A stretch of 64,000 bases of DNA from Nitrososphaerota archaeon. Its GTDB lineage: Archaea > Thermoproteota > Nitrososphaeria > Nitrososphaerales > Gagatemarchaeaceae. Each line of letters begins with the position of its first letter. Position 1 is the stretch's first letter. The stretch is from NCBI GenBank assembly GCA_029785375.1, contig JAFLZV010000001.1:12320-76319 (forward strand). The letters are read 5' to 3'. Below are positions 1-64,000 of this stretch, in pieces. A program made the position numbers and the translations under genes. Under the pieces are notes generated by a model. That model ran no database searches. It worked only from the letters and a program-made list of their open reading frames with translations, and was not told where the DNA came from.

Positions 1-2
1 AA

Positions 3-128
3 GAGGACTGGTTAGCCGACGGGACGCTCTCCGCAATAGTAGAAATACCCGCTGGCGGACAGCCCGGCCTGCTGGACCGCCTCGGCTCGACCACGAAGGG
101 AGCCGCACAGGTCACAGTGGTGAAATAG
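3..128 (+). CDS. 3' end of an upstream gene (partial); possibly an SBDS/Sdo1-family protein
   Basis: An open frame enters the window (...EDWLADGTLSAIVEIPAGGQPGLLDRLGSTTKGAAQVTVVK-stop) and ends 2 nt before rrp4. Identity is guessed only from its position in the archaeal exosome superoperon. Confidence 0.3.
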   Translation, partial: EDWLADGTLSAIVEIPAGGQPGLLDRLGSTTKGAAQVTVVK

Positions 129-130
129 AG

Positions 131-817
131 ATGCCAATGATACAGAGAAAACAGGTAATCCCGGGAGACGTCGTAGCAAAGGGGAACTACCGCTACGGGA
201 GTTACATCGAGAAGCGCGGAGACGAGTATGTGGCCCTCAGGGTGGGGGTCGCCGAGGTGGGGAGTGACGGGATAAAGCTCAACCCATTCACCGGGCCGTA
301 CCTCCCTCGCGCCGATGACGAGGTGATCGGCAAGGTGATAGACATCAACGGCTTCGGCTGGGTAATAGACATCAACTCGTGCTTCGATGGCTTCCTACCA
401 GCCTCGTTCGTCTTCGGGAGGGACTTCTCCCCCGCGACCCACGACCTTTCAAGCAAGTTCGGGGTGGGGGACATCCTGGGGACAAGGATAGAGGCCTTCG
501 AGAGGTCCAGGGACCCGCAGCTGAGCATCAGGGGCGAAGGCTACGGGAAGATCTCGTCGGGGGAAATCGTTAAGATATCACCAACGAAGGTCCCCCGAGT
601 AATCGGGAAAAGAGGTTCGATGATCAACCTAATCAGCGAAAAGACAGGATGCGACATCAGGGTAGGCCAGAACGGCGTGATAGTCGTGGACGGGAGCCCT
701 GAGGGAATTACGAAGGCTGTCAAGGCCATCAGGCTCGTGGAAGAGGAGACTCACGCGCCGGACTTGATGTCCAAGGTAGAGGCGGCTCTAGGAGGGAGCG
801 TCGTTGGCGGGAACTAA
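131..817 (+). CDS. rrp4: Exosome complex RNA-binding subunit Rrp4 (S1 + KH domains)
   Basis: 228-aa ORF. S1-like segment GKVIDINGFGWVIDI and KH signature VIGKRGSMINLI. First gene of the rrp4-rrp41-rrp42 order. Confidence 0.9.
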   Translation: MPMIQRKQVIPGDVVAKGNYRYGSYIEKRGDEYVALRVGVAEVGSDGIKLNPFTGPYLPRADDEVIGKVIDINGFGWVIDINSCFDGFLPASFVFGRDFSPATHDLSSKFGVGDILGTRIEAFERSRDPQLSIRGEGYGKISSGEIVKISPTKVPRVIGKRGSMINLISEKTGCDIRVGQNGVIVVDGSPEGITKAVKAIRLVEEETHAPDLMSKVEAALGGSVVGGN

Positions 818-1559
818 GAAGGAACTCATAGACAAGAACGGCGTCAGGCTCGACGGCAGGAAGTGGAACGAGCTCCGGCCGATAAAGCTGCAGGTGGGCA
901 TCATGAAGAACGCCGACGGGTCGGCCTACATCGAGTGGGGCAAGAACAAGATCATGGCCGCGGTGTACGGGCCGAAGGAGGTGCACCCCAAGCACCAGGT
1001 CCTGCCTGACAGGGCCTTGCTCAGGTGCAGGTACCACATGGCGCCCTTCTCGGTCGACGAGAGGAAGAACCCCGCGCCGTCTAGGAGAGAGATAGAGATC
1101 TCGAAGGTGATCAGAGAGGCGCTTGTGCCCGCGGTGATCGTGGAAGACTATCCGAGGACGGCCATAGAGGTCTGGGTCGAAGTGCTGCAGTCCGACGGAG
1201 GGTCGAGGGTCGCCGGAATCACGGCGGCTTCGCTGGCCCTGGCGGACGCCGGGATCAACATGAGAGACCTCGTGGTCGGCTGCTCCTGTGGCCTCATCGG
1301 GGAGCAGGTGGTATCTGACCTGGACGACACCGAGGACAAGGAGGGGAACGGGGACATGCCCGTGGCGATCATGCCGAACCTCGGACTGGTGTCGCTCCTC
1401 CAGGTGGACGGAGTATACACCCGGGAGAACTTCCAGAAGGCCTTTGAGCTTGCCATCGAGAAGGGGAAGCAGATCTACCAGATGCAGCGGGAGGCCCTGA
1501 CGACGAGGTTCTTCGGGGGCGAAGCCAAGACGACTGAGGTTGAGGAGGTGGCCGAGTAG
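804..1559 (+). CDS. rrp41: Exosome complex exonuclease Rrp41 (RNase PH fold)
   Basis: 251 aa. RLDGRKWNELRPIKLQVG...ADGSAYIEWGKNKIMAAVYGPKE is typical RNase PH. TTG start overlaps the rrp4 end by 14 nt. Confidence 0.9.
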   Translation: MAGTKKELIDKNGVRLDGRKWNELRPIKLQVGIMKNADGSAYIEWGKNKIMAAVYGPKEVHPKHQVLPDRALLRCRYHMAPFSVDERKNPAPSRREIEISKVIREALVPAVIVEDYPRTAIEVWVEVLQSDGGSRVAGITAASLALADAGINMRDLVVGCSCGLIGEQVVSDLDDTEDKEGNGDMPVAIMPNLGLVSLLQVDGVYTRENFQKAFELAIEKGKQIYQMQREALTTRFFGGEAKTTEVEEVAE

Positions 1560-2375
1560 ATGTCGATGATGAAGAAGAACTACGTGGTAGAGGCCATCAG
1601 GAAGGCACAGCTGCTACAGCTGCTAGCAAGCGGCAAGCGCCTCGACGAGAGAGCCCTCGACCAGCCCAGGAACCTGAAGATTGAGACCGGAGTCATCCCG
1701 AAGGCCAACGGCTCAGCCAGGGTGACCCTAGGGAACACCCAGGTGCTGGCAGGGGTGAAGATAGCCACCGGGATACCATTCCCTGACACGCCAGACAAAG
1801 GGATACTGATGGTGAACGCCGAGATACTCCCGATGTCGTCCCCCTACGCCGAAGCGGGGCCGCCAAGCGAGGATGCGATAGAGCTGGCAAGGGTGACGGA
1901 CAGGGGCATACGGGAGTCTGAGATGGTCGACCTGACCAAGCTCGGTCTCATCCCCGGGAAATCGGTCATCGCGGTGTTCGTGGACTGCAACATCATGAAC
2001 GTCGACGGTAACCTGTTCGACGCCACCAGCTACGCCGTGGTGTCCGCGCTCAGGACCGCCAAGATGAAGAAGTACGTGATAAAGGACGACAAGGTTGAAG
2101 CCACCGACGAGCTGATCCCGGTCCCGGTCGAGAAAACACCGGTGTCAGTCACCATAGCCAGGTTGGGCGACAGGCTGGTGGTCGACCCCAGCGCGGAAGA
2201 GGAAGCGTCCATGGACATGAGGATTACCATAACCACGGACGACGATGGGAACATCTGTGCGAGCCAGAAGGGCGAAGCGAGCACCATCAGCCCGGAGCAG
2301 GTGCTGCGGGCGGCGGACACATCCATAAGCGTCGGCAAGGCGATCAGGGCCAAGATACTCGAGGCGACCAGGTAG
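1560..2375 (+). CDS. rrp42: Exosome complex subunit Rrp42 (RNase PH-like, inactive)
   Basis: 271 aa. RLDERALDQPRNLKIETGVIPKANGSARVTLGNTQVLAGVK. ATG lies directly after the rrp41 stop. Confidence 0.9.
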   Translation: MSMMKKNYVVEAIRKAQLLQLLASGKRLDERALDQPRNLKIETGVIPKANGSARVTLGNTQVLAGVKIATGIPFPDTPDKGILMVNAEILPMSSPYAEAGPPSEDAIELARVTDRGIRESEMVDLTKLGLIPGKSVIAVFVDCNIMNVDGNLFDATSYAVVSALRTAKMKKYVIKDDKVEATDELIPVPVEKTPVSVTIARLGDRLVVDPSAEEEASMDMRITITTDDDGNICASQKGEASTISPEQVLRAADTSISVGKAIRAKILEATR

Positions 2376-2599
2376 TGCCGAAGGCGAAGGAGAGCTTCAG
2401 AGGCCTCGGCGCGAAGTACGGCGGCACCCTCAGGAAGAGGTACGCCAGGGTCTTCAGGACGCTGAAGCAGGCCAGGTCGTGTCCGGCTTGCGCGAGCAAG
2501 AGGCTCGCCCGGACCTCCTCGGGGATCTGGAAGTGCAAGTCCTGCGGCTACACCGTGGCCGGAGGGGCATTTGACCTCACCCAGGCGAAGGCAAGATAG
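2375..2599 (+). CDS. rpl37ae: 50S ribosomal protein L37Ae (eL43), zinc ribbon
   Basis: 74 aa. GAKYGGTLRKRYARV plus CPAC...CKSC zinc ribbon. GTG start overlaps the rrp42 stop. Confidence 0.9.
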   Translation: MPKAKESFRGLGAKYGGTLRKRYARVFRTLKQARSCPACASKRLARTSSGIWKCKSCGYTVAGGAFDLTQAKAR

Positions 2600-2810
2600 G
2601 CCCATAGAGTCAGTCGAACTGAAGATCACGTTCCACGCTGACAGGCAGACCGCCGCGAAGATAGCCGAGAAGTTCCCCTCGGCCATAGTAAGAGGAGGCA
2701 AGTGCGTCGTGAGCATCGAAGGGAGCAGCCCGGGCGAGGTCGCCGAGAGGGCCAAGGCCCTGCTAGAGCAGGTGAGATCCGTCGAGTCCAGCTCGAAAGG
2801 ATTTAAGTAG
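2571..2810 (+). CDS. Small protein, probable KEOPS Pcc1-like subunit
   Basis: 79-aa ORF, VELKITFHADRQTAAKIAEKFPSAI.... Call rests on size, pattern and the conserved position between L37Ae and prefoldin beta. Start codon uncertain. Confidence 0.45.
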   Translation: MTSPRRRQDRPIESVELKITFHADRQTAAKIAEKFPSAIVRGGKCVVSIEGSSPGEVAERAKALLEQVRSVESSSKGFK

Positions 2811-2834
2811 AGACCGGAGCCGCTGTTCCAAAAG

Positions 2835-3218
2835 TTGAGCCAGCCAGAACTTCCTCCTCTCCTCAGAGAGCAGCTCGCGAGGTACGACCAGGCGCAGCAG
2901 AACCTTCAGGCTGTGCTTGCCCAGAAGCAACAGGTGGAGCTCGAGCTCAACGAGACGGAAAAGGCGCTGGAGGAGCTCGGGAAGGCCACCGACTCTGAAG
3001 CCGTGTACAAGTTCGCCGGGAACCTGCTGATCAAGACAAAGAAGGAAGAGGTGACTAAGGAGCTCGGAGAGAAGAAGGAGCTAGCCAACACCAGAAAGAT
3101 GGTCCTCGCGAAGCAAGAGTCGAGGTTCAGGGAGAGCCTCAAGGACCTCCAGACTAAGATAGACGAGGCAGTGAAGGCGAGGCCACCGCAGACTCAGCAG
3201 CCGCCCGGGGACGCGTAG
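2835..3218 (+). CDS. pfdB: Prefoldin beta subunit
   Basis: 127 aa, coiled-coil-hairpin-coiled-coil pattern (QQNLQAVLAQKQQVELELNETEKALEEL...AVYKFAGNLLIKTKKEEV). Confidence 0.85.
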   Translation: MSQPELPPLLREQLARYDQAQQNLQAVLAQKQQVELELNETEKALEELGKATDSEAVYKFAGNLLIKTKKEEVTKELGEKKELANTRKMVLAKQESRFRESLKDLQTKIDEAVKARPPQTQQPPGDA

Positions 3219-3231
3219 ACCGTGGCGACCC

Positions 3232-4236
3232 TTGACCCCTGAAACGAAGCCGGAAGACTTTCCTTTCCTGGAGCCATCAGCCCTCAAGAGGGCCGTGGTG
3301 GTATGTCACAGGAACGCTGACGCTGACGCCTACCTCTCGGCCTACGCCGTCTCTAAGCTCATCGGGTCAGTCGCTCCCAGGTGCCACGTCTCCATAGCCA
3401 CCCCGGGAGGGATGACGATGCTCACCCAGAAGCTGAGCGCGCGGTTCCCGCATGACATCGCCGACGGGAGCGGGGGGGACTATGACCTGTATGTCGCGGT
3501 GGACGTGGGTGACGAGGAGCTCCTCAGTGAGTGGAAGGAGAAGTTCAGGGAGAGCCCCGGAATGAAGGTCCTGGTGGACCACCATCCGCGCAGAGAAGGG
3601 GGACTGTATGACCGTTCTGTGGTAGACGAGGGCGCGACCTCGGCTGCCGAGGTGGTCTACGGGCTTTTCGAGAGCCGGGGGGTGACCCCGGACCCACAGA
3701 CGGCTCAGGCGCTCCTCGAGGCGATCCTCTTCGACTCCTCACATCTTGCAATCGCGGGCCGCTCCGGGCTCGGGGCGGCGGTCAAGCTGATGGACGCAGG
3801 GGCGGACATCTCCCAGGCGCGGCGGGAGCTTCGCAGCGAGCCTGACTACGGAGAGGTCATCGCTAAGCTGAAGGGAGCTCAGAGGATATCGATATTCAAG
3901 GCAGGGACGTGGGTGGTGGCGACCAGCCACATCGGCTCGTTCCAGGCCCACGTCGCCAGGTCCATGGTCTACCTCGGGGCAGACTTGGCGCTGGTCAGCG
4001 GTGAGTCGGACGGCGAGACCAGGGTCAGCCTCAGGGCGACCCCGAGGTTCCAAGAGTCTGCGAAAGTAAAGCTGGGATCCGAGGTCGCCGAGGAGATGGC
4101 GAGGAGGCTCGGAGGGCATGGCGGGGGGCACGCCACCGCCGCTTCCTTCTCCGCCCCCGTGGGTGAGGAGGAGACGGTTGCGGCGACCATGAAGCTGTTC
4201 GGGGAGCTCATCGGCGAGCTGAAGAAGCTGGACTAG
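3232..4236 (+). CDS. DHH/DHHA1-family phosphoesterase (NrnA-like)
   Basis: 334 aa. Motifs HRNADADA, VDVGD, VDHHP and C-terminal GGHGGGHATAASF. Confidence 0.8.
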   Translation: MTPETKPEDFPFLEPSALKRAVVVCHRNADADAYLSAYAVSKLIGSVAPRCHVSIATPGGMTMLTQKLSARFPHDIADGSGGDYDLYVAVDVGDEELLSEWKEKFRESPGMKVLVDHHPRREGGLYDRSVVDEGATSAAEVVYGLFESRGVTPDPQTAQALLEAILFDSSHLAIAGRSGLGAAVKLMDAGADISQARRELRSEPDYGEVIAKLKGAQRISIFKAGTWVVATSHIGSFQAHVARSMVYLGADLALVSGESDGETRVSLRATPRFQESAKVKLGSEVAEEMARRLGGHGGGHATAASFSAPVGEEETVAATMKLFGELIGELKKLD

Positions 4237-4766
4237 GCGTACCTGGAGGAGGCCCTGCTCTTCAGGAAGCCCTCGAAGGAGAGCTTGAACCACGGCGTGT
4301 ATGAGTCAGGGTGCGCCGTGAGGTCTGCGACCACGTCGGTAACGCTGGCCCACCTTACAGACGACATCTCGTCCCCGTTGGGGACGATCGCGCCGTCGAA
4401 GTCCCCCACCAGTACCCTGCAGAACTCGTTCTCTGCGTTCGCCCCCTGGGGGGCGAAGTAGACGAAGGAGTGGACGTCCTCCAGCTCCCCCACCGTGGCG
4501 CTCAGCTCTTCCTTCGCCCTGCGCGAGGCTGCCTGCTGGTAGGTCTCCCCTGGATAGACGTGGCTCGTGAAGGAGACGTCCCAGGCGCCGGGCCAGAGCA
4601 GCTTCTTCTGGCTTCGTTGCTGGAGCAGCAGCTTGCCGCCGTGGAAGATGAGGGCGGTGTATGCCCTGTGGCGCTTCCCCTTCCCCGCGTGGCAGCTCTC
4701 GCGCGTGTCCGTCCCTATCTCCCTGTCGTGTTCGTCAACGAGTATGAGTATCTCCTCCTTGGCCAA
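4233..4766 (-). CDS. idi: Isopentenyl-diphosphate delta-isomerase, type 1 (Nudix fold)
   Basis: HRAYTALIFHGGKLLLQQRSQKKLLWPGAWDVSFTSHVYPGETYQQAASRRAKEEL. I place the start at TTG 4766 (LAKEEILILVDEH) rather than ORF start 4874, because 4775-4836 looks like an AT-rich divergent promoter and ribK starts at 4837. Confidence 0.75.
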   Translation of the reverse strand: MAKEEILILVDEHDREIGTDTRESCHAGKGKRHRAYTALIFHGGKLLLQQRSQKKLLWPGAWDVSFTSHVYPGETYQQAASRRAKEELSATVGELEDVHSFVYFAPQGANAENEFCRVLVGDFDGAIVPNGDEMSSVRWASVTDVVADLTAHPDSYTPWFKLSFEGFLKSRASSRYA

Positions 4767-4806
4767 CCCCCCCGTGGGCGGGCGGTTTCTAGATAAGCCA
4801 ATCGGG

Positions 4807-4817
4807 CTTTTTATTTC
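4807..4817. promoter_or_regulatory. AT-rich box (CTTTTTATTTC), candidate shared TATA element for divergent idi and ribK
   Basis: The only AT-rich stretch in the idi/ribK spacer. It is centred about 25 nt upstream of the ribK ATG (4837). Confidence 0.3.
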
Positions 4818-4836
4818 GGCAGCCTCGGGGGCATCC

Positions 4837-5259
4837 ATGCGCCTCTCGGTGACGGGGACGTTGTTCAGCGGCATGGGGAAGGGGAAGTACTATGTGGGCC
4901 ACCCCGAGTACCAGAGGCGGTTCAGGGAGCGGCTGGGTTACATGCCATACCCCGGCACCCTCAACGTGAAGCTAGACGACAGGGAAGTGATACGCAGGCT
5001 CGGGGAGATCAGGTCGGCGGACGGGTCGAAGATAGAGAGTTTCGCCCTGGGCGGCGAGACGTTCAGCTCCCTCACTTGCTTCGAAGGGGAGCTGAAGGGG
5101 GAGAAGGTCACCCTCCTCTTCATCGACGTGACATACTACAACGAGACTGTCGCCGAGCTGATCTCCCCGACCTACCTCAGGGGGAAGCTCGGCCTGAAGG
5201 ACGGCGACCCCGTGACCTTCAGCGTCGACGTGCCCACCCCTCACCAAGGTAGGTCATGA
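4837..5259 (+). CDS. ribK: CTP-dependent riboflavin kinase (archaeal RibK, stand-alone)
   Basis: Internal ATG of ORF 4567..5259. GTLFSGMGKGKYYVGHPEYQRRFRERLGYMPYPGTLNVKLD matches the archaeal RibK signature (G.G.G.YY...Y...F...LG..P.PGTLN). Confidence 0.8.
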   Translation: MRLSVTGTLFSGMGKGKYYVGHPEYQRRFRERLGYMPYPGTLNVKLDDREVIRRLGEIRSADGSKIESFALGGETFSSLTCFEGELKGEKVTLLFIDVTYYNETVAELISPTYLRGKLGLKDGDPVTFSVDVPTPHQGRS

Positions 5260-5932
5260 CCGCGCACTCGTCCCCGTCCTCTAGGCCCAGTGACTTCCTG
5301 AGATCGACCGGAGAGATCACCTCGAGGACCGAGCTGTCGTGGTGAGTCCTCTCTATGGCTAGGACCGCCCCGGGGTGTTTCCCGGCTATCTTCGCGCGGA
5401 AACATTTCACGCCGCCGTAGGACCTCCTGCCGTCGCTGAAGCCTGGGATTTCAATCCCCTTCAGCAGCTCGAGGCGCCGCCGCTGCCCAATCATCGCCTC
5501 GGTGGTGAGGCGCAGGTTGAGGGTCCCCGGGAAGGGCTCGAAGTGGAGCGCCCTGGCGAAACCCTCGGCGTAGCCCTTCAGCGAGACATAGTAGGCGCCC
5601 TCTTTCAGCCCGGCGGACACCGTCCCTCGGAACTGCATGGTGTCCTTGCCCCTCTCCAGGTTTGCGCCCACATCAGCCAGGAAGGTCTCCACGGCGTCGA
5701 GGCCCGCCTCCGTCAGCCTGACGGCGAGCCCCCGTCCAGAGTGGGCTCTCTCGGCCAGGCCCACCCTCTGGAGGTCTGAGAGCCTCAGTGAGGCCGCCTG
5801 CTGGCTGAGTCCCAGGGATTCGCCCAGCATCCCCGTGGTGACGTTGACGAAGGAGTTGACTGCCCCCAGCCTCACCAGGTGGAGGAGAGTGGTGAGCTGC
5901 TCCGCACTCGCGCTGGCGCTCTTTTCTGACAT
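5219..5932 (-). CDS. rbkR: Winged-HTH + riboflavin kinase fusion (RbkR-type regulator/kinase)
   Basis: 237 aa. N-terminal wHTH (GMLGESLGLSQQAASLRLSDLQRVGLAER) plus a RibK domain (GTVSAGLKEGAYYVSLKGYAEGFARALHFEPFPGTLNLRL). Confidence 0.8.
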   Translation of the reverse strand: MSEKSASASAEQLTTLLHLVRLGAVNSFVNVTTGMLGESLGLSQQAASLRLSDLQRVGLAERAHSGRGLAVRLTEAGLDAVETFLADVGANLERGKDTMQFRGTVSAGLKEGAYYVSLKGYAEGFARALHFEPFPGTLNLRLTTEAMIGQRRRLELLKGIEIPGFSDGRRSYGGVKCFRAKIAGKHPGAVLAIERTHHDSSVLEVISPVDLRKSLGLEDGDECAVMTYLGEGWARRR

Positions 5933-5990
5933 CTACAAGGATGCTGGTAGCTACTAAACTGTTATAAGAATATCCGGCTCGGCGCGGAAC

Positions 5991-6689
5991 ATGGGCACAG
6001 TCTCAAGGGGCCGCCTGGACACGGCCTCCATCGCAGGTAGCGCCATATTCAGCGCCCTGGCGATCATCCTCGCGGCCGGCTCCCAGGCCATGGGCCTGAA
6101 CTTCCCTCTGGTCCCGTACCTGCAGTTCGACCTTGGCGAGGTCGCAATCATACTAGCGTTCTTCATCTTCGGGCCCGCCCCTGCGCTGGTAGCCTCCTTC
6201 GTGGAGTTCGGCGGGCTGATGGCCTTCGGCCAGCAGATACCCATAGGCCCTCTTCTGAAGCTGGCGGCGCTGGTGTCCACGGTCGTCGGTCTCTGGGCCG
6301 GCACGAAAATCGCGGCACGCGGCGGGAGGACCAGCTTCCTCAGGCTCGCAGGGTGGACCACTGTCCTGGGCAGCGCGTTCCGGGCCGCGGTGATGACGGT
6401 AGCCAACTTCTACCTCGTCGTCTACATCTATGGCCTCGCAGCCACCGAGGGTTTCGTCAGCGCACCCTTCGCCGCGGTGGGGATCGGGCTGACCTCCTCC
6501 AACGCCCTGCTGGTGATCCTCGCTTTCACGGCCGTGTTCAACGTCACTCAGCTGGCCATGGTCATGGGCATCGCATCCCTGGTCTTGAGGGTCCCGTCGG
6601 TCCCCAGGCTGAGGGTGGCAGGGAGGACCCCGTGGTTCTCCGACGTGATGCAGCCGCCCGCCGCGACAGCCCCTAGGGAAAGACTCTAA
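5991..6689 (+). CDS. ECF transporter substrate-specific (S) component; substrate unknown, riboflavin plausible from context
   Basis: 232 aa polytopic membrane protein, directly upstream of ecfA-ecfA'-ecfT and divergent from rbkR. Confidence 0.65.
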   Translation: MGTVSRGRLDTASIAGSAIFSALAIILAAGSQAMGLNFPLVPYLQFDLGEVAIILAFFIFGPAPALVASFVEFGGLMAFGQQIPIGPLLKLAALVSTVVGLWAGTKIAARGGRTSFLRLAGWTTVLGSAFRAAVMTVANFYLVVYIYGLAATEGFVSAPFAAVGIGLTSSNALLVILAFTAVFNVTQLAMVMGIASLVLRVPSVPRLRVAGRTPWFSDVMQPPAATAPRERL

Positions 6690-6712
6690 CCCCGCCAGAT
6701 GGCGGCAGCCAC

Positions 6713-7564
6713 ATGGGCGACATACTCGGGATAGAGAGGCTGAACTTCAGGTATCCGGAGTCGCCCAAAAACGCGGTCTCCGACTTCGAACTGTCGATAC
6801 CTGAAGGCGAGATAGCGGTGCTGGCCGGGCCGTCGGGGTGCGGCAAGTCCACCCTCCTCAGGACAGTGAACGGGCTGATTCCCCACATGTACGGCGGTGA
6901 GTACTCGGGGGACGTGATCGTGGCAGGATCGAGCGTCAAGGGTTCGAGCATGCGCGACCTCGCCCAGACGGTCGGGTTCCTCTTCCAGAACCCGGAGAAC
7001 CAGATATTCATGTTCACCGTTGAAAGGGACATCGCTTTCGGGCTGGAGAACCTCGGGGTCCCCCGGGAAGAGATGAGGGCCAGGGTGGACGAGGCCCTCC
7101 GTCTCCTTAGGATCGGCGACCTGGCCCAGCGGGCCCCCCACGAGCTCTCCGACGGGCAGAAGCAGAGGGTGGCCCTTGCCGGGGTCCTCGCGATGCGGCC
7201 AAAGCTGGTGATACTCGACGAGCCGACATCACTGCTCGACCCCAAGACGGCTTCTGAGCTGGTCGCCCTGGTGGCCAGGCTCAGGGAAGAGCTGGGGACC
7301 ACCTTCGTCGTAGTGGAGCACCGCCTGGACCTCCTTGTGGGGGTCGCAGACAGGCTGGTCGTGATGGACGGAGGGAGGAAGGTTCTCGAAGGGGCCCCCA
7401 GGGACGTGCTCTTCGGCGATGATGCCGAGGCACACGGCGTGGCCATCCCTGCTGTCACCAGGGTGCAGAAGGCGCTCACAGAGAGCAAAGGCGGGAGGGC
7501 TGTCGCAGGACGGCTGCTGACCCCGTCCGAGTTGGCCTCCGCCGTGGAGGGGAGGCAGGGATGA
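6713..7564 (+). CDS. ecfA1: ECF transporter ATPase component A
   Basis: Walker A GPSGCGKST, ABC signature LSDGQKQRVALA, Walker B LVILDEPT. Confidence 0.85.
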   Translation: MGDILGIERLNFRYPESPKNAVSDFELSIPEGEIAVLAGPSGCGKSTLLRTVNGLIPHMYGGEYSGDVIVAGSSVKGSSMRDLAQTVGFLFQNPENQIFMFTVERDIAFGLENLGVPREEMRARVDEALRLLRIGDLAQRAPHELSDGQKQRVALAGVLAMRPKLVILDEPTSLLDPKTASELVALVARLREELGTTFVVVEHRLDLLVGVADRLVVMDGGRKVLEGAPRDVLFGDDAEAHGVAIPAVTRVQKALTESKGGRAVAGRLLTPSELASAVEGRQG

Positions 7565-8373
7565 TAGAGTTCAGGGATGTCACGTTCGTCCACCAGAACG
7601 GCGTCAAGGCCCTGGATGGGGTCAGCCTCAGGGTGGAGGCAGGCGAGTTCGTCGCCCTGGTCGGTGAGAACGGGGCGGGGAAGACGACCCTCGTCAAGCA
7701 TGTGACTGGCCTGCTGAAGCCGGCGTCAGGCAGCGTCCTCGTCGACGGCGTCGACACGAGGGAGGCGAGCACGGCCCAGCTGTCGCGGAAGGTCGGAGTC
7801 GCATTCCAGAACCCCGACCACCAGCTCTTCTCAGAGACCGTGGAGGAGGAGATGTCGTTCGCCCTCCGGAACTTCGGGTTCTCCCCGGAGCTGGTGCGGA
7901 ACCGCGTCGCCTGGGGGCTGGAACTCTTCGGTCTGGAAGAGTACAGGAGGTCGTCTCCGCTGGTCCTCAGCGGCGGGGAGAAGAAGAGGCTGACCTTGGC
8001 GTGCATCCTGGCCTGGGACCCGCAGGTGGTGATACTCGACGAGCCCACGGTGGGGCAGGACGCCATCCAGAAGGAGAGGCTGGCGGGGACGATACAGATG
8101 CTGAAGTCTGCCGGGAAGACCGTGCTGGTGGTGTCCCACGACATCGAGTTCCTCTGGCCGATACAACCGAGGGTGGTGGTGATGAAGGGCGGGAGGGTCG
8201 TGGGAGACGGCCCCTCGGCAGACCTCATGCAGGATAGGGATCTGCTGGGATCGGCGAGGATCGCCCAGCCGCAGCTAGTGGAGTTCTACCAAGCGCTTCA
8301 CCGCAGGCCTGTGGCACCCTTCGTCCACGCCCTGGACGCCGCGCGCTGGGCCGGGGAGACCCTGCAGCCATGA
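7561..8373 (+). CDS. ecfA2: ECF transporter ATPase component A'
   Basis: GENGAGKTT, LSGGEKKRLTLA, VVILDEPT. 4-nt overlap with ecfA1. Confidence 0.85.
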   Translation: MIEFRDVTFVHQNGVKALDGVSLRVEAGEFVALVGENGAGKTTLVKHVTGLLKPASGSVLVDGVDTREASTAQLSRKVGVAFQNPDHQLFSETVEEEMSFALRNFGFSPELVRNRVAWGLELFGLEEYRRSSPLVLSGGEKKRLTLACILAWDPQVVILDEPTVGQDAIQKERLAGTIQMLKSAGKTVLVVSHDIEFLWPIQPRVVVMKGGRVVGDGPSADLMQDRDLLGSARIAQPQLVEFYQALHRRPVAPFVHALDAARWAGETLQP

Positions 8374-9116
8374 TGTGGCTCAGCGGAGGCTTCATCTTCA
8401 GGAAAGGCTACTCGTTCTATCACAGGCTGGACCCCAGGGCCAAGCTCCTGAACTCGGTGCTGATGTTCGTGACGACGCTCCTCGCGAGGTCCGTCTTCGA
8501 GATGGTACTGGTAGTCGCGTTCATGGTTGGGCTTTCGGCAGCCGCCACGGTCCTGAAGAGGGTGGCCAGGACCATGGCGTTCACGGCGCTGTTCTCGGGG
8601 TTCATCTTCGTGGTGAACGTGCTGTTCACCAGGGACCTGGAGACGTCGGTCCTCTACGCCACGAGGTTCATAGCAATAGTGGTGTCGACCAGCATCTTCT
8701 TCATCACCACGTCGCCTGACGAGCTCGAGCAGGTCATGAAGATGTTCAGGCTCCCCAGGGACGTCGTTTTTGCCTTCGTCACCGCAGTCAGGTTCATACC
8801 GGTCATGATGCTCGACACCATACAAATCATGGACGCCCAGAAGTCCAGAGGGCTGGAGCTGGAAAAGGGGAACCTCGTCCGCAGGGTCAGGAACATGATA
8901 CCCATATTGATCCCTCTGGTGGTCAACTCGGTGGTGAGGAGCGGAGAGCTGGCCGAAGCCATGGAGGCAAGGGCGTACGGCGCGGCCCCCAGGCCCACGT
9001 CCCTCCTGGCATACAGGGCGAGGCGGGTGGACATCGGGGTAGCGTGCGCGTCCGTCGCGTTGTTCGCGCTCGCCGCCTATTCCTTTTATTTCGTCATTCC
9101 AGTGCAGTTCCCGTGA
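8370..9116 (+). CDS. ecfT: ECF transporter transmembrane (T) component (CbiQ family)
   Basis: 248 aa membrane protein, FRLPRDVVFAFVTAVRFIPVMM...AQKSRG. ATGA overlap with ecfA2. Confidence 0.85.
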   Translation: MMWLSGGFIFRKGYSFYHRLDPRAKLLNSVLMFVTTLLARSVFEMVLVVAFMVGLSAAATVLKRVARTMAFTALFSGFIFVVNVLFTRDLETSVLYATRFIAIVVSTSIFFITTSPDELEQVMKMFRLPRDVVFAFVTAVRFIPVMMLDTIQIMDAQKSRGLELEKGNLVRRVRNMIPILIPLVVNSVVRSGELAEAMEARAYGAAPRPTSLLAYRARRVDIGVACASVALFALAAYSFYFVIPVQFP

Positions 9117-9799
9117 TTCCCGCCCGGGTGGTGGTCGACGAGAGGGAGAGGGCGAGCGGGGTCCCTGACGAGCTGGCCAAGCTCAACGTCAGGGTGTACT
9201 TCAGCAGGCTCCCGGTGGCGGATTATGTCCTCAACCCCGAGATTGCCGTAGAGAGGAAGTCTGTCAGGGACCTGGTCGCGTCAGTCTACGACTCGCGCAT
9301 ATTCGACCAGGCGGCGAAGATCTCTGCGGCCTACGCAAAGCCGTTCCTGGTGGTCGAAGGGGACTCCAAGGAGGTCGCCATCCTGGCAAGGAACATGAAG
9401 TCGTTCTTCGGGGCCATCGCCAACGTGTCCATCGCCTACGGGCTGAGGGTGCTTTACACGGCGAACCAGAGGGAGACCGCCCTCGCCATCTCAGAGTTAC
9501 TCGTCCAGGCCAGGGCTAAGCCCCTCGCCAGGATGCCGTCGGAGGTCCCCCGCAAGGCGAAGAGCACCCCCCTGCAGCAGGTCTACCTGCTTTCGTCCCT
9601 CCCTGGGGTCGGGAGAAGGCTGGCGGAGAAGCTCCTGTCGAAATACGGCACCCCCAGACGGGTGATGGCCCTCACCGCGGGGGAGCTGGCCATGACCGGA
9701 GGCATAGGCTGGAAGAGGGCCGAGAAGATCAAGGAGGTGCTGGACTCGAAATATGCGAGGTACGTCGAAGCTGCCCCGCAGTCGAGGCTGGAAGGATGA
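9113..9799 (+). CDS. xpf: ERCC4/XPF-family structure-specific nuclease, short form (nuclease + HhH2)
   Basis: VADYVL...AVERKSVRDLVAS (ERK motif) and C-terminal HhH2 LSSLPGVGRRLAEKLL...GGIGWKRAEKI. GTG start at 9113 overlaps the ecfT stop (GTGA). Confidence 0.8.
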   Translation: MIPARVVVDERERASGVPDELAKLNVRVYFSRLPVADYVLNPEIAVERKSVRDLVASVYDSRIFDQAAKISAAYAKPFLVVEGDSKEVAILARNMKSFFGAIANVSIAYGLRVLYTANQRETALAISELLVQARAKPLARMPSEVPRKAKSTPLQQVYLLSSLPGVGRRLAEKLLSKYGTPRRVMALTAGELAMTGGIGWKRAEKIKEVLDSKYARYVEAAPQSRLEG

Positions 9800-10422
9800 A
9801 GGTCGCGGTTCTCGGAGGGACAGGCCGCATGGGAAGGGCCATCGCCAGGCAGCTTTCCCGGCACAACGAAGTGGTGATCGGTTCCCGGGACCCGTCGAGG
9901 GCCTCGGAGGCGGCCAGGCTGATTCACGGGGCGACCGGGTCAGACTACCTCGGCGCCTCGGAGGCCGCGGATGTCGTGGTCTTCACAGTCCCCTATGAGG
10001 CCCTGGGCGCTGCGGCGGGGCTCGCCGCTGCGCTCTCGGGGAAGGTGGTGGTCTCAGCGGTCAACCCGCTGAGGGTCGAGGCTGGGCTTCTACGGTACGG
10101 GCTGGAAGAGGGGTCCGCGGCGGAGGAGCTTGCCGGCCTCCTCCGGGAGAGCAGAGTGGCCACGGCGTTCAACCATGTCTCTTCTCTGTTCTTCGAGAGG
10201 GACGAGCCGGTCGCCATGGACATACTTGTGGCTGCGGAGACCAGGGAGACGTTCGAGGTGGTCTCAGGGTTGGTGAAGTCCATCCCGAACCTCAGGCCGC
10301 TCTACGCCGGGCCCCTCTCCCAGGCCCGGGTCATCGAAAGGATGACCCCCCTGGTCCTCAACCTCGCCAAGCTCAACAAGACAGGAAGCTTGACCACGAG
10401 GTTCGTCTCCGTAAGGGGATAG
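9796..10422 (+). CDS. npdG: NADPH-dependent F420 reductase (NpdG/Fno family)
   Basis: MKVAVLGGTGRMGRAIARQL Rossmann N-terminus. 208 aa, family-typical length. Confidence 0.75.
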   Translation: MKVAVLGGTGRMGRAIARQLSRHNEVVIGSRDPSRASEAARLIHGATGSDYLGASEAADVVVFTVPYEALGAAAGLAAALSGKVVVSAVNPLRVEAGLLRYGLEEGSAAEELAGLLRESRVATAFNHVSSLFFERDEPVAMDILVAAETRETFEVVSGLVKSIPNLRPLYAGPLSQARVIERMTPLVLNLAKLNKTGSLTTRFVSVRG

Positions 10423-10450
10423 AGGAGGCCGGAGCGGTCATGCCCCGCGC

Positions 10451-10978
10451 CTAGGATCCGGGATACTGGCTCAGCCCGTCCTGCCATCCGGCATAGAGGA
10501 CCGGCCTGTACCTACGGTAGTCCCAGAAGCCGCTGAAGGCGCCCGCAGCGCGGGCGTCCTCTACGCGCGCGACCAGGAGCAGGTGGTCGCCGAGGCGGCG
10601 GGTCGCCTGCAGCCTGCATTCCAGGGTCGCCACCGCTGCGTCGAGGACCGGGACCTTCAGCTTCACCCCCTCCGAGTATTTCAGCCCGGCCTCTGCGAGC
10701 TTGTCCTTCACCGCGGCACCGCTGGCGGTGGCCAGCTTCGACAGGGCTGACGATCTCTCTCTGCCGACGATTGAGAGGGAGAAGCAGCGCGCCTTCCTGG
10801 CTAGCCTGCATGTGTAGCCCCGAGGAGCGCACGCCACGGCGACCATCGGCGGGCGCTCGGAGACAGACAGGTAGGACACCACGGGCATGGCCGAGACCCT
10901 GGCCCCTGCCTTCGCGGCCATCACCAGAGGGACCTGAGGATAGAAGAGGCGGTGGACTAGCGACGGGTCGATGCCCAT
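10451..10978 (-). CDS. Flavin reductase-like FMN-binding domain protein
   Basis: 175 aa. LFYPQVPLVMAAKAG...SAMPVVSYLSVSERPPMVAVAC is typical of the Flavin_Reduct family. Confidence 0.7.
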   Translation of the reverse strand: MGIDPSLVHRLFYPQVPLVMAAKAGARVSAMPVVSYLSVSERPPMVAVACAPRGYTCRLARKARCFSLSIVGRERSSALSKLATASGAAVKDKLAEAGLKYSEGVKLKVPVLDAAVATLECRLQATRRLGDHLLLVARVEDARAAGAFSGFWDYRRYRPVLYAGWQDGLSQYPGS

Positions 10979-11051
10979 GGGGCAAGCGGTGGGACTCCGG
11001 TTAGTTAAGTGGAGGCGCAGGCGCGGGCGACTCTGCGGAACCCGCGCGCCC

Positions 11052-13457
11052 CTATCTTCGCGGGCTCTTCAGGAGGCGCTTGCGGACGCCGGAGTTGATC
11101 TCTAGCCGCTCGAGGGCCCTGACGAGGCTGGACCCGCCCAGCTTCATCCTCCTGCCTGAGAGGAACCTCTTCACCTTAGCTTCCCTGGCCACCCCGCAGA
11201 CAGGGAGGATGCGCATCATGTAGAGGTAGAACTGCTGCGACCCTCCGTACATGTCGTAGATGGCGTCGTAGTGCTCGGAGAGCCACGCCCAGTAGACGTC
11301 CCGGGCACTGGTGTTGAGGGCGCCGAAGGCCATCGGGTAGGCTGAGTCCGAGCGGCTGACATCCTTGCTAATCCCTAGGTCTAGGGCCTTTTCGACCAGC
11401 GCCGGGTCCTTGAAGGAGTAGAGGGCCTCGTAGATCTTCGCCCTGTCCACCTCACCCTGCAGCGTCTTCACCATCTCTACGAGAGGCCCCATGGCCTTCT
11501 CCCCGTAGGTTATGGCATAGGCTGAAGCGACTGCCCCCTTCAGGTTCGGGTCGAGGTCTTGGTAGTGATCGAACCTCTTGGCGAGCTTGGCAGCGTAGGC
11601 GTAGTCGACGCCGACGTACTGCGAAACAAGAGCCTCCCTGGCCGCGCCCAGATATTCAGGCTCGCCGGGCTTCGGGTCCTCCCCTATGCTGGCGATGAGA
11701 GGCGGATAGAACTTCGGGTAGACGGAGTGGAGCCCTGGCGAGTCCCAGGCGATGGCGTTGAGAAGATGCAGCTGCTCGGCGGCCACCTGGATCGTGAGGT
11801 TGTCGGGGGTCCCGCCGCACAGAGCGATGAACCTGAAGTACTCCGCCGGGTCGATCTCCCCCGCCTGCAGGAAGAGGAAGAGGTCGTTGATTAGGCCTGC
11901 CCTGTCGTAGGAGTTGAGGTCGGCGAACCCCGCCGCCAGCCTCTCGTACCCTTTACTGTCGTAGCGGGTGACGTGGAAGCCCCCTCTCCCAGGGTTGACT
12001 AGCACGTCCTGGCCCCCTACGTCGAGCGTCATTGACCTCTTGTCGAAGAAGACCTTTGTCTCCTTCCCCCCGGCGCTGACTGCGGTCGTAATCGGCCATG
12101 GAGGAGCAGAGACGCTCCCGGTGATCATGAACCTCTTCTGGGTGAGCCTGACCTTCTTCCCTTCGGAGCGGACCTCGACCACGGGGAAACCCGGCCTGGT
12201 GAGCCACCCCTTGGCCACCTTGCTCACTGGGAGGCTGGAGGCCCTGCCTAGGGAGTCCCAGAGGTCCTTCCCTGAAGCGTTGGAGAAGCTGAACTTCTTG
12301 AGATAGTCAGACACCCCCCTCCTGAAGGCATCCTCCCCCACGTAAGACTCGAGCATCCTCAATATGCTCCCTCCCTTGTTGTAGCTGATCTGATCGAACA
12401 TGTGCATTGCGTCTTCTACCCGCCGGACATGGGCCTGGACAGGGTGCGTGTTCTTGACCGCGTCGAGGTTGAGCGCCATGAGGGTCTCGTCCATTAGGAA
12501 GATGCTCATGGTGTCCCACTCCGGCCTGAGCCGGTCCGTCATCTTGTACCCCATGAAGGTGGCGAAGCTCTCGTTCAGCCAGAGGTCGTCCCACCACTTC
12601 ATCGTCACGAGGTCGCCGAACCACTGGTGCGCCACTTCGTGGACCATCGACATGGCCCCCCTGTTCTTCTGTCGGAAGGCGGCGCCCTCGGTGACAAGGG
12701 CGTAGCTCTCCCTAGAGGAGATCGCCCCCCAGTTCTCCATGGCGCCTGTGTGGTATTCGGGGAGGGCTACGATGTGGAGCTTCTTCAACGGGTATGGGAC
12801 ACCAAAGTAGTCTGCAAAGTCATGTACAGAGCCGGACGCCATCCTGAGGGCCAGCTCGGAGTTCTTGGCCTGGCCAGGCCGGGTGGCGGTGATGACCTCG
12901 ACGTCCCCGGAGCGGGTCCTGGTCTCCTCCATGTTGCCGATGGCGAAGAAGAGGAGGTATGTCGACATCCGGGGGGTCTCTTCGAACACATGCCTCGTCC
13001 TCCCCCCTCCAAGGTCCTCGGCGCGGGCCTCCTGGGTGTTGGCGATGACCTTGAGCCCGGACTCGGCGGTGATCTCGAGCCTGAACGCGGCCTTGTACGA
13101 TGGTTCGTCGACGCATGGGAATACGGTCCTGGCTTCGGCTGGCTCCAGGTCAGTGGCGAGGATGTAGTCCTTCCCGTACTTCGACTTGTAGAGCCCGAAG
13201 ATGACGTCGTCGGTCACCTGCTTGGCGTAGGATATGTCCACCTTCGACAGCTTCCGTGGGACCCCCGAGATGAGCAGCTTGGACCTTTTCTTGTCGTGCC
13301 GGAACCTCGCCGCCTTCCCGTCGACCTTGACCGACCCCACATCCAGTGCCGAGCAGTCCAGCGACAGCGAGGCGGGGGACCCCTTGACCGCCACGGTCTC
13401 CTCGCCTTTCAGGCGGGCCTTTCGAAAGTCGACGTCGAGCCTGAGGTCATAGGACAC
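11052..13457 (-). CDS. M1-family zinc aminopeptidase (tricorn-interacting factor F2/F3-like)
   Basis: 801 aa. GAMENWG exopeptidase motif and HEVAHQWFGDLVTMKWWDDLWLNESFA (HExxH-x18-E). Confidence 0.9.
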   Translation of the reverse strand: MSYDLRLDVDFRKARLKGEETVAVKGSPASLSLDCSALDVGSVKVDGKAARFRHDKKRSKLLISGVPRKLSKVDISYAKQVTDDVIFGLYKSKYGKDYILATDLEPAEARTVFPCVDEPSYKAAFRLEITAESGLKVIANTQEARAEDLGGGRTRHVFEETPRMSTYLLFFAIGNMEETRTRSGDVEVITATRPGQAKNSELALRMASGSVHDFADYFGVPYPLKKLHIVALPEYHTGAMENWGAISSRESYALVTEGAAFRQKNRGAMSMVHEVAHQWFGDLVTMKWWDDLWLNESFATFMGYKMTDRLRPEWDTMSIFLMDETLMALNLDAVKNTHPVQAHVRRVEDAMHMFDQISYNKGGSILRMLESYVGEDAFRRGVSDYLKKFSFSNASGKDLWDSLGRASSLPVSKVAKGWLTRPGFPVVEVRSEGKKVRLTQKRFMITGSVSAPPWPITTAVSAGGKETKVFFDKRSMTLDVGGQDVLVNPGRGGFHVTRYDSKGYERLAAGFADLNSYDRAGLINDLFLFLQAGEIDPAEYFRFIALCGGTPDNLTIQVAAEQLHLLNAIAWDSPGLHSVYPKFYPPLIASIGEDPKPGEPEYLGAAREALVSQYVGVDYAYAAKLAKRFDHYQDLDPNLKGAVASAYAITYGEKAMGPLVEMVKTLQGEVDRAKIYEALYSFKDPALVEKALDLGISKDVSRSDSAYPMAFGALNTSARDVYWAWLSEHYDAIYDMYGGSQQFYLYMMRILPVCGVAREAKVKRFLSGRRMKLGGSSLVRALERLEINSGVRKRLLKSPRR

Positions 13458-13521
13458 AATCTCCGTTCCTGACCACCGGCCTCTGGGCCGCCGAGAGCCC
13501 CCTTAAAGGATGCTTGACGGC

Positions 13522-15746
13522 CTATTCCTTGTCGATGAATTCCTCGGCCTTCGGCGGGTCCGGCGGGAGTCCCTTGCGCTTCCTGATGTCCGTGACCAGC
13601 CCCCACAGCATGTTCTGAGGGACCGCCTGCCACGTCTTGAAGTGGGTGTTCCAGACAGCCTTGCCCGCCGTGGCTCCTCTCATCTTCTCGCTCAGGTCGA
13701 ACGTCTCGGCCGCGGGGATCTCTCCCTCCACCACTGTCATGACCTCCTTCTGGTCTATCCTGACCAGCTTCCCCCTCTTCGCGCTGATGACCCCGGTCAC
13801 CGCGCCTATGAGGTCTGACGGCCCCTTCACCTCTATCCCCAGTATGGGCTCCAGGAGAGTGGGGTTGGCTGACAGCATGGCCCCGAGTATGGCCCTCCGT
13901 GAAGCGGGCATGAGCTGGGCGTAGGTCCGGTGGGCTGGGTCCTCGTGGGGGACGAAGTTGGTGAGTGCCACCTTGACCCCTCGGGTGAACTCGTAGGCGA
14001 GCGGCCCGTTCTTCATGATGTCGTCGAAGCCTGCCCTGATGGAGTCCATCGACTCCTGCAGGAACTGGACCCCCTTGGTGACCTCGGTCAGGATGTTGCC
14101 CCTCTCGTCGACGGCCTGGAAGTTGCGGGCCTGGTCGGGGTCCCATCCGTGGTCGCGGAGGGTCTTGATCACCCCCTTCGTCTCCACGTTCTCGCTTATG
14201 GTCCCGTTGCGGATTAGCTCGACGACGTCGGGCTCAAGGGGCTCGACCTCGATGAAGATCTTGTTGTGCCTGTTAGGAGACCTGGCCATGATGGGGCCGG
14301 CGCGCGCGCGGATGGTCTCCCTGTAGTTGATGATTGGCGGCGAGGTGATGATCTCCAGCCCCGCCTGCTGAATCTGCGTGGTGGCTATCTCGAGGTGGAG
14401 CACCCCCATCCCTGCCATGAGGGTCTCCCCGGACTCCTGGTTGATCGTTATGACGAGGTTCGGGTCCTCGATGTTGAGCCTCCGCATCACCTCGACGAGC
14501 TTGGGGAGATCCCTCGGGTGCTTCGCCTCCACCGCCACAGTGACGACGGGCTCGCTGACATAGTGGATGGACTCGAACGTGGCGACCCCCTTCTGGTTCG
14601 AGATGGTCTCCCCCGACCTGATGTCCAGGCCGAGGAGCGCCGGGATGTTACCCGCAGGGAGCGAATCGACTATCTCCCGCTGAAAGCCCATGAATATCTG
14701 GACCGACTGTATCTTCCCCTCTCTCTTCGAGTTGAGAAGGTAGACCGTGTCGCCGTTGCTGACGCTGCCGGAGAAGAGCCTCCCGGTGGCCACGAGCCCC
14801 GCGGCGGGGTCGACGACCACGTTGGTGACCATCATGACCGTGGGTCCGTTCTCGTCGCAGGCGAGGAGGGCCTTCCCTACGTCGCTGTTGAGGTCCCCCT
14901 GTGGCCAGATCTTCGGGATGCGGTAGGTCTGGGCGACGTGAGGAGGCGGATGGTGCCTGACGACCATGCCCAGCAGAGCCTCGTGGAGAGGGAGCTTCTT
15001 GCCGAGCTCCTCCGGAGTCGAACTCTGATACGCGTTGATGATGTCCTTGAACGACATCCCCGCGGCCTTCGCCATGTCGAAGTTGAATCCCCACTTGTCC
15101 TTCGATGACCCGAACGCGACCTGGGCGTCCTGGACCGAGACCTTCCACTTCTGCTTGTACTCCGGTTCGGCGTATGTCTCGACGAGACGGTTGAAGTCCC
15201 TCACGATGCCGAAGAGCCACTCCTGCATCTTCTCAGGGGAGAGGCGGAGCTCCTTGATCAGCCGGTCGATTTTGTTGATGTAGACGACGGGGCGGACGCG
15301 CTCTTCAAGGGCCGAACGGGTCACAGTTTCGGTCTGGGTCATAATGGATTCGACGGCGTCGACTACGACAATTGCGCCGTCAACCGCCCGTAAGCTTCGA
15401 ACTACCTTGCCGGAAAAATCAATGTGTCCGGGAGTATCAATCAGGTTGATGACATAGGGCTTCCCCGCGGACTCGTAGTACAGCGTCACGTTGGCGGCTT
15501 TGATGGTCATCTGTCTTTGCTGCTCGAGTTCCATGTAGTCGAGAGCTAACGCTTGCCCTGCCACCGAAGGCGACAACATGCCAGTCGCAGCTAGGAGACT
15601 ATCGCTTGTGGTTGTCTCTATGGCAACGCCGAATGACTATCGGCGTTGATACCATGGTCCACGTGAGCGATGATTCCAAGGTTGCGTATCTGGTCCTTGT
15701 TGTGGACTATCTTCAGGGCTTCTGCTGTCGTCTTGAACTTCGGCAT
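13522..15746 (-). CDS. fusA: Translation elongation factor aEF-2, interrupted: exon 2 = 13522..15617, exon 1 = 15650..15746
   Basis: ATG 15746 gives MPKFKTTAEALKIVHNKDQIRNLGIIAHVDHG. After a 32-nt insert the frame of ORF 13522..15579 continues as KTTTSDSLLAATGMLSPSVAGQALALDYMELEQ...DTPGHIDF...HEDPAHR. The joined CDS is 2193 nt (730 aa), a normal aEF-2 length. Confidence 0.85.
15618..15649 (-). other. 32-nt insert in the aEF-2 P-loop Lys codon; candidate bulge-helix-bulge (BHB) mRNA intron
   Basis: RNA: UCAACGCCGAUAGUCAUUCGGCGUUGCCAUAG. Central 4-bp helix AUGG (15655-15652) / CCAU (15623-15620), 3-nt bulges UA|U and AG|A, inner 9-bp stem CAACGCCGA/UCGGCGUUG with a 7-nt loop. Removal joins GGU-A + AG-ACA-ACC into G-K-T-T. 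Confidence 0.6.
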
Positions 15747-15801
15747 AGTCCTTTCACTAAGTCTGCCCTTATGAAGTGGTTATGAACGTTTCCTTATCAG
15801 A

Positions 15802-16856
15802 TAGATTGTAGCATAATGTTCTCTGCCGCTCCAGTATCTCTAGCTCGACCCGTCGTCCGCCACCTCTCGGCTCAGAAGGACATGAACCTGTTGTAGAGCA
15901 CCACCTTCAGGGTGGCCTCTGCCTTCTGGCTCAGGAACCTCCTCGCCATGAGGGTGTCCCCGAGGACCCTCTTGAACGCAGAGAAGACTATCTCTGCCAT
16001 CCACCTCTTGCCGTAGCCCTTCAGCTCCTTCCACTTCTCGTACCCGACCCTGCGCACGAGGATCGCCTCGTCCTTCCTGAGGGGGGACCACTTGGCCTTC
16101 TCCGACGCGTTCTTCCTGAGCTTGATGGCAGGGTCGATGCCACGCTCGTGCATAGGGAAGTTCCTCCTGGAGTCGTAGGCAGAGTCCGCGTACGCCCTCG
16201 CCACCCTCCTCTTCCTTGCGACCTCCCTGACCATCGGGACGAACTTCTTCGTGTCCCCGGTCTTCTCGGACGTCACCCTGAACCCGACGATCTTCCCCGT
16301 CTTCCCATCCGCGACGACGTGGAGCTTGATGAACTTCCTCTTCTCCTTCCTCCAGATCGCCTCGATGTAGGAGCCCTTGTTCGTGGTGGAGAGGCCCGTC
16401 GAGTCGACGACCACGGTGATGGCGTCGTCGTCTTTCCCCTCCGCCATCTTTTCCACGTATTCTGGCTTCTTCCTCTTGACCATCGCCAGTATCCTCCTCC
16501 TGACCTGTGTGAAGTGCATCTCTTTAACGAAAGCGAGGTACTCGGAGAGTGACCCGGTCATGCCCTCTATCACCCTGTACGGCGCGTTGAACCCTACCCT
16601 GAAGAAGGACAGGAACTCGATGTAGGACTCTGGGAACTCGTACGGCCTCCCCGTCTTGTCGCCGTTCATCCCCTCAAGTTCGTCGTTCCAGCGACTGGCG
16701 AAGCCGAGGTCGAACAGGACCCTCCCTCTCTCCACCAGGGATTCGTTGTAGTCGTGCCATGACATTCCACGAGGCATGCCTCAACCGAGGCCGTGAGCGG
16801 ATTACGGAGGCAGGACAAGGGCGATAGACACAGAACTCAAGTTATGCTACAATCTA
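15802..16856 (-). mobile_element. Insertion sequence (1055 bp), one DDE transposase; IS5/IS4-like by architecture
   Basis: 15-bp terminal inverted repeats TAGATTGTAGCATAA (15802-15816) / TTATGCTACAATCTA (16842-16856), flanked by a 9-bp direct repeat CTTATCAGA (15793-15801 and 16857-16865). Confidence 0.85.
15872..16777 (-). CDS. DDE-type transposase of the IS
   Basis: 301 aa. Candidate catalytic segments VVVDSTG, AYADSAYD, GKRWMAEIVFSAFKR. Fills the IS between its inverted repeats. Confidence 0.85.
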   Translation of the reverse strand: MPRGMSWHDYNESLVERGRVLFDLGFASRWNDELEGMNGDKTGRPYEFPESYIEFLSFFRVGFNAPYRVIEGMTGSLSEYLAFVKEMHFTQVRRRILAMVKRKKPEYVEKMAEGKDDDAITVVVDSTGLSTTNKGSYIEAIWRKEKRKFIKLHVVADGKTGKIVGFRVTSEKTGDTKKFVPMVREVARKRRVARAYADSAYDSRRNFPMHERGIDPAIKLRKNASEKAKWSPLRKDEAILVRRVGYEKWKELKGYGKRWMAEIVFSAFKRVLGDTLMARRFLSQKAEATLKVVLYNRFMSF

Positions 16857-16864
16857 CTTATCAG

Positions 16865-16976
16865 AGCGTTGTTGAATAACTCCGAATCAGACCAGATTTA
16901 TGTTAAGTCGCACAGGAGTGGCTCGCCAGACAACCAGGTAGAATTATCATAGACACAGTAGTTATTCAACAAGCCT
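16865..16976. mobile_element. MITE-like non-autonomous element (about 112 bp)
   Basis: 17-bp imperfect terminal inverted repeats AGCGTTGTTGAATAACT (16865-16881) / AGTTATTCAACAAGCCT (16960-16976; 2 mismatches, 13-bp perfect core). No ORF. Flanked by CTTATCAG (16857-16864 and 16977-16984). Confidence 0.5.
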
Positions 16977-17011
16977 CTTATCAGGGGTCTCCTGTTAAGT
17001 TATCTGCGCTG

Positions 17012-18659
17012 TCACTGAAAGGGATTTGGGAAGGGCATTTCCGGCCATTTCTTCTCGAGTAGTTGCTTCACGGTGACAATCTGAATCTTCGGGTATTTCC
17101 TACCCCAAGTTGGCGATTCGTAGTATTCAGCGTCCCTCGCTTCCGTCTTCATGGGTTCAGTTGGCTCATCTAGGGTTATCAGAATCCCCATTGCGGCTTT
17201 CCAGTTGTTGACAGTCCCAATCAAATCCCGTACGTCGCTCGCGCCTACGTTCTCGCCACCCTTGGCTTGGATGATAATCCTTCGGAAGTTGGGGTCGTTA
17301 CCCTCCTTGAAGGTGAGATAACCGTCCCTTCCTCTGTCGGCCCCCTTCTTGCCGACCTTGCTCCCTTCTGGCGCTCCGATTGGTCGGGCGTCGAGCAAAG
17401 AAAGTGACCACCACTGGAATTGGTATTTGTCGGCCTTGGCGAGGCCCTGTGCCTCATTGAATGTGGTTGGCTCCCCTATAATCTGGTAATTGCGGGGCGT
17501 GTAGACCTTCATTTCCCTTAACGCGGATTTCATAATGGAGATTGCCAGATGTGTGATGTCGATTCCTATCCAATTCCGCTTCAATTCATTGGCCTCGAAG
17601 ATTGCTGTCCCGCAACCACAGAAGGGGTCGAGAACCCAGTCGCCTTCGTCAGAACTGGCCTCTATGATTCTGTCGAGCAATGCAGCCGGCTTCTGAGTGG
17701 GATAACCAAGCCGCTTAGGAGATTGCGGTGGGATTGGGCCAATGTCAGTCCAGAGGTCTTGCACATCGACGCCACCAAGATCGTCCTTATACTGCATGAA
17801 CATCGGCGTCCCTCCCTCTTTCTTCGGCCAAGAAATGCGGCCAATCTCGTCCAGTTTGTCAAGCGCCGTTTGAACATCTGGGAACGGTCCCTTCCCCAAC
17901 AAAGGTCGGACATAGCCAGGTATCGCCCAATGCCTGCCGATCTTCGTCGGGTCAATCCCACGCCAAGGCTTTCCGGACGAGCCGTTGCGCGTTCCAGAAC
18001 CAGTTAGAAGCGTAAGTCGATATTGCCCCCTTGAATCTTCGAACTTGAAGAAATTGTCGAGGTATTCCTGCGAGTATTCGAGGGGTTTCGGATGCCAGAC
18101 ATACTCATCCGATTTGGTATAGAAGAAAATGGTATCATGAATCGGGCCATATCGATTCGCGCCGCTAGGCGTAAGTTCTCTTCCACGAAATCTCGTTCCT
18201 GAAACGAGTGGGGCCGAAAATGGTATCGAGGATGACTTTCAGGTAATGGCTCGCTGTCGGGTCACAATGGAGGTAGAGAGAGCCGTTGTCCTTCAGGACG
18301 CGATGAAGTTCTACTAGGCGAATCGCCATCATCACAAGGTAAGCGGTAAGGTCATTCCTTCCCAAGAAGGCGACGAAAGCCTTGACGGCCTCGCCTACCT
18401 CTGGGGAGCGCTCTTGTAACTCAACATAAGCAGCTTCTGCCGCATCGTCCCAATGCCAGAAATCATCGAATGCTTGAATCTGGGCCGCTGACTGTTTACC
18501 GCCCTTCTCCTTGAAGAGGACGTTGTATGTCTCCTTATTGTTGAACGGAGGGTCGAGATAAATCAGCGCGATGCTTTCAGATCGTAAGTAGTCTCTGAGG
18601 ATCTTGAGATTGTCGCCATAGAATAGGGTGTTGACCTTCGGATTGGAAGGTGAAGTCAA
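17012..18659 (-). pseudogene. N4/N6 DNA methyltransferase fused to a C-terminal Mrr-like PD-(D/E)xK domain, split by a single frameshift near 18165-18172
   Basis: N-terminal ORF 18165..18659 has motif IV (YLDPPF) and ends ...NEISWKRTYA-stop. The same protein continues in the +1 frame (SGANRYGPIHDTIFFYTKSDEYVWHPKP...) into ORF 17012..17902, which has motif I (VLDPFCGCGT) and an Mrr-like tail (GRDGYL...IIIQAKGG). Confidence 0.75.
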
Positions 18660-18720
18660 GCCCGCCGAATCGGCTCAACATATTGTATAAAGTGATTGCC
18701 TCCTTAGCGGATAATATCCT

Positions 18721-20004
18721 TCAGGGCAGTTTAAGGGAGCTTTCACTACGTTGTTTCAGGTGGTCAAGCATAGAAAAAGGGGGATGGGAAGACTGTCTGT
18801 TGAGCCGATAGAATAACAACTGTTGCTTTGTTTCACTATCGAACCCGACGAGTTTTGAGAACTTGGAGATTTCCCCGGCGCTGGTAATCTCACTGGTCCA
18901 GAGAACAGTCAACTCTTTGCGAAAGTCCGAGTATGCGACTGAAGGCTTCAAAGTTGTCTCCATCCCGAACGATCTCTGAAGAAGTGCTGCCGAGGCCAGA
19001 AGCAGTGAAGGATGCTGGTTGACAATTTCTTTGGCATCGGGGGGCAGATTGTTGTATGGTGTGACGCGCGGTTTTCGCGAGATTAGATTCCTGTAAGGTT
19101 CAAGCTGGGGAACGGCTACAGTTTGAACGAGTCGCATGAACCGAGCCATCCCTTCAGCGGTCCACAAGGCTCTGAGATATGCAGATGCGACGTTACTAGG
19201 AGATGAAAACAGCCACAGTGGAGTTGCGTTGTTGGCAACTTTCTGTCGAAGTTTCGTGTTAATCCCTGCCAAGTTCAGAAGAGTTGGCATGAGGAGACTC
19301 CAGTTTGTTTCGCTTATGTCTGGATAGATGCCTGTATTGACCCGCATGCGTCCGATGACGTGTTCGACAGCCCGCTTCATTAGATCATGGAGCTGTTGGT
19401 CTTTGTTCGTGAAGGTACAGTTTCCGTGCTTGGAGTCAGTGTAGTATCCCAGAATTGCAGCTCCTTCCGCATTGAAGAAGTTGAATGGGAGTTTGGGTTC
19501 GATCTCCTTAGGCCAATTGTTTTTGTGGCACTTCACGCGGAGCACGCAGGGTTCAAGTTGGTCGATGTCGAAGCTAACATGCTCCCTAGCTCGGAATAGG
19601 CTTTCGATGGTGATGTAGCCGTAGTATTTTGCTACAGCACACGAGTAGATGTTCTCGAGGCCAAGACTTTTGGCTTCTTTGGCGCTGTATCTCTGCCTGA
19701 TTGTTTTCCAGAGGTCTGCCAGAATCGAGAGGCCACGTTCAGAGAGATGAATTGCGGTCTTGCCAGGGAGGTCACTGAGATGAATCAGAGGCTTCCCAGG
19801 ATTGATACGATAGTGTGCTTCGAGTTGGTCCAGCCACTCTGGCCTGTATTGGTGCAGCCGACGACTTTGTGTAGTTATTTGCGCAGCACCTAGGTTCCTG
19901 ACTCTGGAAATTGCATACTCGATTTCGAAGGTCTTGGAATCTGTTCCCTTCTTTTCCCCTTTGTTCGATTCGTCGTTCGGTCTCGTGTTGTCCATAGTCT
20001 GCAT
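18721..20004 (-). CDS. Free-standing double-motif LAGLIDADG-like protein (homing-endonuclease fold), function unknown
   Basis: 427 aa. Two LAGLIDADG-like motifs, AAILGYYTDSKHG and ASAYLRALWTAEGMA. AT-richer codon usage than its surroundings (by eye). Confidence 0.5.
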   Translation of the reverse strand: MQTMDNTRPNDESNKGEKKGTDSKTFEIEYAISRVRNLGAAQITTQSRRLHQYRPEWLDQLEAHYRINPGKPLIHLSDLPGKTAIHLSERGLSILADLWKTIRQRYSAKEAKSLGLENIYSCAVAKYYGYITIESLFRAREHVSFDIDQLEPCVLRVKCHKNNWPKEIEPKLPFNFFNAEGAAILGYYTDSKHGNCTFTNKDQQLHDLMKRAVEHVIGRMRVNTGIYPDISETNWSLLMPTLLNLAGINTKLRQKVANNATPLWLFSSPSNVASAYLRALWTAEGMARFMRLVQTVAVPQLEPYRNLISRKPRVTPYNNLPPDAKEIVNQHPSLLLASAALLQRSFGMETTLKPSVAYSDFRKELTVLWTSEITSAGEISKFSKLVGFDSETKQQLLFYRLNRQSSHPPFSMLDHLKQRSESSLKLP

Positions 20005-20354
20005 TTCCTCTTAACGGCCAGGCTGTGCCAGTCCTGAACAACGACCGAATCTGTTGCGAAAGTTTGGATGTGTTGGTGGTCTGTTAGAACTGGTCCATTG
20101 CTTCGCTGTACTGATGACCAGTCACAACCGTTTCCTTGTCTTCCCTTTCCTCCTTCCGCATGGTCAGTCGGTCGCCTCCCCACCTTCAGCGTGCTTTGCT
20201 CGCGGGCCGTTCCTATGCGGACCTGTCTCGCGCCTGACCTCTCGATCGGGCGTTCATCTTGCACTCCGATGGGGCACGGAAACCTCTGGGATGTTACCCA
20301 GATTTCTATACTGCTTCACAAAGCGTTACCAAACCACAGCCTTTCATTCACACG

Positions 20355-20467
20355 TCGTGACCGTGGGCACGGTTTCGTGCGGGGACGGCACCACAAGGTA
20401 ACGTTTCGTGACTCTGAACCCGCGGCACTGTCACGATCTGTGAGCCACCCTTCAAAGGAGAGTCACG
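20355..20467. promoter_or_regulatory. Cluster of TCGTGAC / GTCACGA motifs upstream of the HerA-like gene
   Basis: TCGTGAC 20355-20361, TTTCGTGC 20373-20380, TTTCGTGAC 20404-20412, GTCACGA 20430-20436, GTCACG 20462-20467. All lie within 130 bp of ATG 20481. Confidence 0.3.
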
Positions 20468-20480
20468 CCCGACGACGGGC

Positions 20481-21653
20481 ATGGCCCCGAAAGGCTCCAT
20501 AGTCGTCGGGGAGCAGCTGCGCACCCTCGACCCCACCCCGAGGGGGGTCGTCACCCTGGACCTGGAGGCGCTCAGCAGGCATGTCGCGATACTTGGGACC
20601 ACTGGGTCGGGGAAGTCGACCTGCGCCGCGATGATCGCCCGGGAGCTGGGCGCGCTTGGCAAGGCGGTCGTCGTCCTGGACAGGACGGGGGAGTACGTGG
20701 AACTCCTCAGGTCGGCCGCGCCGGCGGTGCTCACCCCCGGGAGCGACTTCGCCATTTCTCCCTTCGACCCGCGCGGGAAGTTCGACCACGAGCGCACGGA
20801 CGAATGGATCTCGCTCCTGGAGCACTACAGCAGGGTGAGCTTCGGGGTTGGCCTCTCCCCGCTGCAGAACCGGGTGCTCAGAGACGCCCTGGAGTCATAC
20901 TTCCACGGGACCCAGAGGCCCCTGCCTGTCCGCGAGCTGGTCCGGAGGCTCCAAGAGGCCGAGGACGAGCTCTTCAAGCTCAGGGGGTGGGTAGAGTCGA
21001 TAGAAGCGCTGGTCTCAAAGCTCTGGCCCCTGACCCACGGCGCCATAGGAAGGACCCTCGACGCCCAGGGCGGAGGGTTCGAGACAACCAGCCTCTTCGG
21101 GGCCGGGGTGAAGGTAGTGGACCTCTCGGGGCTCCCGGACGACAGGGCGAAGAACATGCTGAGCCAGCTGTTGCTCAAGGAGGTATACGAAGAGACCAGG
21201 AAGCGGGGGAGGACGGAGGCGCTGCGTCTGGTGATGGTCATCGATGAGGCCCAGAACCTGGCTCCGGTCTTGAAGGACTACACGAGCATCCCGGAGAGGT
21301 GCGCCATGGAGCTCCGAAAGTATGGATTCTCCCTGGTGGTCTGCGCGAGCAGGCCCTCGCTGCTGAGCCAGAACGTCATCGCGAACAGCAACACCCTCAT
21401 CTGCCACATGCTGAACAACGAGACGGACCTGGAAGCCGCGGCGGGGTTCTTCGTAGGTTCGAATGTGAAAGACTCGCTGAGGCGGCTCCCTGTGGGGGTG
21501 GGGATGCTTCAGGTGAACCACCCGGAGCCAAAGGACGCGGTCAGGGTCAGGATTGGCACCGACGGACAACGGAAGAATGTCCTAGGCGACCTGGTAGTGG
21601 GAGCGTTCAGGGACCAGCGTCACCGAGCGGCCGAAGCCTTTCGCCCCGGATGA
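20481..21653 (+). CDS. HerA/FtsK-like P-loop ATPase (DUF87-type), lacking an N-terminal HAS barrel
   Basis: 390 aa. Walker A ILGTTGSGKST, Walker B VMVIDEAQNLAP, then VVCASRPSLLSQNVIANSNTLICHML. Confidence 0.8.
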   Translation: MAPKGSIVVGEQLRTLDPTPRGVVTLDLEALSRHVAILGTTGSGKSTCAAMIARELGALGKAVVVLDRTGEYVELLRSAAPAVLTPGSDFAISPFDPRGKFDHERTDEWISLLEHYSRVSFGVGLSPLQNRVLRDALESYFHGTQRPLPVRELVRRLQEAEDELFKLRGWVESIEALVSKLWPLTHGAIGRTLDAQGGGFETTSLFGAGVKVVDLSGLPDDRAKNMLSQLLLKEVYEETRKRGRTEALRLVMVIDEAQNLAPVLKDYTSIPERCAMELRKYGFSLVVCASRPSLLSQNVIANSNTLICHMLNNETDLEAAAGFFVGSNVKDSLRRLPVGVGMLQVNHPEPKDAVRVRIGTDGQRKNVLGDLVVGAFRDQRHRAAEAFRPG

Positions 21654-22005
21654 GCAAAGCAAGCATCTTCGCCCCGTCGTCCAGGGTGTTCATCTGGTAT
21701 CGCGGCCTCTCGCGGGACCCAACGTTGGTCACGACCCCGTATCGCTCCAGCCTTTCCAGGGCCAGCCTGAACCGCCCTTCCCTCAGAACCGACCGCCTCC
21801 CCGCCGCGCACCTCGAACCAATCTCCCGGAGGGGGAGCGCCTCCTGGGCGTTGGTCAGGACGCAGACCAGCCTGTACTCCGGAGAGCCCCCGAAGGCGAC
21901 GTGCACCGCCTTCCTCGCTTCGTTGAGGAGGTCAGCCTGCACAAGGACCTCGACCATCCGGAAGGCCCTGCCGAGGCCCCTGGAGGTGTCCCCGGGGCTA
22001 GGCAT
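21607..22005 (-). CDS. Small winged-helix protein, last gene of the minus-strand operon
   Basis: 132 aa. EYRLVCVLTNAQEALPLREIGSRC...LALERLERYGVVTN resembles a wHTH. Its start overlaps the upstream gene end by 8 nt. Its 3' end overlaps the convergent ATPase gene by 47 nt. Confidence 0.45.
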   Translation of the reverse strand: MPSPGDTSRGLGRAFRMVEVLVQADLLNEARKAVHVAFGGSPEYRLVCVLTNAQEALPLREIGSRCAAGRRSVLREGRFRLALERLERYGVVTNVGSRERPRYQMNTLDDGAKMLALLIRGERLRPLGDAGP

Positions 22006-23038
22006 AGATCCGCGCCACAGCCCTCAACTGCGCCCTGGTGAGCTTCACTTCGGCGCCCCCCGGGGTCTCGACGGACACCTTTCCTTCCGCTTCGCCCCTG
22101 GCCATGACCCTGTCGGAGAACGGCTCCGTCCTGGAGGCGTCCAGCGCGGCGAGGAAAGGGGAGAACGCGTCGGGCCCGGGCCAGCCGTGCCTTTCCTGGA
22201 TCTTCTCGACGACTTCGGCGAAGAGAGGCTGCCTGGCGGGGGTGAGATCGGAAGGGGGTATGGAGGGGGTACCCGCAGGCTCGGAGAGCCTGAACGCCCT
22301 GTGGGAGACGACCAACCCCTCCTTGGTCCTTACGGCGAAGACGTCGAATGGGAGGGACGACACGGCCTCCAGGTCTTCGGTCCCGATGTCGAGGCGGTCG
22401 AGCGTCAGTGAGAGCCTCTTGCCGGCGTCGCGGCTGTCCAGGGGGAGAAGGTGGGCCCCCCTCTGCGATAGCATCCGCGCCTTGCACCGCAGGGTCCTGA
22501 GGACCTTCTCCTCGGCTCCCCTGTAACCAAGTGCGTAGACGCTCACGACCTGGAACGCCGAGGGGGACCTGCCCGCGAAGACCAGGAGCCGGCCGTCCAG
22601 GGCGGCGACCCCCCTCGTCTGATCCTGCGCTTCGAGCTTGACCTCGGCGAGTGCGTGCCAGCGCAGCGGGAAGAGCCTGCTCCTGAGGAGTATCGAGTCA
22701 GTCATGGGGACCACCCCGCCCCCCACCCCGTGCCTGCGCGCGAGGGGCCAGAAGACTACGGCGAGCCCGCCCGTGAAGAAGGCTATCGGCGAGAGCGTCC
22801 CACCGGCTTCCACCGCGGCTAGCGCCAGCAGGAAAAGCACGCCCCCCGCCGTATACCTGCCCCAGGGACGCCGGGGCCTCGCCAGGACCTGCTGCTTGAG
22901 CATGACCGCACGCTGGGCCCTCGGCTTACGGAAGGAGTAGACGAGGTAGACCAGGGCCAGCAGGAAGATGGGCCACGCGCCGAGACCCAGGGCGATTAGC
23001 CCCGCTAAGACCGCGAGCATTCGCGCTCCCCACCCCAT
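21998..23038 (-). CDS. Membrane protein (about 4 TM) with a large soluble C-terminal domain, no recognisable family
   Basis: Start placed at MGWGARMLAVLAGLIALGL (ATG 23038), which overlaps the upstream stop as ATGA. Hydrophobic N-terminal third, then about 230 aa soluble. Confidence 0.55.
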   Translation of the reverse strand: MGWGARMLAVLAGLIALGLGAWPIFLLALVYLVYSFRKPRAQRAVMLKQQVLARPRRPWGRYTAGGVLFLLALAAVEAGGTLSPIAFFTGGLAVVFWPLARRHGVGGGVVPMTDSILLRSRLFPLRWHALAEVKLEAQDQTRGVAALDGRLLVFAGRSPSAFQVVSVYALGYRGAEEKVLRTLRCKARMLSQRGAHLLPLDSRDAGKRLSLTLDRLDIGTEDLEAVSSLPFDVFAVRTKEGLVVSHRAFRLSEPAGTPSIPPSDLTPARQPLFAEVVEKIQERHGWPGPDAFSPFLAALDASRTEPFSDRVMARGEAEGKVSVETPGGAEVKLTRAQLRAVARIYA

Positions 23039-24048
23039 CAGTGGAACCCCTCCCCGTCCTGCCGGGCGTAGGCGAACCTGGTGTACTCCTCGAGGGCTGG
23101 GTGCCTGGCGGCCCAGAAGGCCTTGGTGCACTCCTCCTTCTCGTCCGGGTTGAGCGCCTCCGGATTCCTGTCTTTGTTCCTCGACGCCGTGGACTTCGTG
23201 AGCTCGAGGGAGAACTTCGCGTCGTGGCCCAGGATGACACCGCCGTAGGGTATCCGGTCCCAGGGGTTGATGGGGTCGATGGAGACGTGGCTTGTGACCA
23301 GGACGGCGATCTTGAACTCGGCGCAGAGGCGCTGGGCGTGGGCCAGCAGCATTGCGAGGCCCGCGCTCCGGGCAGGGAGGTCCTGGGTGCTCGGGAAGGA
23401 GGCCTTGAACGGCGCGGATATCGAGTCATAGACGAGGAGCTTGGCGCCGGTGTCCCGGATGATCTGATGCAGCGCTGACTGATAGGTTGGCGTCTGCCTC
23501 ATCTTCAGCTCGACCCTCCCCCCGCTCGAGACCTCCTTGGCCGCGTCGATGCCGTGGAGGTTAAGCAGGTCCACCACCTCAGGGGTCTGGAACACGAGGA
23601 CCGAGGGCCCCTTCGGAGGGAGCTCGACTGTGAAGTCAGGCGAGAAGATGTCAGCCACGGCGCTGAGGTGGGAGTCGGAGTAGGAGACTCCGAGATGGCT
23701 CAGGGCTCCGTCGATCGCGTTGATGAGCTGTCCCCTCGTCACCGGTTTCCTCTTCGGAGAGACCTTTGGCGCCCTCTCGAGCTTTATCTCCGCGACGTTG
23801 AGTTCCTTCCCTAGTCTCTTGGCCATCCTGTCACGCCAGTATGGGACGAGATAGCTCGCGTAGGACTGCTCGGTGTCGAGTATGACGGCGCTCCCGCCGC
23901 ACGCGGCCGCGTGGCAGGCGGCCTGGAAGGAGATTATGCTCTTCCCCAGGGCCTTCTCCCCGAAGATCTGAGTGACCGTCCCCGTGGCCAGGCCGCCGTC
24001 CGTCAGGGAGTCCACGGCGGAGCATCCGGTGGTGAGGTGCTCCATCAC
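23038..24048 (-). CDS. RecA-superfamily ATPase (RadA-paralog/KaiC-like) with a long insertion between Walker A and B
   Basis: 336 aa. GLATGTVTQIFGEKALGKS (Walker A), KLLVYDSI (Walker B), LVTSHVS. About 130 aa lie between the motifs. Confidence 0.65.
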   Translation of the reverse strand: MMEHLTTGCSAVDSLTDGGLATGTVTQIFGEKALGKSIISFQAACHAAACGGSAVILDTEQSYASYLVPYWRDRMAKRLGKELNVAEIKLERAPKVSPKRKPVTRGQLINAIDGALSHLGVSYSDSHLSAVADIFSPDFTVELPPKGPSVLVFQTPEVVDLLNLHGIDAAKEVSSGGRVELKMRQTPTYQSALHQIIRDTGAKLLVYDSISAPFKASFPSTQDLPARSAGLAMLLAHAQRLCAEFKIAVLVTSHVSIDPINPWDRIPYGGVILGHDAKFSLELTKSTASRNKDRNPEALNPDEKEECTKAFWAARHPALEEYTRFAYARQDGEGFH

Positions 24049-25268
24049 CCGCTCAGCCCCTGGAGGAGGCGCCTGCCTGTCTCCGTCACGGTGTAAGAGA
24101 GGATCTTCGGGCCGCCGCCGGCCTCCTTCGGCTCAAGGACCAGGTACCCCTCTGAATGGAGCCTGTCTATCTCGGCCGCGACGTCCGCCGGGAGGAACTG
24201 CACGGAGAGGTAGGAGACCACGGACTGCCTGTTGGCCGATTCATACCTGGAGACCTCGTCGAGGATCGTCTTCGTGAGCTCCGCGCTGGGTCTCTTGGGC
24301 AGGACCAGCCTGGGGGCACCGGGCAAAGACATGGGCCTGATGATGCGTGGGACGAACCCCTGCGTCTCATCTGAGCGGTCGTCACAGACGGTGTAGGAGC
24401 AAGCGAGGGCCGCGGCCTGCCTCCGGGCATTCCTGCCGTTCCATGCTTCGCTTGAGTAGACTCTTACCTGCATCGAGTCTGTCAGCTCGCCGCTGAGGAG
24501 GGCAGGGAGGGAGGTGGCGAGGACGAGCGGGGTTTTCGATTCGAGGAGGCGCGCCAGGAGCTTCGCTGGGTTCTGGTAGCGGGTGAGGCGCCTGAAGAGA
24601 CGGTGAGCGCCGGTGATGAGGAGGGCGTCTGGGGAGGAGACCGGACCGGAAAGGAGATGCACGAGCTTGGCGACGTAGAGCCCCGCGGCGAGCTCTGCGG
24701 CCTGGGGGTAGGGGGCGCTGGCGAAGGTCACCAGGGCTCGTCCCGCCGTCAGCTCGTCGAATGCGTCCGCCCTGGTGGCGTCGAGGTGCCTGAGGGACCC
24801 GATCCTCCCCTTCAGCTTGTCGACATAGTACCCCCTGAAGCCTTCGACCGCTCCCAGGACGTCGTACAGCGCGGCGGGGGTCGCCAGGTCGTTCTGCTCC
24901 GAGAGCCTCTGCAGGGAGGCCGAGAGTATCGCCTCGTCCTCTGAGGTGAGGTCGAGGGCGGCGGCGTAGGCAGAGGCGACGAGCTGGCCGTGCATCGCAT
25001 CATCCCCCTCGAGGTGGAACGCCTCGTACAGCATCGAGCGGTAGTCGAACGTCCTGTAATAGCCTTGGACGTCGGTGGAGATCGAGCCGTCGATGTCAAG
25101 AATCGTGAGCCCCGACCCTGCCTCCGCCCCGGCGTAGGCGAACAGGCTCGCCATGGCACCGGCCTGCCTGCCCAGGATGAGGACGCGGTCGCCCAGCCCA
25201 CGGACCCCGACGCGCCCCCCTGGCCTGTCGAGGGAGTAGCCGAGCCATCCGTCTCCTTTCGCGCTCAA
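24045..25268 (-). CDS. HerA/DUF87-like protein with degenerate Walker A/B, plus a C-terminal winged helix
   Basis: 407 aa. RVLILGRQAGAMASL...LTILDIDGS, DALLITGAHRLF and LVLATSLPALLSGELTDSMQVRVY align position-for-position with ILGTTGSGKST / VIDEAQ / VVCASRPSLL of the 20481 gene, but the catalytic K/S and DE are lost. The C-terminus EIDRLHSEGYLVLEPKE...YTVTETGRRLL is wHTH-like. Confidence 0.5.
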   Translation of the reverse strand: MSAKGDGWLGYSLDRPGGRVGVRGLGDRVLILGRQAGAMASLFAYAGAEAGSGLTILDIDGSISTDVQGYYRTFDYRSMLYEAFHLEGDDAMHGQLVASAYAAALDLTSEDEAILSASLQRLSEQNDLATPAALYDVLGAVEGFRGYYVDKLKGRIGSLRHLDATRADAFDELTAGRALVTFASAPYPQAAELAAGLYVAKLVHLLSGPVSSPDALLITGAHRLFRRLTRYQNPAKLLARLLESKTPLVLATSLPALLSGELTDSMQVRVYSSEAWNGRNARRQAAALACSYTVCDDRSDETQGFVPRIIRPMSLPGAPRLVLPKRPSAELTKTILDEVSRYESANRQSVVSYLSVQFLPADVAAEIDRLHSEGYLVLEPKEAGGGPKILSYTVTETGRRLLQGLSG

Positions 25269-25307
25269 CGGGTCAGCGGGTGCATGGTTTACTTAAGGCA
25301 CTGACGC

Positions 25308-25329
25308 ACAAGTTGAGAGCACAACTTGT
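25308..25329. promoter_or_regulatory. Perfect 8-bp inverted repeat ACAAGTTG-N6-CAACTTGT in the divergent promoter region
   Basis: Read directly. A related half-site ACAAGTTGTGAGC recurs at 25625-25637, just after the wHTH gene. Confidence 0.35.
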
Positions 25330-25360
25330 TCATATCAGGCTGGGTCCGTCCGGGGGCCGG

Positions 25361-25624
25361 TTGAGGAACCGGGACACGACGGTGATCTACTGGGAGCTTC
25401 TCAGGACCATGGCATCGGGCCCCCAACTCCCGACCAGGCTGGCCCGGACCACCAACATCCCGTACAACAGGCTCGGGGAGTACCTGGAGTTCCTGACCAC
25501 GAATGGGTTCGTGAAAGCTGATGCCTCCGATGGTCATGAGAGGTACTCGGTGACGCCGAAGGGGATGGAGGTCCTCGGCAGGCTGGACAGCGGCCTGAAG
25601 ATGCTCTTCTCCGCCCTGGAGTGA
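25361..25624 (+). CDS. Small winged-helix DNA-binding protein (divergent from the operon)
   Basis: IYWELLRTMASGPQLPTRLARTTNIPYNRLGEYLEFLTTNGFVKADASDGHERYSVTPKGMEVL. ORF opens at 25280, but I favour TTG 25361 because the palindrome and an AT-rich box lie in 25287-25329. Confidence 0.55.
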   Translation: MRNRDTTVIYWELLRTMASGPQLPTRLARTTNIPYNRLGEYLEFLTTNGFVKADASDGHERYSVTPKGMEVLGRLDSGLKMLFSALE

Positions 25625-25654
25625 ACAAGTTGTGAGCTTGCGTTATAAGCAGCG

Positions 25655-26074
25655 GTGGGCCTGAGACAGATGATGCCCGAGGACAAGGACCCCGGCGTGT
25701 CCATGATCGAGCTCCAGGAGGAGTTCATCAGGCACATGGAACGAGGAGGAAAGAAGATCAGGATGCTCGCCCTCGTCGCCACTGTCACGGGCGCCTACTT
25801 CGCTGTCAGCTACTTCGTCCAACTGGTTGTCGTCCCCTACGGGCTTGGGGTCACGAGCCAGACTGTGGACCTGGTGGCCCCGGGCCTGGTGGCTGTGGGG
25901 ATCCTGAGCCTCGCAGTCTCGATCCTCTGGTGCTATGCAGGGGCGAGGAACCTTCTGTTCGAAAGGAGGCTGGCTGAGAGGATCAGGGAGGTGAGGAAGC
26001 TTCAGTCGGAGACCGCCAAGAAGTATGGGCTAGGGGGACAGAGGCAGGGGACATCTTCGGTTCCGCCAGATTAG
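25655..26074 (+). CDS. Small membrane protein (2 TM), unknown function
   Basis: 139 aa with two hydrophobic segments (MLALVATVTGAYFAVSYFVQLVVV and LVAVGILSLAVSILWCYA). Confidence 0.45.
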   Translation: MGLRQMMPEDKDPGVSMIELQEEFIRHMERGGKKIRMLALVATVTGAYFAVSYFVQLVVVPYGLGVTSQTVDLVAPGLVAVGILSLAVSILWCYAGARNLLFERRLAERIREVRKLQSETAKKYGLGGQRQGTSSVPPD

Positions 26075-26167
26075 TCACGCGACCGCTGGAGGTGTGCTTG
26101 CGCGGCTAAGGCGAAGGAGAGCACAGGGGGGAAGGGCGCCATTGGCGGCGTGAAGGGATCTGCCCGG

Positions 26168-27628
26168 CTAGCGCTGAGGCTGCTTCCTGAAGACGTAGTT
26201 CTTGGAGGCCAGAGAGAAGAGGATGGCCACGAACATGGCTACTATGCCCAGATAGAACACGTAATCGAACGCGGTGGCGTTCGGGAAGGACGCCGGGACC
26301 AGGACCCCGCCATGCGGGATGGAGACTGTGGCGGTGTAGGTGCTCATGATGGACGTAGCGACCACCGGCCCGATGGCCCCTCCGATGTTCCTGAGCATCG
26401 TGTTGAGTCCCAGCCCCGTGGCCACCGTCTCTCTCGGAAGCGAGACGCTGATCATGTTGACTATGGGGATGATGACGGCCACGGCCCCGACCATCGATAT
26501 CGAAGTCGCGATGACCATGTCGGTGGCCGTCGCCCTGTTGAGGACGAAAAGCGAGAAGCCGACTATGGCCACGGCCCCCCCGACCACCAGTGCTGGTTTG
26601 GGCCCTGCTTTGGTGACGAGCCTGCCTATGAGCGGGCCCGCGATGAGCATGAGGACGGCGGCGGGCCCTATGGTGAGCCCTGCCGAGATGGGGTCGAGGC
26701 CCAGCCCAAGCGGCTTGGGGTCCTCGGCGTAGAAGGTGACGGCGAAGAAGAGCATGAAGAGGCCGATCCCGGAGATTACGCCGATGCCGTTGGCCACCAG
26801 GACGTTCCTTATGCGGAGCAAGCTGAGCTGAATCAGAGGGCTGGACTTCCTGCTTTCTGCGACGAAGAAGCCGGCGGTCAGGGCGATTCCCGTAGCCAGT
26901 GCCGCCAGCCCGTAGGCGGAGTACCATCCATCATAGGGCCCTTCGGTCAGGTAGAGGAGCACGAGCGACACCCCCGTCATGAGCAGGACCACGGTCCCAT
27001 AGCCCACCTTGAGGCCTGTCCCAGGGCTCCCCCGCGGGAGGAACTTGGCGACTACGGCAAAGAGGACGAGGCTGAGGATGAAGGCTGAGTGGAAAGCCCA
27101 CTGCCAGCCGAAGTCCTGTATGATGTACGACCCTCCTATGAGCCCGGCCGCAGCCCCGATGGCGAACGTCGCGCTGACAACCCCCTGGGCGGTGGCGATG
27201 CGCTCGTTGGGGAAGGTCTCCGCTATGATAGCGAGCGCCAGCGGGACTATGGCGAACCCGATACCCTGGACTGCCCTGGCAGCTATGAGGAAGTAGATTG
27301 AAGGCGAGAAGCCCGCCATCCCCACCCCGGCGGTGTAGAAGACCAGGGCGATCAGGAACATCTTCTTCTTGCCGTAGCTGTCCCCCCACTTCCCGAACAG
27401 AGGCGATACGGCCGAACCCACGATCAGGAAGGCCGACGTGACCCAGGCCACGGTCCCTTCGGTGGTCGAAAAGAAGGTCTGGATGGTGAGGATTCCAGGG
27501 ATGATCATCGTCTCGACGTAGTTCAGGAGCAGCGCCACCCCGACCATGCCAAGGAGCGCCCTGAGCTGATGGGAAGTCGCCTCTGGAGAGGCCCCAGGCT
27601 GTGGCGCGCCGGTCGGTTGCGACTGCAT
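26168..27628 (-). CDS. MFS transporter (DHA2-like, 14 TM)
   Basis: 486 aa. GKWGDSYGKKKMF loop motif and polytopic profile. The overlapping ORFs 26106..26927 and 26150..27088 are frame artefacts. Confidence 0.85.
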   Translation of the reverse strand: MQSQPTGAPQPGASPEATSHQLRALLGMVGVALLLNYVETMIIPGILTIQTFFSTTEGTVAWVTSAFLIVGSAVSPLFGKWGDSYGKKKMFLIALVFYTAGVGMAGFSPSIYFLIAARAVQGIGFAIVPLALAIIAETFPNERIATAQGVVSATFAIGAAAGLIGGSYIIQDFGWQWAFHSAFILSLVLFAVVAKFLPRGSPGTGLKVGYGTVVLLMTGVSLVLLYLTEGPYDGWYSAYGLAALATGIALTAGFFVAESRKSSPLIQLSLLRIRNVLVANGIGVISGIGLFMLFFAVTFYAEDPKPLGLGLDPISAGLTIGPAAVLMLIAGPLIGRLVTKAGPKPALVVGGAVAIVGFSLFVLNRATATDMVIATSISMVGAVAVIIPIVNMISVSLPRETVATGLGLNTMLRNIGGAIGPVVATSIMSTYTATVSIPHGGVLVPASFPNATAFDYVFYLGIVAMFVAILFSLASKNYVFRKQPQR

Positions 27629-27704
27629 CTTTCGCAGCCCCCATTTTGGGTTCGTTATAAAATGCCCTGACGCCCGAGGGCCCGGCGGAGGCCAGCGGGG
27701 AGGG

Positions 27705-28685
27705 CTATCCGATTATCCTCTTGCCAAAGAGGGAGAGAGCGAGCTCGACAGCGAGCTCGGCAGTCTGGTTGGCAACGTCGAGGATGGGGTTCACCTCTAC
27801 GAATTCGGCTGAGGTCACTTGCCCTGACTCGAACAGCATCTCCATCGCCAGCTGCGCCTCGCGATAGGTGAGGCCTCCCCTCACCTGGGTCCCGGTCCCC
27901 GGCGCTTCTCTCGGGTCCACCGCGTCCACGTCGAAGCTGAGGTGGACCTGATCCAGGCCTGTCCCGGCTATCCGGATGGCCTCCCGCATGACCGACGTCA
28001 TGCCGAGTTCGTCGATCTCCTTCATGGTGAAGACCGTCATCTTCGAGCGGGCTATCGCCTTGGCCTCTTCCCGGTCGAAGTCACGGCACCCGACCAGGAC
28101 GGTGTTCTTCTCCGTCGCCTTCGGGGAGACGCCGCCTAGCCCCGCCAGCTTGGGGTCCCCGTATCCCAGGATGGCTGCGAGCGCCATCCCATGGATGTTC
28201 CCCGACGGCGTCGACTTCGGCGTGTTGAAGTCGCCGTGGGCGTCCAGCCAGACTATCCCCCGCTCACTCCCTGTCCGGGCCAGCCCTGCGAGGGTGCCGA
28301 CGGACACGCTCTGGTCGCCACCGAGCACCAGAGGAAAGGACCCCTGCCTCAGGCAGGTCGAAACCTTGTCGGCCAGGAGACCGCACTGCCTCACGACGTC
28401 GACGAGGTATCTGGCCTTCCTGTCTCCCATGTGCGCCGTGGCCATGTCTGCCACGGGGACGTTGCCGTAGTCTTTCACCTTGTGCCCTAGGGCTTCGAGT
28501 CGCGCCTCCAAGTTGGCTATCCTGATCGCGCTCGGACCCATGTCCACCCCCCGCCGCTGCTGCCCCAGATCGACTGGGGCGCCGATGATGCCGATGTTCA
28601 AGCCGCCCGCTTCCGGCTCGACCCGGTTAATAATCGGTCTGGCGGGCCATGCTCCACAGGATAAATAGCACCGGCCGGGTATCAT
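27705..28685 (-). CDS. rocF: Arginase (ureohydrolase family)
   Basis: GVDMGPSAIRIANL, LGGDQSVSVGT, WLDAHGDFNTPKSTPSGNIHGMALA, SFDVDAVDP, GGLTYREA. Start moved to the internal ATG at 28685. Confidence 0.8.
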   Translation of the reverse strand: MIPGRCYLSCGAWPARPIINRVEPEAGGLNIGIIGAPVDLGQQRRGVDMGPSAIRIANLEARLEALGHKVKDYGNVPVADMATAHMGDRKARYLVDVVRQCGLLADKVSTCLRQGSFPLVLGGDQSVSVGTLAGLARTGSERGIVWLDAHGDFNTPKSTPSGNIHGMALAAILGYGDPKLAGLGGVSPKATEKNTVLVGCRDFDREEAKAIARSKMTVFTMKEIDELGMTSVMREAIRIAGTGLDQVHLSFDVDAVDPREAPGTGTQVRGGLTYREAQLAMEMLFESGQVTSAEFVEVNPILDVANQTAELAVELALSLFGKRIIG

Positions 28686-28688
28686 CCC

Positions 28689-28910
28689 ATGCACAGGTCC
28701 CAGGTAGCTGGGCTGCTGATGATCATCCTCGGGGCGGCCATACTCGTCCTTCTGGCCGGCTTCGTGTTGAGCATCATCATGTTCATTCTGCAGCTCCTCG
28801 CGGTGGTGGTGGGCGTGATCCTCGTGCTCGGAGGAGTCGCCCTGCTCCTGTTCGGGAAACGCTTCTGGCGCCGCGGTACGTGGGGCTGGACGCGCCTGGT
28901 AGACTACTGA
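28689..28910 (+). CDS. Small hydrophobic protein (2 TM)
   Basis: 73-aa ORF, AGLLMIILGAAILVLLAGFVLSIIMFILQLLAVVVGVILVLGGVALLLFG. Confidence 0.35.
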   Translation: MHRSQVAGLLMIILGAAILVLLAGFVLSIIMFILQLLAVVVGVILVLGGVALLLFGKRFWRRGTWGWTRLVDY

Positions 28911-28943
28911 AGGACGGACTCCATTTATACCCAAAACCGAGCC

Positions 28944-29873
28944 GTGGCCCAAGTGCCCGCCATCGAAGTGAGCGGTCTGAAGAAGAAGTACGGGGACATC
29001 CAGGCCGTCGATGGGACTTCGTTCTCAGTGGATGAAGGCGAGGTCTTCTCCCTTCTGGGGCCGAACGGGGCGGGCAAGACAACCACCATCGAGATTCTCG
29101 AGGGGCTGAGGAACAAAGACTCGGGGACCGCCAAGGTCCTGGGGCTCGACCCATGGGAATCAGGGTACGAGCTGCACAAGAGAATAGGGGTGATCCCCCA
29201 GGGGTTCAAGTTCCTAGACTATCCCACGCCCAGGGAAGCCCTCTCCTATTACGGCGCGCTCTTTGGGAGAAAGGTGGACCCAGATGAGCTGCTGAGGAGG
29301 GTGATCCTTGACGACGCGTCCAACGTCTGGTTCCAGAACCTCTCCGGGGGTCAGAAGCAGAAGCTTGGCATGGCGCTTTCGCTGGTCAACGACCCCCAGG
29401 TCGTGTTCCTGGACGAGCCGACGACGGGCCTCGACCCCCAGGCGCGAAGGGCGGTCTGGGAGGTGGTCAGGAAGCTCAAGGACGAAGGGAGGACAGTGAT
29501 GCTGACCACCCACTACCTCGAAGAGGCCGAAGAGCTCGCCGACAGGGTGGCGATAATGAAGCATGGGAAGATTGTGGCGATGGGGACCACCGCGGAGATA
29601 GAGTCCAAGTTCGGGTCAGGGCAGCGGATGGTGGTGAAGGGAGGCGACGACCTGCTGAAGTATCTCAGAGAGAGCACCAGGCTGCATGCTGAAGGGGGCG
29701 CGGGGAGCATCACCATCTTCCTAAGGGACAAGTCGGACGCGATGGTGGCGCTCGGCGCCATTGAGGAGTCCGGCGCGGCCTGGGAAGACCTCACGGTCAG
29801 GAGGGACAGCCTGGAAGACGTCTTCCTCAAGCTGGTCGGAGAGGGCGGGAGCATCGAGAAGGGGGTCGAGTGA
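28944..29873 (+). CDS. ABC transporter ATP-binding protein (ABC-2/DrrA-like)
   Basis: GPNGAGKTTT, LSGGQKQKLGMA, VVFLDEPTTGLD. Confidence 0.9.
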   Translation: MAQVPAIEVSGLKKKYGDIQAVDGTSFSVDEGEVFSLLGPNGAGKTTTIEILEGLRNKDSGTAKVLGLDPWESGYELHKRIGVIPQGFKFLDYPTPREALSYYGALFGRKVDPDELLRRVILDDASNVWFQNLSGGQKQKLGMALSLVNDPQVVFLDEPTTGLDPQARRAVWEVVRKLKDEGRTVMLTTHYLEEAEELADRVAIMKHGKIVAMGTTAEIESKFGSGQRMVVKGGDDLLKYLRESTRLHAEGGAGSITIFLRDKSDAMVALGAIEESGAAWEDLTVRRDSLEDVFLKLVGEGGSIEKGVE

Positions 29874-30997
29874 TGGGGTTCAGCCTGAGCAGGATGGTCT
29901 CTGACCTGAAAATCTACGGCAAGTCGAGCCTCAGGAGCAGGGAGGGCTTCTTCTTCACACTGGTATTCCCAATCATACTCATCCTGCTCTTTGGGGCCAT
30001 CTTCTCCGGGGGAGGGGCCAGCCAGTCCACGGTCTACGTGCAGAACCATGACACAGGCCCGGTGGGGGCGACCTTCATCTCTGCCCTGAACAGCACGTCC
30101 AACTACTGCAGCACCAGCAGCGGCGCCGGCCTGTGCATGAGGCCCGTCCCGGCAGACCTGAACTTCTCCCAGTATCTCTCTTCGAAGTCGGCCTCGGATG
30201 GGATAATCATCCCTGCCAACTTCAGCCTCGCCTTCGAGTCAGGTCAGAAGGTGAATGTGACCGTCTTTGGAAACCCCTCGTCGACCGCCAGCGCCGTGGT
30301 TTCAGGGATAGTCGCAGAGGTGGTCAACGGATTCAACCTGCACGGCGCCACCGGCGTGCACCAGGTGGGGATAACGCCGCGCACCGCCGTGTCATCGAAC
30401 TACAAGTACATCGACTTCCTGGTCCCCGGCCTCGTAGGCTTCGCAGCCCTCACCAGCCCCATGTTCGCCATGGTCAACATCAGTTCCACCTATCGGCGCG
30501 ACAAGGTGTTCAAGCTCCTTTCACTTACGCCGCTCACCAAGACAGAGTGGCTGCTGTCGAAGATAATCTGGTACGTCGGCACCACCGCGGTCTCATTCAT
30601 GCTGATGGCCGCCGTCGGCGTCTATGCGTTCGGCGCCCACATAGCGCTGAACTGGGGGATAGGCATATTCTTGGTGCTGGGGCCGTTCTTCTTCGTCTCC
30701 CTGGGGATGCTGGTGGGGAGCGTCTCCAACACCCCCGAGGCCGCCTCGGTCGTAGGCAACCTTGTCACGTTCCCCATGATGTTCCTCTCGGGGACGTTCT
30801 TCCCAGTGAGCTCTATGCCCAAGTATCTCCAAGGGATCGCCCATGTCCTGCCTCTCTACTACATGATCGACGGGTTGAACGAGGTGATGATCTATGGTAA
30901 CTTCGGCGCCGCCTACTTCGACATGGCGGTCCTCCTGGGCATCTCGGTGGTGGTCTTCGCCCTGGCTGTGAGGTTCTTCCGCTGGCGCGAAGACTGA
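29870..30997 (+). CDS. ABC-2 type transporter permease
   Basis: 375 aa. N-terminal TM, large extracytoplasmic loop, then 5 C-terminal TM. ATGA overlap with the ATPase gene. Confidence 0.85.
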   Translation: MMGFSLSRMVSDLKIYGKSSLRSREGFFFTLVFPIILILLFGAIFSGGGASQSTVYVQNHDTGPVGATFISALNSTSNYCSTSSGAGLCMRPVPADLNFSQYLSSKSASDGIIIPANFSLAFESGQKVNVTVFGNPSSTASAVVSGIVAEVVNGFNLHGATGVHQVGITPRTAVSSNYKYIDFLVPGLVGFAALTSPMFAMVNISSTYRRDKVFKLLSLTPLTKTEWLLSKIIWYVGTTAVSFMLMAAVGVYAFGAHIALNWGIGIFLVLGPFFFVSLGMLVGSVSNTPEAASVVGNLVTFPMMFLSGTFFPVSSMPKYLQGIAHVLPLYYMIDGLNEVMIYGNFGAAYFDMAVLLGISVVVFALAVRFFRWRED

Positions 30998-31010
30998 CCT
31001 GGTCCTCGCG

Positions 31011-31754
31011 TCAGACGACGTAGTTGAGGGGGTGCCTGGCGAGTTCCTCGTCGAGCTTCATGAAGGTCGAGACAGTGCCGACGTCGAACCACTCCTTCTC
31101 GGTGTAGAAAGCGCTCACCCTCCCGCCCCTGTGGATCATCTCAGGGACGAAGTCGGTCATCAGGTCTGGCCTCTTGCGGCCGGCCAACTTGCCCATCAGG
31201 GTCATGCCTTTCGGGCCGACGACCATGGGGCCGGTGGTCACGGTCAGGTCGAGCCTCGGCTTCTCCCTAAAGGACGTCACCAGCCCGTCGTCCACGTCTG
31301 CCACCCCCACCGGGAGGGAGTAACCCCTGTCAAGGACTAGCGTGAGGTCTGCCTTGGTCCTGCGATGGGTCTCTAGAAGCTGGGTCACCTCCAGGTCTGC
31401 CAGGATGTCTCCGTAGTAGATCAGGAGCTCGCCGCAGGCTATGGCGCCGTCTCGCAATGCGTGGGCTACTGCGTTCAGGCTCCCCTTGAGCCCCCTCTGG
31501 TCCTCGGAGTAGGACAGCTTCACGCCGTGTTGCGACCCGTCGCCGAAGTACCGTCTGATGTCCTCGGACCTATATCCGGTGAGCAGGGCGATGTTCGTGA
31601 CTCCATGGCGCTTCATGATCGCTATGGTGTAGGCGAGGAGCGGCAGCTTCTTCGGCCCGATTGGTATCATGACCTTCTGAAAGTAGTCTGTGAGAGGCTT
31701 CAGCCGTTCCCCCCTTCCGCCGCATAGGATGGCGGCCTGAGTGACTCGGTGCAT
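31011..31754 (-). CDS. Sugar-phosphate nucleotidyltransferase (NTP_transferase family)
   Basis: AAILCGGRGERLKPLT signature. Start set at MHRVTQ (31754). Confidence 0.75.
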   Translation of the reverse strand: MHRVTQAAILCGGRGERLKPLTDYFQKVMIPIGPKKLPLLAYTIAIMKRHGVTNIALLTGYRSEDIRRYFGDGSQHGVKLSYSEDQRGLKGSLNAVAHALRDGAIACGELLIYYGDILADLEVTQLLETHRRTKADLTLVLDRGYSLPVGVADVDDGLVTSFREKPRLDLTVTTGPMVVGPKGMTLMGKLAGRKRPDLMTDFVPEMIHRGGRVSAFYTEKEWFDVGTVSTFMKLDEELARHPLNYVV

Positions 31755-31904
31755 GGTAGTCCCCGCGGGGCATTCGGTATAAACCGTTGGTGGCGCGGTC
31801 AGCGCCACCTAGGCAGGTGACGTGCCGGGCTTGGCTGCCTGGGACGGCCGCATGGAGAAGCCGTGACCGCGGAGCCGCTTCTGCTTCGGAGCTGTCGGCC
31901 CGCC

Positions 31905-32921
31905 CTACCTCTCCCGGACCTGTTGGAAAGACGGCGCGTCGGTCGGGGTGACGTCAAGCGGCCCGGTCCGTCCGAGCCTGTTGACATCGAGCCTCACGAG
32001 GCCACCTGCGGGGGACTTGGAGACCGCCAGAAGGAGGTCTTTGGTCTGTTTGACCGCAGCACCGTCGGCGCCTACTATGACGTCCCCGCTCCTGAGCCCT
32101 GCGTAGTGGGCCGGACTGCGGGGGACGACCTCGGCGACCAGGAGCCCCCGGTCGGCCTGCAGGTTGTACCTGCGAGCCAATTGGGGGGTCACGTCGACAC
32201 CCGAGATGCCGATCCAGCGCCGGCTGACCCTGCCGTTTTCGAGTATCTCCTGGGCGATCTTCTTGACAGTGTTGATCGGGATGGCGAACCCCATCCCCTG
32301 GGCATAAGGGATCATCATGGTGGTCATCCCGATGACATTCCCCCCAAGATCTGCCAGGGGCCCTCCGCTGTTGCCTGGGTTGACAGCCGCGTCTGTCTGC
32401 AGGAGCCCTTCGAAGATGAAGTCAGTCCCCGGGAGCGGCCTCCCTTTCGCGCTCAGCACGCCCATCGAGACGGTGGGTCCGCCGGGGAGCGCAAGCGCGT
32501 TGCCGATGGCGAGGACAAACTGCCCCACCTGGACCGACTCAGAGTCACCCAGGTCTGCCGCCGGGAGCTCCGACGCGTCTACCCTGATGACGGCGACATC
32601 GGTGGCGTCGTCTGAGCCGACCACTTTCCCTGTGAAGGTCCGGCCGTCCTTGAGGCTTACATGGACCTGGCTGGCCCCGTCGATGACGTGGTTGTTCGTG
32701 ACGATGAGCCCGCCCCTGTCCAGGACGATCCCTGACCCCTGGCCTTCGAGGGGGACCAACCCGAAGAACCGCCGCTCCAGCCTCATGCTGGATACGCTGA
32801 CGATGCTTTCGCTGACCTTCTCCACCGCTCCGACCACCTGGCTCTCGAATCCTGAAAGTGCCATGGCCAGCCCCGGCTTCCGCCCCCTATTGTTGAGTGG
32901 CTTCGCGCGCATGTCGCTCAC
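31905..32921 (-). CDS. htrA: HtrA/DegP-family serine protease with PDZ domain
   Basis: TNNHVIDGA (His), GNSGGPL (Ser), C-terminal PDZ-like GLLVAEVVPRSPAHYAGLRSGDVIV. Confidence 0.85.
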   Translation of the reverse strand: MSDMRAKPLNNRGRKPGLAMALSGFESQVVGAVEKVSESIVSVSSMRLERRFFGLVPLEGQGSGIVLDRGGLIVTNNHVIDGASQVHVSLKDGRTFTGKVVGSDDATDVAVIRVDASELPAADLGDSESVQVGQFVLAIGNALALPGGPTVSMGVLSAKGRPLPGTDFIFEGLLQTDAAVNPGNSGGPLADLGGNVIGMTTMMIPYAQGMGFAIPINTVKKIAQEILENGRVSRRWIGISGVDVTPQLARRYNLQADRGLLVAEVVPRSPAHYAGLRSGDVIVGADGAAVKQTKDLLLAVSKSPAGGLVRLDVNRLGRTGPLDVTPTDAPSFQQVRER

Positions 32922-33025
32922 ACCCTGGCATGTGATAAGGCGTCTGCCGCGCCCATCGCCTTGGCGCGCCGTCTGGAGAGCGCCCAGCTACACTTTAAAG
33001 CAAGCGCCCCCGGTCACGGGCAGCC

Positions 33026-33409
33026 ATGGCTAGCCTAGCCAAGTCGGAACAGCTCGACCGGAAGGTTCTGGACTCGTGCGCGGTCGTGCACCAGACGTGG
33101 AACGAGATCACCAGGACCTGGACCCTACCGACCATCCACATGCTGGGGCAGATAGAGCCCACCAGGTTCAACGAGCTGAAACGGCACATAGTCGGGATAA
33201 GCGCCACATCCCTGGCCGAGCGCCTCGCCCAGCTGGAGAAGTTCGGCGTGGTGCAGAGGAAGGTCTATGCCGAGGAGAAGCCGAAGATAGAGTACTCGCT
33301 CACCGTGAAGGGGCACGAGATCTACAAGATACTCCTCGAACTGGCTTCGTGGTCGAAGCGCTGGGCCGGCAAAGAGCCGAACAGCAGAGAGTTCCTGGTT
33401 CCGAAGTGA
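33026..33409 (+). CDS. HxlR-family winged-helix transcriptional regulator
   Basis: 127 aa. TRTWTLPTIHMLGQIEPTRFNELKRHIVGISATSLAERLAQLEKFGVVQRKVY. Confidence 0.8.
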   Translation: MASLAKSEQLDRKVLDSCAVVHQTWNEITRTWTLPTIHMLGQIEPTRFNELKRHIVGISATSLAERLAQLEKFGVVQRKVYAEEKPKIEYSLTVKGHEIYKILLELASWSKRWAGKEPNSREFLVPK

Positions 33410-33485
33410 CGGAAGGGCTCGCGGTCGCCCCTGGGCGAGGCCAGACCCCGACAGTCGTATTAAGTGGCTGAGGAGTGCGGTCATT

Positions 33486-33926
33486 ATGGAGAAGTTCACA
33501 GTCAATCCAGTCGAAGTGATGAGGCAGTACCGGACGATAGCGGTGGTCGGCGCCTCGAAGAACCCGGAGAAGGAGGCGTTCACCGTCCCTGCGTACCTCC
33601 AGGCGCAGGGATACACCATCATCCCCGTCAACCCTACCGCAGACGTGGTGAACGGGAGCAAGGCGTACCCGACCCTCGCCGGTATCCCCAAGGAGGTGGC
33701 GGAGAAGGTGGAGGTGGTCGACGTGTTCAGGCCCTCGGAAGAGTTCCCCGAGGTCGCCAGGCAAGTGGCTGAGATGAAGAAGAACACCGGACGGCCCTTC
33801 GTCTTCTGGGGGCAGCTAGGGCTGGAGAACGAGGAGGCGAAGAAGATTCTGTCCGAGGCGAAGATAGACTATGTGATGGACAAGTGCATGAGGGTGGAAC
33901 ACCGGGTCATGGTCGGGTGGAAGTGA
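33486..33926 (+). CDS. CoA-binding domain protein (YccU-like)
   Basis: RTIAVVGASKNPEKEAFTVPAYLQAQGYTIIPVNP...VVDVFRPSE. Confidence 0.8.
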   Translation: MEKFTVNPVEVMRQYRTIAVVGASKNPEKEAFTVPAYLQAQGYTIIPVNPTADVVNGSKAYPTLAGIPKEVAEKVEVVDVFRPSEEFPEVARQVAEMKKNTGRPFVFWGQLGLENEEAKKILSEAKIDYVMDKCMRVEHRVMVGWK

Positions 33927-34116
33927 GAGACCGGCGCGCCGCTTTCCCTGACTGCGGGCAGACAGCCGCTTCGGCGTCGTCCTGGAGCCTCGCCGATACT
34001 GCCTAGCTTGTTACAGCTCCGTGGAGTAGCCAGGGGCGCCCTTCAAGGGGCGACTCGCCACGTCGTGCCGTCCAACAGGGCCTTCGGCCGAGACGCTTCT
34101 GACGCAATCCATTCGT

Positions 34117-34415
34117 GGCCTTTCCGCGGTGTCGAATCCTGAGCATCAGGGCATCTGATCCAGTCAGGGCGTAGATTATCCTGTAGTCGCCGACCCTGAG
34201 CTTGAACAGCCCTGCGAACTCGCCATGTAGCGATTCCCCGTATCTCTGGTCCCCCCGGACCTCGGCGTTGCCACCTCTGCCTAGGGTCCCAAAGGCGCAT
34301 CCAGTACGAGAAGTGCAGGCTCGTACGGGTAGACCTACTCGTGCAAGCTGGCAGGAGGTGAGCTGTGGCAGAACGACTCGTTCCCCTTCCAGGAATACGC
34401 GATGAACTCGACCAT
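34117..34415 (-). pseudogene. Degraded RelE/ParE-family toxin gene
   Basis: C-terminal core LHGEFAGLFKLRVGDYRIIYALTGSDALMLRIRHRGKA is RelE-like. A plausible N-terminus (ATG 34415, MVEFIAYSWKGNESF...) is in another frame and hits a stop, and no intact antitoxin was seen. Confidence 0.35.
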
Positions 34416-34892
34416 ACTGCACCTGCCGGCCGTGAGTTCGCGGTTGGCTTCCAACGGCTACTCGGTCTCCGAACTGAGGCCCTATGGAGGGCTTTACTCC
34501 ACGTGCGGAAACCCGTATGACTTCTCCGATGGCACTGTAAGCTTCGGCAACAACGGAACGACCTATCTCGTCTGCGAGTGCATCGTGACCAGTTCGCGTG
34601 ACGGACTGGTCATTGGCGCCTGGGTGGCTCCGGGTTCGATAACCATCGGGAAGATCTTCGCATACGACACAGCCGGTCCAGGAGGTCTGAATTATGGCGG
34701 TCCGGGCCTTGCACCCAGCTGACGCTTGAGGGAGCAGGACATACATCCTTCTAGCATGGGACCCGTTCTCGGTTCCCATTCGACGCCACGCTCATGCTGT
34801 CCGACCCAGATCTCTTGAGTCCGTCATTGCGGTGGCTGCCGGCGCACAGCGTGAGACAGACTTATCCGAACCCCCTATAGGACGCGCAAAAG

Positions 34893-36362
34893 TTGCCACT
34901 CGCATACAAGTACGTCGTCCTCATCAATACCACCATCGGCGCCTTCATGGCGGTCCTCGACTCCAACATCGTGCTCATAGCCCTCCCGACCATAACCAAG
35001 GACCTCCACGCGACCCCCTTCGAGGCAGTCTGGATCATAATGGGGTATATCCTGGTGACCGCCTCCCTTCTGATGACCTTTGGGAGGCTCTCTGACATCT
35101 TCGGGCGGGTGAAGCTCTACAACCTCGGTTTTGCCCTGTTCACCGTCGGCTCCGCCCTGTGCAGCATCGCGCCGAACGGGTTGGCCCTGGTGGGGTTCAG
35201 GCTCGTGCAAGGGTCTGGCGGAGCGTTGATCTTCTCCAACGCCGCCGCGCTCCTCACCGACGCGTTCCCTGCCACTGAACGGGGGAGGGCTCTGGGGCTC
35301 AACCAGGTCGCCGGGACCGTCGGGTCGGTCATTGGCTTGGCGCTGGGGGGGATACTGGCGGGCTCGTTCCTCGGCTGGAGGTCGATATTTTGGATCAACG
35401 TCCCCTTTGGGTCTTTCGCCACCATCTGGGCTTACTTCAAGCTCAGGGAGCTCTCTGAGCCGCGCCGGACCGAGAAGCTGGACCTTCTGGGGAACGTGCT
35501 GTTTTCGGGGGGGCTGACGGTCTTCCTCGTCGGCCTGATGCTCGGCGCCCTGATCGGCTGGGCCCCTGCCTACCTGGGGGTGATGACGGTCGGGATAGCC
35601 ATGGTAGCAGGCTTCGTGATCACCGAGGCGAGGGTGCGGTATCCCCTGATGGACCTGTCCCTGTTCAGGATCAAGGCGTTCGCCACTGGGATGGCGAGCA
35701 ACCTTCTCGCCTCCGTCGCCAGGGGAGGGGTGTCGCTTGTCCTGGTCTTCTACTTCCAGGGGGTGCTCCTGCTTGACGCCTTCACAGCGGGGCTCTGGCT
35801 CATCCCGTTTTCGGTCGCCTTCGTGACACTCGGCCCCCTGAGCGGGTACCTCTCGGACAAGGTCGGATCCAGAGGGTTGTCGACGGCAGGGCTGCTCGTC
35901 ACCTCGGTGGCGCTGTTCTGGTTCGGTCTGTTCCCCTTCGGGAACTCGTCTGACTACATCGAGCTGCTCGTGCCCATGGTGCTGGCGGGGGCGGGCGGTG
36001 GCATGTTCGTGGCGCCGAACGTGGCGTCGGTGATGAATGCGACCCCGGCGGCGCGGAGGGGAATAGCGTCAGGGATGAACTCGACCCTGGTGAACACGGG
36101 GTTCCTGCTCAGCCTCGGACTCGCGTTCGCAGTGATGGCGGCCAGCGTCCCTACCACGGTCCTCCAGGGCATCTTCGCCGGGACCGCCTCATCCATCTGC
36201 CCCCCGGCCGGGGCCTGCGCGGTCTTGGAGCGGTTCGTGGGGTCGTTGCACAGCGTGTTTCTGATAATGGGATTCATCAGCTTGTTCGGCGCCGTGCCGG
36301 CGTACATGACGAAGAAGCAGAAGGCTGACTACCACCCTGGACCGGCCGCCCCCTCTGAGTGA
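34893..36362 (+). CDS. MFS transporter (DHA2/EmrB-like, 14 TM)
   Basis: 489 aa. INTTIGAFMAVLDSNIVLIALPTI and GRLSDIFGRVKLY motifs. Confidence 0.85.
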   Translation: MPLAYKYVVLINTTIGAFMAVLDSNIVLIALPTITKDLHATPFEAVWIIMGYILVTASLLMTFGRLSDIFGRVKLYNLGFALFTVGSALCSIAPNGLALVGFRLVQGSGGALIFSNAAALLTDAFPATERGRALGLNQVAGTVGSVIGLALGGILAGSFLGWRSIFWINVPFGSFATIWAYFKLRELSEPRRTEKLDLLGNVLFSGGLTVFLVGLMLGALIGWAPAYLGVMTVGIAMVAGFVITEARVRYPLMDLSLFRIKAFATGMASNLLASVARGGVSLVLVFYFQGVLLLDAFTAGLWLIPFSVAFVTLGPLSGYLSDKVGSRGLSTAGLLVTSVALFWFGLFPFGNSSDYIELLVPMVLAGAGGGMFVAPNVASVMNATPAARRGIASGMNSTLVNTGFLLSLGLAFAVMAASVPTTVLQGIFAGTASSICPPAGACAVLERFVGSLHSVFLIMGFISLFGAVPAYMTKKQKADYHPGPAAPSE

Positions 36363-36384
36363 CCACCGGCGAGACGACGGGACA

Positions 36385-38184
36385 TTACTTCAGGTACTTG
36401 TCCAGGATCTCTTCGTTGTTCTCCGCGTGAAAGAAAACAGGGATGTTCTGAGTGGCCGTGGCCTTGAAACTGGTCAGGAGCCAGTCTCCGTTCTGGAAGG
36501 CCAGCGTCCTTTCCATGAAGGCGTCGTCTATGGCGAAGGTGTCCGAGATGAGCTGTCGGTCATAGGGTCTCGGCATCGTCGACACGAAGTAGGTGTGAAG
36601 CTGCTGAAGGGCGTTGGTGTTCAGGTGGGCGACCCTCTGGGTGCCGACCCAGCAGTTGAGATGGTATTTCCTGCCGTGCCTGAGGAGCCGCTCCAGAGCC
36701 CTGCTCGACTGGTCCGTGCCGTCCTCCTTCCTGGTGTTCTGGGGGATGAACTCCTGCGCTTCGTCGATTACGAACAGCACGCGGGGAGAGAGGGTGAAGC
36801 TCCGCTTGCGCCTCCTGAAGACCTCGTTGATGACGTTGGCGGTCTCGAGTCTGGCGTCCTCGGCCTCCGGGAGGTTGACGACGAACACCCTAGGCGAGCC
36901 CTTGTCTGTAGAGAGTATCTCCTCCGAGAGCCTACTCCAGCTGTAACCTTCTTCCTCCTCTTCGATTTCCGGGATGGACTCCACTATCCGGGCGAGGCTG
37001 TCGAATGCCTTCTTCAGCGCGCTGTTCGCCGGGAGGTCTGCTAGCAGCGGCTGTATCTTTCGGATGAGGTCCATGGTCTTGGCGTCAAACCTGGCCTCGA
37101 TGTCGAGCTTGTTCTCGCGGAGGAACCCCTTGATGAGTTCTATCACCTGGGGGACGAGTATCTTCTGTTGGACGGGCCCATACTTCTCGTTGAGGGTGTT
37201 GGACAGTACCTCGACGATTCCCTCATAGGTGCTGAACCTCGCTGCATCCTCCTCCCCGGCCATCCTGGTCTGGAGGAACTCGACCTTCCCTGCCGCGAAC
37301 AGCTGGGCTATCTTGGGGTAGAAGTCCTTCTCTCTTCCGGTAAGCGCTTCGGGAGTGGCGTGGCGCTTGAAGTATTCGGCCTCGGGGCTCTTGCTGTCCT
37401 TGAACGAATCAGTGAAAAGCACGCGGCTCGGAAGGCGGTTGAGGACGTCGAGTATGTGTATCCCGTACTCTGCCGAGACGTCGAAGATGACCACCTTGAG
37501 GTCAGGTATGGCGTGGAGCGCCTTGCGTATGACGGTTGCAGTGAGGTTGGACTTGCCGCTGCCTGTGAAGGCGAACGTCCCGCTCATGTAATGTATCAGC
37601 TGCTCCAGGTTGACCGAGAACGCTATGGAGCCGTCGGTGAAGCCTAGGAGCTTCCCCAGCGAGTAGTCGTCCGCGTCGCGCCCCTGCGGCTTGAAGCAGA
37701 TGAGCTCTTCTATCGCCTCTTTGCTGAGTAGCTTCACCTGGCTGCCTGTGAGCGGGGCCATCGCCCTCCTCTCATAAGAGACGCCGTCAGCCGCCGTCTT
37801 CATCACGTGACCTATGGGCGCGGCGACTATCTCTATCCAGGTGCTCTTCGATCCCTTCTCCCATTCTTTCTGGATGAGATCCATGAACTCAGTCCTGATG
37901 GCCGCAGGCTGAGAGCGGTCGAGAGTGAGCATCGAGTAGTGCATTGGATAGACGTCTGCTATCTCGTAGAGCGAGTACGAGCTGTTGGCCCCCAGCGCCT
38001 GGACGTTGGGGATGGCGATCAGCTGCCCCATTGCCAGCCGCTTGATCACGTTGGGGGTGTATTCGCAGTCGACCCTTGCGGTACGGAAGGTGACAGTCGA
38101 GTTGTCCACCGTGGAGCGTGTGGTGGTCGCAATCTCACGGAGCCGGGCTTTGAACTCGCCATCGAGGTCGTCGAAGGGCTGCAT
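36385..38184 (-). CDS. herA: HerA-family hexameric ATPase/helicase (HAS barrel + RecA-like core)
   Basis: 599 aa. Walker A FAFTGSGKSNLT, Walker B LFVIDEAQEFIP, GRKYHLNCWVGTQRVAHLN. Confidence 0.85.
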   Translation of the reverse strand: MQPFDDLDGEFKARLREIATTTRSTVDNSTVTFRTARVDCEYTPNVIKRLAMGQLIAIPNVQALGANSSYSLYEIADVYPMHYSMLTLDRSQPAAIRTEFMDLIQKEWEKGSKSTWIEIVAAPIGHVMKTAADGVSYERRAMAPLTGSQVKLLSKEAIEELICFKPQGRDADDYSLGKLLGFTDGSIAFSVNLEQLIHYMSGTFAFTGSGKSNLTATVIRKALHAIPDLKVVIFDVSAEYGIHILDVLNRLPSRVLFTDSFKDSKSPEAEYFKRHATPEALTGREKDFYPKIAQLFAAGKVEFLQTRMAGEEDAARFSTYEGIVEVLSNTLNEKYGPVQQKILVPQVIELIKGFLRENKLDIEARFDAKTMDLIRKIQPLLADLPANSALKKAFDSLARIVESIPEIEEEEEGYSWSRLSEEILSTDKGSPRVFVVNLPEAEDARLETANVINEVFRRRKRSFTLSPRVLFVIDEAQEFIPQNTRKEDGTDQSSRALERLLRHGRKYHLNCWVGTQRVAHLNTNALQQLHTYFVSTMPRPYDRQLISDTFAIDDAFMERTLAFQNGDWLLTSFKATATQNIPVFFHAENNEEILDKYLK

Positions 38185-38186
38185 CG

Positions 38187-40148
38187 TCAGCCCCCCCTCC
38201 GTCGTCCCTCTATTTGGCTGCGGTAGTCTCTGAACCTGCGGGAGAAGAGCACCTGCTGGTCGAGGTCCGACTTTGCCATCTCTATGGCCACCGCGCTCAG
38301 GTAGGCTTGTCTCGTCTCTTCTAAGACCGACTTTGCCTTCTTATCGGCGAGGAAGAGCGGGTAGTTATGACCCAGGGCTTCGGGGATTACCTCCTTCCCC
38401 ATCTCAGTCAGCATGGCCATCACCATGTTGGTCAGATCGGAGCCTCTCCTGAAGTGGAGCACCGGGTGTATTCTGACGTCGGCGGGGCCGTCCTTGTTGA
38501 GCAGGGTGACCTCGTCCCAGTGGTCGTAGCCCGGGTACACGGGTCGGTCGTAGGTGAAGACGTGGCTCCTCACGCTGGGAGTCGACTCGCTGCTCCACAG
38601 CTGGACATAGGACTTCAGGTAGACCCTCTCGGGATAGATGACGTTCTCAAAGGCGCCGTTCACGCGAGCCTTCCCGGCTGCCAGACTGGGATCGTCTCTG
38701 GGCGCCATTGTCCTGAAGGAAGCGTCGATCTCTGGTGTATACCAGGGGGTCGGGATGGTTGCGGCGTTGACCACGCTGTTCGTCTGGAGGAGCATCTTGT
38801 CGCTGTTGAAGTTGGGGAACCTCCCCTCCGAAGTGACCAGCCCGGCATAGCCGAGGATGGGGACGACCGCGTTGACCAGTTCGAAGGCGTTGGTGTCCTT
38901 GATGAACCCGATCGGGAGGACTCCGTCGGACCAGGCCTTCCTGGTGAGCGCCCTGATCAGGACAAGGACCATGAAGTCAAGGTCGTCCGCGGTGACCCAG
39001 CGCTCGGAGCCCCCGCCCTTCACGCGGAGCGGATGCCCCCCCGCCGGAGCGAACACATGGCTGGCGACGGCGAGCGTAGCCGCGAGTACCCGGTCCCAAT
39101 AGGCCGAGGCTCCGGGCCTGAGCCTGAAGGCGGGGGAAGTCTGCTCGAAGCCGCTGAACTGGTCGTCGAGCTCGAGGAGGTCCTCGCCCAGCTTGTCGGT
39201 CCATTCGAGGTCTGCGCCCATGCGGGCGATGAGCTCGCTGGAGGTCAGCGGTTCCCCGGCAAAGAGCGCGAGGACGGCCGCGAACTTCAGCAGCTGGCTC
39301 CTCGGCGTGGGGGTGGCAAGCTGCTCGTTGGGGAGGAGCATCCTGGCCAACTCGAGGTCAAGCGCGGTGACCTTGCCAGAGGGTGTGTCCAGCCCCTCTA
39401 GGACACATCGCCTGTCTTTTATGAGGTCCCTGGTACTCCAGACCAGGTGGGCGACATCCCCCGCCAGGGTCCTGTCCAGTAGGACGATCTTCCTCTCTGG
39501 GTCCTCCGAGACACCTCGGAAGGCGAGATAGTATTCTGCCATGTGCATCAGGGCGTTCGGCAGTCGCTCCGGGTCGACCTCCACGCCTGATTCTCGTTTC
39601 TGGCCGAACACCTGTGCGGCGTCCTCTTCCGACAGAGGGATAGCCGCAGACGCCGAGAGGCCGTCGTCCGTGGCCCGCGGAGCTCCCACCGCGACCCCGC
39701 CTTCGCGGAAGGTCACCGTCCCGGAGTAGGCGAAGGCGCCCACGTAAAACACGATGAGGTCGAGCTGCTGGTCCACGGAGTTGGTCCCGTCGATGGCCAG
39801 GTAGCTTACCGTGTCCGCGCCGAAGAATCGTCCGGCCGTCGACGCGGCTCCCCTGAGGTCCACCCCGAACCTGAGCAGCGCCTTGATTTCAGGGCCGCAT
39901 TCCTCGAGCGCACGCATCTTGGCCTTGAAGGTGTTGAGCAGGAAGCGGGTGGACGCCTGCACACCGGCGATGGTCCGGGATTCAGCTCCAGAAGTGTCGA
40001 CCTCAGGCAACGACTCCGCGTGGAGTGTAAGGAGTTTAAACTTTGGAAGGAGGTCCGGGAACAGAGAAAGTCCGCCTGCGAAAGTGACGAGGCAACCCTT
40101 ATTGGGAGTGGCGGAATCGAACCGCCAATGAAGTTCATGCTCGAGCAC
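38187..40148 (-). CDS. nurA: NurA-domain nuclease, enlarged (653 aa)
   Basis: NurA-like motifs YLAIDGTNS, VLLDRTLAGD, IGFIKDT, GHNYPLFLADKKAKS. GTG start. Stop is 2 nt before herA. Confidence 0.6.
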   Translation of the reverse strand: MLEHELHWRFDSATPNKGCLVTFAGGLSLFPDLLPKFKLLTLHAESLPEVDTSGAESRTIAGVQASTRFLLNTFKAKMRALEECGPEIKALLRFGVDLRGAASTAGRFFGADTVSYLAIDGTNSVDQQLDLIVFYVGAFAYSGTVTFREGGVAVGAPRATDDGLSASAAIPLSEEDAAQVFGQKRESGVEVDPERLPNALMHMAEYYLAFRGVSEDPERKIVLLDRTLAGDVAHLVWSTRDLIKDRRCVLEGLDTPSGKVTALDLELARMLLPNEQLATPTPRSQLLKFAAVLALFAGEPLTSSELIARMGADLEWTDKLGEDLLELDDQFSGFEQTSPAFRLRPGASAYWDRVLAATLAVASHVFAPAGGHPLRVKGGGSERWVTADDLDFMVLVLIRALTRKAWSDGVLPIGFIKDTNAFELVNAVVPILGYAGLVTSEGRFPNFNSDKMLLQTNSVVNAATIPTPWYTPEIDASFRTMAPRDDPSLAAGKARVNGAFENVIYPERVYLKSYVQLWSSESTPSVRSHVFTYDRPVYPGYDHWDEVTLLNKDGPADVRIHPVLHFRRGSDLTNMVMAMLTEMGKEVIPEALGHNYPLFLADKKAKSVLEETRQAYLSAVAIEMAKSDLDQQVLFSRRFRDYRSQIEGRRRGG

Positions 40149-40436
40149 AAACTTCCCAGAAGGCTAAGGTACGCGAGGTTCTACTTCCAGGCGGGCCCCA
40201 CGTCGGTCCACTTCTCGCTGGATGGCACGAGCGCCGACTGGCACGCGACCATTGGGAAGAAGAAGAGCGTCGGCATGACCGACCCGGAGTACGCGCGGTT
40301 CAGGGCCCAGGTCCCAGCCGTGGAACTGCTGGACTCAGACGGAGGAAGGATTCTGATCAGAGACTCCGCGGGCTATGAAGAACTCTGGGATAGACCCCAC
40401 TGGACCCTCGAGAGTACGCGCAAGAGGAAGGACTAG
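40128..40436 (+). CDS. Hypothetical protein (102 aa)
   Basis: G+C-rich third-position codon usage like neighbouring genes. Its start overlaps the divergent nurA start inside a palindrome. No family recognised. Confidence 0.35.
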   Translation: MKFMLEHKLPRRLRYARFYFQAGPTSVHFSLDGTSADWHATIGKKKSVGMTDPEYARFRAQVPAVELLDSDGGRILIRDSAGYEELWDRPHWTLESTRKRKD

Positions 40437-40600
40437 GGGGCCGGGAAGACGGGACGGGTTTCGCGGGGCTCCCCTTCGGAGCCCCTTCGGGGAGGCCTGG
40501 CTGAGCCTGGACGCCTGCTGAGGCTTCCCATTTCTGGTCGCGTTCAACATGATGATGTAAAAGACATCTTAAATCCGAAAGGCCCCTGTTCGACACCTGC

Positions 40601-41365
40601 ATGGAGAGTTTAGTCTTGCTCCCGACTGACGCCCTGGAGGCGGCGACGCAAATCATCGACGAAGCAGAGTCCAAGGGCGTCCGTCTCAGGCTCCTCGGAG
40701 GCCTTGCGTTCAAGAAGCTCTGCGCAAGCTCCAGAGACCCGCGCTACTTCAGGGAGAACAAGGATATCGACCTGATGGGGAAGAGAGAGGACTCCCGCGC
40801 GATAATGAAGATCCTGGAAGGCCTAGGCTACAAGCCCCGGGAGCTCTTCAACAAGCTGAACATGGGACAGAGGCTGATTTACTACGACATGACGAACAAG
40901 AGGAGGGTAGACCTCTTCCTGGATGAGTTCGTCATGTGCCACAAGTTCAACTTCAAGGAGAACATCCTGGCTGGCACTTACACCCTCCCTGTCACGCAGC
41001 TTCTGATGACCAAGCTGCAGGTCGTGGAAAAGACCGACAAGGAGTACAAGGACATGGTAGTAGCTTTCCGCGACTTCGATGTGACGTCTGGACCGGACGG
41101 CATCAGAGGGGACGAGATAGCCGAATTATGTTCCAAGGATTGGGGCGTCTACACGACGTTCTGGAAGACCCTCGAGGCCGTGATGGCCAGGGCGCCTGAG
41201 TTGGCTGGAGAAGAGAGCGACATGGTCCGCTCGCGGGTCCGGAAGCTAATGTCCATGATGGAAGCCGCCCCGAAGAGTTTCGGATGGAAGATGCGGGCGA
41301 GGGTAGGCGAGAGGACCAAGTGGTACGACCTCCCTGACTCCGACGGCGACGCGGTGCTGAAGTAA
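40601..41365 (+). CDS. Hypothetical protein with a nucleotidyltransferase-fold signature
   Basis: 254 aa. VRLRLLGGLAF...NKDIDLM resembles the hG[GS]-x(n)-DxD minimal NTase motif. Family not resolved. Confidence 0.45.
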   Translation: MESLVLLPTDALEAATQIIDEAESKGVRLRLLGGLAFKKLCASSRDPRYFRENKDIDLMGKREDSRAIMKILEGLGYKPRELFNKLNMGQRLIYYDMTNKRRVDLFLDEFVMCHKFNFKENILAGTYTLPVTQLLMTKLQVVEKTDKEYKDMVVAFRDFDVTSGPDGIRGDEIAELCSKDWGVYTTFWKTLEAVMARAPELAGEESDMVRSRVRKLMSMMEAAPKSFGWKMRARVGERTKWYDLPDSDGDAVLK

Positions 41366-41367
41366 GT

Positions 41368-41745
41368 CTAGGCTCTCCTGAGCCTGAGGACCGCGCCCCC
41401 CTCCCTCCCGACGCCATAGTAGGCTCTGGGGTCGGAGATTCTCAACTTGCTGCCCACCCCGGCGACCGTCAACTCCACCGCTCCGCTCGAGCCGTCCTCG
41501 AGCATCAGGGTCAGCCTAGAGCCTTCGCGCACCTGGAGGCGGGCCGCCATCTCAGGCGTCAGAAAGACCCCTTCGCCTTTGTCGTCGAACTCCAGATTCA
41601 CCCTCTTCCCCTGGTATGGCGTGACGCCCACGAAGCCGTTCTCGGTAAACGATGACACGTCGATGACGAAGACCAGCTCGGCCCCGCCCGCAGCCGGCAC
41701 GCTGCTAGGATTCTTCTTCGGGCCCTTCGCCTTCGTCGAGCTCAA
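41368..41745 (-). CDS. Hypothetical small protein
   Basis: 125-aa ORF. FLTPEMAARLQVREGSRLTLML resembles a beta-barrel (AbrB/Cdc48-N-like) hairpin segment. Weak. Confidence 0.35.
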   Translation of the reverse strand: MSSTKAKGPKKNPSSVPAAGGAELVFVIDVSSFTENGFVGVTPYQGKRVNLEFDDKGEGVFLTPEMAARLQVREGSRLTLMLEDGSSGAVELTVAGVGSKLRISDPRAYYGVGREGGAVLRLRRA

Positions 41746-41998
41746 CTGGTATCTCTTCCTCCACTATCTTCTCGCCGTTCTCGCCCGTAAGATCCTCGAT
41801 GGGGTACCAGTGGTTGCCACCATCGAGTTTCTTCATCTCGACCTCGCAGAACCCGACGAGAGCCCGACCGGTCATGACGCCTGTCCTGGCGCCGTTGCCT
41901 ATGGTTACCTTCTGGACATTGACGGACTCGTCCCCGAAAATCGCTTCGCGCTGGGCGTTGACATTGACCTTGAGCCCCTTCGACGGCTTCAGCTCCAT
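41705..41998 (-). CDS. Hypothetical small acidic-tailed protein
   Basis: 97-aa ORF with normal codon usage. Overlaps the next gene by 41 nt. Confidence 0.35.
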   Translation of the reverse strand: MELKPSKGLKVNVNAQREAIFGDESVNVQKVTIGNGARTGVMTGRALVGFCEVEMKKLDGGNHWYPIEDLTGENGEKIVEEEIPVELDEGEGPEEES

Positions 41999-42023
41999 CA
42001 GCGGCGCGGGGAGCCGCGGCTAC

Positions 42024-42344
42024 TTAAATCCTAAAGGACTGGATTTCGCGGAGAATCTTCCTGGTCTCTGCCGCGATGTCGGCGATCTTCGCGGGCTCTT
42101 TGTTCTTGAGGGCGAACGACGAAGCGAGGAGCGCCACCCCTGCCACGCCCGTCACTGGATCTGGGGCGGCGATTAGCGCGACCCCGGCTTTCTTCATCGT
42201 CGACGAAGGCGACTTCGGCTTTGTGAGCCCTTCCACATGCCGGGCCAGGGCGGACGTTTCTGTCTTCCCCGCTACGTCGGACTTCGTCTCTGCGACTCGC
42301 ACGAGGGACTCGGCAGCGCTTTGTAGCACCTTCTTGTCCTGCAA
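42024..42344 (-). CDS. Hypothetical protein with one central hydrophobic segment
   Basis: 106-aa ORF. AGVALIAAPDPVTGVAGVALLASSFAL. Confidence 0.3.
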   Translation of the reverse strand: MQDKKVLQSAAESLVRVAETKSDVAGKTETSALARHVEGLTKPKSPSSTMKKAGVALIAAPDPVTGVAGVALLASSFALKNKEPAKIADIAAETRKILREIQSFRI

Positions 42345-42442
42345 TACGGCACGTGTGTTCGAGGGAGGATGCGTTAACGCACGTTGTCAAATCACCTTGC
42401 CGGTTCGCTAAATTAAAGACCATGGGCGGGCCATAGGCACGC

Positions 42443-42766
42443 GTGCCGAGGCGCCTGGACAAGTCCGAAGTCGACACCGAGCTGAAAAGGCTCGACGGCT
42501 GGAAGAAGGAAGGGAGATTCATCACGAAGACCTACGAGTTCGAGGAGTTCATGGATGGCATCGCATTCATCGGAGAGGTCGCGAGGGTGGCCGAAGAGCA
42601 GGAGCACCATCCGGACATCCACCTGCGATACACCAAAGTCACCCTGGCCCTTCAGACCCACTCCGCAGGAGGCGTCACCGCGTGGGATTTCGGGCTCGCC
42701 ACGGCAATAGAGAAGGTGGCGCGTGCCGGCGTCAGACCGACGAAACGACGCACACGAAGCAGATAG
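42443..42766 (+). CDS. phhB: Pterin-4a-carbinolamine dehydratase (PCD/DCoH)
   Basis: LDGWKKEG..ITKTYEF..F..GIAFIGEVARVAEEQEHHPDI signature. Confidence 0.85.
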   Translation: MPRRLDKSEVDTELKRLDGWKKEGRFITKTYEFEEFMDGIAFIGEVARVAEEQEHHPDIHLRYTKVTLALQTHSAGGVTAWDFGLATAIEKVARAGVRPTKRRTRSR

Positions 42767-42845
42767 CCAGAGGACCCTCTCCGAGTAGGGAGCACTTCAA
42801 GTAATTCTAATATACCACCGGTTGTATACCGGCTCAAGATTCCAT

Positions 42846-44516
42846 ATGTCAACGACCGCTATACCAGCCGTTACCCAGTCGGGGCAGCCCGTCCTGATTC
42901 TTAAGGAGGGGTCTAGCCAGAGCAGAGGAAGAGACGCGCAGCGGAACAACATCGCCGCCGCCAAGCTGATCTCAGAGATTGTGAGGACATCCATAGGACC
43001 ACGGGGCATGGACAAGATGCTCGTGGATTCGCTGGGAGACGTCACCATAACCAACGACGGAGCGACCATGCTCAAGGAGATAGACGTGCAGCATCCGGCC
43101 GCCAAGATGCTCGTAGAGGTCTCGAAGACCACCGACAACGAGGTGGGCGACGGCACGACCTCCGCTGTCGTGCTTGCTGGGGCGCTCCTTGAGAAGGCGG
43201 AAGAACTCCTGGACAAGGACGTCCATCCTACCGTGATTGTCGACGGATACTCGAAGGCGTCGCGGAAGGCGATAGAGGCGCTCGAGGCAGTCGCTGAGAA
43301 GGTCACTCCAGACAACAAGGAGTGGCTCACGAAGGTCGCGCGGACCAGCATGCAGACCAAGCTGGTCTCCAAGGAGGCGCAGGACCTGGCCGAGCTGGTG
43401 GTTGACGCCACTCTCTCTGTCGCAGAGAAGGTCGAGAAGGGATACCGCGTCGACATCGACAACATCAAAGTAGAGAAGAAGCCAGGAGGATCACTCAAAG
43501 ACACCAGGCTGATAAAGGGAATCGTCCTCGACAAGGAGATAGTCCATTCCGGGATGCCGAAGGTGGTCGAGAAGGCGAAGATCGCGCTGGTGAGCGCACC
43601 CTTCGAGATAGAGAAGACCGAGTTCGATGCGAAGCTCAACATCAACGACCCAACCATGATGAAGAAGTTCCTGGACGAGGAGACTAAGATGCTGAAGGGG
43701 ATGGTCGACAAGGTAGCAGCGGCGGGGGCCAACGTCGTGGTCTGCCAGAAGGGCATCGATGACATCGCCCAGCACTACCTCTCCAAGGCAGGGATTCTGG
43801 CAGTGAGGAGGGCGAAGGAGTCGGACATGACCAAGCTGGCGAAGGCCACAGGCGGAAGGGTGGTGAACAACTTCGAAGACCTCTCGGCTGCGGATCTGGG
43901 CCACGCTGGCCACGTTGAGGAAAGGAAGGTCGAGGAGGACAAGTGGGTGTTCATCGAAGAGGCGAAGAACCCAAAGGCGGTGACCATCTTGGTGAGAGGA
44001 GGCACCCAACGCATAGTGGACGAAGGCGAAAGGTCCCTTCACGACGCGCTGATGGTGACGAAGGACGTCATCGAGAGGCCGGCCATCGTGGCTGGCGGCG
44101 GCGCCGCCGAGGCGGAGGCCGCTTCGCAGGTCCTGAAGTGGGCTGACAAGCTGTCAGGAAGGGAGCAGTTGGCCGCGCAGAAGTTCGCCGAGGCCCTCGA
44201 AGCCATTCCACTGGCCCTCGCGCTCAACGCGGGGATGGACCCGATCGACGCGCAGGTGGAGTTCAGAGCCAAGCACGCCACCGAGAACGGCAAGTGGTAC
44301 GGCATAGAAGCGGCAGACGCAAAGATCAAGGACATGTACCAGCGCCAGGTCTTCGAGCCTCTGGCGGTCAAGGTCCAGATCATCAGGTCGGCCACTGAGG
44401 CTGCTTCGATGATACTGAGGATCGACGACGTCATAGCCTCAGGGAAGTCGAAGGCCCCTGCCGGTCCCCCAGGCGGTGCCGGAGGGATGGGCGGCGAAGG
44501 CGGCGACTTCGACTAG
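42846..44516 (+). CDS. ths: Thermosome subunit (group II chaperonin)
   Basis: QPVLILKEGSSQSRGRDAQRNNIAAAKLISEIVRTSIGPRGMDKMLV, NDGATMLKEIDVQHPAAKML, VGDGTTSAV, C-terminal GGMGG tail. Confidence 0.95.
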   Translation: MSTTAIPAVTQSGQPVLILKEGSSQSRGRDAQRNNIAAAKLISEIVRTSIGPRGMDKMLVDSLGDVTITNDGATMLKEIDVQHPAAKMLVEVSKTTDNEVGDGTTSAVVLAGALLEKAEELLDKDVHPTVIVDGYSKASRKAIEALEAVAEKVTPDNKEWLTKVARTSMQTKLVSKEAQDLAELVVDATLSVAEKVEKGYRVDIDNIKVEKKPGGSLKDTRLIKGIVLDKEIVHSGMPKVVEKAKIALVSAPFEIEKTEFDAKLNINDPTMMKKFLDEETKMLKGMVDKVAAAGANVVVCQKGIDDIAQHYLSKAGILAVRRAKESDMTKLAKATGGRVVNNFEDLSAADLGHAGHVEERKVEEDKWVFIEEAKNPKAVTILVRGGTQRIVDEGERSLHDALMVTKDVIERPAIVAGGGAAEAEAASQVLKWADKLSGREQLAAQKFAEALEAIPLALALNAGMDPIDAQVEFRAKHATENGKWYGIEAADAKIKDMYQRQVFEPLAVKVQIIRSATEAASMILRIDDVIASGKSKAPAGPPGGAGGMGGEGGDFD

Positions 44517-44565
44517 GCGTAACCTCGCCAACCCTTAATAGTCGAACCTGGTCATTCGGGAGACG

Positions 44566-45150
44566 ATGCAGGCCGAGGAGCACACCGCGACAGCGGAGAA
44601 GATACTCCAAGCCGCTTCACGCATGTTCGCGGCGAGAGGTTTCGCCAACGTCTCAGTCAGGGACATCTGCAAGAAAGCCGAGACCACTGCCCCTGTGATT
44701 TACTACTATTTCGGGAGCAAGAAGGGGCTCTTCGATGCGGTGGTCCGTAGGCAGATTTCCATGCAGGGCTTCATCGGGAAGCTGTCGCAGGCGTCGAAGG
44801 CCGCCGACCCCAGGGACGGGCTGGAGTCGTTCATTGTGACGTACCTGACCACATTCCCGGAGCACACCTTCGACATGGGCCTCTACATGCGTGACTCGGC
44901 GACGCTCGACAAGCAGAGCGCCGAGAGGGTATCCGAGGACCTGGAGAAAATCAAAGGGATCGCCACCACGATGGTCGAGAGGTCGATGGCCAAGGGGCTC
45001 TTCCGCAAGACTGACGCGGATTCAGCCGTCGACTGCCTGCTGGGGATGCTTAACCGGGTGATCTTCCAGCACATCCACTTCGCGAAGAGCCTCGACAGGG
45101 AAGCGTACACCAGGTTCGTGACTGACTTCTTCTTTCGCGCGATGAAGTGA
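44566..45150 (+). CDS. TetR-family transcriptional regulator
   Basis: AASRMFAARGFANVSVRDICKKAETTAPVIYYYFGSKKGLF. Confidence 0.85.
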   Translation: MQAEEHTATAEKILQAASRMFAARGFANVSVRDICKKAETTAPVIYYYFGSKKGLFDAVVRRQISMQGFIGKLSQASKAADPRDGLESFIVTYLTTFPEHTFDMGLYMRDSATLDKQSAERVSEDLEKIKGIATTMVERSMAKGLFRKTDADSAVDCLLGMLNRVIFQHIHFAKSLDREAYTRFVTDFFFRAMK

Positions 45151-45549
45151 CTAGAGCTCCACGACCACCCGCTCTGGGGTTATCTCTATTGACGCACGGG
45201 GCTCCTTCCAAAACCGCGTCCTGGCTGCCTTGGTACCCGCCTCCTTGCCTGTGTACCTGATGGCCAGCTTCTCGATGTCCTTCATCCTGTCCCGCTCCCC
45301 CGCGATTCTCGCAGTCCCGAAGATGACCACATAGGGATAGTCGTCGTCTACCAAGAAGCAGACCCTGCCGTCGCGCTTCACGTTGCGGTACTTCACCCTG
45401 GTAGTGGTGGTGTTGATCACCAGCCTGTCTCCCTCTCGCATGTACCAGATTGGGGTGACGTGGGGCCAACCGTCTTCCATCACTGTGGCCAGCTTGCCAA
45501 TCCGCTTTCCGTCGAGGAACTTCCTGACCCGGGGGGTGAGCACGCCCAC
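45151..45549 (-). CDS. PPOX-class (pyridoxamine 5'-phosphate oxidase-like, possibly F420-dependent) protein
   Basis: FLDGKRIGKLATVMEDGWPHVTPIWY...GRVCFLVDD. Start set at GTG 45549 to avoid overlap with the upstream gene. Confidence 0.65.
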   Translation of the reverse strand: MGVLTPRVRKFLDGKRIGKLATVMEDGWPHVTPIWYMREGDRLVINTTTTRVKYRNVKRDGRVCFLVDDDYPYVVIFGTARIAGERDRMKDIEKLAIRYTGKEAGTKAARTRFWKEPRASIEITPERVVVEL

Positions 45550-45575
45550 GGGCGCCAGTCTGCCTGCCCCCTTAT

Positions 45576-47051
45576 CTAGTTCGCGATGTCGAGGGGCTTG
45601 AACCTCTCGACGGTCTCCCTGAGCTCTGCTCCGAGACGTTTCTGCCACTCCTCGAACCCCTGCGGGGCAGATGGGTAGGCCAGGTTTATCTCCACGAGGA
45701 CCGCGCTCTTCTTCACCGTATACCTCAGGCCTCTGGCCAGGGAAAGCTGCCCCATGACACGGTACCACATGGCGGGGTTCATGAACCGCGCCTGGTTGAA
45801 CGCAGGGTGCTTCCTCTCGGTGATTGCGGTCACGTCCTCTTCCGAAAGGAAGTGCTTCATACCGTAGTTGATCTGGTCGTTGGTGACTGTCTGAAGATAC
45901 CTCCTGAGGACCTCGAAACTCGCCATGGGATACCCGTGGGTGTTCATGTACTCCACGTTATATTTCCAGAGGCCGGCCTCGCTGGTGTCCCCAGCCTCCA
46001 GGGCCTCGGCCACCACCTTCCCAAGTATCGTACCTCCGTAAATCGACGGGCTGATCCCTCCGGCGTCGATGGGCCGCGGCATCCAGGCGGCGTCGCCCAC
46101 CACGGCGAACCCGTTGGCCACCATACAGTCGTTGTGGCGCCTCACCGGGACCTGCCAGTTCCCCTTCGTGTTCCCTGAGTTGGCGTCGTCTGAGGGCTGT
46201 CCGTAGTTCTTGATGACCGGGTTCTCCGCGAGGTACTTGTCGATGAGACTCTGGAGGTTGTCGTTGAGGCCGAAGCGCCTATTCCGCCTGGCGAGCCCCG
46301 AGTGTGAGACCCCGAGACCGATGTTCACCTTCTTCTTTCCCTTTGGGAACACCCAGGCGTACCCTGCCGGGGCGATGAACTGGTCGAGATGTATGATGCA
46401 GTAGTCGGGGGAGAAGAACGAGGGCTGGTCGGCCGCGGGCTCGAAGTCTAGGATGTACCTGCCCGTCCCGACCACGTCGTCCGGATCGATCTCCTTTTCG
46501 ATCTTCGTAGGTATTGGCATGAAACGCCTCAGCGTTGAGGAGGAGCCGGTGGCGTCGATGACGACCTTGGCAGTCAGGGTGAAAGCAGACCCGTCGGCCT
46601 TCCTCCCCGAGACCCCTGTGATCCTCCCGTCATCTGCCAGCAGTCGCTCGGCTGTCGCCCCGAACATGAGCTCTGCGCCGTTCTTCCTGGCGTCGCTGAC
46701 CTGCCTCCTCGGCGCAAGTTTGCGGTTGAAGAGGTACCCCTCGCCTTCGAAGAGGACCTTCGTCTGCCGGTCAGGGGAGTAGACATAGACCCCTTTGACG
46801 GGGTGCTCGAGCTCAGGGGAGCCGTACCGGATCCCTATGTGCTCCGCAAGATAGTCCAACGAACGCTTGCTGGTGGCGTCGCCGCAGGTCCAGCCGTTGT
46901 TGGTCTTCTTGCCCGGCTCGTCCTGCTTGTTCCTGTCTATGACGAGTATCTGCGCCTTCCCCTTTGAGTGGTGCCCTATGGAGGCCGCGGTGATCAAGCC
47001 GGCCATCCCGCCGCCCGCTATGATGACGTCGTAGTCAGGGTTCCCTTGCAA
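45576..47051 (-). CDS. FAD-dependent oxidoreductase, geranylgeranyl reductase family
   Basis: YDVIIAGGGMAGLITAASI dinucleotide-binding motif, VVIDATGSSS. 491 aa. Confidence 0.7.
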   Translation of the reverse strand: MQGNPDYDVIIAGGGMAGLITAASIGHHSKGKAQILVIDRNKQDEPGKKTNNGWTCGDATSKRSLDYLAEHIGIRYGSPELEHPVKGVYVYSPDRQTKVLFEGEGYLFNRKLAPRRQVSDARKNGAELMFGATAERLLADDGRITGVSGRKADGSAFTLTAKVVIDATGSSSTLRRFMPIPTKIEKEIDPDDVVGTGRYILDFEPAADQPSFFSPDYCIIHLDQFIAPAGYAWVFPKGKKKVNIGLGVSHSGLARRNRRFGLNDNLQSLIDKYLAENPVIKNYGQPSDDANSGNTKGNWQVPVRRHNDCMVANGFAVVGDAAWMPRPIDAGGISPSIYGGTILGKVVAEALEAGDTSEAGLWKYNVEYMNTHGYPMASFEVLRRYLQTVTNDQINYGMKHFLSEEDVTAITERKHPAFNQARFMNPAMWYRVMGQLSLARGLRYTVKKSAVLVEINLAYPSAPQGFEEWQKRLGAELRETVERFKPLDIAN

Positions 47052-47090
47052 TAGTAGTCGTGAACGCTACTAAAATCCTATATAAGAGCT

Positions 47091-47810
47091 TTGCCGTCCT
47101 TTCGGCCTGTTATGCACAGGAGCGACGTCATCGGTGAGCTGCAAGACCTGGGACTCACCAGCTACGAGGCCAGGTGTTACGTCTCTCTGGCGTCACTGGG
47201 GCCGGCCGACCCGGCTCGGGTGGCCGACGACGCAGATATCCCGAAACCGAGCGCTTACACTGCGCTGAGGGTCCTGGCTTCAAAAGGATGGGCAGACCTG
47301 GTGGTGAAGAAGCCGGCGACGTACAGGGCGAAGGCGCCGTCAAGCATCAGGACGATGGTGGAATCGAAAGTCGAAGAGACGTTCGACGCCCTGGAGAAGC
47401 TGTACAGCCCCCAGCCCGCCCAGGAGGCCGAACTGGTCTACACCGTCAGGGGGAGCGAGAAGGTCCGGGCCAAGGTGTACGAGCTGCTCAGGGAGGCGAA
47501 GGAGACTGCGATCCTTGTGGCGCCAGCCATGGGACTGGAAGACGCGAAGACCATGGAGCTCCTGTCTGGGGCGGTGCAAAGGGGGGTGAGCGTGAGGGCG
47601 ATATGCGACGACGGAGGGGTCGGGCTCCTGCCGCCCGGAGTGGACATCAGGACGGGGAATCAGGTGGCCTTCGACCTGCTCGTGGACGACAAGGTGGCGC
47701 TGATCGGCCTGCCTGACCACTCGGCCTGTGGATGGATAGACAGCCCGGCCGTGGCGAGCCACTTCAAGCAGTTCCTTGAGCTTCTGTGGAGCACCTCTTC
47801 CCCGGCATAG
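47091..47810 (+). CDS. TrmB-family transcriptional regulator
   Basis: LQDLGLTSYEARCYVSLASLGPADPARVADDADIPKPSAYTALRVLASKGW. Confidence 0.8.
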   Translation: MPSFRPVMHRSDVIGELQDLGLTSYEARCYVSLASLGPADPARVADDADIPKPSAYTALRVLASKGWADLVVKKPATYRAKAPSSIRTMVESKVEETFDALEKLYSPQPAQEAELVYTVRGSEKVRAKVYELLREAKETAILVAPAMGLEDAKTMELLSGAVQRGVSVRAICDDGGVGLLPPGVDIRTGNQVAFDLLVDDKVALIGLPDHSACGWIDSPAVASHFKQFLELLWSTSSPA

Positions 47811-47851
47811 CGCCTCGGTCGGGCGGCCCGCCGACTATAGGCGGAGTCTTC

Positions 47852-48496
47852 CTACTCGCTGGTGAAGATCGACTGGTCCGCGCTGGTGCTCGGGACCTCT
47901 GGGAGCGAGTCAGCCATGCGCTTCTCCGCGACCGCTGAGGCTTCTGCGAGGATCCTGTTGGCTTCTTCGCTGTTCTCCGCCTGGTAGAAGGTCGTCCCCG
48001 TGATCTGGCCGACATCCACCATTACCGAGTTAAGCTGCGCGCCTATCTCCCCCAGGGTCCCCTGGGCGTCTGGCATCGCCTCGCCTAGCGTGGCCCGGAC
48101 GTTCTTGATCACTCCGATGGCGGGGGCGATGGTGGATGCGAAGTCACCGATCTCTGTTACTGTCTGGAGCCGGGTGTTGATCTGCTCCAGAGCTATCCTC
48201 GACTGAGTGACAATCTTCTCCATCTTGCGGACCTCTGCGAGCTCGTTGGAGTATGCCTTGCTCGACTCCTGGTCGTGCGCCTGGACGGCGGTGACCGTCT
48301 TCTTGAATATCGCGCTCTCCCGCAGCTTGAGCCTGCCCATGGCCTGGTCCAGGCGGCCGACCTCCTTGGTCAGCTGATCGGCTGCTTTCTGAATCTGGGG
48401 GCGCATAGGCTGGGGCCCGCGGACCGTCTCGCGGACCATCTTCCCGAATGGCTCCTTCTCCTGTGTCTTCCAGCCCTTTTCGAATTTGTTGCTCAA
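47852..48496 (-). CDS. cdvB: ESCRT-III / Snf7-family (CdvB-like) protein
   Basis: 214 aa helical protein. LRESAIFKKTVTAVQAHDQESSKAYSNELAEVRKMEKIV...LEQINTRLQTV follows the CdvB/Vps2-24 pattern. Confidence 0.6.
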   Translation of the reverse strand: MSNKFEKGWKTQEKEPFGKMVRETVRGPQPMRPQIQKAADQLTKEVGRLDQAMGRLKLRESAIFKKTVTAVQAHDQESSKAYSNELAEVRKMEKIVTQSRIALEQINTRLQTVTEIGDFASTIAPAIGVIKNVRATLGEAMPDAQGTLGEIGAQLNSVMVDVGQITGTTFYQAENSEEANRILAEASAVAEKRMADSLPEVPSTSADQSIFTSE

Positions 48497-48612
48497 CCTT
48501 CGACCCAGACCCGATGTCGCGGGCTGACGACATGACTGACCCAGGCAATTAGCATTGACACTATGCTCAACGATTCACACATGGGTCGGGCGAAAAAACC
48601 TGAGGGAGCTCG

Positions 48613-49002
48613 CTACTGTATCTTGTATCGGGTGGCGACCTTGACTATAAGGAAGACCACGAAGGCGACAATGATGAAGGTGATGACGGCTATGAGGAAG
48701 GCGCCGATTTGGAAGTCCTGTTCCGCATATGTCACGGCATAGGTGCTTAGGTTCCCTATGCCGCTCAGTGGTATGCCGATGGCTGGAAGTATCAGGTCGG
48801 TGACCAGGGCCTGGACCAGGCTCCCGAGGTAGACGCCGAGGATGAAGGCCACGGCGAGGCCGAGGACCTTGTAATTGGTGAGGAATGCCTTGAACTCAGC
48901 GGCGAGACCCTTGGGGGGTGGCGGGGCGGGAGGGGCTGGCTTGGGTGTGAGGAGCTCCCTTATTTTCTGAAGTTCGGCGATGATCTCCTTGTCGGAGGAC
49001 AT
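48613..49002 (-). CDS. mscL: Large-conductance mechanosensitive channel MscL
   Basis: Internal ATG 49002. EFKAFLTNYKVLGLAVAFILGVYLGSLVQALVTDLILPAIG plus a second TM. Confidence 0.75.
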   Translation of the reverse strand: MSSDKEIIAELQKIRELLTPKPAPPAPPPPKGLAAEFKAFLTNYKVLGLAVAFILGVYLGSLVQALVTDLILPAIGIPLSGIGNLSTYAVTYAEQDFQIGAFLIAVITFIIVAFVVFLIVKVATRYKIQ

Positions 49003-49133
49003 CGCAGAATCGGCGCTTTCTGCCGGCTTAAGCGTTAGCTCCCGGCGCACGGTGCGTCCTGCGGCCGAAGCGGGAGCACCAAGCGGACTTACGGTTAATT
49101 CCAGAACATCACAGCCCTTGCACCGGGGCACTG

Positions 49134-50054
49134 ATGGGAGGAAACAGACGGGACTCTGAGACCAGGCAGGGCTACCTCTACGCCATCCTTGGATCAGTCT
49201 GCGCCGGCTCTGTGTCGGCGCTGACAAAGATCTCGCTCGCCAGGAACGGGCCGCTCGTGGTCACAGGGGTAACATTCCTCCTTTCCGGGCTCATCCTGCT
49301 GCTGTATCAGCCCAGGAGGAAGCCTCAGCCCGGGAGCTACAGGTACCTCGTCTTCTTCGGGCTCGTGGGGGCGGGCCTCGCTCCGCTGATGTACACCCTG
49401 GGCCTGAACCAGACTACAGTCGTGAACGCCTCCCTCCTGGCCAACGGCGAGGTCCTGTTTACCACCGTAATCGCCTTCGCGATATTCGGAGAGAGACTGG
49501 GGCGTGGACAGGCCGCCAGGGGGCTGCTCATCGTGGCAGGGCTCCTGGTGGTCTCTACCAACCTTGACCTCTCCCACATAGCGTTCCTCCAGGGACTGGC
49601 CGGGAACCTGCTGATTCTTGGCTCCGGGGCAGGGTGGGCGATCGAGAACAACATAATCGTGCTCGCCACGAAGAGGTTCGACACGGCACTTCTGAGCAAG
49701 TTCCGCAACCTCATCGGGGGATGCATCCTGACCGCCATCTTCCTCGTCGGAGGCTTCCCGTTCGGATTCTCTGCCTACTCCTCCGCCGTGATGCTCCTCT
49801 TGGCGCTCACGGTCTCCGGCGCAACGATTTTGTTCATAGCCGCGGTCAAACGACTGGGGGCGATCAGGATGCTGCTCGTATGGTCCACGTCCACGGTGTT
49901 CGGCGCATTCTTCGGGCTCACGGTACTCGGGGAGCAGATCACAGCGGTCCAGGTCTTCGGGGGAGCACTGATCATGCTGGGCGTCTATCTCCTCAGGAGG
50001 GGCGAGAAGACCCCGGAGGCCGAGCCCTTCGTAGTAGCGGTGGGGGAACTGTGA
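49134..50054 (+). CDS. EamA/DMT-family transporter
   Basis: 306 aa, 10 TM, two EamA repeats. Confidence 0.8.
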   Translation: MGGNRRDSETRQGYLYAILGSVCAGSVSALTKISLARNGPLVVTGVTFLLSGLILLLYQPRRKPQPGSYRYLVFFGLVGAGLAPLMYTLGLNQTTVVNASLLANGEVLFTTVIAFAIFGERLGRGQAARGLLIVAGLLVVSTNLDLSHIAFLQGLAGNLLILGSGAGWAIENNIIVLATKRFDTALLSKFRNLIGGCILTAIFLVGGFPFGFSAYSSAVMLLLALTVSGATILFIAAVKRLGAIRMLLVWSTSTVFGAFFGLTVLGEQITAVQVFGGALIMLGVYLLRRGEKTPEAEPFVVAVGEL

Positions 50055-50148
50055 CATTGCCGAAGGGTAGCGTTGCCGCGGGACGACCCGGAAGCAGAGG
50101 GTGCTTTTCCTGGGCTGACCTGCGCTTACAGCCCAAGAAGAGGGCGGC

Positions 50149-51273
50149 TTATCGGTCCGCTTCGACCGGCCAGTAGTTCAGGCTCCAGTAGATCACAGGG
50201 ATGTCTGCTATGTGGACGTTCTTCAGAAGGTGCGGCAGGGCCCTGAGGTTCTTCGCCGAAGGCACCCCGATCTTCAGACGGTAGGGGCGCGGCGAGCCGT
50301 CGCTGACTATGTGGTACGACATCTCCCCCCTGGCAGCCTCTGTCCTGGAGTACACCTCCCCCGCGGGGACCCTCGGCTGTGGGCCGAGCTTGAGGCGCAC
50401 CGGGCCCTGTGGGAGGCCTTTGAGCGCCTGCCTGATTATCTTGATCGACTCGCGCATGTCGAGCAGCGCGACGTAGGCGCGAGCCCAGGAATCCCCCTGG
50501 GTGAGCACCGGCGTCTTGAACTCGAAGTCCGAGTATGAGCTATAGGGTTCGTCCTTCCTTACGTCGAGCGCGAGCCCGGAGGCTCTGGCGACGGTCCCCG
50601 TTGCGCCGAAGGCGATGGCGTCATCCCTGGACAGGACGCCGACGCCGTCCGATCTCTGGTGGACCATGGGGTTGTCGTAGAATATCTTCTCGTACTCGCC
50701 CATGCGCTTCTCGAACCAGTCACAGGTCTTGAGCCCTTTCTCGATGGCGAACTCCGGGATGTCGTTCCTCACTCCGCCAGGGATGATGTAGGCGAAGGTC
50801 ACCCTCGCGCCCGCTATCCTCTCGCCGAGGTCAATCCAGAAGTCCCTGTCGCCCATGCACCAGGTGATCATCGTGGTGTGGCCCAGGAAGAGCCCCTGGA
50901 TGGCGATGAAGTACATGTGCGAGATGATGCGGTTGATCTCAGACATGATGACCCGGAGGTACTGCGCTCTGGGGGGGACCTTGCTGTTCATGAGCTCGTC
51001 GACCCCCAAGGAGTAGGCGAAGAGTATGTTCGAGCTGTCTAGTATCACCGGCCTCTCCAGGTGCGGGACATTCTGGGTGTAGTTCCTGTACTCCCCCATC
51101 TTCTCCTCGCCCCTGTGGACGTAGCCCGCGTCGGGGAGGGCCTTGACGACGTAGTCGCCGTCTAGCCAGAGCCTGATGCGGAAGTGGCCGGCTCCCGGGT
51201 GCTGAGGGCCGAGTGAGACGGCCATGATCCGGTCGGCGTCTGGCGAGTACTCGCTTTCGAGGGTCATTCTCAT
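50149..51273 (-). CDS. nuoD: NADH-quinone oxidoreductase subunit D
   Basis: LGPQHPGAGHFRIRLWLDGDYVV...GYVHRGEEKMGE. Confidence 0.9.
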   Translation of the reverse strand: MRMTLESEYSPDADRIMAVSLGPQHPGAGHFRIRLWLDGDYVVKALPDAGYVHRGEEKMGEYRNYTQNVPHLERPVILDSSNILFAYSLGVDELMNSKVPPRAQYLRVIMSEINRIISHMYFIAIQGLFLGHTTMITWCMGDRDFWIDLGERIAGARVTFAYIIPGGVRNDIPEFAIEKGLKTCDWFEKRMGEYEKIFYDNPMVHQRSDGVGVLSRDDAIAFGATGTVARASGLALDVRKDEPYSSYSDFEFKTPVLTQGDSWARAYVALLDMRESIKIIRQALKGLPQGPVRLKLGPQPRVPAGEVYSRTEAARGEMSYHIVSDGSPRPYRLKIGVPSAKNLRALPHLLKNVHIADIPVIYWSLNYWPVEADR

Positions 51274-51860
51274 CTACCTGGCGAAACGTAGTCTTTACGG
51301 AGGGGCGGCAGGTCGTTCCAGTCCTCCGGGAGAAAGAGGTGGCTCTGGTCGGGGTGGCCCTGGAAGTTGAGCCCGAACATCTCGTGCGTCTCGCGCTCGT
51401 GGTACTCCGCGCCCCTCCATACCCCAATCAGGGTTGAGACGACCGGATTGTCCCTGGGCACCCTCTCGGAGAGGGCCAGGACGAACCCCTCCTGGCCTGG
51501 GACCGTGGAGCCAACGAAGTAGACGACTTCAAGCGCGTTCTTCGCAATCCAGTCGACCCCGCTTACCGTGCTGATGTGGTCGAACCCGAGCGAGTCCCTG
51601 GCGAAGAGCGCCACGTCCTTGATCATGCTCGCCGGGGCGGAGACCTTCAGCCGGCGCGGCTTGACCCACTCCAGCTTCGTCCCTGGGTGCTTCGACGTTA
51701 TCTTGTCGGCGATGGCCTTTGCCCTGTCCAAGTCCGGATTTGCAGCAGGGGCGGCCGCCGGGGCAGAGCTGGGCGGAGCATTGGCCGGCTGCGGCGGAGC
51801 CACGGCCGGGGAAGGAGCGGGATTGGCTGGCTGACTGGCCTTGCTCATGGGTATCGTCAC
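51270..51860 (-). CDS. nuoC: NADH-quinone oxidoreductase subunit C, with a Pro/Ala-rich N-terminal extension
   Basis: ISTVSGVDW...WRGAEYHERETHEMFGLNFQGHPD. The first 45 aa or so are low-complexity P/A. Confidence 0.85.
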   Translation of the reverse strand: MTIPMSKASQPANPAPSPAVAPPQPANAPPSSAPAAAPAANPDLDRAKAIADKITSKHPGTKLEWVKPRRLKVSAPASMIKDVALFARDSLGFDHISTVSGVDWIAKNALEVVYFVGSTVPGQEGFVLALSERVPRDNPVVSTLIGVWRGAEYHERETHEMFGLNFQGHPDQSHLFLPEDWNDLPPLRKDYVSPGR

Positions 51861-52384
51861 CGGCCGCTGAGCGTGGGCATCCTTCGGATCTTCTCCTGCA
51901 GTAGGACTATCCCTTGGATCAGCGCCTCGGCCCTCGGAGGGCAGCCCGGGACATACACGTCCACCGGTATGATGTCGTCGATGCCCCTGAGGACGTTATA
52001 GGAGTCGAAGTAGAGCCCGCCCGTTATGGAGCACGCTCCCATGGCGATGACCCACTTCGGCTCTGCCATCTGGTCGTAGATGAGCTTCAGCCTAGGGGCC
52101 AGCTTCCTGGTCACCGTCCCCATGACTATTATGAGGTCGCAGGCGCGGAGAGAGCCGAATGCCTCTAGCGTGCCGAAACGCTCTATGTCGAAACGGGACC
52201 CCGCGGCGGCACCTACCTCGACTGAGCAGCAGGCTGTCTCTAGATGGACGGGCCAGAGCGAATAGAGGCGTCCCCAGTTTGCCAGGTAGCGCAGGGGGTC
52301 ACCTATGGCGTACTGAAGGACGTCGTCTATCTTGCCTACGAGGACCTGGAAAGTCCCCGCCTTCTGCTGCTGGGCGACTACCAT
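51857..52384 (-). CDS. nuoB: NADH-quinone oxidoreductase subunit B
   Basis: TACCSVE, AMGACSITGG, VYVPGCPPR Fe-S ligand motifs. Confidence 0.9.
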   Translation of the reverse strand: MVVAQQQKAGTFQVLVGKIDDVLQYAIGDPLRYLANWGRLYSLWPVHLETACCSVEVGAAAGSRFDIERFGTLEAFGSLRACDLIIVMGTVTRKLAPRLKLIYDQMAEPKWVIAMGACSITGGLYFDSYNVLRGIDDIIPVDVYVPGCPPRAEALIQGIVLLQEKIRRMPTLSGR

Positions 52385-52758
52385 AGCTCTCTCTTCCCCG
52401 CGAGGAACAGGGCGAAGCCCATTGGGATGAAGAGCATCCCCATGAAGAGCGTCACCGTCCAGTCGGAAGACAGCCCTAGGGCGAGCGGCTTGTAGGCCGA
52501 CGCCCAGGCGTAGAGGAACATAGAGAGGACGTCGAACACTATGAACATGAGGAGGTAGGCGTAGTACTGCATCATGAAGTGCATCTTGCCGGCGCCCTGG
52601 GGGACTTGGCCTGCCTCGAAGGGGAGGTTCTTGATCGGGTTGGGCCGCCTGGGCGCGAATAGGCGCGGGATTATCATGACCAGCCCCGTGAGCCCCACCG
52701 CGACGAGGGCCATGACGAAGATTATCCCGATGTCGCCGAAAAGAGCCATTCTCAGCAT
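52378..52758 (-). CDS. nuoA: NADH-quinone oxidoreductase subunit A
   Basis: 126 aa, 3 TM, FEAGQVP motif. First gene of the nuoABCD run. Confidence 0.85.
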   Translation of the reverse strand: MLRMALFGDIGIIFVMALVAVGLTGLVMIIPRLFAPRRPNPIKNLPFEAGQVPQGAGKMHFMMQYYAYLLMFIVFDVLSMFLYAWASAYKPLALGLSSDWTVTLFMGMLFIPMGFALFLAGKRELW

Positions 52759-53046
52759 CCAGAGGCCTCTTACGTTATTTAAGATAATCTGCTACGGTGG
52801 GCAAATACTCAGGGTGCGAAGGTGCAAGGGAAGCACGTACCTACGTCTCTCGTTCAAGCCAAGGAAGGTCCACACGACGGTGGAACCTAGGAACGCACCG
52901 ATGCGAGCCAATCGGCGCATAAGCCTGTTTCTCCACCCTGAAGTCCAGCGGAGAGTCTTCTAAGACGACACGCTAGACGCTCACTACAGCGAGCGAGACG
53001 CTATCTGGACTTTGGACCCCAGGCGACGGACCACGCCCTCGACGGC

Positions 53047-53472
53047 CTAATCGACGCCGTGGACCTCTTGGTCTTCTTCCCTGAGGAACGAGTTGAGCAG
53101 CTTTCCCTCGCGGAAGAAGTCTTTGATGGAGAGGACCCCGAACAGGGTCCCGTCGTCGTTCTCCACCACCAGGTGCCTTATACCGTTGTCCGCCATGAGC
53201 CTGACCGCCGTGGAGGCTCTGTCAGACCGCTTGACGCTGATCAGCTTCTTTGTCGACACGGCGTCCAGCCGCCCCGAGAGGGCCACCCCCTTCGCCACGG
53301 CCCTGACCACGTCCCTTTCGGAGAGCACGGCCTCTGCCTTCACCGGGCTCACAGAGGGCGCTACCACCAGGAGGCCGATCTTCTCCCGGGCGAAGACTTC
53401 TGCGGCCTGTTTTATGGTCGCCCCTGGGCTTATGGTAACCGGCCTGCGCTTGACCAGGGCCTCGACCCTCAA
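53047..53472 (-). CDS. CBS-domain pair protein
   Basis: VTISPGATIKQAAEVFAREKIGLLVV ... AVRLMADNGIRHLVVENDDGTLFGVLSIKD. Putative TTG start overlaps the citrate synthase stop (TTGA). Confidence 0.65.
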   Translation of the reverse strand: MRVEALVKRRPVTISPGATIKQAAEVFAREKIGLLVVAPSVSPVKAEAVLSERDVVRAVAKGVALSGRLDAVSTKKLISVKRSDRASTAVRLMADNGIRHLVVENDDGTLFGVLSIKDFFREGKLLNSFLREEDQEVHGVD

Positions 53473-54716
53473 GGCCTCAGCCCCTTGGAGGTTCGACCTT
53501 CTATGGAGGTGTAGGTCATGAGTTGCGGACCGACGTAGTCCGAGATAGGCCTGATTATCCTGTTGTCGGCGTACTGTTCCAGGACGTGGGCGAGCCATCC
53601 GGGAGCACGGCCTATGGCGAACACCGGGGTGAACAGATACGCAGGCACTCCCATGTGGTTCAAGGCCAGTCCGGAGAAGAGGTCGACGTTGGGGTATAGG
53701 TTCTTCTCCTTCAGGAGTATGGCCTCGATCCGCTGGATGATCTCCAGCGACTCCTTCTCCTTCGGAGTCCGCACGAAGTGCTCTGCCATGTCGCTCAGGA
53801 TCTTCGCCCGCGGGTCCATGGTCTTGTAGACCCTGTGACCGAAGCCGTTGATCTTCGCCTTGCTGGCCAGCTTCCCGCGGATGTAGGCGTCCACCTTGGC
53901 CGGGGAGCCGATTTCTGCGGTCATCTCGACCACCTTCTCGTTGGCCCCGCCGTGGAGCGGGCCCTTGAGAGCCCCCACGGCTCCGGTGACGGCCGAATAG
54001 ATGTCCGAGAGGGTCGAAGCTATGACCCGGGCGGTGAAGGTCGAAGCGTTAAACTCGTGGTCCGCATGGAGGATCAGTAGGACGTCCATCAGCCTCGAAT
54101 CCTCTTCGGATGGGACCTTGCCTGACAACATATAGAGGAAATTGGCCGCGAAGGAGAGGTCTTCGCGCGGGGCGACCACCTCCTGGTCGTGCTTGTGCCT
54201 GTGGATCGCCGCCACCATCGTCCCCATCTTCGCCGCAATGGACATGGCTTTCTCCTGCTGCGAGTACATCGGGTCGTCAAAGACCCCGAGGGCAGCAACC
54301 CCGACCCTCAGCGCGTCCATGGTGTCGCAGTTCTGAGGGAGGGTGGTGAGGATCGACACCAGCTCGCGCGGTATCGCGCGCTTAGAATCGAGCTCCTCGC
54401 TGAAGCCTTTGAGCTCGTTCACGGTCGGGAGATGGCCGTTCCAGAGGAGGAACGCCGTTTCCTCGTAATTGGAGTGAGTCGTCAGGTCTGCTATGTCGTA
54501 GCCGCGGTAGAGCAGGCGTCCCTCGTGGCCGTCGATGAAGGTGATGGAGCTCTTCCCGGCGACGACGTCCTCGAGCCCCTTCGCCTGGGTGGTCAGGCGC
54601 TGGATGATCTGGTCCATGGTCTCAGAATATTTGCCGAGCGATGCGAGCTTGGAGTAGGTATCCCTCGACAGCTTCACGGTCGTAGAATCTGATTCTGGGT
54701 TCTTGGGCATCGGCAT
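53469..54716 (-). CDS. gltA: Citrate synthase with an N-terminal extension of about 35-40 aa
   Basis: KGLEDVVAGKSSITFIDGHEGRLLYRGYDIADL, LILHADHEFNAST, GPLHGGANE, GFGHRVYKTMDPRA. The extension is discussed under findings. Confidence 0.9.
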   Translation of the reverse strand: MPMPKNPESDSTTVKLSRDTYSKLASLGKYSETMDQIIQRLTTQAKGLEDVVAGKSSITFIDGHEGRLLYRGYDIADLTTHSNYEETAFLLWNGHLPTVNELKGFSEELDSKRAIPRELVSILTTLPQNCDTMDALRVGVAALGVFDDPMYSQQEKAMSIAAKMGTMVAAIHRHKHDQEVVAPREDLSFAANFLYMLSGKVPSEEDSRLMDVLLILHADHEFNASTFTARVIASTLSDIYSAVTGAVGALKGPLHGGANEKVVEMTAEIGSPAKVDAYIRGKLASKAKINGFGHRVYKTMDPRAKILSDMAEHFVRTPKEKESLEIIQRIEAILLKEKNLYPNVDLFSGLALNHMGVPAYLFTPVFAIGRAPGWLAHVLEQYADNRIIRPISDYVGPQLMTYTSIEGRTSKGLRP

Positions 54717-54824
54717 GACGGCAATATAATCAATATCTTTGGTATATTAGGTTTTGGTAGACTGCGAGGGCGAACCCGATTAGGGCCGACAGGTAAAAAG
54801 GGCACCCATGTAAGGGAAGAGACG

Positions 54825-55847
54825 GTGTCTTCTCTGACTCGAATCGCTGTCGTGGGCACCGGGGTGGCAGGGGCGTATCTGCTCAACCGCCTTCCGGCCG
54901 ACGTGGAGGCAGAGGCTTTCGAGATGCGGACGGAGAAGAACTGGTACACGGTGTGCGCCTGGGGGACTAGTCAGCCCTTCATCTCTGACCTGGTGAAACA
55001 GGCAGGGTTCAACTTCGACGACTACATCCTCCACAGGGGAAAGAAGATGCGCGTCGACCTCGGAGACGAGGAGGTCACCATACCCCTCAGAGGACTGGTC
55101 ACCTACGATAAGCACAGGCTGACGGAGGACATGCTGAAGGGAAAGAAGGTGCACTGGGGGGCGCACGTCAAGGAGGCCAACGGGGACTTCCGGGGCTTCG
55201 ACCACGTAGTGGACGCCACAGGTCTGCACAGGTCTCTCCTCCCGAAGGTCCAGGACGACCTGCTGATCCCTGCGCTCGAGTACCAGGTGAAGTCCAAGGA
55301 CCTCCCCTACGACGACTTCGTGATCAAGCCTTATCCAGGCCTCGCGGGCTATTGGTGGTACTTCCCCCTGGGGGACGGCATGGCCCATGTTGGGGGCGGC
55401 GACCTTCACCATAGGTATCAGGGCGACCTCGACGAGTTCGTGAAGAAGTACCACTGCGAGGTCGTCAGGAAGATAGGGAGGCCTGTGAGAGTGACGCCTC
55501 CCAAGTACATGGAGCCCTTCTTCGACGGAAAGGTCACAGGGGTGGGCGAATCCATCGGCACGGTCTACCCGATGCTGGGAGAAGGGATAATCCCCAGCAT
55601 GCAGTGCGTCAATCTGTTCGTGGACCACCTGGGCGACAGGGAAGGGTACAGGAAGGCGGTCCTGGACCACTACTCCGAGTACGCCAAGGTCTACAGGTTC
55701 ATCAAGGCCAAAGTGGAGGACAAGTTCAGCCTGATGAAGATGTGGCCCTCGCTCCTGTCTGTCTACATGTACATGAGGGGGAACGAGAGGCGCTTCGGCC
55801 TTCAGACCAGGTTCAACGACTTCTTCAAAGTCATCACGAGGCTCTAG
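54825..55847 (+). CDS. NAD(P)/FAD-binding oxidoreductase (GGR-like), function unknown
   Basis: IAVVGTGVAGAYLLNRL Rossmann motif. The antisense ORF 54780..55943 is judged an artefact. Confidence 0.6.
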   Translation: MSSLTRIAVVGTGVAGAYLLNRLPADVEAEAFEMRTEKNWYTVCAWGTSQPFISDLVKQAGFNFDDYILHRGKKMRVDLGDEEVTIPLRGLVTYDKHRLTEDMLKGKKVHWGAHVKEANGDFRGFDHVVDATGLHRSLLPKVQDDLLIPALEYQVKSKDLPYDDFVIKPYPGLAGYWWYFPLGDGMAHVGGGDLHHRYQGDLDEFVKKYHCEVVRKIGRPVRVTPPKYMEPFFDGKVTGVGESIGTVYPMLGEGIIPSMQCVNLFVDHLGDREGYRKAVLDHYSEYAKVYRFIKAKVEDKFSLMKMWPSLLSVYMYMRGNERRFGLQTRFNDFFKVITRL

Positions 55848-56300
55848 TTGAGCGCCGAAGAACTCAAGACTCATTCCGCAGTCCACGTCCTCAAAGGGGC
55901 CGTACAGGGGGTGCTGGGCGCGAAGTGGACGGCCTCGGTGCACGTTTCAGGGAGTCACGGGAGGCTGACCGTCAAGTTCGACAGGGAGCCAACTGCCGAG
56001 GAACTGTCCAAGATAGAGCGGCTGACAAACGAGAAGGTCTCGGAAGGGGTCGAGTTGCTGGAGTTTGAGATGGAGCGACAGGAGGCCGAGGGGCACTTCG
56101 GGGACGCCATCTACGACCTGTTCCCGGTCCCGCCCGAAGTGACGCTGCTGAAGATCGTTAGGATTCCCGACTGGAGCATCAACTGCTGCAACGAGCCCCA
56201 CGTCGACAACACCATCCAAGTAGGGGAGATCAGGCTCGGGAAGCCCCGTTTCAGGCACTCCAAAGGGGAACTCGAACTGGAGTTCGACCTCGTGGAGTGA
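55848..56300 (+). CDS. alaX: AlaX-S type Ala-tRNA editing domain protein
   Basis: 150 aa. HSAVH (HxxxH) and CCNEPH (CxxxH) zinc motifs of the tRNA_SAD editing domain. TTG start. Confidence 0.8.
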   Translation: MSAEELKTHSAVHVLKGAVQGVLGAKWTASVHVSGSHGRLTVKFDREPTAEELSKIERLTNEKVSEGVELLEFEMERQEAEGHFGDAIYDLFPVPPEVTLLKIVRIPDWSINCCNEPHVDNTIQVGEIRLGKPRFRHSKGELELEFDLVE

Positions 56301-56341
56301 ACAGGAACAGGTAATATCCTGGTTCTTTTCGGGCCATGGCT

Positions 56342-56448
56342 GGGCCCGTAGCGCAGATCCATGCTTGAGCGAAATACGGATAGCGCGGCAGCCTCCTACA
56401 CGTCGTGGAGCGAGCTGTAGGTCGTGCGTTCAAATCGCACCGGGCCCG
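56342..56448 (+). tRNA. tRNA-Arg (anticodon CCU), with a 14-nt intron at 37/38 and a probable second insert in the D-loop
   Basis: Acceptor GGGCCCG/CGGGCCC. D stem GCGC/GCGC. Anticodon stem GCAGC/GCTGT. Loop CT-CCT-A plus intron 56399-56412 (BHB: CUCC/GGAG helix, bulges UA|C and CG|A). T arm GTGCG-TTCAAAT-CGCAC. The D region is about 19 nt too long. No encoded CCA. Confidence 0.75.
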
Positions 56449-56830
56449 TGAATTCAACGGTTTCTATCCGCATTCGGCCGAGCATGAGAAGCAGCCGACG
56501 ACGCGTAAACGGCGTCAGCGTGTTCTACGGGGTGACGGGTGGAAGGGACGCTGCCCTAGTGACGGTAGCCACCTGTGCTGTTCTCCAAGCCTGGAAGCCC
56601 GGTGGCCAGAGTCGAAGGGTTACTGGAAGCCTGAAGGAGCCCAAGGAGGGGTAGAACAGCCTCTCCTCTTTGAGGCGCGGACAGGCCGCCGTGTGCTCGG
56701 CCGCGGGCGCACCTGTGACTAGACCGTTCCGGACCAGGGTCCCTGGTCTCGCGGAGCAGCTTTCAAGGCTCTTTCCTGGCTGTTCAACACCACAGGATTA
56801 AGTCGGCGCTCTAGGATCCCCCTTCTAAGA

Positions 56831-57631
56831 ATGAACAAAGCCGTAGCCATTTCAGCAGTGGTGTTGCTGGCAACCCTCGGGTTTTCAGCGTACGCCTACA
56901 CCGTCTACCTCCCAAGCATCTCCAACAGCTCCCAAGCTGGGCCCGGCTCCAGCTCGCTGAGCATCTACCTGTCAGACCCACCGCCTAGCAGCCCCAACCT
57001 CAGCTATCTCCTCGTCAATGTGACGAGCGTCACCATCAAGTACTCCTCCAACGTCACGGCAGTCACCACCTCGGGGTCAACTTCGAGCGCCGTCAGCTTG
57101 AGCACGACTACGAATACCACTAGCAGCACCAGCAGTAGCACGAGCACCAGCTCTCTTACTTCACACTCCCTGAGCACGTCTTCTTCCACCAGCTCTTCCA
57201 CCATCCGGTCCGGGTTCGTGAACCGGTACGTCTACAACGTATCAGCTAGCGTGGGGGATAACGTAAACCTCACCAAGCTCCAGGGCAGCTCCCTCCTCTT
57301 GGGGACCACTAGCATCCCCTCCGGGAACGTGACAGGCGTCGTCCTCCACATCACCGGAGCCAAGGCCTTCTGGGCCGATGGGACGTCCACTCAGCTCAGA
57401 GTGGTGGCGGATGGGAAGCTGATGATCAACGTGCACTTCACCGTCCAGTCAAGCGGCTCCACAGACCTCACCCTGAGCATCTCGCCGGGAGACATACACG
57501 TCAGTCCCGGTCAAGCTTCTGTACTCAGTCCTGTAGTCCACGTGACCGCGGTCAGCACTGGATCGAGAGGAACGCAGACGGCTGAAGCCACAGTCACCGA
57601 ATCCGAGAACTCGACCTCGAGCACAACCTAG
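56831..57631 (+). CDS. Secreted or membrane-anchored Ser/Thr-rich protein with many N-glycosylation sequons (DUF4382-like C-terminal domain?)
   Basis: N-terminal hydrophobic signal/anchor AISAVVLLATLGFSAYA, a poly-S/T tract, and repeated NxS/T sequons (NSS, NLS, NVT, NTT, NVS, NLT, NST). Confidence 0.6.
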   Translation: MNKAVAISAVVLLATLGFSAYAYTVYLPSISNSSQAGPGSSSLSIYLSDPPPSSPNLSYLLVNVTSVTIKYSSNVTAVTTSGSTSSAVSLSTTTNTTSSTSSSTSTSSLTSHSLSTSSSTSSSTIRSGFVNRYVYNVSASVGDNVNLTKLQGSSLLLGTTSIPSGNVTGVVLHITGAKAFWADGTSTQLRVVADGKLMINVHFTVQSSGSTDLTLSISPGDIHVSPGQASVLSPVVHVTAVSTGSRGTQTAEATVTESENSTSSTT

Positions 57632-57690
57632 GCGTCGGGGGCCGCTCGGCCCTCGACCTCCCATGTTTTTTCGCTGCCTGAACCTAGTCC

Positions 57691-59199
57691 CTAGAACCCT
57701 GAGGGGATGCCGTCTCCGCGCACGTCGCATACGGCCTTCCTGTATCCTCCCGACACCTCGACCGCCTGACAGACGCCGGTCCGTCCAGGCAGCGGGAGCC
57801 GCTCGATTTCGTAGTCACCTTTCGGAGGTAGCGCATAGCCTTCCTCCACCAGCAGTTTCTTACCTCCGCCCCAGAGGAACCTGGGGTGTGCGACGTTCTC
57901 TTCCGCTGGCATGGAATAGTCCACAGAGTTCGTCACGAAGAGCGCGTGCTGAAGGGGACGATAGTCCGCTCCGCTAGCCCCTATGGCGAGGTAGGGTCGG
58001 CCCTGACGCTCCAGGATGAGCGAAGAGAGGGTGTGCAGAGGCCGCTTGCGAGGCTCGACCTTGTTCGGGCCGTCTGCGCGGAAGGCAGACGCCCTGTTGC
58101 TCAGGGCTATGCCGCACTCCTCTACGAACACGCGCGACCCGAAGTGATGGAACAGGCTTTGGATCCCCGACACCATGTTTCCCTCGGCGTCCGCGATGGA
58201 GAAAGCGGTGGTGTCCCCTTTCCTGACCACCGCTGGCCCCGTGGGCCCACCCTTCTTGGTCGACATGAAGGCCTCCATGTCGATGGGGCCGAAGCGCGGG
58301 TCTCCGAGCATCTCGTCCCTGCGGCCGTAGGCGACGAGGACCGCCTTCATCGTCTTCTCGATCCGGTCCCGAGAAAGAGGCCCTGTTGCTGAGAGGTCGG
58401 TTTCTGCCAGCTGTTTCAGGATCAGCAGGCTTGTCGCGCCCATGCTGTTGGGTGGGACCTCATAGACCGTGGTTCCCCTGTAGTCGAGGGTCAGCGGCTC
58501 GACCCACTCCGGTTTGAACTCCGAGAAGTCGCTCTTGGTGCACGGGACCCCGAGGGACTCGAGGGTAGACGCGATCTTCTCCGCAGGCCACCCAGAATAG
58601 AACGCGTCCGGCCCCCCCTCGGCTACTTCTGATATCACCCTGCCCAGGGCTTCCTGCCTGATGCGCTCCCCCGGGGTGGGAAGCGTTCCGCTGGGAGCGA
58701 AGACCTTCTTGGCGTCGTCTGAGAAGTCAGAGTACGCCCCGGCGATGGATCTGCACATGGCGGCGCCGGCAGGGAAACCGTCGGAAGCGAGCCTGGCGGC
58801 TGGGCCCAGGAGCCCTTTGAACTCTAGGACGCCGAACTTCCTGTGCATCTCCCACACCCCGGCCGTGAGCCCCGGCACGACGCAGGTCAAGGGTCCATAC
58901 AGGGGGAGCCTGCCGCCGGCCCGTTCTCTGACCAGGTCAAGCGTGAGTCCCGACGGCGCCCAACCGCTGGCGTTGAGGCAGTGTGTCCGGCCCGTCTTCG
59001 CTTCGTAGAACATGCCGAAGAAGTCGCCGCCCATCCCTCCGGCGGGGTGGAAGGTCACGGCGAGGGCGAAGCTTGTCGCAGCTGCGGCGTCGAACGCGTT
59101 CCCTCCTCTCCGGAGGACGTCGTAGCCGACCATCGAAGCGAGAGGCTGCTCGCTAGCCACCGCAGCGTGCTCGCCAATCAGAGTCCTGCTCAGTGCCAT
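57691..59199 (-). CDS. ggt: Gamma-glutamyltranspeptidase family protein
   Basis: 502 aa. ASMVGYDVLRRGGNAFDAAAAT, GGDFF, autoprocessing site GDTTAFSIAD. Confidence 0.9.
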   Translation of the reverse strand: MALSRTLIGEHAAVASEQPLASMVGYDVLRRGGNAFDAAAATSFALAVTFHPAGGMGGDFFGMFYEAKTGRTHCLNASGWAPSGLTLDLVRERAGGRLPLYGPLTCVVPGLTAGVWEMHRKFGVLEFKGLLGPAARLASDGFPAGAAMCRSIAGAYSDFSDDAKKVFAPSGTLPTPGERIRQEALGRVISEVAEGGPDAFYSGWPAEKIASTLESLGVPCTKSDFSEFKPEWVEPLTLDYRGTTVYEVPPNSMGATSLLILKQLAETDLSATGPLSRDRIEKTMKAVLVAYGRRDEMLGDPRFGPIDMEAFMSTKKGGPTGPAVVRKGDTTAFSIADAEGNMVSGIQSLFHHFGSRVFVEECGIALSNRASAFRADGPNKVEPRKRPLHTLSSLILERQGRPYLAIGASGADYRPLQHALFVTNSVDYSMPAEENVAHPRFLWGGGKKLLVEEGYALPPKGDYEIERLPLPGRTGVCQAVEVSGGYRKAVCDVRGDGIPSGF

Positions 59200-59311
59200 T
59201 CAGCTCCCTTCTCTTCCAGAGAAACGACCCAGAGACAGTCCAACGCTTGGGAGCGTTCGAGAACCTATTTATACAACAAACCAGGTGTATACAACCATTG
59301 GTCGATAACCA

Positions 59312-59980
59312 GTGAGCCAGGCTGAGCTCGACGCCGTGTTGGGGACCGTGGAGAACCCGATTCGGAGGATGATAATTTCCAGGATTAGCGAGGAGCCCAA
59401 CTATCAGCTTCAGCTGTCGAAGGAGTTGAAGATCAGCCAGCAACTCGTAGCGAAGCACCTAATGACCATGGAGAGGGCAGGGCTGGTGAGCACAGTCTCC
59501 CAGGACAGCCCCCGGGGCCCCCAGAGGAAGGAGTACATGCTGAAGAGCAGCTTCTCGGTCACCGTGGACCTGGCTCCCAACCTCTTCAGGACGAGGATCT
59601 TCTCCTTCGGTGCTTTGCCCGGGGTCGCGGAGACGGATGAGCACGCCCAGATGATGACCCAGATCAGCGGGGTGCTCAGATACCCCGACGGCGCGTCGCG
59701 CATACACCCGCTCACCCATGTGGTCGCCGAGGTCGACAGGAAGCTGAAGGCGATGGAAGAAGAGAGGGCGGTCCTCCTTTATATCAGGAGCCTTGCTCTG
59801 AGAGAAGCCGCGCGCATAGGGACGTCACTCCCCATGGCCGACCGCAAGAGGGTCGTCAGGTATCTCATGAGGGAGGAGGGTGACGGCGTAGAAGCCATCT
59901 GCTCCTCGTTGGGCCTGGAGAAGCAGGTAGTCTGCGACATTCTGGAAGAGATAGAGAAAGAAATCAGGAGCTTGGATTAA
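59312..59980 (+). CDS. ArsR-like winged-helix protein with a C-terminal extension
   Basis: ENPIRRMIISRISEEPNYQLQLSKELKISQQLVAKHLMTMERAGLV. Confidence 0.6.
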   Translation: MSQAELDAVLGTVENPIRRMIISRISEEPNYQLQLSKELKISQQLVAKHLMTMERAGLVSTVSQDSPRGPQRKEYMLKSSFSVTVDLAPNLFRTRIFSFGALPGVAETDEHAQMMTQISGVLRYPDGASRIHPLTHVVAEVDRKLKAMEEERAVLLYIRSLALREAARIGTSLPMADRKRVVRYLMREEGDGVEAICSSLGLEKQVVCDILEEIEKEIRSLD

Positions 59981-59988
59981 AAAAGGAA

Positions 59989-60007
59989 AGAGGAGCGGAG
60001 CTCCTCT
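59989..60007. terminator. Hairpin between convergent genes (AGAGGAGC-GGA-GCTCCTCT)
   Basis: Perfect 8-bp stem read directly, preceded by an A-run (a T-run on the minus strand). Archaeal terminators are usually T-tracts, so the role is uncertain. Confidence 0.3.
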
Positions 60008-60182
60008 ACATTCCCAGGTTTGGAAAGCTCGCCTGAGGGACGCCTAGCTGGCCCTGGAGGGTCTTTATGCGCGTGGCATACTCCCTCATCCGGGCGTTGT
60101 CGCCCTGGACCTTAGCTATGCGGTAGCCCTTCCACGCCTTGCGGAGGGCGCCCCAGACTTGCCCTTTTTGATATTCGGCCAT
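60006..60182 (-). CDS. Small basic protein (58 aa), below the ORF-track cutoff
   Basis: Hand translation: MAEYQKGQVWGALRKAWKGYRIAKVQGDNARMREYATRIKTLQGQLGVPQASFPNLGM. Host-like codon usage. Confidence 0.35.
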   Translation of the reverse strand: MAEYQKGQVWGALRKAWKGYRIAKVQGDNARMREYATRIKTLQGQLGVPQASFPNLGM

Positions 60183-60282
60183 TTTGTCTGACCTGCTTCG
60201 TTCAGGCCCAATTCGGTATTTTGCGGGGGGAGTCTATGTTATTTGAGCCAGTAATCAACGGCGGCTACCGCTGAAGCGGACC

Positions 60283-61149
60283 CTAGACAACCGAACGGAG
60301 GAGGAGCCAGACGTTGCTCGGGTGCTCGGTTATCCTCCGCTTCGAGTACGCCCACCATCGGTCCCCGTAGGGGAGATACTCCGAGACAGCGTACCCCGAC
60401 TTGACCAGGTCGGCCTTCAGCTCGTCTCTGATCCCTTTGAGGAACTCGAACCTGAACTTCGCGTGGCTTGACTCCGCGAGCGCCTTCGCGCGCTCTACGA
60501 GCGCTCCGTCGTGGGTGGCGATGGCGAACCCATCCCCCCTCTCGAAGAGGGACGTCATCAGGCGCTCGTAGCTCTTGTTGACCTCGGCTTTCGTGGGGAA
60601 GGCGAAGTCCGGGCCCTCTCTGTAGGCGCCTTTGACGAGCCTCACCTTCCCCCCCTGGTCCAGAATCGCCTTCATGTCCGCCTCGCTCCGCCTGGCGTAG
60701 GCTTGGATCGCCACGCCGAGGCCAGGGTGGCTGCTGTGGGCGTCGAGGTAGGTGGACACCGTCCTTTCTGTGGACGAGGAGCTCTCCATGTCGATCCAGA
60801 GTAGCTGCGTGAGCTTTTCAGCGCTCGCCAGGATCTTGTCGAACCTCCGCCGCATCGCCTGCTCGTCCGAGTCCATGCCCAGTTGGGTGAGCTTCACCGA
60901 TGCGAACCCCCTGACAGCGCCGTCGGCGAGAGCCTGCTGGAGTCGGAGGTACTCATCCACCTGGGCGTCTGCGGCACCCTGGTCGGTGATCTCCTCTCCG
61001 AGGAAGTTCATGACGACCCCCATCCCCCTCGAGTTCGTCCCCTTCGCGTCCTCTAGGGCAGCGTTCAGGTCCACACCTGAAATCCATCTCTTCGCCACCG
61101 GCAGGACGACCTTTTCTTTGATGCCCAAGGCATCGCCGCGCCGGAGCAA
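60283..61149 (-). CDS. putA: Proline dehydrogenase
   Basis: 288 aa. VKLTQLG, LWIDMESS, VAIQAYARRSE, VRLVKGAY, EFLKGIRD, YLPYG match the Pro_dh TIM-barrel family. Confidence 0.85.
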   Translation of the reverse strand: MLRRGDALGIKEKVVLPVAKRWISGVDLNAALEDAKGTNSRGMGVVMNFLGEEITDQGAADAQVDEYLRLQQALADGAVRGFASVKLTQLGMDSDEQAMRRRFDKILASAEKLTQLLWIDMESSSSTERTVSTYLDAHSSHPGLGVAIQAYARRSEADMKAILDQGGKVRLVKGAYREGPDFAFPTKAEVNKSYERLMTSLFERGDGFAIATHDGALVERAKALAESSHAKFRFEFLKGIRDELKADLVKSGYAVSEYLPYGDRWWAYSKRRITEHPSNVWLLLRSVV

Positions 61150-61187
61150 CTACATATTAACAGTGCATACGAGAATCAACTGTTAGA

Positions 61188-62288
61188 ATGTCTCGCGAGG
61201 CGCTCCATGCGACGAGGCTGAAGCGGCTGAGGGCCGGGCTCGCCAGCTCGGGGCTGAAGGGCGTGGTCGTCGTGCCTGGTCCGAACCTGCGCTACCTTAC
61301 AGGCGGGACGTCGCTGATGCTGGAGCGCCCGTTCATGCTGCTCGTCCCCCTTGCGGGCGAGCCTCAGCTGATTGCCCCTGCCCTGGAGTCGGGGCCCTAC
61401 GTGAGTGCGCCATTCTCTCTCGGAGTCCACGCGTGGACCGACTCAGAGGGGCCTGGGGGGGCGATAAGGGACGCGACGAAGCGAGCAGGGGCTGAGGGAC
61501 AGTGGGGCGTCGAAGGTAGGGCGCCGTTCCAGTATACGGACAAGCTGGCGAAGGGGGGCCACTTGAAGCTCGTCAGCGCAGAACCGATCCTCCAAAAGCT
61601 GAGGGAGTCGAAGGACAACACCGAAGTCGGACTGCTGAAGAAGTCGGCGCGGGCTCTGAGCCGGGCCTTCAGCGGCTTCCCCGGGCTCATCAAGGAGGGA
61701 GCCACCGAGCTCGAATTAGCCAGGGCCATGACAGACGCGATATACGCCCAGGGGGCCGAGAAGGTCGACGACATGCTCGTCCAGGCGGGTCAGATGGCGG
61801 CCGACCCGCACCACCTCCCGTCAACCAGGAGGGTGAACCGGGGCGAGAGCATAGTGGTGGACGTCGGGTCGACCTACGGCGGCTACTACGCCGACGTCAC
61901 CAGGACTTTCTGCGTCGGCCGGTCCCCCGCCGTCGAAAGGGTGTACTCCAAGGTCCTCGAGGCCCAGGAAGCAGCGGTGGCTGCGTCCAAGGCAGGGACG
62001 GAAGTGGGGGAGGTGGATGCCGCTGCCAGGGGGATGCTCGAGAGCGCGGGGATGGGGAGGTACTTCTTCCACCGGACGGGCCATGGCCTGGGGCTGGAAA
62101 TCCATGAAGCGCCCTACATAGTGGACGGCGGGAAAGAGCGCCTGGGCCCAGGCATGTGCTTCACCGTAGAGCCTGGTGCGTACATCCGAGGGAAGCTCGG
62201 GGTCAGGATAGAGGACGACCTCCTGATAGAAGGCGGGAGGGGGGTGCAAATCACCGACGTTCCCAAGGAATTCGGCTGGTGGAGCTAG
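61188..62288 (+). CDS. pepQ: Xaa-Pro peptidase (M24B family)
   Basis: VVDVGSTYGGYYADVTRTF, HRTGHGLGLEIHEAPY, FTVEPG, IEDD metal-ligand motifs. Confidence 0.9.
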   Translation: MSREALHATRLKRLRAGLASSGLKGVVVVPGPNLRYLTGGTSLMLERPFMLLVPLAGEPQLIAPALESGPYVSAPFSLGVHAWTDSEGPGGAIRDATKRAGAEGQWGVEGRAPFQYTDKLAKGGHLKLVSAEPILQKLRESKDNTEVGLLKKSARALSRAFSGFPGLIKEGATELELARAMTDAIYAQGAEKVDDMLVQAGQMAADPHHLPSTRRVNRGESIVVDVGSTYGGYYADVTRTFCVGRSPAVERVYSKVLEAQEAAVAASKAGTEVGEVDAAARGMLESAGMGRYFFHRTGHGLGLEIHEAPYIVDGGKERLGPGMCFTVEPGAYIRGKLGVRIEDDLLIEGGRGVQITDVPKEFGWWS

Positions 62289-62581
62289 CCCTGCTTGATC
62301 CGAGAGAACTGTGACACCATTGTGTTGGTATCCTCCACGTACTTTACCTTCTGGACCTTGTTCATGACCAGCCGGTACACCTTCTCGTCGCTGGGGACGA
62401 GAACCTCCTTCTGGGCGTTGAGCACCACCATGACATCCCAGTCGCCAGGGATTATGTGCGCCTCTACTACCTCGGGGACCTTCATGAGGTTGTCTATGAC
62501 TTCCTCTTCATGGCCCGGGGAGACCTTGAGTAAGATGAACGCCTTCTGAAAGACTGGCAAACGATTCATCTGGTCAGCCAT
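62285..62581 (-). CDS. Stand-alone Lrp/AsnC ligand-binding (RAM) domain protein
   Basis: Internal ATG 62581. KAFILLKVSPGHEEEVIDNLMKVPEVVEAHIIPGDWDVMVVL. The rest of the 219-aa ORF is antisense to polX. Confidence 0.55.
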   Translation of the reverse strand: MADQMNRLPVFQKAFILLKVSPGHEEEVIDNLMKVPEVVEAHIIPGDWDVMVVLNAQKEVLVPSDEKVYRLVMNKVQKVKYVEDTNTMVSQFSRIKQG

Positions 62582-62617
62582 ACTGCTTTTAAAACGAATC
62601 GCCGTCAAATCACCGTA

Positions 62618-64000
62618 TTGAGGAACGCCGAGGTTGCCGACGTCCTGGACAGCCTGGGAGACGTGGCGGAAACCAACGGGGAAGACAGGTTCAAGGTGAT
62701 CGCATATCATAGGGCGGCCACCAGCATCAGGAATCTGAACGAAGACGTTGAAGCGCTCTGGAATAGGAAGCAGCTGGAAGACGTCAGGTACGTGGGCGCA
62801 GGCATAGCCCGGAAGATTGACGAGTATCTCAGGACGGGGAGGCTCGAACTCCTGGAGAGGATGAAGGCGAAGACGCCTCCAGGCGTGCCGAAACTCATGA
62901 GTGTCCAGGGGATAGGGCCTAGGACGGCCTACCGTCTTTCCCACGACCTAGGGATTTCGAGCGTCGAGGACCTGAAGTCAGCGCTGGAGTCAGGAAGGCT
63001 AGACCCTGAGTTCGGCCCCACCGTCAGGGAGGCGTTCCGGATGGGAATCGAGAAGCTAGCCAGTTTCGAAAAGCGGATGCTAGTCCCGGAGGCGGAGGCT
63101 GAGTTCCAGAAGCTGGCGTCCTACTTCGCTGCCCTGGGCATCGAGGTTAGGATGGCGGGCAGCCTGCGGCGCGGAAAGGACACCGTCGGAGACATCGACC
63201 TCCTCTCCACTGACCCGAGATTCATCGACGCCATCTCCAGGTGCCCCGGCGTAGCCCAGGTCCTGGAGAGAGGCCCCAGGAGGGCGAGCGTGAAGCTTGA
63301 GAACGGAGTGCAGGTAGACGCCAGGGCGTTCGCACCCGAAGAGTGCGGAGCCGCGCTGGTGTACTTCACGGGCTCGAAAGACCACAACATAGCACTGAGG
63401 AACCTGGCAATCGAGAAGGGGTGGAAGCTCAACGAATACGGCCTCTTCAGGAAAGACGGAGAGAGGATCGCGGGAGAGAGCGAAGAGGGAATCTATCACG
63501 AACTCGGCATGCAGTACATACCCCCTGAACTGAGGGAGAACAGAGGTGAGGTGGCTGCATCGCTCAGTGGCAAGCTCCCCGACCTCATCTCCTTCGACGA
63601 CATCAAAGGGGATTTGCAGATGCACTCGACCTGGAGCGACGGGACCGCTGAGATGGACCTGATGGCAGAGGCGGCCAAGGCGCGAGGACATGAGTACATC
63701 GCGTTCACCGACCACTCGGTGTCCGTGAGGGTGGCCCACGGTCTTTCCGAAGAGCGGTTCAGGCGGCAATGGAAGGAGATCGACAGGCTGAACGAAGAGC
63801 TGGCGCCGTTCAGGATACTGAAGGGGGTCGAAGTGGAGATCAAGAGCGACGGGTCGCTCGACTTCGACGAGGGCTTCCTCGACGAGTTCGACATCGTCGG
63901 AGCCTCTCTTCACCAGAGTTTCAGGCAGAGCCCCGAGAAGCTGACTGAAAGGGCGCTCAGCGCGCTCGCCCACCCCTCAGTGAACTTCCTGTGCCACCCA
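62618..64000 (+). CDS. polX: Family X DNA polymerase with PHP domain (partial; runs off the window)
   Basis: Absent from the ORF track, presumably because it has no stop in the window. Hand translation from TTG 62618: LRNAEVADVLDSLGDVAETNGEDRFKVIAYHRAA..., GSLRRGKDTVGDIDLL, YFTGSKDHNIALR, then PHP motifs DLQMHSTWSDG, AFTDHS. Confidence 0.85.
   Translation, partial: MRNAEVADVLDSLGDVAETNGEDRFKVIAYHRAATSIRNLNEDVEALWNRKQLEDVRYVGAGIARKIDEYLRTGRLELLERMKAKTPPGVPKLMSVQGIGPRTAYRLSHDLGISSVEDLKSALESGRLDPEFGPTVREAFRMGIEKLASFEKRMLVPEAEAEFQKLASYFAALGIEVRMAGSLRRGKDTVGDIDLLSTDPRFIDAISRCPGVAQVLERGPRRASVKLENGVQVDARAFAPEECGAALVYFTGSKDHNIALRNLAIEKGWKLNEYGLFRKDGERIAGESEEGIYHELGMQYIPPELRENRGEVAASLSGKLPDLISFDDIKGDLQMHSTWSDGTAEMDLMAEAAKARGHEYIAFTDHSVSVRVAHGLSEERFRRQWKEIDRLNEELAPFRILKGVEVEIKSDGSLDFDEGFLDEFDIVGASLHQSFRQSPEKLTERALSALAHPSVNFLCHP

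What the first reader, a model, noticed from the sequence alone, without database searches (positions are those of the whole stretch)
15618..15649. Candidate bulge-helix-bulge mRNA intron inside the invariant P-loop lysine codon of aEF-2
Directly seen on the minus strand. ATG 15746 opens MPKFKTTAEALKIVHNKDQIRNLGIIAHVDHG, the EF-2 N-terminus up to the G1 motif, then reads INADSHSALP-stop. The rest of EF-2 (KTTTSDSLLAATGMLSPS...) resumes in another frame. Deleting exactly 15618..15649 joins GGU-A to AG-ACA-ACC, giving GGU AAG ACA ACC (G-K-T-T) and one 2193-nt CDS of 730 aa. No other deletion of this size restores the Lys codon. The insert has archaeal BHB geometry. There is a 4-bp central helix, exon AUGG (15655-15652) paired with intron CCAU (15623-15620). 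Each strand is followed by a 3-nt bulge (UA|U and AG|A). Cleavage after the second bulge nucleotide falls exactly on the two junctions the reading frame demands. The inner helix is a perfect 9-bp stem (CAACGCCGA/UCGGCGUUG) with a 7-nt loop. The outer exon-exon helix is weak (one C-G pair, an internal loop, then GUGG/CCAC), so the motif is relaxed on that side. The tRNA-Arg intron in this window (56399-56412) shows the same helix-plus-bulge arrangement, so the host evidently uses this splicing system. To my knowledge the only described archaeal protein-coding BHB intron is in cbf5 of Crenarchaeota. One in an essential translation GTPase would be new. It would make EF-2 synthesis depend on the tRNA splicing endonuclease and ligase, since the unspliced message ends at an in-frame UAG.
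Basis: partly seen in the sequence, partly recalled or inferred. Interest (0 to 1): 0.92.

Follow-up and report, generated by a model that had tools for sequence, protein, structure and literature searches.

The report
Mini-intron splitting archaeal EF-2 P-loop codon
The gene for the essential translation factor EF-2 in this soil archaeon is interrupted, inside the codon of its catalytic P-loop lysine, by a 32-base intron shaped like a tRNA intron; relatives carry matching introns, so it is almost certainly real and would be only the second such intron known in an archaeal protein-coding sequence.

Summary
On the minus strand, aEF-2 (ATG 15746, stop 13522) is interrupted by 32 nt (15649..15618). 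Only that deletion restores ...AHVDHGKTTT... and a 730-aa EF-2.

The host is a Nitrososphaerales archaeon of the Gagatemarchaeaceae-like (Group I.1c) clade. I found 25 further independent assemblies with a 21-39-nt insert in the same P-loop. There are three positions: Lys A|AG (7, including the window), Lys AA|A (18) and Asp G|AU (1).

- In every case the frame-restoring cuts are the ones the bulge-helix-bulge rule predicts.
- All three helices covary. This includes an exon-exon outer helix, GUNG/CNAC, built on synonymous codon positions. It is paired in 24/25 carriers but only 24/71 intron-less genes.
- Interrupted genes show dN/dS of 0.03-0.08, the same as intact ones.
- An independent metagenome contig about 80% identical in DNA carries the window's own intron type, with a compensatory change.
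- Presence is patchy: 8 of 52 reference species in the clade, none of 26 outside.

The searchable literature reports only crenarchaeal cbf5 as a coding-sequence BHB intron. No transcript or enzyme evidence was obtainable.

Verdict: a real BHB pre-mRNA intron, and a new member of a known kind.

The parts
15650..15746 (-). aEF-2 exon 1: 32 codons plus the first base (A) of the P-loop Lys codon
   Evidence: Exon 1 is under purifying selection (dN 0-0.05 against dS 0.55-1.8).
15618..15649 (-). 32-nt BHB mini-intron UCAACGCCGAUAGUCAUUCGGCGUUGCCAUAG (class I, phase 1 in Lys A|AG)
   Evidence: It is the only 32-nt deletion that restores GKTT. A homolog is present in L102, with a compensatory C-G to U-A change. 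Covariation is shown.
13522..15617 (-). aEF-2 exon 2 (AG of the Lys codon through the stop codon)
   Evidence: The spliced product is 90-91% identical to full-length Nitrososphaerales EF-2 cluster representatives and 98% identical to L005/L006. dN/dS against L005 is 0.025.
15652..15655 (-). Central helix H, 5' strand AUGG (His codon positions 2-3 plus Gly positions 1-2)
   Evidence: It pairs with CCAU at 15620-15623. His3:H' covaries as U-A (4) and C-G (3) in class I.
15620..15623 (-). Central helix H, 3' strand CCAU (intron)
15649..15651 (-). 5' splice-site bulge UA|U. The predicted cut lies between 15650 and 15649.
   Evidence: The BHB rule (cut after the 2nd bulge nucleotide) gives the frame-restoring junction.
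15617..15619 (-). 3' splice-site bulge AG|A. The predicted cut lies between 15618 and 15617. It sits in an 8-nt 3' loop closed on one side by a single C-G pair, which makes the motif relaxed on this side.
   Evidence: The first 3'-exon nucleotide is A in all 26 carriers.
15624..15648 (-). Inner hairpin h': 9-bp stem CAACGCCGA/UCGGCGUUG with 7-nt loop UAGUCAU, flush against the bulge and H'
   Evidence: -14.3 kcal/mol. Pairs covary across class I.
15659..15662 (-). Outer exon-exon helix, 5' strand GUGG (Val codon plus the first base of Asp)
   Evidence: It pairs with CCAC at 15608-15611. The synonymous N:N pair is paired in 24/25 carriers, with four Watson-Crick types, against 24/71 intron-less genes.
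15608..15611 (-). Outer exon-exon helix, 3' strand CCAC (Thr2 positions 2-3 plus Thr3 positions 1-2)
15618..15620 (-). UAG in the exon-1 frame. It ends translation of unspliced mRNA after 42 residues.
   Evidence: An in-frame stop lies inside the intron in 21/25 carriers, against a shuffled mean of 7.1.
56342..56450 (+). Context: tRNA-Arg(CCU) with a canonical BHB intron (56399-56412) and a second D-arm insert. It shows the host uses BHB splicing, including at a non-canonical position.

Best explanation
The 32 nt at 15649..15618 are a genuine archaeal bulge-helix-bulge (BHB) intron in the EF-2 pre-mRNA.

Proposed mechanism:
1. The transcript folds so that the exon sequence AUGG pairs with the intron sequence CCAU, forming the 4-bp central helix.
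2. On one side this helix is flanked by the 3-nt bulge UA|U and a 9-bp intron hairpin.
3. On the other side it is flanked by AG|A, which lies in a larger loop closed by the exon-exon helix GUGG/CCAC.
4. The tRNA-splicing endonuclease cuts after the second nucleotide of each bulge. In Thaumarchaeota this is the broad-specificity (alpha-beta)2 EndA.
5. The RtcB-type ligase joins GGU-A to AG-ACA. That recreates the P-loop Lys codon and a 730-aa EF-2. The intron is probably released as a small circle.
6. Unspliced mRNA yields only a 42-residue peptide, because of the in-frame UAG.

What is shown: the sequence anatomy, its conservation and covariation in relatives, the agreement between the BHB rule and the reading frame, purifying selection on the interrupted gene, and BHB tRNA introns in the same genome.

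What is inferred: cleavage by EndA, ligation by RtcB, and that splicing is efficient.

The intron most likely descends from an ancestral intron of the Gagatemarchaeaceae-like clade. That intron has been lost many times, and its boundaries slid by 1 nt in the window's sublineage. I regard it as a tolerated, obligatorily spliced element rather than a demonstrated regulator.
For: 1. Junction. Only this 32-nt deletion restores GKTT.
2. Fold. The MFE structure has z = -4.4. RNAalifold predicts the same architecture de novo from seven class I sequences.
3. Relatives. There are 26 carriers from independent assemblies with inserts of 21-39 nt. In all of them the cuts required by the frame equal the BHB-rule cuts. 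H is 4 bp in 24 of 25 class I and II carriers and 3 of 4 bp in L086.
4. Covariation.
   - Class II: 96.2% of cells paired, against 78.1% in shuffles (0/500) and 40-69% in slid registers. Eight of 13 pairs changed on both sides.
   - Class I: 95.7% against 85.9% (0/500), slid registers 27-73%.
   - Outer-helix synonymous pair: 24/25 paired, 0 of 20,000 permutations, against 24/71 in intron-less genes.
5. Not an artefact. L102, only 79.7% identical in DNA, has the same 32-nt intron type with a compensatory change.
6. Not a pseudogene. dN/dS is 0.025-0.079 in carriers and 0.036 between intact genes. None of the 8 carrier reference MAGs showed a second EF-2 locus among the 80 best loci.
7. Host system. 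The tRNA-Arg in the window has a rule-abiding BHB intron plus a non-canonical insert. The literature places (alpha-beta)2 EndA in Thaumarchaeota (PMC5829648).
8. In-frame stops lie inside 21/25 introns, against 7.1 expected.
9. No Rfam family matches the locus.
Against: - There is no transcript, proteomic or enzymatic evidence.
- The 3' cleavage site is not in a clean 3-nt bulge. It lies in an 8-nt loop (class I) or a 7x4 internal loop (class II), so the motif is relaxed, and cleavage there rests on analogy with crenarchaeal (alpha-beta)2 EndA.
- The closest relatives by EF-2 sequence (L005 and L006, 98% aa) lack the intron, and the window's exact gene product is not on record elsewhere.
- I could not check the rest of this genome for a second EF-2 gene.
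- Geometry alone is weakly selective: 314 BHB-like ORF-fusing candidates occur in the window.
- Carriers are phylogenetically related, so shuffle statistics overstate independence.
Confidence: 0.88

Rival explanations
1. Programmed translational bypassing (ribosome hopping, as in phage T4 gene 60 or the mitochondrial 'byp' elements). The ribosome would take off before the insert, skip it, and land downstream, so no RNA cleavage would be needed.
For: The inserts are short (21-39 nt). They contain a stable hairpin and an in-frame stop soon after the take-off region. Both features are shared with known bypass elements (my own knowledge).
Against: - In class I (the window, L102, L001, L096, L032, L034, L100) the Lys codon exists only after RNA joining (A...AG). 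The frames available at the landing site read GAG-ACA or AGA-CAA, so bypassing cannot produce the invariant P-loop Lys.
- No matching take-off and landing codons are conserved.
- The covariation links exon bases to intron bases in exact BHB register, and links two exon segments 50-60 nt apart. A hopping model does not predict this.
Confidence: 0.03
2. Inactivated gene (pseudogene), or a small insertion or frameshift of no functional consequence, with EF-2 supplied by another copy.
For: - The gene is interrupted by a stop, and gene callers report a truncated 685-aa ORF.
- An IS element sits 55 nt upstream of the start.
- The nearest relatives lack the insert.
- The rest of this genome could not be inspected.
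Against: - dN/dS against relatives is 0.025-0.04 for the window's gene, including exon 1.
- The same site is interrupted in 25 other assemblies spanning dS above 1, always in a precisely excisable way.
- No second EF-2 locus appeared for the 8 carrier reference MAGs.
- The IS left the conserved promoter-like block intact.
Confidence: 0.04
3. Assembly or sequencing artefact (a spurious 32-nt insertion).
For: Only one assembly of this exact genome is available, and the exact product is not on record elsewhere.
Against: - A homologous 32-nt intron occurs in L102, which is 79.7% identical in DNA and so is a different organism and assembly.
- Related inserts occur in contigs from JGI, NCBI, ENA and Logan made with different assemblers.
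- An artefact would not covary with exon synonymous sites.
Confidence: 0.01
4. A miniature mobile DNA element (a MITE-like palindromic insertion) that happens to sit in EF-2 and is tolerated for an unknown reason.
For: - The insert contains a 9-bp inverted repeat.
- Presence is patchy, with at least 13 gain or loss events.
- Three different insertion points lie within 8 nt.
- The same P-loop hosts inteins in other Nitrososphaeria.
Against: - There is no target-site duplication, and no copies were found elsewhere in the window.
- The hairpins differ in sequence and length between lineages while keeping BHB geometry with the exon.
- A DNA element gives no route to a functional EF-2 unless it is also removed from the RNA. 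This is therefore at most a statement about origin, not an alternative to splicing.
Confidence: 0.04

Closest known systems
BHB intron in cbf5 pre-mRNA of Crenarchaeota (Desulfurococcales, Sulfolobales; Watanabe 2002, Yoshinari 2006, Yokobori 2009, PMC2738675)
   Same: - A short intron inside a protein-coding sequence.
- A relaxed ('unconventional') BHB motif, with the cut after the 2nd bulge nucleotide.
- Associated with lineages that have the hetero-oligomeric (alpha-beta)2 EndA.
- It lies between the 1st and 2nd letter of the codon of a catalytic residue (Asp in Cbf5; Lys in EF-2 class I).
- Ancestral presence followed by secondary losses.
   Different: - A different gene: an essential translation GTPase rather than a pseudouridine synthase.
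- A different phylum: non-ammonia-oxidising Nitrososphaerales rather than Crenarchaeota.
- Three insertion positions within 8 nt, including a 1-nt slide.
- Much patchier distribution: 8 of 52 species in the clade.
- A covarying exon-exon outer helix built on synonymous sites.
- cbf5 splicing is confirmed by cDNA and in vitro cleavage; here nothing has been shown experimentally.
Archaeal tRNA and rRNA BHB introns (hBHBh' and relaxed HBh'/hBH forms; Marck and Grosjean 2003)
   Same: The same helix and bulge geometry, the same cleavage rule, and the same size range as tRNA introns (11-175 nt). The tRNA-Arg in this window shows the same arrangement.
   Different: The substrate is an mRNA coding region, with no tRNA body to aid recognition. 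The exon half of the motif is constrained by codons. The 3' site lies in a larger loop.
BHB intron in the 5' UTR of Haloferax volcanii HVO_1309 (PMC7714728)
   Same: An mRNA substrate of the archaeal splicing endonuclease. It was detected as a circular intron and cleaved in vitro.
   Different: It lies in an untranslated leader, so splicing is not needed to restore a reading frame. The host is a euryarchaeon with a strict-specificity enzyme.
HAC1/XBP1 unconventional cytoplasmic mRNA splicing in eukaryotes (IRE1 plus the tRNA ligase RtcB/Trl1)
   Same: Spliceosome-independent removal of a short intron from a coding sequence, with cuts in stem-loop or bulge structures and ligation by the tRNA ligase. 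Splicing changes the reading frame.
   Different: The endonuclease is IRE1, not the tRNA-splicing endonuclease, and splicing is a regulated stress switch. No regulation is shown here. This is analogy only, from my own knowledge.
Inteins in the aEF-2 P-loop of other Nitrososphaeria
   Same: An intervening element at the same invariant GK|T site of the same protein (P0069, P0088, P0092, L074).
   Different: It is removed at the protein level, is in-frame, and is about 530 residues long. The mechanism is unrelated.

Membership tests
Archaeal BHB (EndA-dependent) intron | A 4-bp central helix formed between sequence next to the 5' splice site and sequence next to the 3' splice site | tested here: met
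   The window has AUGG/CCAU. H is 4 bp in 24 of 25 class I and II carriers (3 of 4 bp in L086) and in L022. It covaries with His3 and Gly3.
Archaeal BHB (EndA-dependent) intron | A 3-nt bulge on each strand flanking the central helix (strict hBHBh') | tested here: inconclusive
   The 5' bulge is a clean 3 nt between H and a flush hairpin in all carriers. The 3' bulge lies in a larger loop: in class I, 3 nt, then one C-G pair, then a 2x4 loop; in class II, a 4x7 loop. The loop is closed by the 4-bp outer helix. The strict motif is not met. The relaxed HBh'-like motif is met.
Archaeal BHB (EndA-dependent) intron | Cleavage after the 2nd nucleotide of each bulge yields the functional mature RNA | tested here: met
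   The predicted cuts equal the only (or one of the few equivalent) frame-restoring junctions in 26/26 carriers.
Archaeal BHB (EndA-dependent) intron | The structure is conserved by compensatory changes among homologs | tested here: met
   with permutation tests.
Archaeal BHB (EndA-dependent) intron | The host encodes a splicing endonuclease able to cut relaxed motifs ((alpha-beta)2 or epsilon2) and an RtcB ligase | not tested
   No such gene lies in the 64-kb window. The literature places (alpha-beta)2 EndA in Thaumarchaeota (PMC5829648). Indirect support comes from the tRNA-Arg in the window, which has one canonical and one non-canonical intron.
Archaeal BHB (EndA-dependent) intron | Cleavage by EndA in vitro, and a spliced RNA and circular intron in vivo | not testable with these tools
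   No RNA data or enzymology are available.
Programmed translational bypass element (T4 gene 60 / byp type) | Matching take-off and landing codons, so that the protein can be made from unspliced mRNA | tested here: not met
   In class I the Lys codon is split A|AG and no Lys codon is available at the landing site. No conserved matching codon pair exists.
Group I / group II / other catalogued structured RNA | A match to a curated covariance model | tested here: not met
   There are no Rfam hits at gathering score in the window. The permissive scan of the locus gave only a 4.5-bit chance match. At 21-39 nt the inserts are far too small.

The most novel reading that the evidence does not exclude
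These EF-2 mini-introns are not just tolerated relics. They could be a dynamic family that repeatedly re-colonises or slides within the P-loop codons: there are three positions within 8 nt, at least 13 gain or loss events, and one class with no sequence similarity to the others. Their obligatory removal by EndA and RtcB could then act as a checkpoint that ties EF-2 synthesis, and so elongation capacity, to the state of the tRNA-splicing and RNA-ligation machinery. That would be an archaeal counterpart of HAC1/XBP1 unconventional splicing. The selected in-frame stop codons in the hairpin loops would silence unspliced messages.
Probability: 0.15. Interest if true: 0.92.

Novelty: new member of a known kind. 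Interest (0 to 1): 0.8.

Why it matters
1. It would be the second BHB intron known inside an archaeal coding sequence, and the first outside Crenarchaeota. Since 2002 the field has cited only cbf5.
2. It sits in an essential, universally conserved translation GTPase. In these organisms protein synthesis itself would therefore depend on the tRNA-splicing endonuclease and ligase.
3. The clade offers a natural series: presence and absence between near-identical genes, a 1-nt boundary slide, a third position, and lengths of 21-39 nt. This makes intron gain, loss and sliding in Archaea directly testable.
4. It shows RNA-structure selection acting on synonymous codon positions of a highly expressed gene.
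5. There is a practical consequence. Public databases hold truncated 669-685-aa 'EF-2' calls for these organisms (for example in GCA_003139715.1). EF-2 is a common phylogenetic and completeness marker, so annotation pipelines need BHB-aware gene models.
6. The same invariant P-loop hosts inteins in sister lineages. Like the cbf5 catalytic-Asp case, this supports the idea that catalytic-site codons are safe havens for intervening elements.

Tried and rejected
- ARAGORN and Rfam at gathering score found no RNA genes in the window. The tRNA-Arg appeared only with a permissive scan and after in-silico intron removal.
- My first frame-restoration regex dropped one Thr and gave wrong intron lengths. 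I corrected it.
- An exact look-up of the window's 685-aa ORF product found nothing, so it gave no independent copy of this exact genome.
- A window-wide scan for BHB geometry that fuses open frames gave 314 candidates, with EF-2 ranked 3rd. I checked the top ones.
  - 38171-38193 is two translationally coupled genes, stop-CG-ATG.
  - 29746-29765 lies in an ABC ATPase next to its permease gene.
  - 21603-21625 fuses a HerA-like ORF to an off-frame R/S/P/G-rich stretch.
  - No second mRNA intron was found in the window.
- The strict BHB rule did not pin down the boundaries of the tRNA D-arm insert.
- No EndA, RtcB or cbf5 gene lies in the window.
- I considered looking up the exact spliced proteins of carriers as a proxy for transcripts. 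I dropped this because a hit could not tell a spliced transcript from an intron-less allele.
- Translational bypassing, pseudogene, artefact, MITE and catalogued ribozyme explanations were considered and rejected, as set out under the rival explanations.
Full report
OBSERVATION

On the minus strand, ATG 15746 opens MPKFKTTAEALKIVHNKDQIRNLGIIAHVDHG. The frame then reads INADSHSALP and stops at UAG 15620-15618. EF-2 resumes in another frame and runs to the stop at 13522. I enumerated every 32-nt deletion. Only 15649..15618 gives ...AHVDHGKTTTSDS... and one 2193-nt CDS of 730 aa. The 76-nt region folds at -27.9 kcal/mol, with z = -4.4 against 200 dinucleotide shuffles. The fold contains these elements:
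- Central helix AUGG (15655-15652) with CCAU (15623-15620).
- A 3-nt bulge, UA|U.
- A 9-bp hairpin with a 7-nt loop.
- AG|A on the 3' strand.
- An outer helix, GUGG (15662-15659) with CCAC (15611-15608).

ORGANISM AND RELATIVES

The spliced protein is 90-91% identical to full-length EF-2 cluster representatives labelled Nitrososphaerales. In that hit list, most homologs are 729-730 aa. A distinct set of clusters is 684 aa, all starting at the internal Met MLSPSVAGQ, which is the same start as the window's truncated ORF. Three more are 669-670 aa.

I fetched the DNA of these clusters, scanned reference genomes, and ran one structure-motivated pattern scan of metagenomes. All 13 hits of that scan were interrupted EF-2 genes. 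Together with the window this gave 26 distinct carriers. One is named Candidatus Gagatemarchaeum stordalenia, so the clade is the non-ammonia-oxidising Group I.1c lineage. tblastn found no interruption anywhere else in EF-2.

THREE POSITIONS, ONE RULE

The inserts are 21-39 nt long and fall into three classes:
- Class I: Lys A|AG, 31-32 nt. Members are the window, L102, L001, L096, L032, L034 and L100.
- Class II: Lys AA|A, one nucleotide downstream, 21-39 nt, 18 sequences.
- Class III: Asp G|AU, 7 nt upstream, 29 nt, L022 only.

For each carrier I listed the cut pairs that restore HGKTT. I then asked whether the strict BHB rule predicts one of them. The rule is a 4-bp helix with cleavage after the second nucleotide of the 3-nt bulge on each strand. 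It predicts a restoring pair in all 26. H is 4 bp in 24 of the 25 class I and II carriers and 3 of 4 bp in L086. In every carrier the intron hairpin sits flush between the 5' bulge and the 3' strand of H, and the first nucleotide of the 3' exon is always A.

COVARIATION

- The exon half of H includes the synonymous third positions of the His and Gly codons, and the intron half follows them. In class I, His CAU goes with CCAU and CAC with CCGU (7/7). In class II, Gly3:H' is G-C, U-A, U-G or C-G in 17/18 (permutation p = 1.5e-4).
- The outer helix is GUNG (Val codon plus the first base of Asp) paired with CNAC (Thr2 positions 2-3 plus Thr3 positions 1-2). Its variable pair joins two synonymous sites that lie more than 50 nt apart in the pre-mRNA. 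It is Watson-Crick in 24/25 carriers, with all four pair types, and 0 of 20,000 permutations reach that count. The same helix is paired in only 24/71 intron-less genes.
- The pair-counting tool was run on register-defined core alignments. Class II gave 96.2% of cells paired, against 78.1% in shuffles (0/500) and 40-69% in slid registers, with 8 of 13 pairs changed on both sides. Class I gave 95.7% against 85.9% (0/500), with slid registers at 27-73%.
- RNAalifold was given only the raw class I sequences. It predicts the same outer helix, spacer, H, 3-nt bulge, hairpin and 3' loop, with 7 compensated pairs.

NOT AN ARTEFACT, NOT A PSEUDOGENE

L102 comes from a different metagenome and is only 79.7% identical to the window over 444 nt. 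It carries a 32-nt intron of the same type (UCAACGUCGAUAGCCGAGCGACGUUGCCAUAG), with a C-G to U-A compensatory change in the stem.

dN/dS of interrupted genes against their nearest relatives is 0.025-0.079. Between intact genes it is 0.036. Exon 1 alone is also constrained. None of the eight carrier reference MAGs had a second EF-2 locus among the 80 best loci.

A complete IS element lies 55 nt upstream of the start codon. It spans 15802-16856 and has a DDE transposase, perfect 15-bp terminal inverted repeats and a 9-bp target duplication. It leaves intact the promoter-like block GGAAAnnTTCATAnCC that is shared with relatives.

DISTRIBUTION AND HISTORY

On an EF-2 tree the introns are confined to one clade. 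Eight of its 52 reference species carry one, and none of 26 outside species does. The outside species include ammonia oxidisers and Conexivisphaerales.

Class II occupies the deep branches. Classes I and III lie in the crown group. Presence is patchy even among close relatives: the window's nearest, L005 and L006 (98% aa, dS 0.37), lack an intron. Parsimony needs at least 13 changes, or 22 losses after a single gain.

Class I and class II hairpins share a significant core (L032 and L103: GGCUGGCYUARCCGNCC, 14/17, z = 5.5). This suggests one ancestral intron whose boundaries slid by 1 nt. Class III shows no similarity by eye and may be an independent gain.

STOP CODONS

In 21 of 25 introns a stop in the exon-1 frame lies inside the intron, usually in the hairpin loop. 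All introns whose length is a multiple of three have one. Shuffled introns give a mean of 7.1 and a maximum of 17 in 5000 trials. This fits selection to terminate translation of unspliced message. The carriers are not independent samples, so the statistic overstates the case.

HOST SPLICING SYSTEM

The window's tRNA-Arg(CCU) (56342-56450) is invisible to ARAGORN until two segments are removed. One is the canonical 14-nt intron 56399-56412 (H CUCC/GGAG, UA|C, CG|A). The other is a second insert in the D-arm whose boundaries fit only a relaxed motif.

[quoted passage not shown] No EndA, RtcB or cbf5 gene lies in the window.

MECHANISM

The best-supported reading is a relaxed BHB pre-mRNA intron. 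EndA cuts at 15650|15649 and 15618|15617. RtcB joins GGU-A to AG-ACA, and the intron is released. Anatomy, conservation, rule-to-frame agreement and selection are shown. The enzymatic steps are inferred.

The 3' site is the weak point, because it lies in a larger loop rather than a clean bulge. This resembles the 'unconventional' motifs of cbf5 (PMC2738675).

RIVALS

- Ribosomal bypassing fails because in class I the Lys codon exists only after RNA joining, and no take-off and landing codon pair is conserved.
- Pseudogene and artefact explanations fail on selection and on independent assemblies.
- A MITE-like origin cannot replace RNA removal.
- No Rfam family matches the locus.
- A window-wide scan for BHB geometry that fuses open frames returned 314 candidates, with EF-2 third. 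The others I examined are adjacent genes or off-frame noise. Geometry alone would therefore not have been convincing. The comparative evidence carries the case.

COMPARISON WITH WHAT IS KNOWN

The searchable literature cites only crenarchaeal cbf5 for BHB introns in coding sequences. This includes a 2020 statement that 'only one example' exists and a 2025 EndA structure paper. A 5'-UTR intron in Haloferax is also known. The Gagatemarchaeaceae genome paper does not mention introns.

[quoted passage not shown] I file this as a new member of a known kind. It is the same mechanism class in a new gene and a new phylum, with unusual positional plasticity.

VERDICT

- Observation: confirmed.
- Interpretation: supported.
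- Confidence that this is a genuine EndA-type intron: 0.88.
- Interest: 0.8.

Noticed in passing
window 15802-16856 (transposase ORF 15872-16777, minus strand): A complete IS element lies 55 nt upstream of the EF-2 start codon. It has a DDE_Tnp_1 transposase, perfect 15-bp terminal inverted repeats (15802-15816 and 16842-16856) and a 9-bp direct repeat, CTTATCAGA (15793-15801 and 16857-16865). It is inserted just beyond the conserved promoter-like block.
   Followed up: partly
window 56342-56450 (+): tRNA-Arg(CCU) has two intervening sequences: a canonical 14-nt intron (56399-56412) and an insert of about 18 nt in the D-arm. The D-arm insert's boundaries are ambiguous (direct repeat AGCG) and do not fit the strict BHB rule. 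Standard ARAGORN and Rfam at gathering score miss the gene.
   Followed up: partly
L022:2088-2116 (JAJYYP010000021.1, MAG FK4.bin31): A third intron position. A 29-nt insert, GCGUAAGUGCUUUCGCACUUGCGGCGUAG, lies in the Asp codon (G|AU), 7 nt upstream of the window's site. It has H ACGU/GCGU and bulges AG|G and AG|A, and shows no similarity by eye to class I or II introns. Only one example was found.
   Followed up: partly
P0069, P0088, P0092; L074:~437-2000: Other Nitrososphaeria, including Conexivisphaerales, carry an intein of about 530 residues directly after the same P-loop Lys (...AHVDHGK|C...). The same invariant site therefore hosts two unrelated kinds of intervening element.
   Followed up: no
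P0029, P0055, P0056, P0057, P0059, P0060, P0062, P0064, P0070 (for example GCA_003139715.1 PLFZ01000171.1): Public gene calls for intron-bearing EF-2 genes are truncated to 669-684 aa, starting at an internal Met. Exon 1 is either called as a separate 35-42-aa ORF or missed. P0058 is also 684 aa, but its locus (L088) is uninterrupted, so that one is simply a short call.
   Followed up: yes
window 15800-25300: The region directly upstream of EF-2 looks like an inserted mobile or defence island. It holds the IS, a truncated N6/N4 methylase fused to an Mrr-like or inactive restriction-endonuclease domain (17012-17902), a HerA/DUF87-like ATPase (20481-21653), a Rad51/KaiC-like ATPase (23038-24048), and several ORFs with no Pfam match.
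   Followed up: no
L092 (WNEY01184604.1): This is the only carrier whose outer helix is mismatched (GUCG against CAAC, a C.A pair). Its close relatives L094, L095 and L099 have CGAC. The same 22-nt intron group is also the only one without an in-frame stop inside the intron.
   Followed up: no
window 131-2375 (+): An exosome operon (a KH-domain Rrp4-like gene and two RNase PH-domain genes, Rrp41 and Rrp42) opens the window. Ordinary chromosomal genes fill the rest: thermosome 42822-44516, citrate synthase 53469-54716 and NuoD 50149-51273. No EndA, RtcB or cbf5 gene is present.
   Followed up: yes

Follow-up and report, generated by a model that had tools for sequence, protein, structure and literature searches.

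A conserved archaeal gene cluster linking a RadA-family ATPase to a degenerate HerA-fold protein, a membrane protein and a candidate structured RNA

Dozens of genomes from soil archaea carry a previously undescribed gene cluster, which is restricted to a single lineage, the non-ammonia-oxidising Nitrososphaerota (Group I.1c/Gagatemarchaeaceae-like). Its core comprises, in operon order, a HerA-fold protein (gene E), a RadA/Rad51-family ATPase (gene D) and a membrane protein (gene C). A subset of loci add a convergent HerA-type ATPase (gene A) preceded by a predicted structured RNA. We tentatively propose, at a probability of roughly 40%, that the cluster encodes a membrane-associated ATPase complex that handles nucleic acids.

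All seven open reading frames (ORFs A to G) that a sequence-only reading had placed in the window, meaning the whole 64,000-nucleotide stretch of DNA analysed, were recovered in the ORF listing at the same positions. The cluster has a G+C content of ~0.65, and the operon occupies the minus strand, where E (24045-25268, TTG start), D (23038-24048), C (21998-23038) and B (21607-22005) are chained by overlapping stop and start codons. When the junctions are read directly, E and D share a 4-nt GTGA overlap (24045-24048), D and C meet in TGATG with one common base (23038), and C and B overlap by 8 nt in ATGCCTAG (21998-22005). The chain of overlaps and the tight translational coupling proposed earlier stand, but neither of the first two junctions is the ATGA that had been reported there. 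The 47-nt overlap between B and the convergent gene A (21607-21653) is likewise borne out.

More than 40 loci share the gene order of the cluster, and E-D-C is kept in 36 of 36 non-redundant related loci, counting only those with enough sequence. Full-length homologues of all seven proteins occur in the same order at many loci. For example, genes A to G stand together in loci L045, L051, L056 and L058, where E is only 35-39% identical and no other genes are held in common. Genes for EF-2, arginase, an ABC transporter and MFS proteins form a conserved syntenic setting with which the core co-diverges, and each genome has one or two copies of the cluster at fixed positions. No viral or plasmid relatives of the cluster were found. 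Judged from these genomic comparisons, the neighbourhood is chromosomal and apparently vertically inherited, and the window itself belongs to a chromosome of this lineage. G+C-rich DNA does yield spurious long ORFs (a 13-kb stretch here has 67 ORFs of 60 aa or more), which could mean that the genes are mis-called or adjoin by accident. However, the ordered full-length homologues and the confident AF2 models of E and C make the probability of such an explanation negligible, and chance juxtaposition, the outcome that the sequence-only reading had tied to a gene order found nowhere else, is already refuted by the conservation data.

The first operon gene, E, encodes a 407-aa HerA/FtsK-fold pseudo-ATPase with a C-terminal PadR-like winged helix-turn-helix (wHTH) domain. 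Its AF2 model (pLDDT 85) has a HerA/VirB4/TrwB fold, and Foldseek matches it to HerA, DndH-C, VirB4 and TrwB with E values of 3e-7 to 1e-4, those for the HerA entries 9x1m and 4d2i being 3e-7 to 8e-7. The Walker A lysine is gone and the Walker B DE is replaced by T[G/E]. As had been suggested, E combines a HerA fold whose catalytic residues have been lost with a winged helix. Relatives are scarce, with only 93 among 1.84 billion cluster representatives, and its alignment to the family of A (hhalign) is collinear over 259 columns and weak.

Gene D specifies the most conserved protein of the cluster (336 aa; 55-93% identical across the clade), a RadA/Rad51-family ATPase without the N-terminal HhH domain. 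The Pfam Rad51 model matches at 1.4e-18 (67.5 bits against a cutoff of 22), whereas scores fall below the NCBIfam equivalog cutoffs for both RadA (72.5 versus 259) and RadB (64.9 versus 172). PDB profile matches to DMC1, Rad51 and RadA (~1e-15) are split into two pieces, and a conserved insertion occupies approximately residues 64-195, in agreement with the earlier view of a RecA-superfamily ATPase carrying an insertion. Walker A and B are intact, column identity averages 77%, and neither GEKALGKS nor LLVYDS varies. Invariant regions that follow Walker B are similar to the DNA-binding loops L1 and L2 of RadA.

Instead of binding DNA, D could act in signalling as a KaiC-type ATPase, as weak matches to KaiC/ArlH-type models might indicate (Pfam KaiC, 7.7e-6, 25.9 bits against a cutoff of 26.6; NCBIfam KaiC_arch_4, 4.5e-6). 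In such a regulatory module, C and G would serve as membrane sensors and the wHTH proteins E, B and F as outputs acting on transcription; A, for instance, could be controlled by way of the CGTGAC sites upstream of it. The presence of three wHTH modules, two small membrane proteins and an operator-like CGTGAC array would suit this design, and archaea reportedly have many KaiC-like ATPases partnered by wHTH and membrane proteins. However, D scores far higher for Rad51, RadA and DMC1 than for KaiC, C has no sensor domain that Foldseek or sequence searches can recognise, and a pure signalling module would not be expected to include a LAGLIDADG-like gene or two HerA-type proteins, one active and one a pseudo-ATPase. 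We therefore regard this possibility as unlikely.

The third core gene, C, encodes a 346-aa protein with approximately four N-terminal transmembrane (TM) helices and an alpha/beta soluble domain of ~240 aa. Its start codon was accepted because a 346-aa database protein (P0121) is 100% identical. The AF2 model (pLDDT 82) retrieves nothing from PDB (best E 0.22) or BFVD in Foldseek searches, and sequence searches give no Pfam or PDB match, which agrees with its earlier portrayal as a four-TM protein with a soluble domain of no known kind. Charge and topology analysis reveals a strongly basic loop at residues 36-58 (+8 charge), and because of this loop the soluble domain is predicted to lie in the cytoplasm. 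With only ~4 TM helices, the architecture is not recognisably channel-like. B, C and E have no family in Pfam, NCBIfam or PADLOC.

Smaller genes flank the core on both sides. The last operon gene, B, encodes a 132-aa accessory protein that is probably a winged-helix protein, as had been thought, on the evidence of weak but consistent signals of MarR, IclR, TrmB and Z-alpha type. Homologues of 132-158 aa follow C in 12 loci. B tends to decay where A is missing; in L005 and L020, both of which lack A, it is represented by 103-aa ORFs with unrelated C-termini. Divergent from E on the plus strand lies F (25280-25624), a winged-helix protein of the HTH_45/Sso10a type (Pfam HTH_45, 2.2e-11; NCBIfam Sso10a_fam, 7.5e-11) whose true start may be downstream of 25280. 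F adjoins E in type-1 and type-3 loci, which have no other synteny in common, and is at most ~5 kb away in type-2 loci. It is always accompanied by G (25655-26074, plus strand), a 139-aa protein with two TM helices and basic cytoplasmic termini according to hydropathy and charge; both genes were correctly described from the sequence.

Gene A (20481-21653, plus strand) encodes a compact, catalytically intact member of the HerA/FtsK superfamily (390 aa) that has neither a HAS barrel nor a TM segment, as the sequence-only reading had recognised for the former. Its motifs are GTTGSGKS, hhhDEAQ and ELRKYG, and the family shows no variation in Walker A, Walker B or ELRKYG. Pfam DUF87 matches at 1.4e-17 and FtsK_SpoIIIE remains under its cutoff (21.7 versus 24). 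The best NCBIfam match is CedD (1.3e-29), yet its 103 bits fall well short of the cutoff, 600. The HerA equivalogs give 56-75 bits against cutoffs of 800-970. C and D are found downstream of A in 10 of 15 A-clade loci. Most E-D-C loci have no A alongside, and therefore a double-stranded DNA motor is not obligatory for the core.

The 200 nt preceding A on the same strand (20281-20480) are likely to be its operator and promoter region, judging from their sequence motifs. Four CGTGAC/GTCACG sites (20356 and 20407 on the plus strand, 20430 and 20462 on the minus strand) occur within 112 nt, compared with 42 across the 64-kb window, and a TATA-like element, TTCAAAGG, is located ~33 nt 5' of the start codon. 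Orthologous spacers in L045, L060, L058, L017 and L014 carry the CGTGAC half-site too, and A orthologues have conserved boxes at about -30 from the start of A.

Upstream of this spacer, covariation points to a new structured RNA element that had been overlooked in the earlier reading. The predicted RNA (20137-20280, plus strand) spans ~145 nt, with a provisional 3' end, is pseudoknotted and is in the sense orientation relative to A. Following a C/U-rich, CCUCC-type 5' tract, the model contains helices P1 (20155-20161/20215-20221), P2 (20169-20173/20205-20209) and P4 (20230-20237/20246-20253), and pseudoknot helices PKa (20178-20183/20269-20274) and PKb (20191-20194/20261-20264). A covariance model finds the RNA at 18 loci (E values from 4e-12 to 6e-42), always 5' of A and sense with it, and the RNA precedes full-length A in 14 of 14 loci. 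Pairing is retained in 92.3% of cells versus 29-46% in slid controls, 17 pairs are changed on both sides, and the observed value was reached by none of 500 shuffles. PKa was left out of the covariance model, and five of its six pairs nevertheless covary. The RNA in the window is 94% identical to that of L049, whereas the flanking proteins H and A are only 29% and 63% identical. The strand was assigned because of G-U pairs. Because the minimum free energy is no better than that of shuffled sequence (z = 0.76), the case for the structure is made by covariation alone. No match to the RNA exists in Rfam.

On the far side of the RNA, gene H (18721-20004, minus strand) contradicts the earlier assertion that A has no nuclease partner gene. 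This 427-aa LAGLIDADG-like protein is encoded divergently upstream of A in 11 of 11 A-clade loci with enough upstream DNA. The match of the window protein to Pfam LAGLIDADG_3 is weak (E 0.017), 8 of 12 family members match the same model (best 1e-6), and acidic residues are retained in two LAGLIDADG-type motifs. H may be a partner of A that cuts specific sites or binds DNA, or else a free-standing, selfish gene for a homing endonuclease. The selfish option arises because H has a low G+C content (0.495 versus ~0.65 for the cluster) and because its three deep subfamilies are swapped among loci without tracking operon type.

These properties of H also bear on whether the locus consists of two unrelated units that merely adjoin, namely the E-D-C(-B) operon and an RNA-A-H unit in which a selfish H persists beside a highly conserved target, either the RNA gene or, in loci without A, EF-2. 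In type-2 loci H indeed lies directly upstream of a 95%-identical EF-2 gene, RNA-H-A occurs without E-D-C-B in L046, L071 and L083, and A is absent from most core loci. Yet 10 of 15 informative loci, from very divergent lineages with no other synteny in common, have A in convergent orientation to B-C-D-E, B looks degenerate in the two A-less loci noted above, and E and A have the same compact architecture. On balance, two independent units seem doubtful.

Searches of NCBIfam, Pfam and PADLOC confirm that the combination corresponds to no named DNA repair, Ced/Ted or defence system. As in the HerA-NurA module with Mre11-Rad50, a HerA-superfamily ATPase gene neighbours one of nuclease type (H), with a RadA-family gene (D) close by, and the best structural matches of E are HerA proteins from Thermococcus and Sulfolobus. 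However, A and E have no HAS barrel, one HerA-like member is dead, NurA, Mre11 and Rad50 are absent here, the nuclease-like gene belongs to the LAGLIDADG type, and the neighbourhood includes membrane proteins and an RNA. The Ced/Ted systems for archaeal DNA import (CedA/A1/A2, CedB, CedD) also combine HerA/VirB4-clade ATPases with membrane proteins (PMC11868833); A has CedD as its best NCBIfam match, and the paralogous CedB/CedD pair is a conceptual parallel to A and E. Unlike those systems, A is far below the CedD cutoff and scores only 19 bits against 700 for CedB, it lacks both a TM segment and an N-terminal domain of VirB4 type, and the cluster has no CedA/VirB6-like polytopic protein, C, with its ~4 TM helices, having no homologues in the Pfam, PDB and BFVD searches. 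Conversely, nothing of RadA-like or LAGLIDADG type belongs to Ced. The examined genes adjoining the cluster include none recognisable as a pilus gene.

The sequence-only reading had guessed at defence or DNA translocation. In a defence system against phages or plasmids, comparable to Sir2-HerA, DUF4297-HerA or MADS (mad8), A would be the sensor or motor and H or another member the effector. A does match the PADLOC models for HerA (2.4e-25) and mad8 (9e-20), it is paired with a putative nuclease gene, and in L045 a PIN-domain gene, with a small ORF upstream of it, separates A from B. The IS/RM-type island reported beside the cluster is real: positions 15872-16777 encode a DDE transposase, and positions 17012-18659 a split N6/N4 methylase that includes an Mrr-like domain. 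However, the closest related loci, L049, L005 and L001 among them, showed no such island at the equivalent position, the PADLOC matches of A cover generic P-loop segments only, and B, C, D and E have no PADLOC match. Several features speak against defence: the conserved chromosomal synteny with co-diverging housekeeping neighbours, an inheritance that is apparently vertical, the failure to find viral or plasmid relatives, and the fact that no defence effector such as Sir2 or DUF4297 is present. We judge it improbable.

Other comparisons concern individual components. D resembles RadB as a Rad51/RadA core ATPase without the N-terminal domain, and its pairing with a catalytically inactive P-loop protein recalls Rad51-paralogue mediator complexes. 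In contrast to RadB, aRadC and Rad51 paralogues, its insertion interrupts the Rad51/RadA model match, its inactive partner has a HerA fold rather than being a RecA paralogue, and it is coupled to a membrane protein. The cluster is also reminiscent of an FtsK whose parts are split across genes, with anchor C, FtsK/HerA-fold and wHTH protein E, and active motor A; unlike FtsK, the wHTH-bearing protein is inactive, there is no linked Xer recombinase, and A is often absent. The phi29 packaging motor consists of a pRNA ring and the gp16 ATPase. The two cases would share a structured RNA of ~120-170 nt dedicated to an ASCE-type DNA-translocating ATPase, contact between the RNA and A being purely hypothetical, but the present setting is cellular, with no portal or capsid.

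In the membrane-associated ATPase complex that we favour, C (and G) would anchor the complex at the membrane, on its cytoplasmic side, by means of the cytoplasmic domain of C. E would form an inactive ring or scaffold whose wHTH domain touches DNA or a partner, and D would be the obligate motor or single-stranded DNA-binding ATPase. Where present, A would provide double-stranded DNA translocase activity, with B, F and the CGTGAC sites regulating A and the RNA acting as its cis-regulatory leader or as a trans-acting partner. A capacity for DNA handling is supported by both ATPase families, whose members act on DNA, and by the three wHTH modules. A role in DNA translocation or processing is reasonable but unproven. 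For these archaea, the cluster likely serves a DNA transaction at the membrane, such as processing of the chromosome or a recombination-coupled uptake or exchange of DNA.

The operon genes E, D and C keep a fixed order. Among 44 non-redundant loci that carry E, 36 extend at least 2.1 kb downstream of it, and in all 36 D and C follow in the same order, so that the gene cluster proposed by the sequence-only reading is real beyond chance and a coincidental juxtaposition is barely credible. The seven open reading frames (ORFs) that had been placed between 20.4 and 26.1 kb have exactly the coordinates claimed for them: A (20481-21653), F (25280-25624) and G (25655-26074) on the plus strand, and E (24045-25268), D (23038-24048), C (21998-23038) and B (21607-22005) on the minus strand. 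Across loci, identity to the window co-varies among the core proteins (55-93% for D, 35-76% for E and 31-97% for C). All homologues come from Nitrososphaerota/Thaumarchaeota MAGs; two of these, SubAcS15-57 and AcS1-27, belong to the Group I.1c family Gagatemarchaeaceae (PMC10640624). When 1.84 billion cluster representatives were searched exhaustively with a profile of E, 93 relatives emerged, of which about 35 are full length. IMG/VR contigs and plasmids contained no relatives of E, and searches there with A returned generic DUF87 matches only. As judged from 86 fetched loci rather than complete genomes, the cluster is a conserved, chromosomal, lineage-restricted neighbourhood. We prefer to read it as performing a DNA transaction at the membrane, either exchange or uptake coupled to recombination or else chromosome processing, because this best fits the families involved; we give this reading a probability of roughly 40%.

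The core genes are chained by short overlaps. A four-nucleotide overlap of E and D at 24045-24048 stands as earlier described, but the ATGA reported for it does not, because direct reading gives GTGA. Read in the same way, the D/C junction is TGATG, with 23038 as the single common base, and the C/B junction is ATGCCTAG, with an 8-nt overlap at 21998-22005. A and B are convergent and overlap by 47 nt (21607-21653). The first codon of D in homologues is ATG, GTG, TTG or CTG and the second is mostly ATG, a pattern that supports the overlapping start. A pseudo-HerA protein with a winged helix, a RadA-family ATPase and an orphan membrane protein form a co-translated core. Translation of E starts at a TTG (25268), and we infer that the AT-rich TTAAGTAAA box about 17-26 nt upstream is the TATA box of a leaderless operon transcript. 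In the region 25269-25300, this TTG lies 11 nt from the GTG of the longest F ORF (25280), and the box falls inside the 5' end of that ORF; the true start of F may lie further downstream, and the box may serve E and F together as a promoter element.

No family in Pfam, NCBIfam or PADLOC covers E (407 aa). Two structure predictions were made, for E and for C, and the AlphaFold2 model of E is confident (pLDDT 85). Foldseek places this model in the FtsK-HerA superfamily, with matches to HerA (9x1m, 4d2i), the C-terminal part of DndH, VirB4 and TrwB at E-values of 3e-7 to 1e-4 and TM-scores of about 0.5. Across 28 aligned sequences, Walker A is represented by LLLGxRAGxLA, from which the lysine is absent, and the DE of Walker B is replaced by T[G/E]AHR. 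The last 80 residues form a PadR-like winged helix. A profile of E searched against PDB sequences gave only weak PadR-type matches at the C-terminus and spurious PPR-repeat matches; being uninformative beyond the C-terminus, it left the kinship with HerA to be recognized by fold search. Profile-profile alignment (hhalign) of E with family A is collinear across 259 columns and brings the degenerate motifs into register; given its weakness (E 0.009, probability 4%), it is taken as supporting evidence only. Within the assembly, E would act as an inactive scaffold or ring, whose winged helix may bind DNA or a partner.

D (336 aa) belongs to the Rad51/RadA family by Pfam PF08423 (67.5 bits against a gathering cutoff of 22). 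Its Walker A (GEKALGKS) and Walker B (LLVYDS) are invariant, as are the stretches matched by eye to the L1 and L2 loops of RadA. The protein begins at the ATPase core and has no N-terminal domain, and a conserved insertion at about residues 64-195 splits the RadA-type match. D falls below the NCBIfam equivalog cutoffs for RadA (72.5 against 259), whose N-terminal HhH domain it lacks, and for RadB (64.9 against 172.4). A KaiC-like signalling hub would be a different use for such an ATPase, and the match of D to KaiC (PF06745) confined to residues 6-59 reaches 25.9 bits, under the gathering cutoff of 26.6; we regard this rival as unlikely. If the cluster performs a DNA transaction at the membrane, D would be its obligate ATPase and probably a binder of single-stranded nucleic acid.

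C (346 aa) carries about four N-terminal transmembrane (TM) helices, and its loop at residues 36-58 has a net charge of +8. Applying the positive-inside rule to this loop places the hairpin that follows it, and hence the 240-aa alpha/beta domain, presumably in the cytoplasm. C is an orphan by Foldseek (PDB and BFVD), by PDB sequence profile and by Pfam across all 25 family members. G has two TM segments, and its cytoplasmic ends are basic; since neither C nor G matches Pfam or NCBIfam, no CedA/VirB6-like protein is recognized. C, together with G, would hold the assembly to the membrane's inner face. Gene F encodes an HTH_45/Sso10a-type winged helix-turn-helix (wHTH) protein, and the small B protein gives wHTH signals that are weak yet consistent; both would serve in regulation. 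PADLOC has no family for B, C, D or E, and F has only weak wHTH-type matches there.

Three locus types can be distinguished. Type 1 is window-like, with F and G divergent upstream of E and the EF-2 gene downstream. In type 2 (E 38-48% identical) an arginase gene lies upstream, and F and G neighbour an ABC transporter about 3-5 kb off. Type 3 (E 35-39% identical) has a longer C. Four type-3 loci (L045, L051, L056 and L058) keep the entire A-G arrangement and have no other gene in common with the window, which indicates that F-G, B and A have long accompanied the core and are not passengers of the adjacent island of IS and restriction-modification (RM) type genes. Membership of A and B in that island is also ruled out by their native G+C and their conservation with the operon in deep relatives. 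Likewise, mere synteny of F and G with the ABC transporter is ruled out, because both adjoin E in type-3 loci without other common genes.

Several individual loci deserve mention. Three MAGs hold two diverged E-D-C copies each, of different locus types (L014 and L031 in REEA66, L017 and L032 in SubAcS15-57, L028 and L043 in SMAG_U244), about 65% and 42% identical to the window's E, which suggests an ancient duplication unless the bins are mixed. SMAG_U6305 (L001 and L046) carries one E-D-C module and an orphan unit of RNA, H and A. In L020 (8216-9250; also in L019), C is 97% identical to that of the window, set against 66% for E and 87% for D, a mismatch suggestive of either a chimeric contig end or recombination inside the operon. 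In L045, a long-read contig in which D and E are apparently frameshifted, a PIN-domain gene and a small ORF immediately preceding it, possibly a toxin-antitoxin pair, are inserted between A and B (8380-8977). In loci without A, B is absent or looks degenerate, with 103-aa ORFs of unrelated C-termini in L005 (9249-9560) and L020 (9300-9611), as might be expected if B depends on A.

A (390 aa) is a compact ATPase of the HerA/FtsK superfamily with intact catalytic motifs. Its match to Pfam DUF87 (1.4e-17, 65 bits against a cutoff of 23.2) assigns it to the FtsK-HerA fold (ASCE P-loop, HerA/VirB4/TrwB type), and GTTGSGKS, hhhDEAQ and ELRKYG are invariant in the family. About 23 residues precede the ATPase core, Walker A begins at residue 39, and there is neither a HAS barrel nor a TM segment. 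The protein scores well below the HerA equivalogs (56-75 bits overall against cutoffs of 800-970); NF040819 and NF040937, for example, give 56.7 and 62.4 bits against 970 and 800, over P-loop segments only. It also falls below the cutoffs for CedD (103 against 600 bits) and CedB (19 against 700 bits). Among 15 informative loci of the A clade (genes at least 44% identical to A), 10 have C and D convergently downstream; the exceptions, in which A occurs without the operon, are L046, L071, L083 and two fragments. More distant A-like genes (below 44%) lie elsewhere, and none of five has E-D-C nearby. Where present, A would supply duplex translocation. A radical-SAM gene that is highly conserved and encodes an HMPTM-type zinc ribbon, and which we assume may belong to the tetraether-lipid synthase family, is a recurrent neighbour of A/H or C (L046 1436-3109; L051 3387-5093; L047 5206-6957; L016 and L023 at about 9.6-11.3 kb); in the Thermoproteota locus L047 it is directly upstream of a distant A-like gene.

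A structured RNA and an operator-like array upstream of A were missing from the earlier parts list, as was gene H (18721-20004, minus strand) on their far side. The RNA occupies about 145 nt (20137-20280, plus strand; 3' end provisional) and is 94% identical to its counterpart in L049 (4377-4522), where the flanking proteins are 29% (H) and 63% (A) identical to those of the window. Other copies include L017 6500-6644 (minus strand), L014 11151-11294 (minus strand), L045 6737-6881, L051 7705-7849, L058 7698-7845 and L046 5020-5161. With a covariance model based on three helices, the RNA is found in 18 loci (E 4e-12 to 6e-42), each time upstream of a gene of the A clade and on the same strand as that gene, and nowhere else in 771 kb of related loci. 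The element is present at 14 of 14 full-length A genes with enough upstream sequence, and the three misses are A fragments.

Covariation was evaluated on the alignment derived from this model, because RNAalifold on a first MAFFT alignment missed helix P1 through a one-column register shift. In the resulting five-helix structure with a pseudoknot, 92.3% of cells are paired, compared with 29-46% when the partners are slid. Both sides change in 17 of 30 pairs, and 64 compensatory cells are observed versus 20.2 ± 3.4 in shuffled alignments (none of 500 as high). Five of the six pairs of pseudoknot helix PKa covary, although this helix was left out of the model. Frequent G-U pairs establish that the RNA strand is sense with A. 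Rfam (cmscan) returns nothing at gathering thresholds and, at E-values up to 10, a chance snoRNA match outside the element; the 3' extension has no consensus fold. Folding energy is no better than that of shuffled sequences on either strand, and thus the evidence for the RNA is comparative only. Its 5' end holds a C/U-rich tract with CCUCC (anti-Shine-Dalgarno-like) motifs. By sequence comparison, the invariant CCUCCCC (20175-20183) appears complementary to GGGGAGGGG (23039-23055, minus strand) just upstream of the C start codon, a stretch that doubles as coding sequence for the invariant EGFH at the end of D.

The spacer between the RNA and A contains four CGTGAC/GTCACG sites in a stretch of 112 nt (20356-20467), compared with 42 in the whole 64 kb, and the CGTGAC half-site recurs in orthologous spacers. 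The array looks like an operator for one of the wHTH proteins, and these sites would contribute to regulation. Conserved boxes occur about 30 nt before the A start codon. We infer that A has its own regulated promoter, in which case the RNA would be a separate transcript; alternatively, it could be a long structured leader of A. To our knowledge, the sole parallel for pairing an RNA with a HerA-type ATPase is the viral phi29 pRNA-gp16 motor. By analogy, the RNA might be not a leader but an integral trans-acting subunit of A, and the whole cluster a new cellular RNA-containing machine for DNA translocation and recombination, a long shot in our estimation. If real, such a machine could act at the membrane of Group I.1c Thaumarchaeota in exchanging chromosomal DNA or in gene conversion at specific sites.

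H is LAGLIDADG-like: 8 of 12 family members match PF14528 (LAGLIDADG_3), the best at 1e-6. The window protein itself scores 15.8 bits against a cutoff of 22.5, and both motifs with their acidic D/E are visible in the alignment (A6). All 11 informative loci have H upstream of A and divergent from it, and the active HerA-type ATPase, its dedicated RNA and this gene form an accessory unit. In type-2 loci without A, H instead sits between C and EF-2, directly upstream of EF-2. Its three deep subfamilies are swapped among loci and do not track operon types, and its G+C is 0.495 against about 0.65. From these sequence features, H could be a partner of A, acting as a nuclease or by binding DNA, or it could be a homing-endonuclease gene, selfish and free-standing, that persists beside highly conserved sequence. 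A selfish H would suit the rival reading of the cluster as two independent units; that division we consider doubtful. Since that rival concerns only part of the cluster, our estimates for the several readings are not meant to sum to one.

Between EF-2 (13522-15579) and H lies the island, an insertion at 15872-18659. It comprises a DDE_Tnp_1 transposase gene (15872-16777) and two ORFs (18165-18659 and 17012-17902) over which an N6/N4 DNA methylase is split; an Mrr/NA-iREase-like domain is fused to the second. Anti-phage defence is a further rival reading of the cluster. A does match PADLOC models, but those matches are generic (HerA and mad8), and the cognate effector or partner models of Sir2-HerA, DUF4297-HerA and MADS are absent. 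Moreover, related loci (L049, L005 and L001, for example) do not show the island at this position, the core lies in conserved synteny and is co-divergent with its neighbours, D is conserved at a housekeeping level, B-E lack PADLOC models, and mobile-element relatives are lacking. We therefore judge defence improbable, and retain a DNA transaction at the membrane as the preferred reading.

Known DNA-handling systems resemble the cluster in part. HerA-NurA offers a HerA-type ATPase with a nuclease in a recombinase context, but the cluster proteins have no NurA, Mre11 or Rad50 domain, and so HerA's usual partners are absent. Ced and Ted combine HerA/VirB4-type ATPases with membrane proteins and include the paired paralogous ATPases CedB and CedD (PMC11868833). 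Unlike these two, A has neither the TM segment nor the VirB4-like N-terminal domain required of CedB/CedD. FtsK likewise joins an anchor, a motor and a C-terminal wHTH, and Rad51-paralogue complexes pair active with inactive P-loop partners. The earlier view that the cluster matches no described system has held in the curated libraries searched and in a literature search, which found no description of it. What is new is the combination of a pseudo-HerA, a constrained RadA paralogue, an orphan membrane protein, an active compact HerA-type ATPase, a LAGLIDADG-type gene and a covarying pseudoknotted RNA, a combination absent from those libraries. The cluster is most safely described as a new lineage-specific ATPase system, membrane-associated and acting in nucleic-acid handling, with a structured RNA dedicated to it.

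We know of few archaeal structured non-coding RNA motifs with covariation support, and because this one accompanies a single protein family strictly, its function is directly testable. Non-ammonia-oxidising Thaumarchaeota are abundant in acidic soils, and little is known of how they handle DNA. If the cluster is a machine for DNA exchange or processing, it would join Ced/Ted and HerA-NurA as a third kind of such system in archaea, and would be a further example of an active ring ATPase with an inactive paralogue as its partner.
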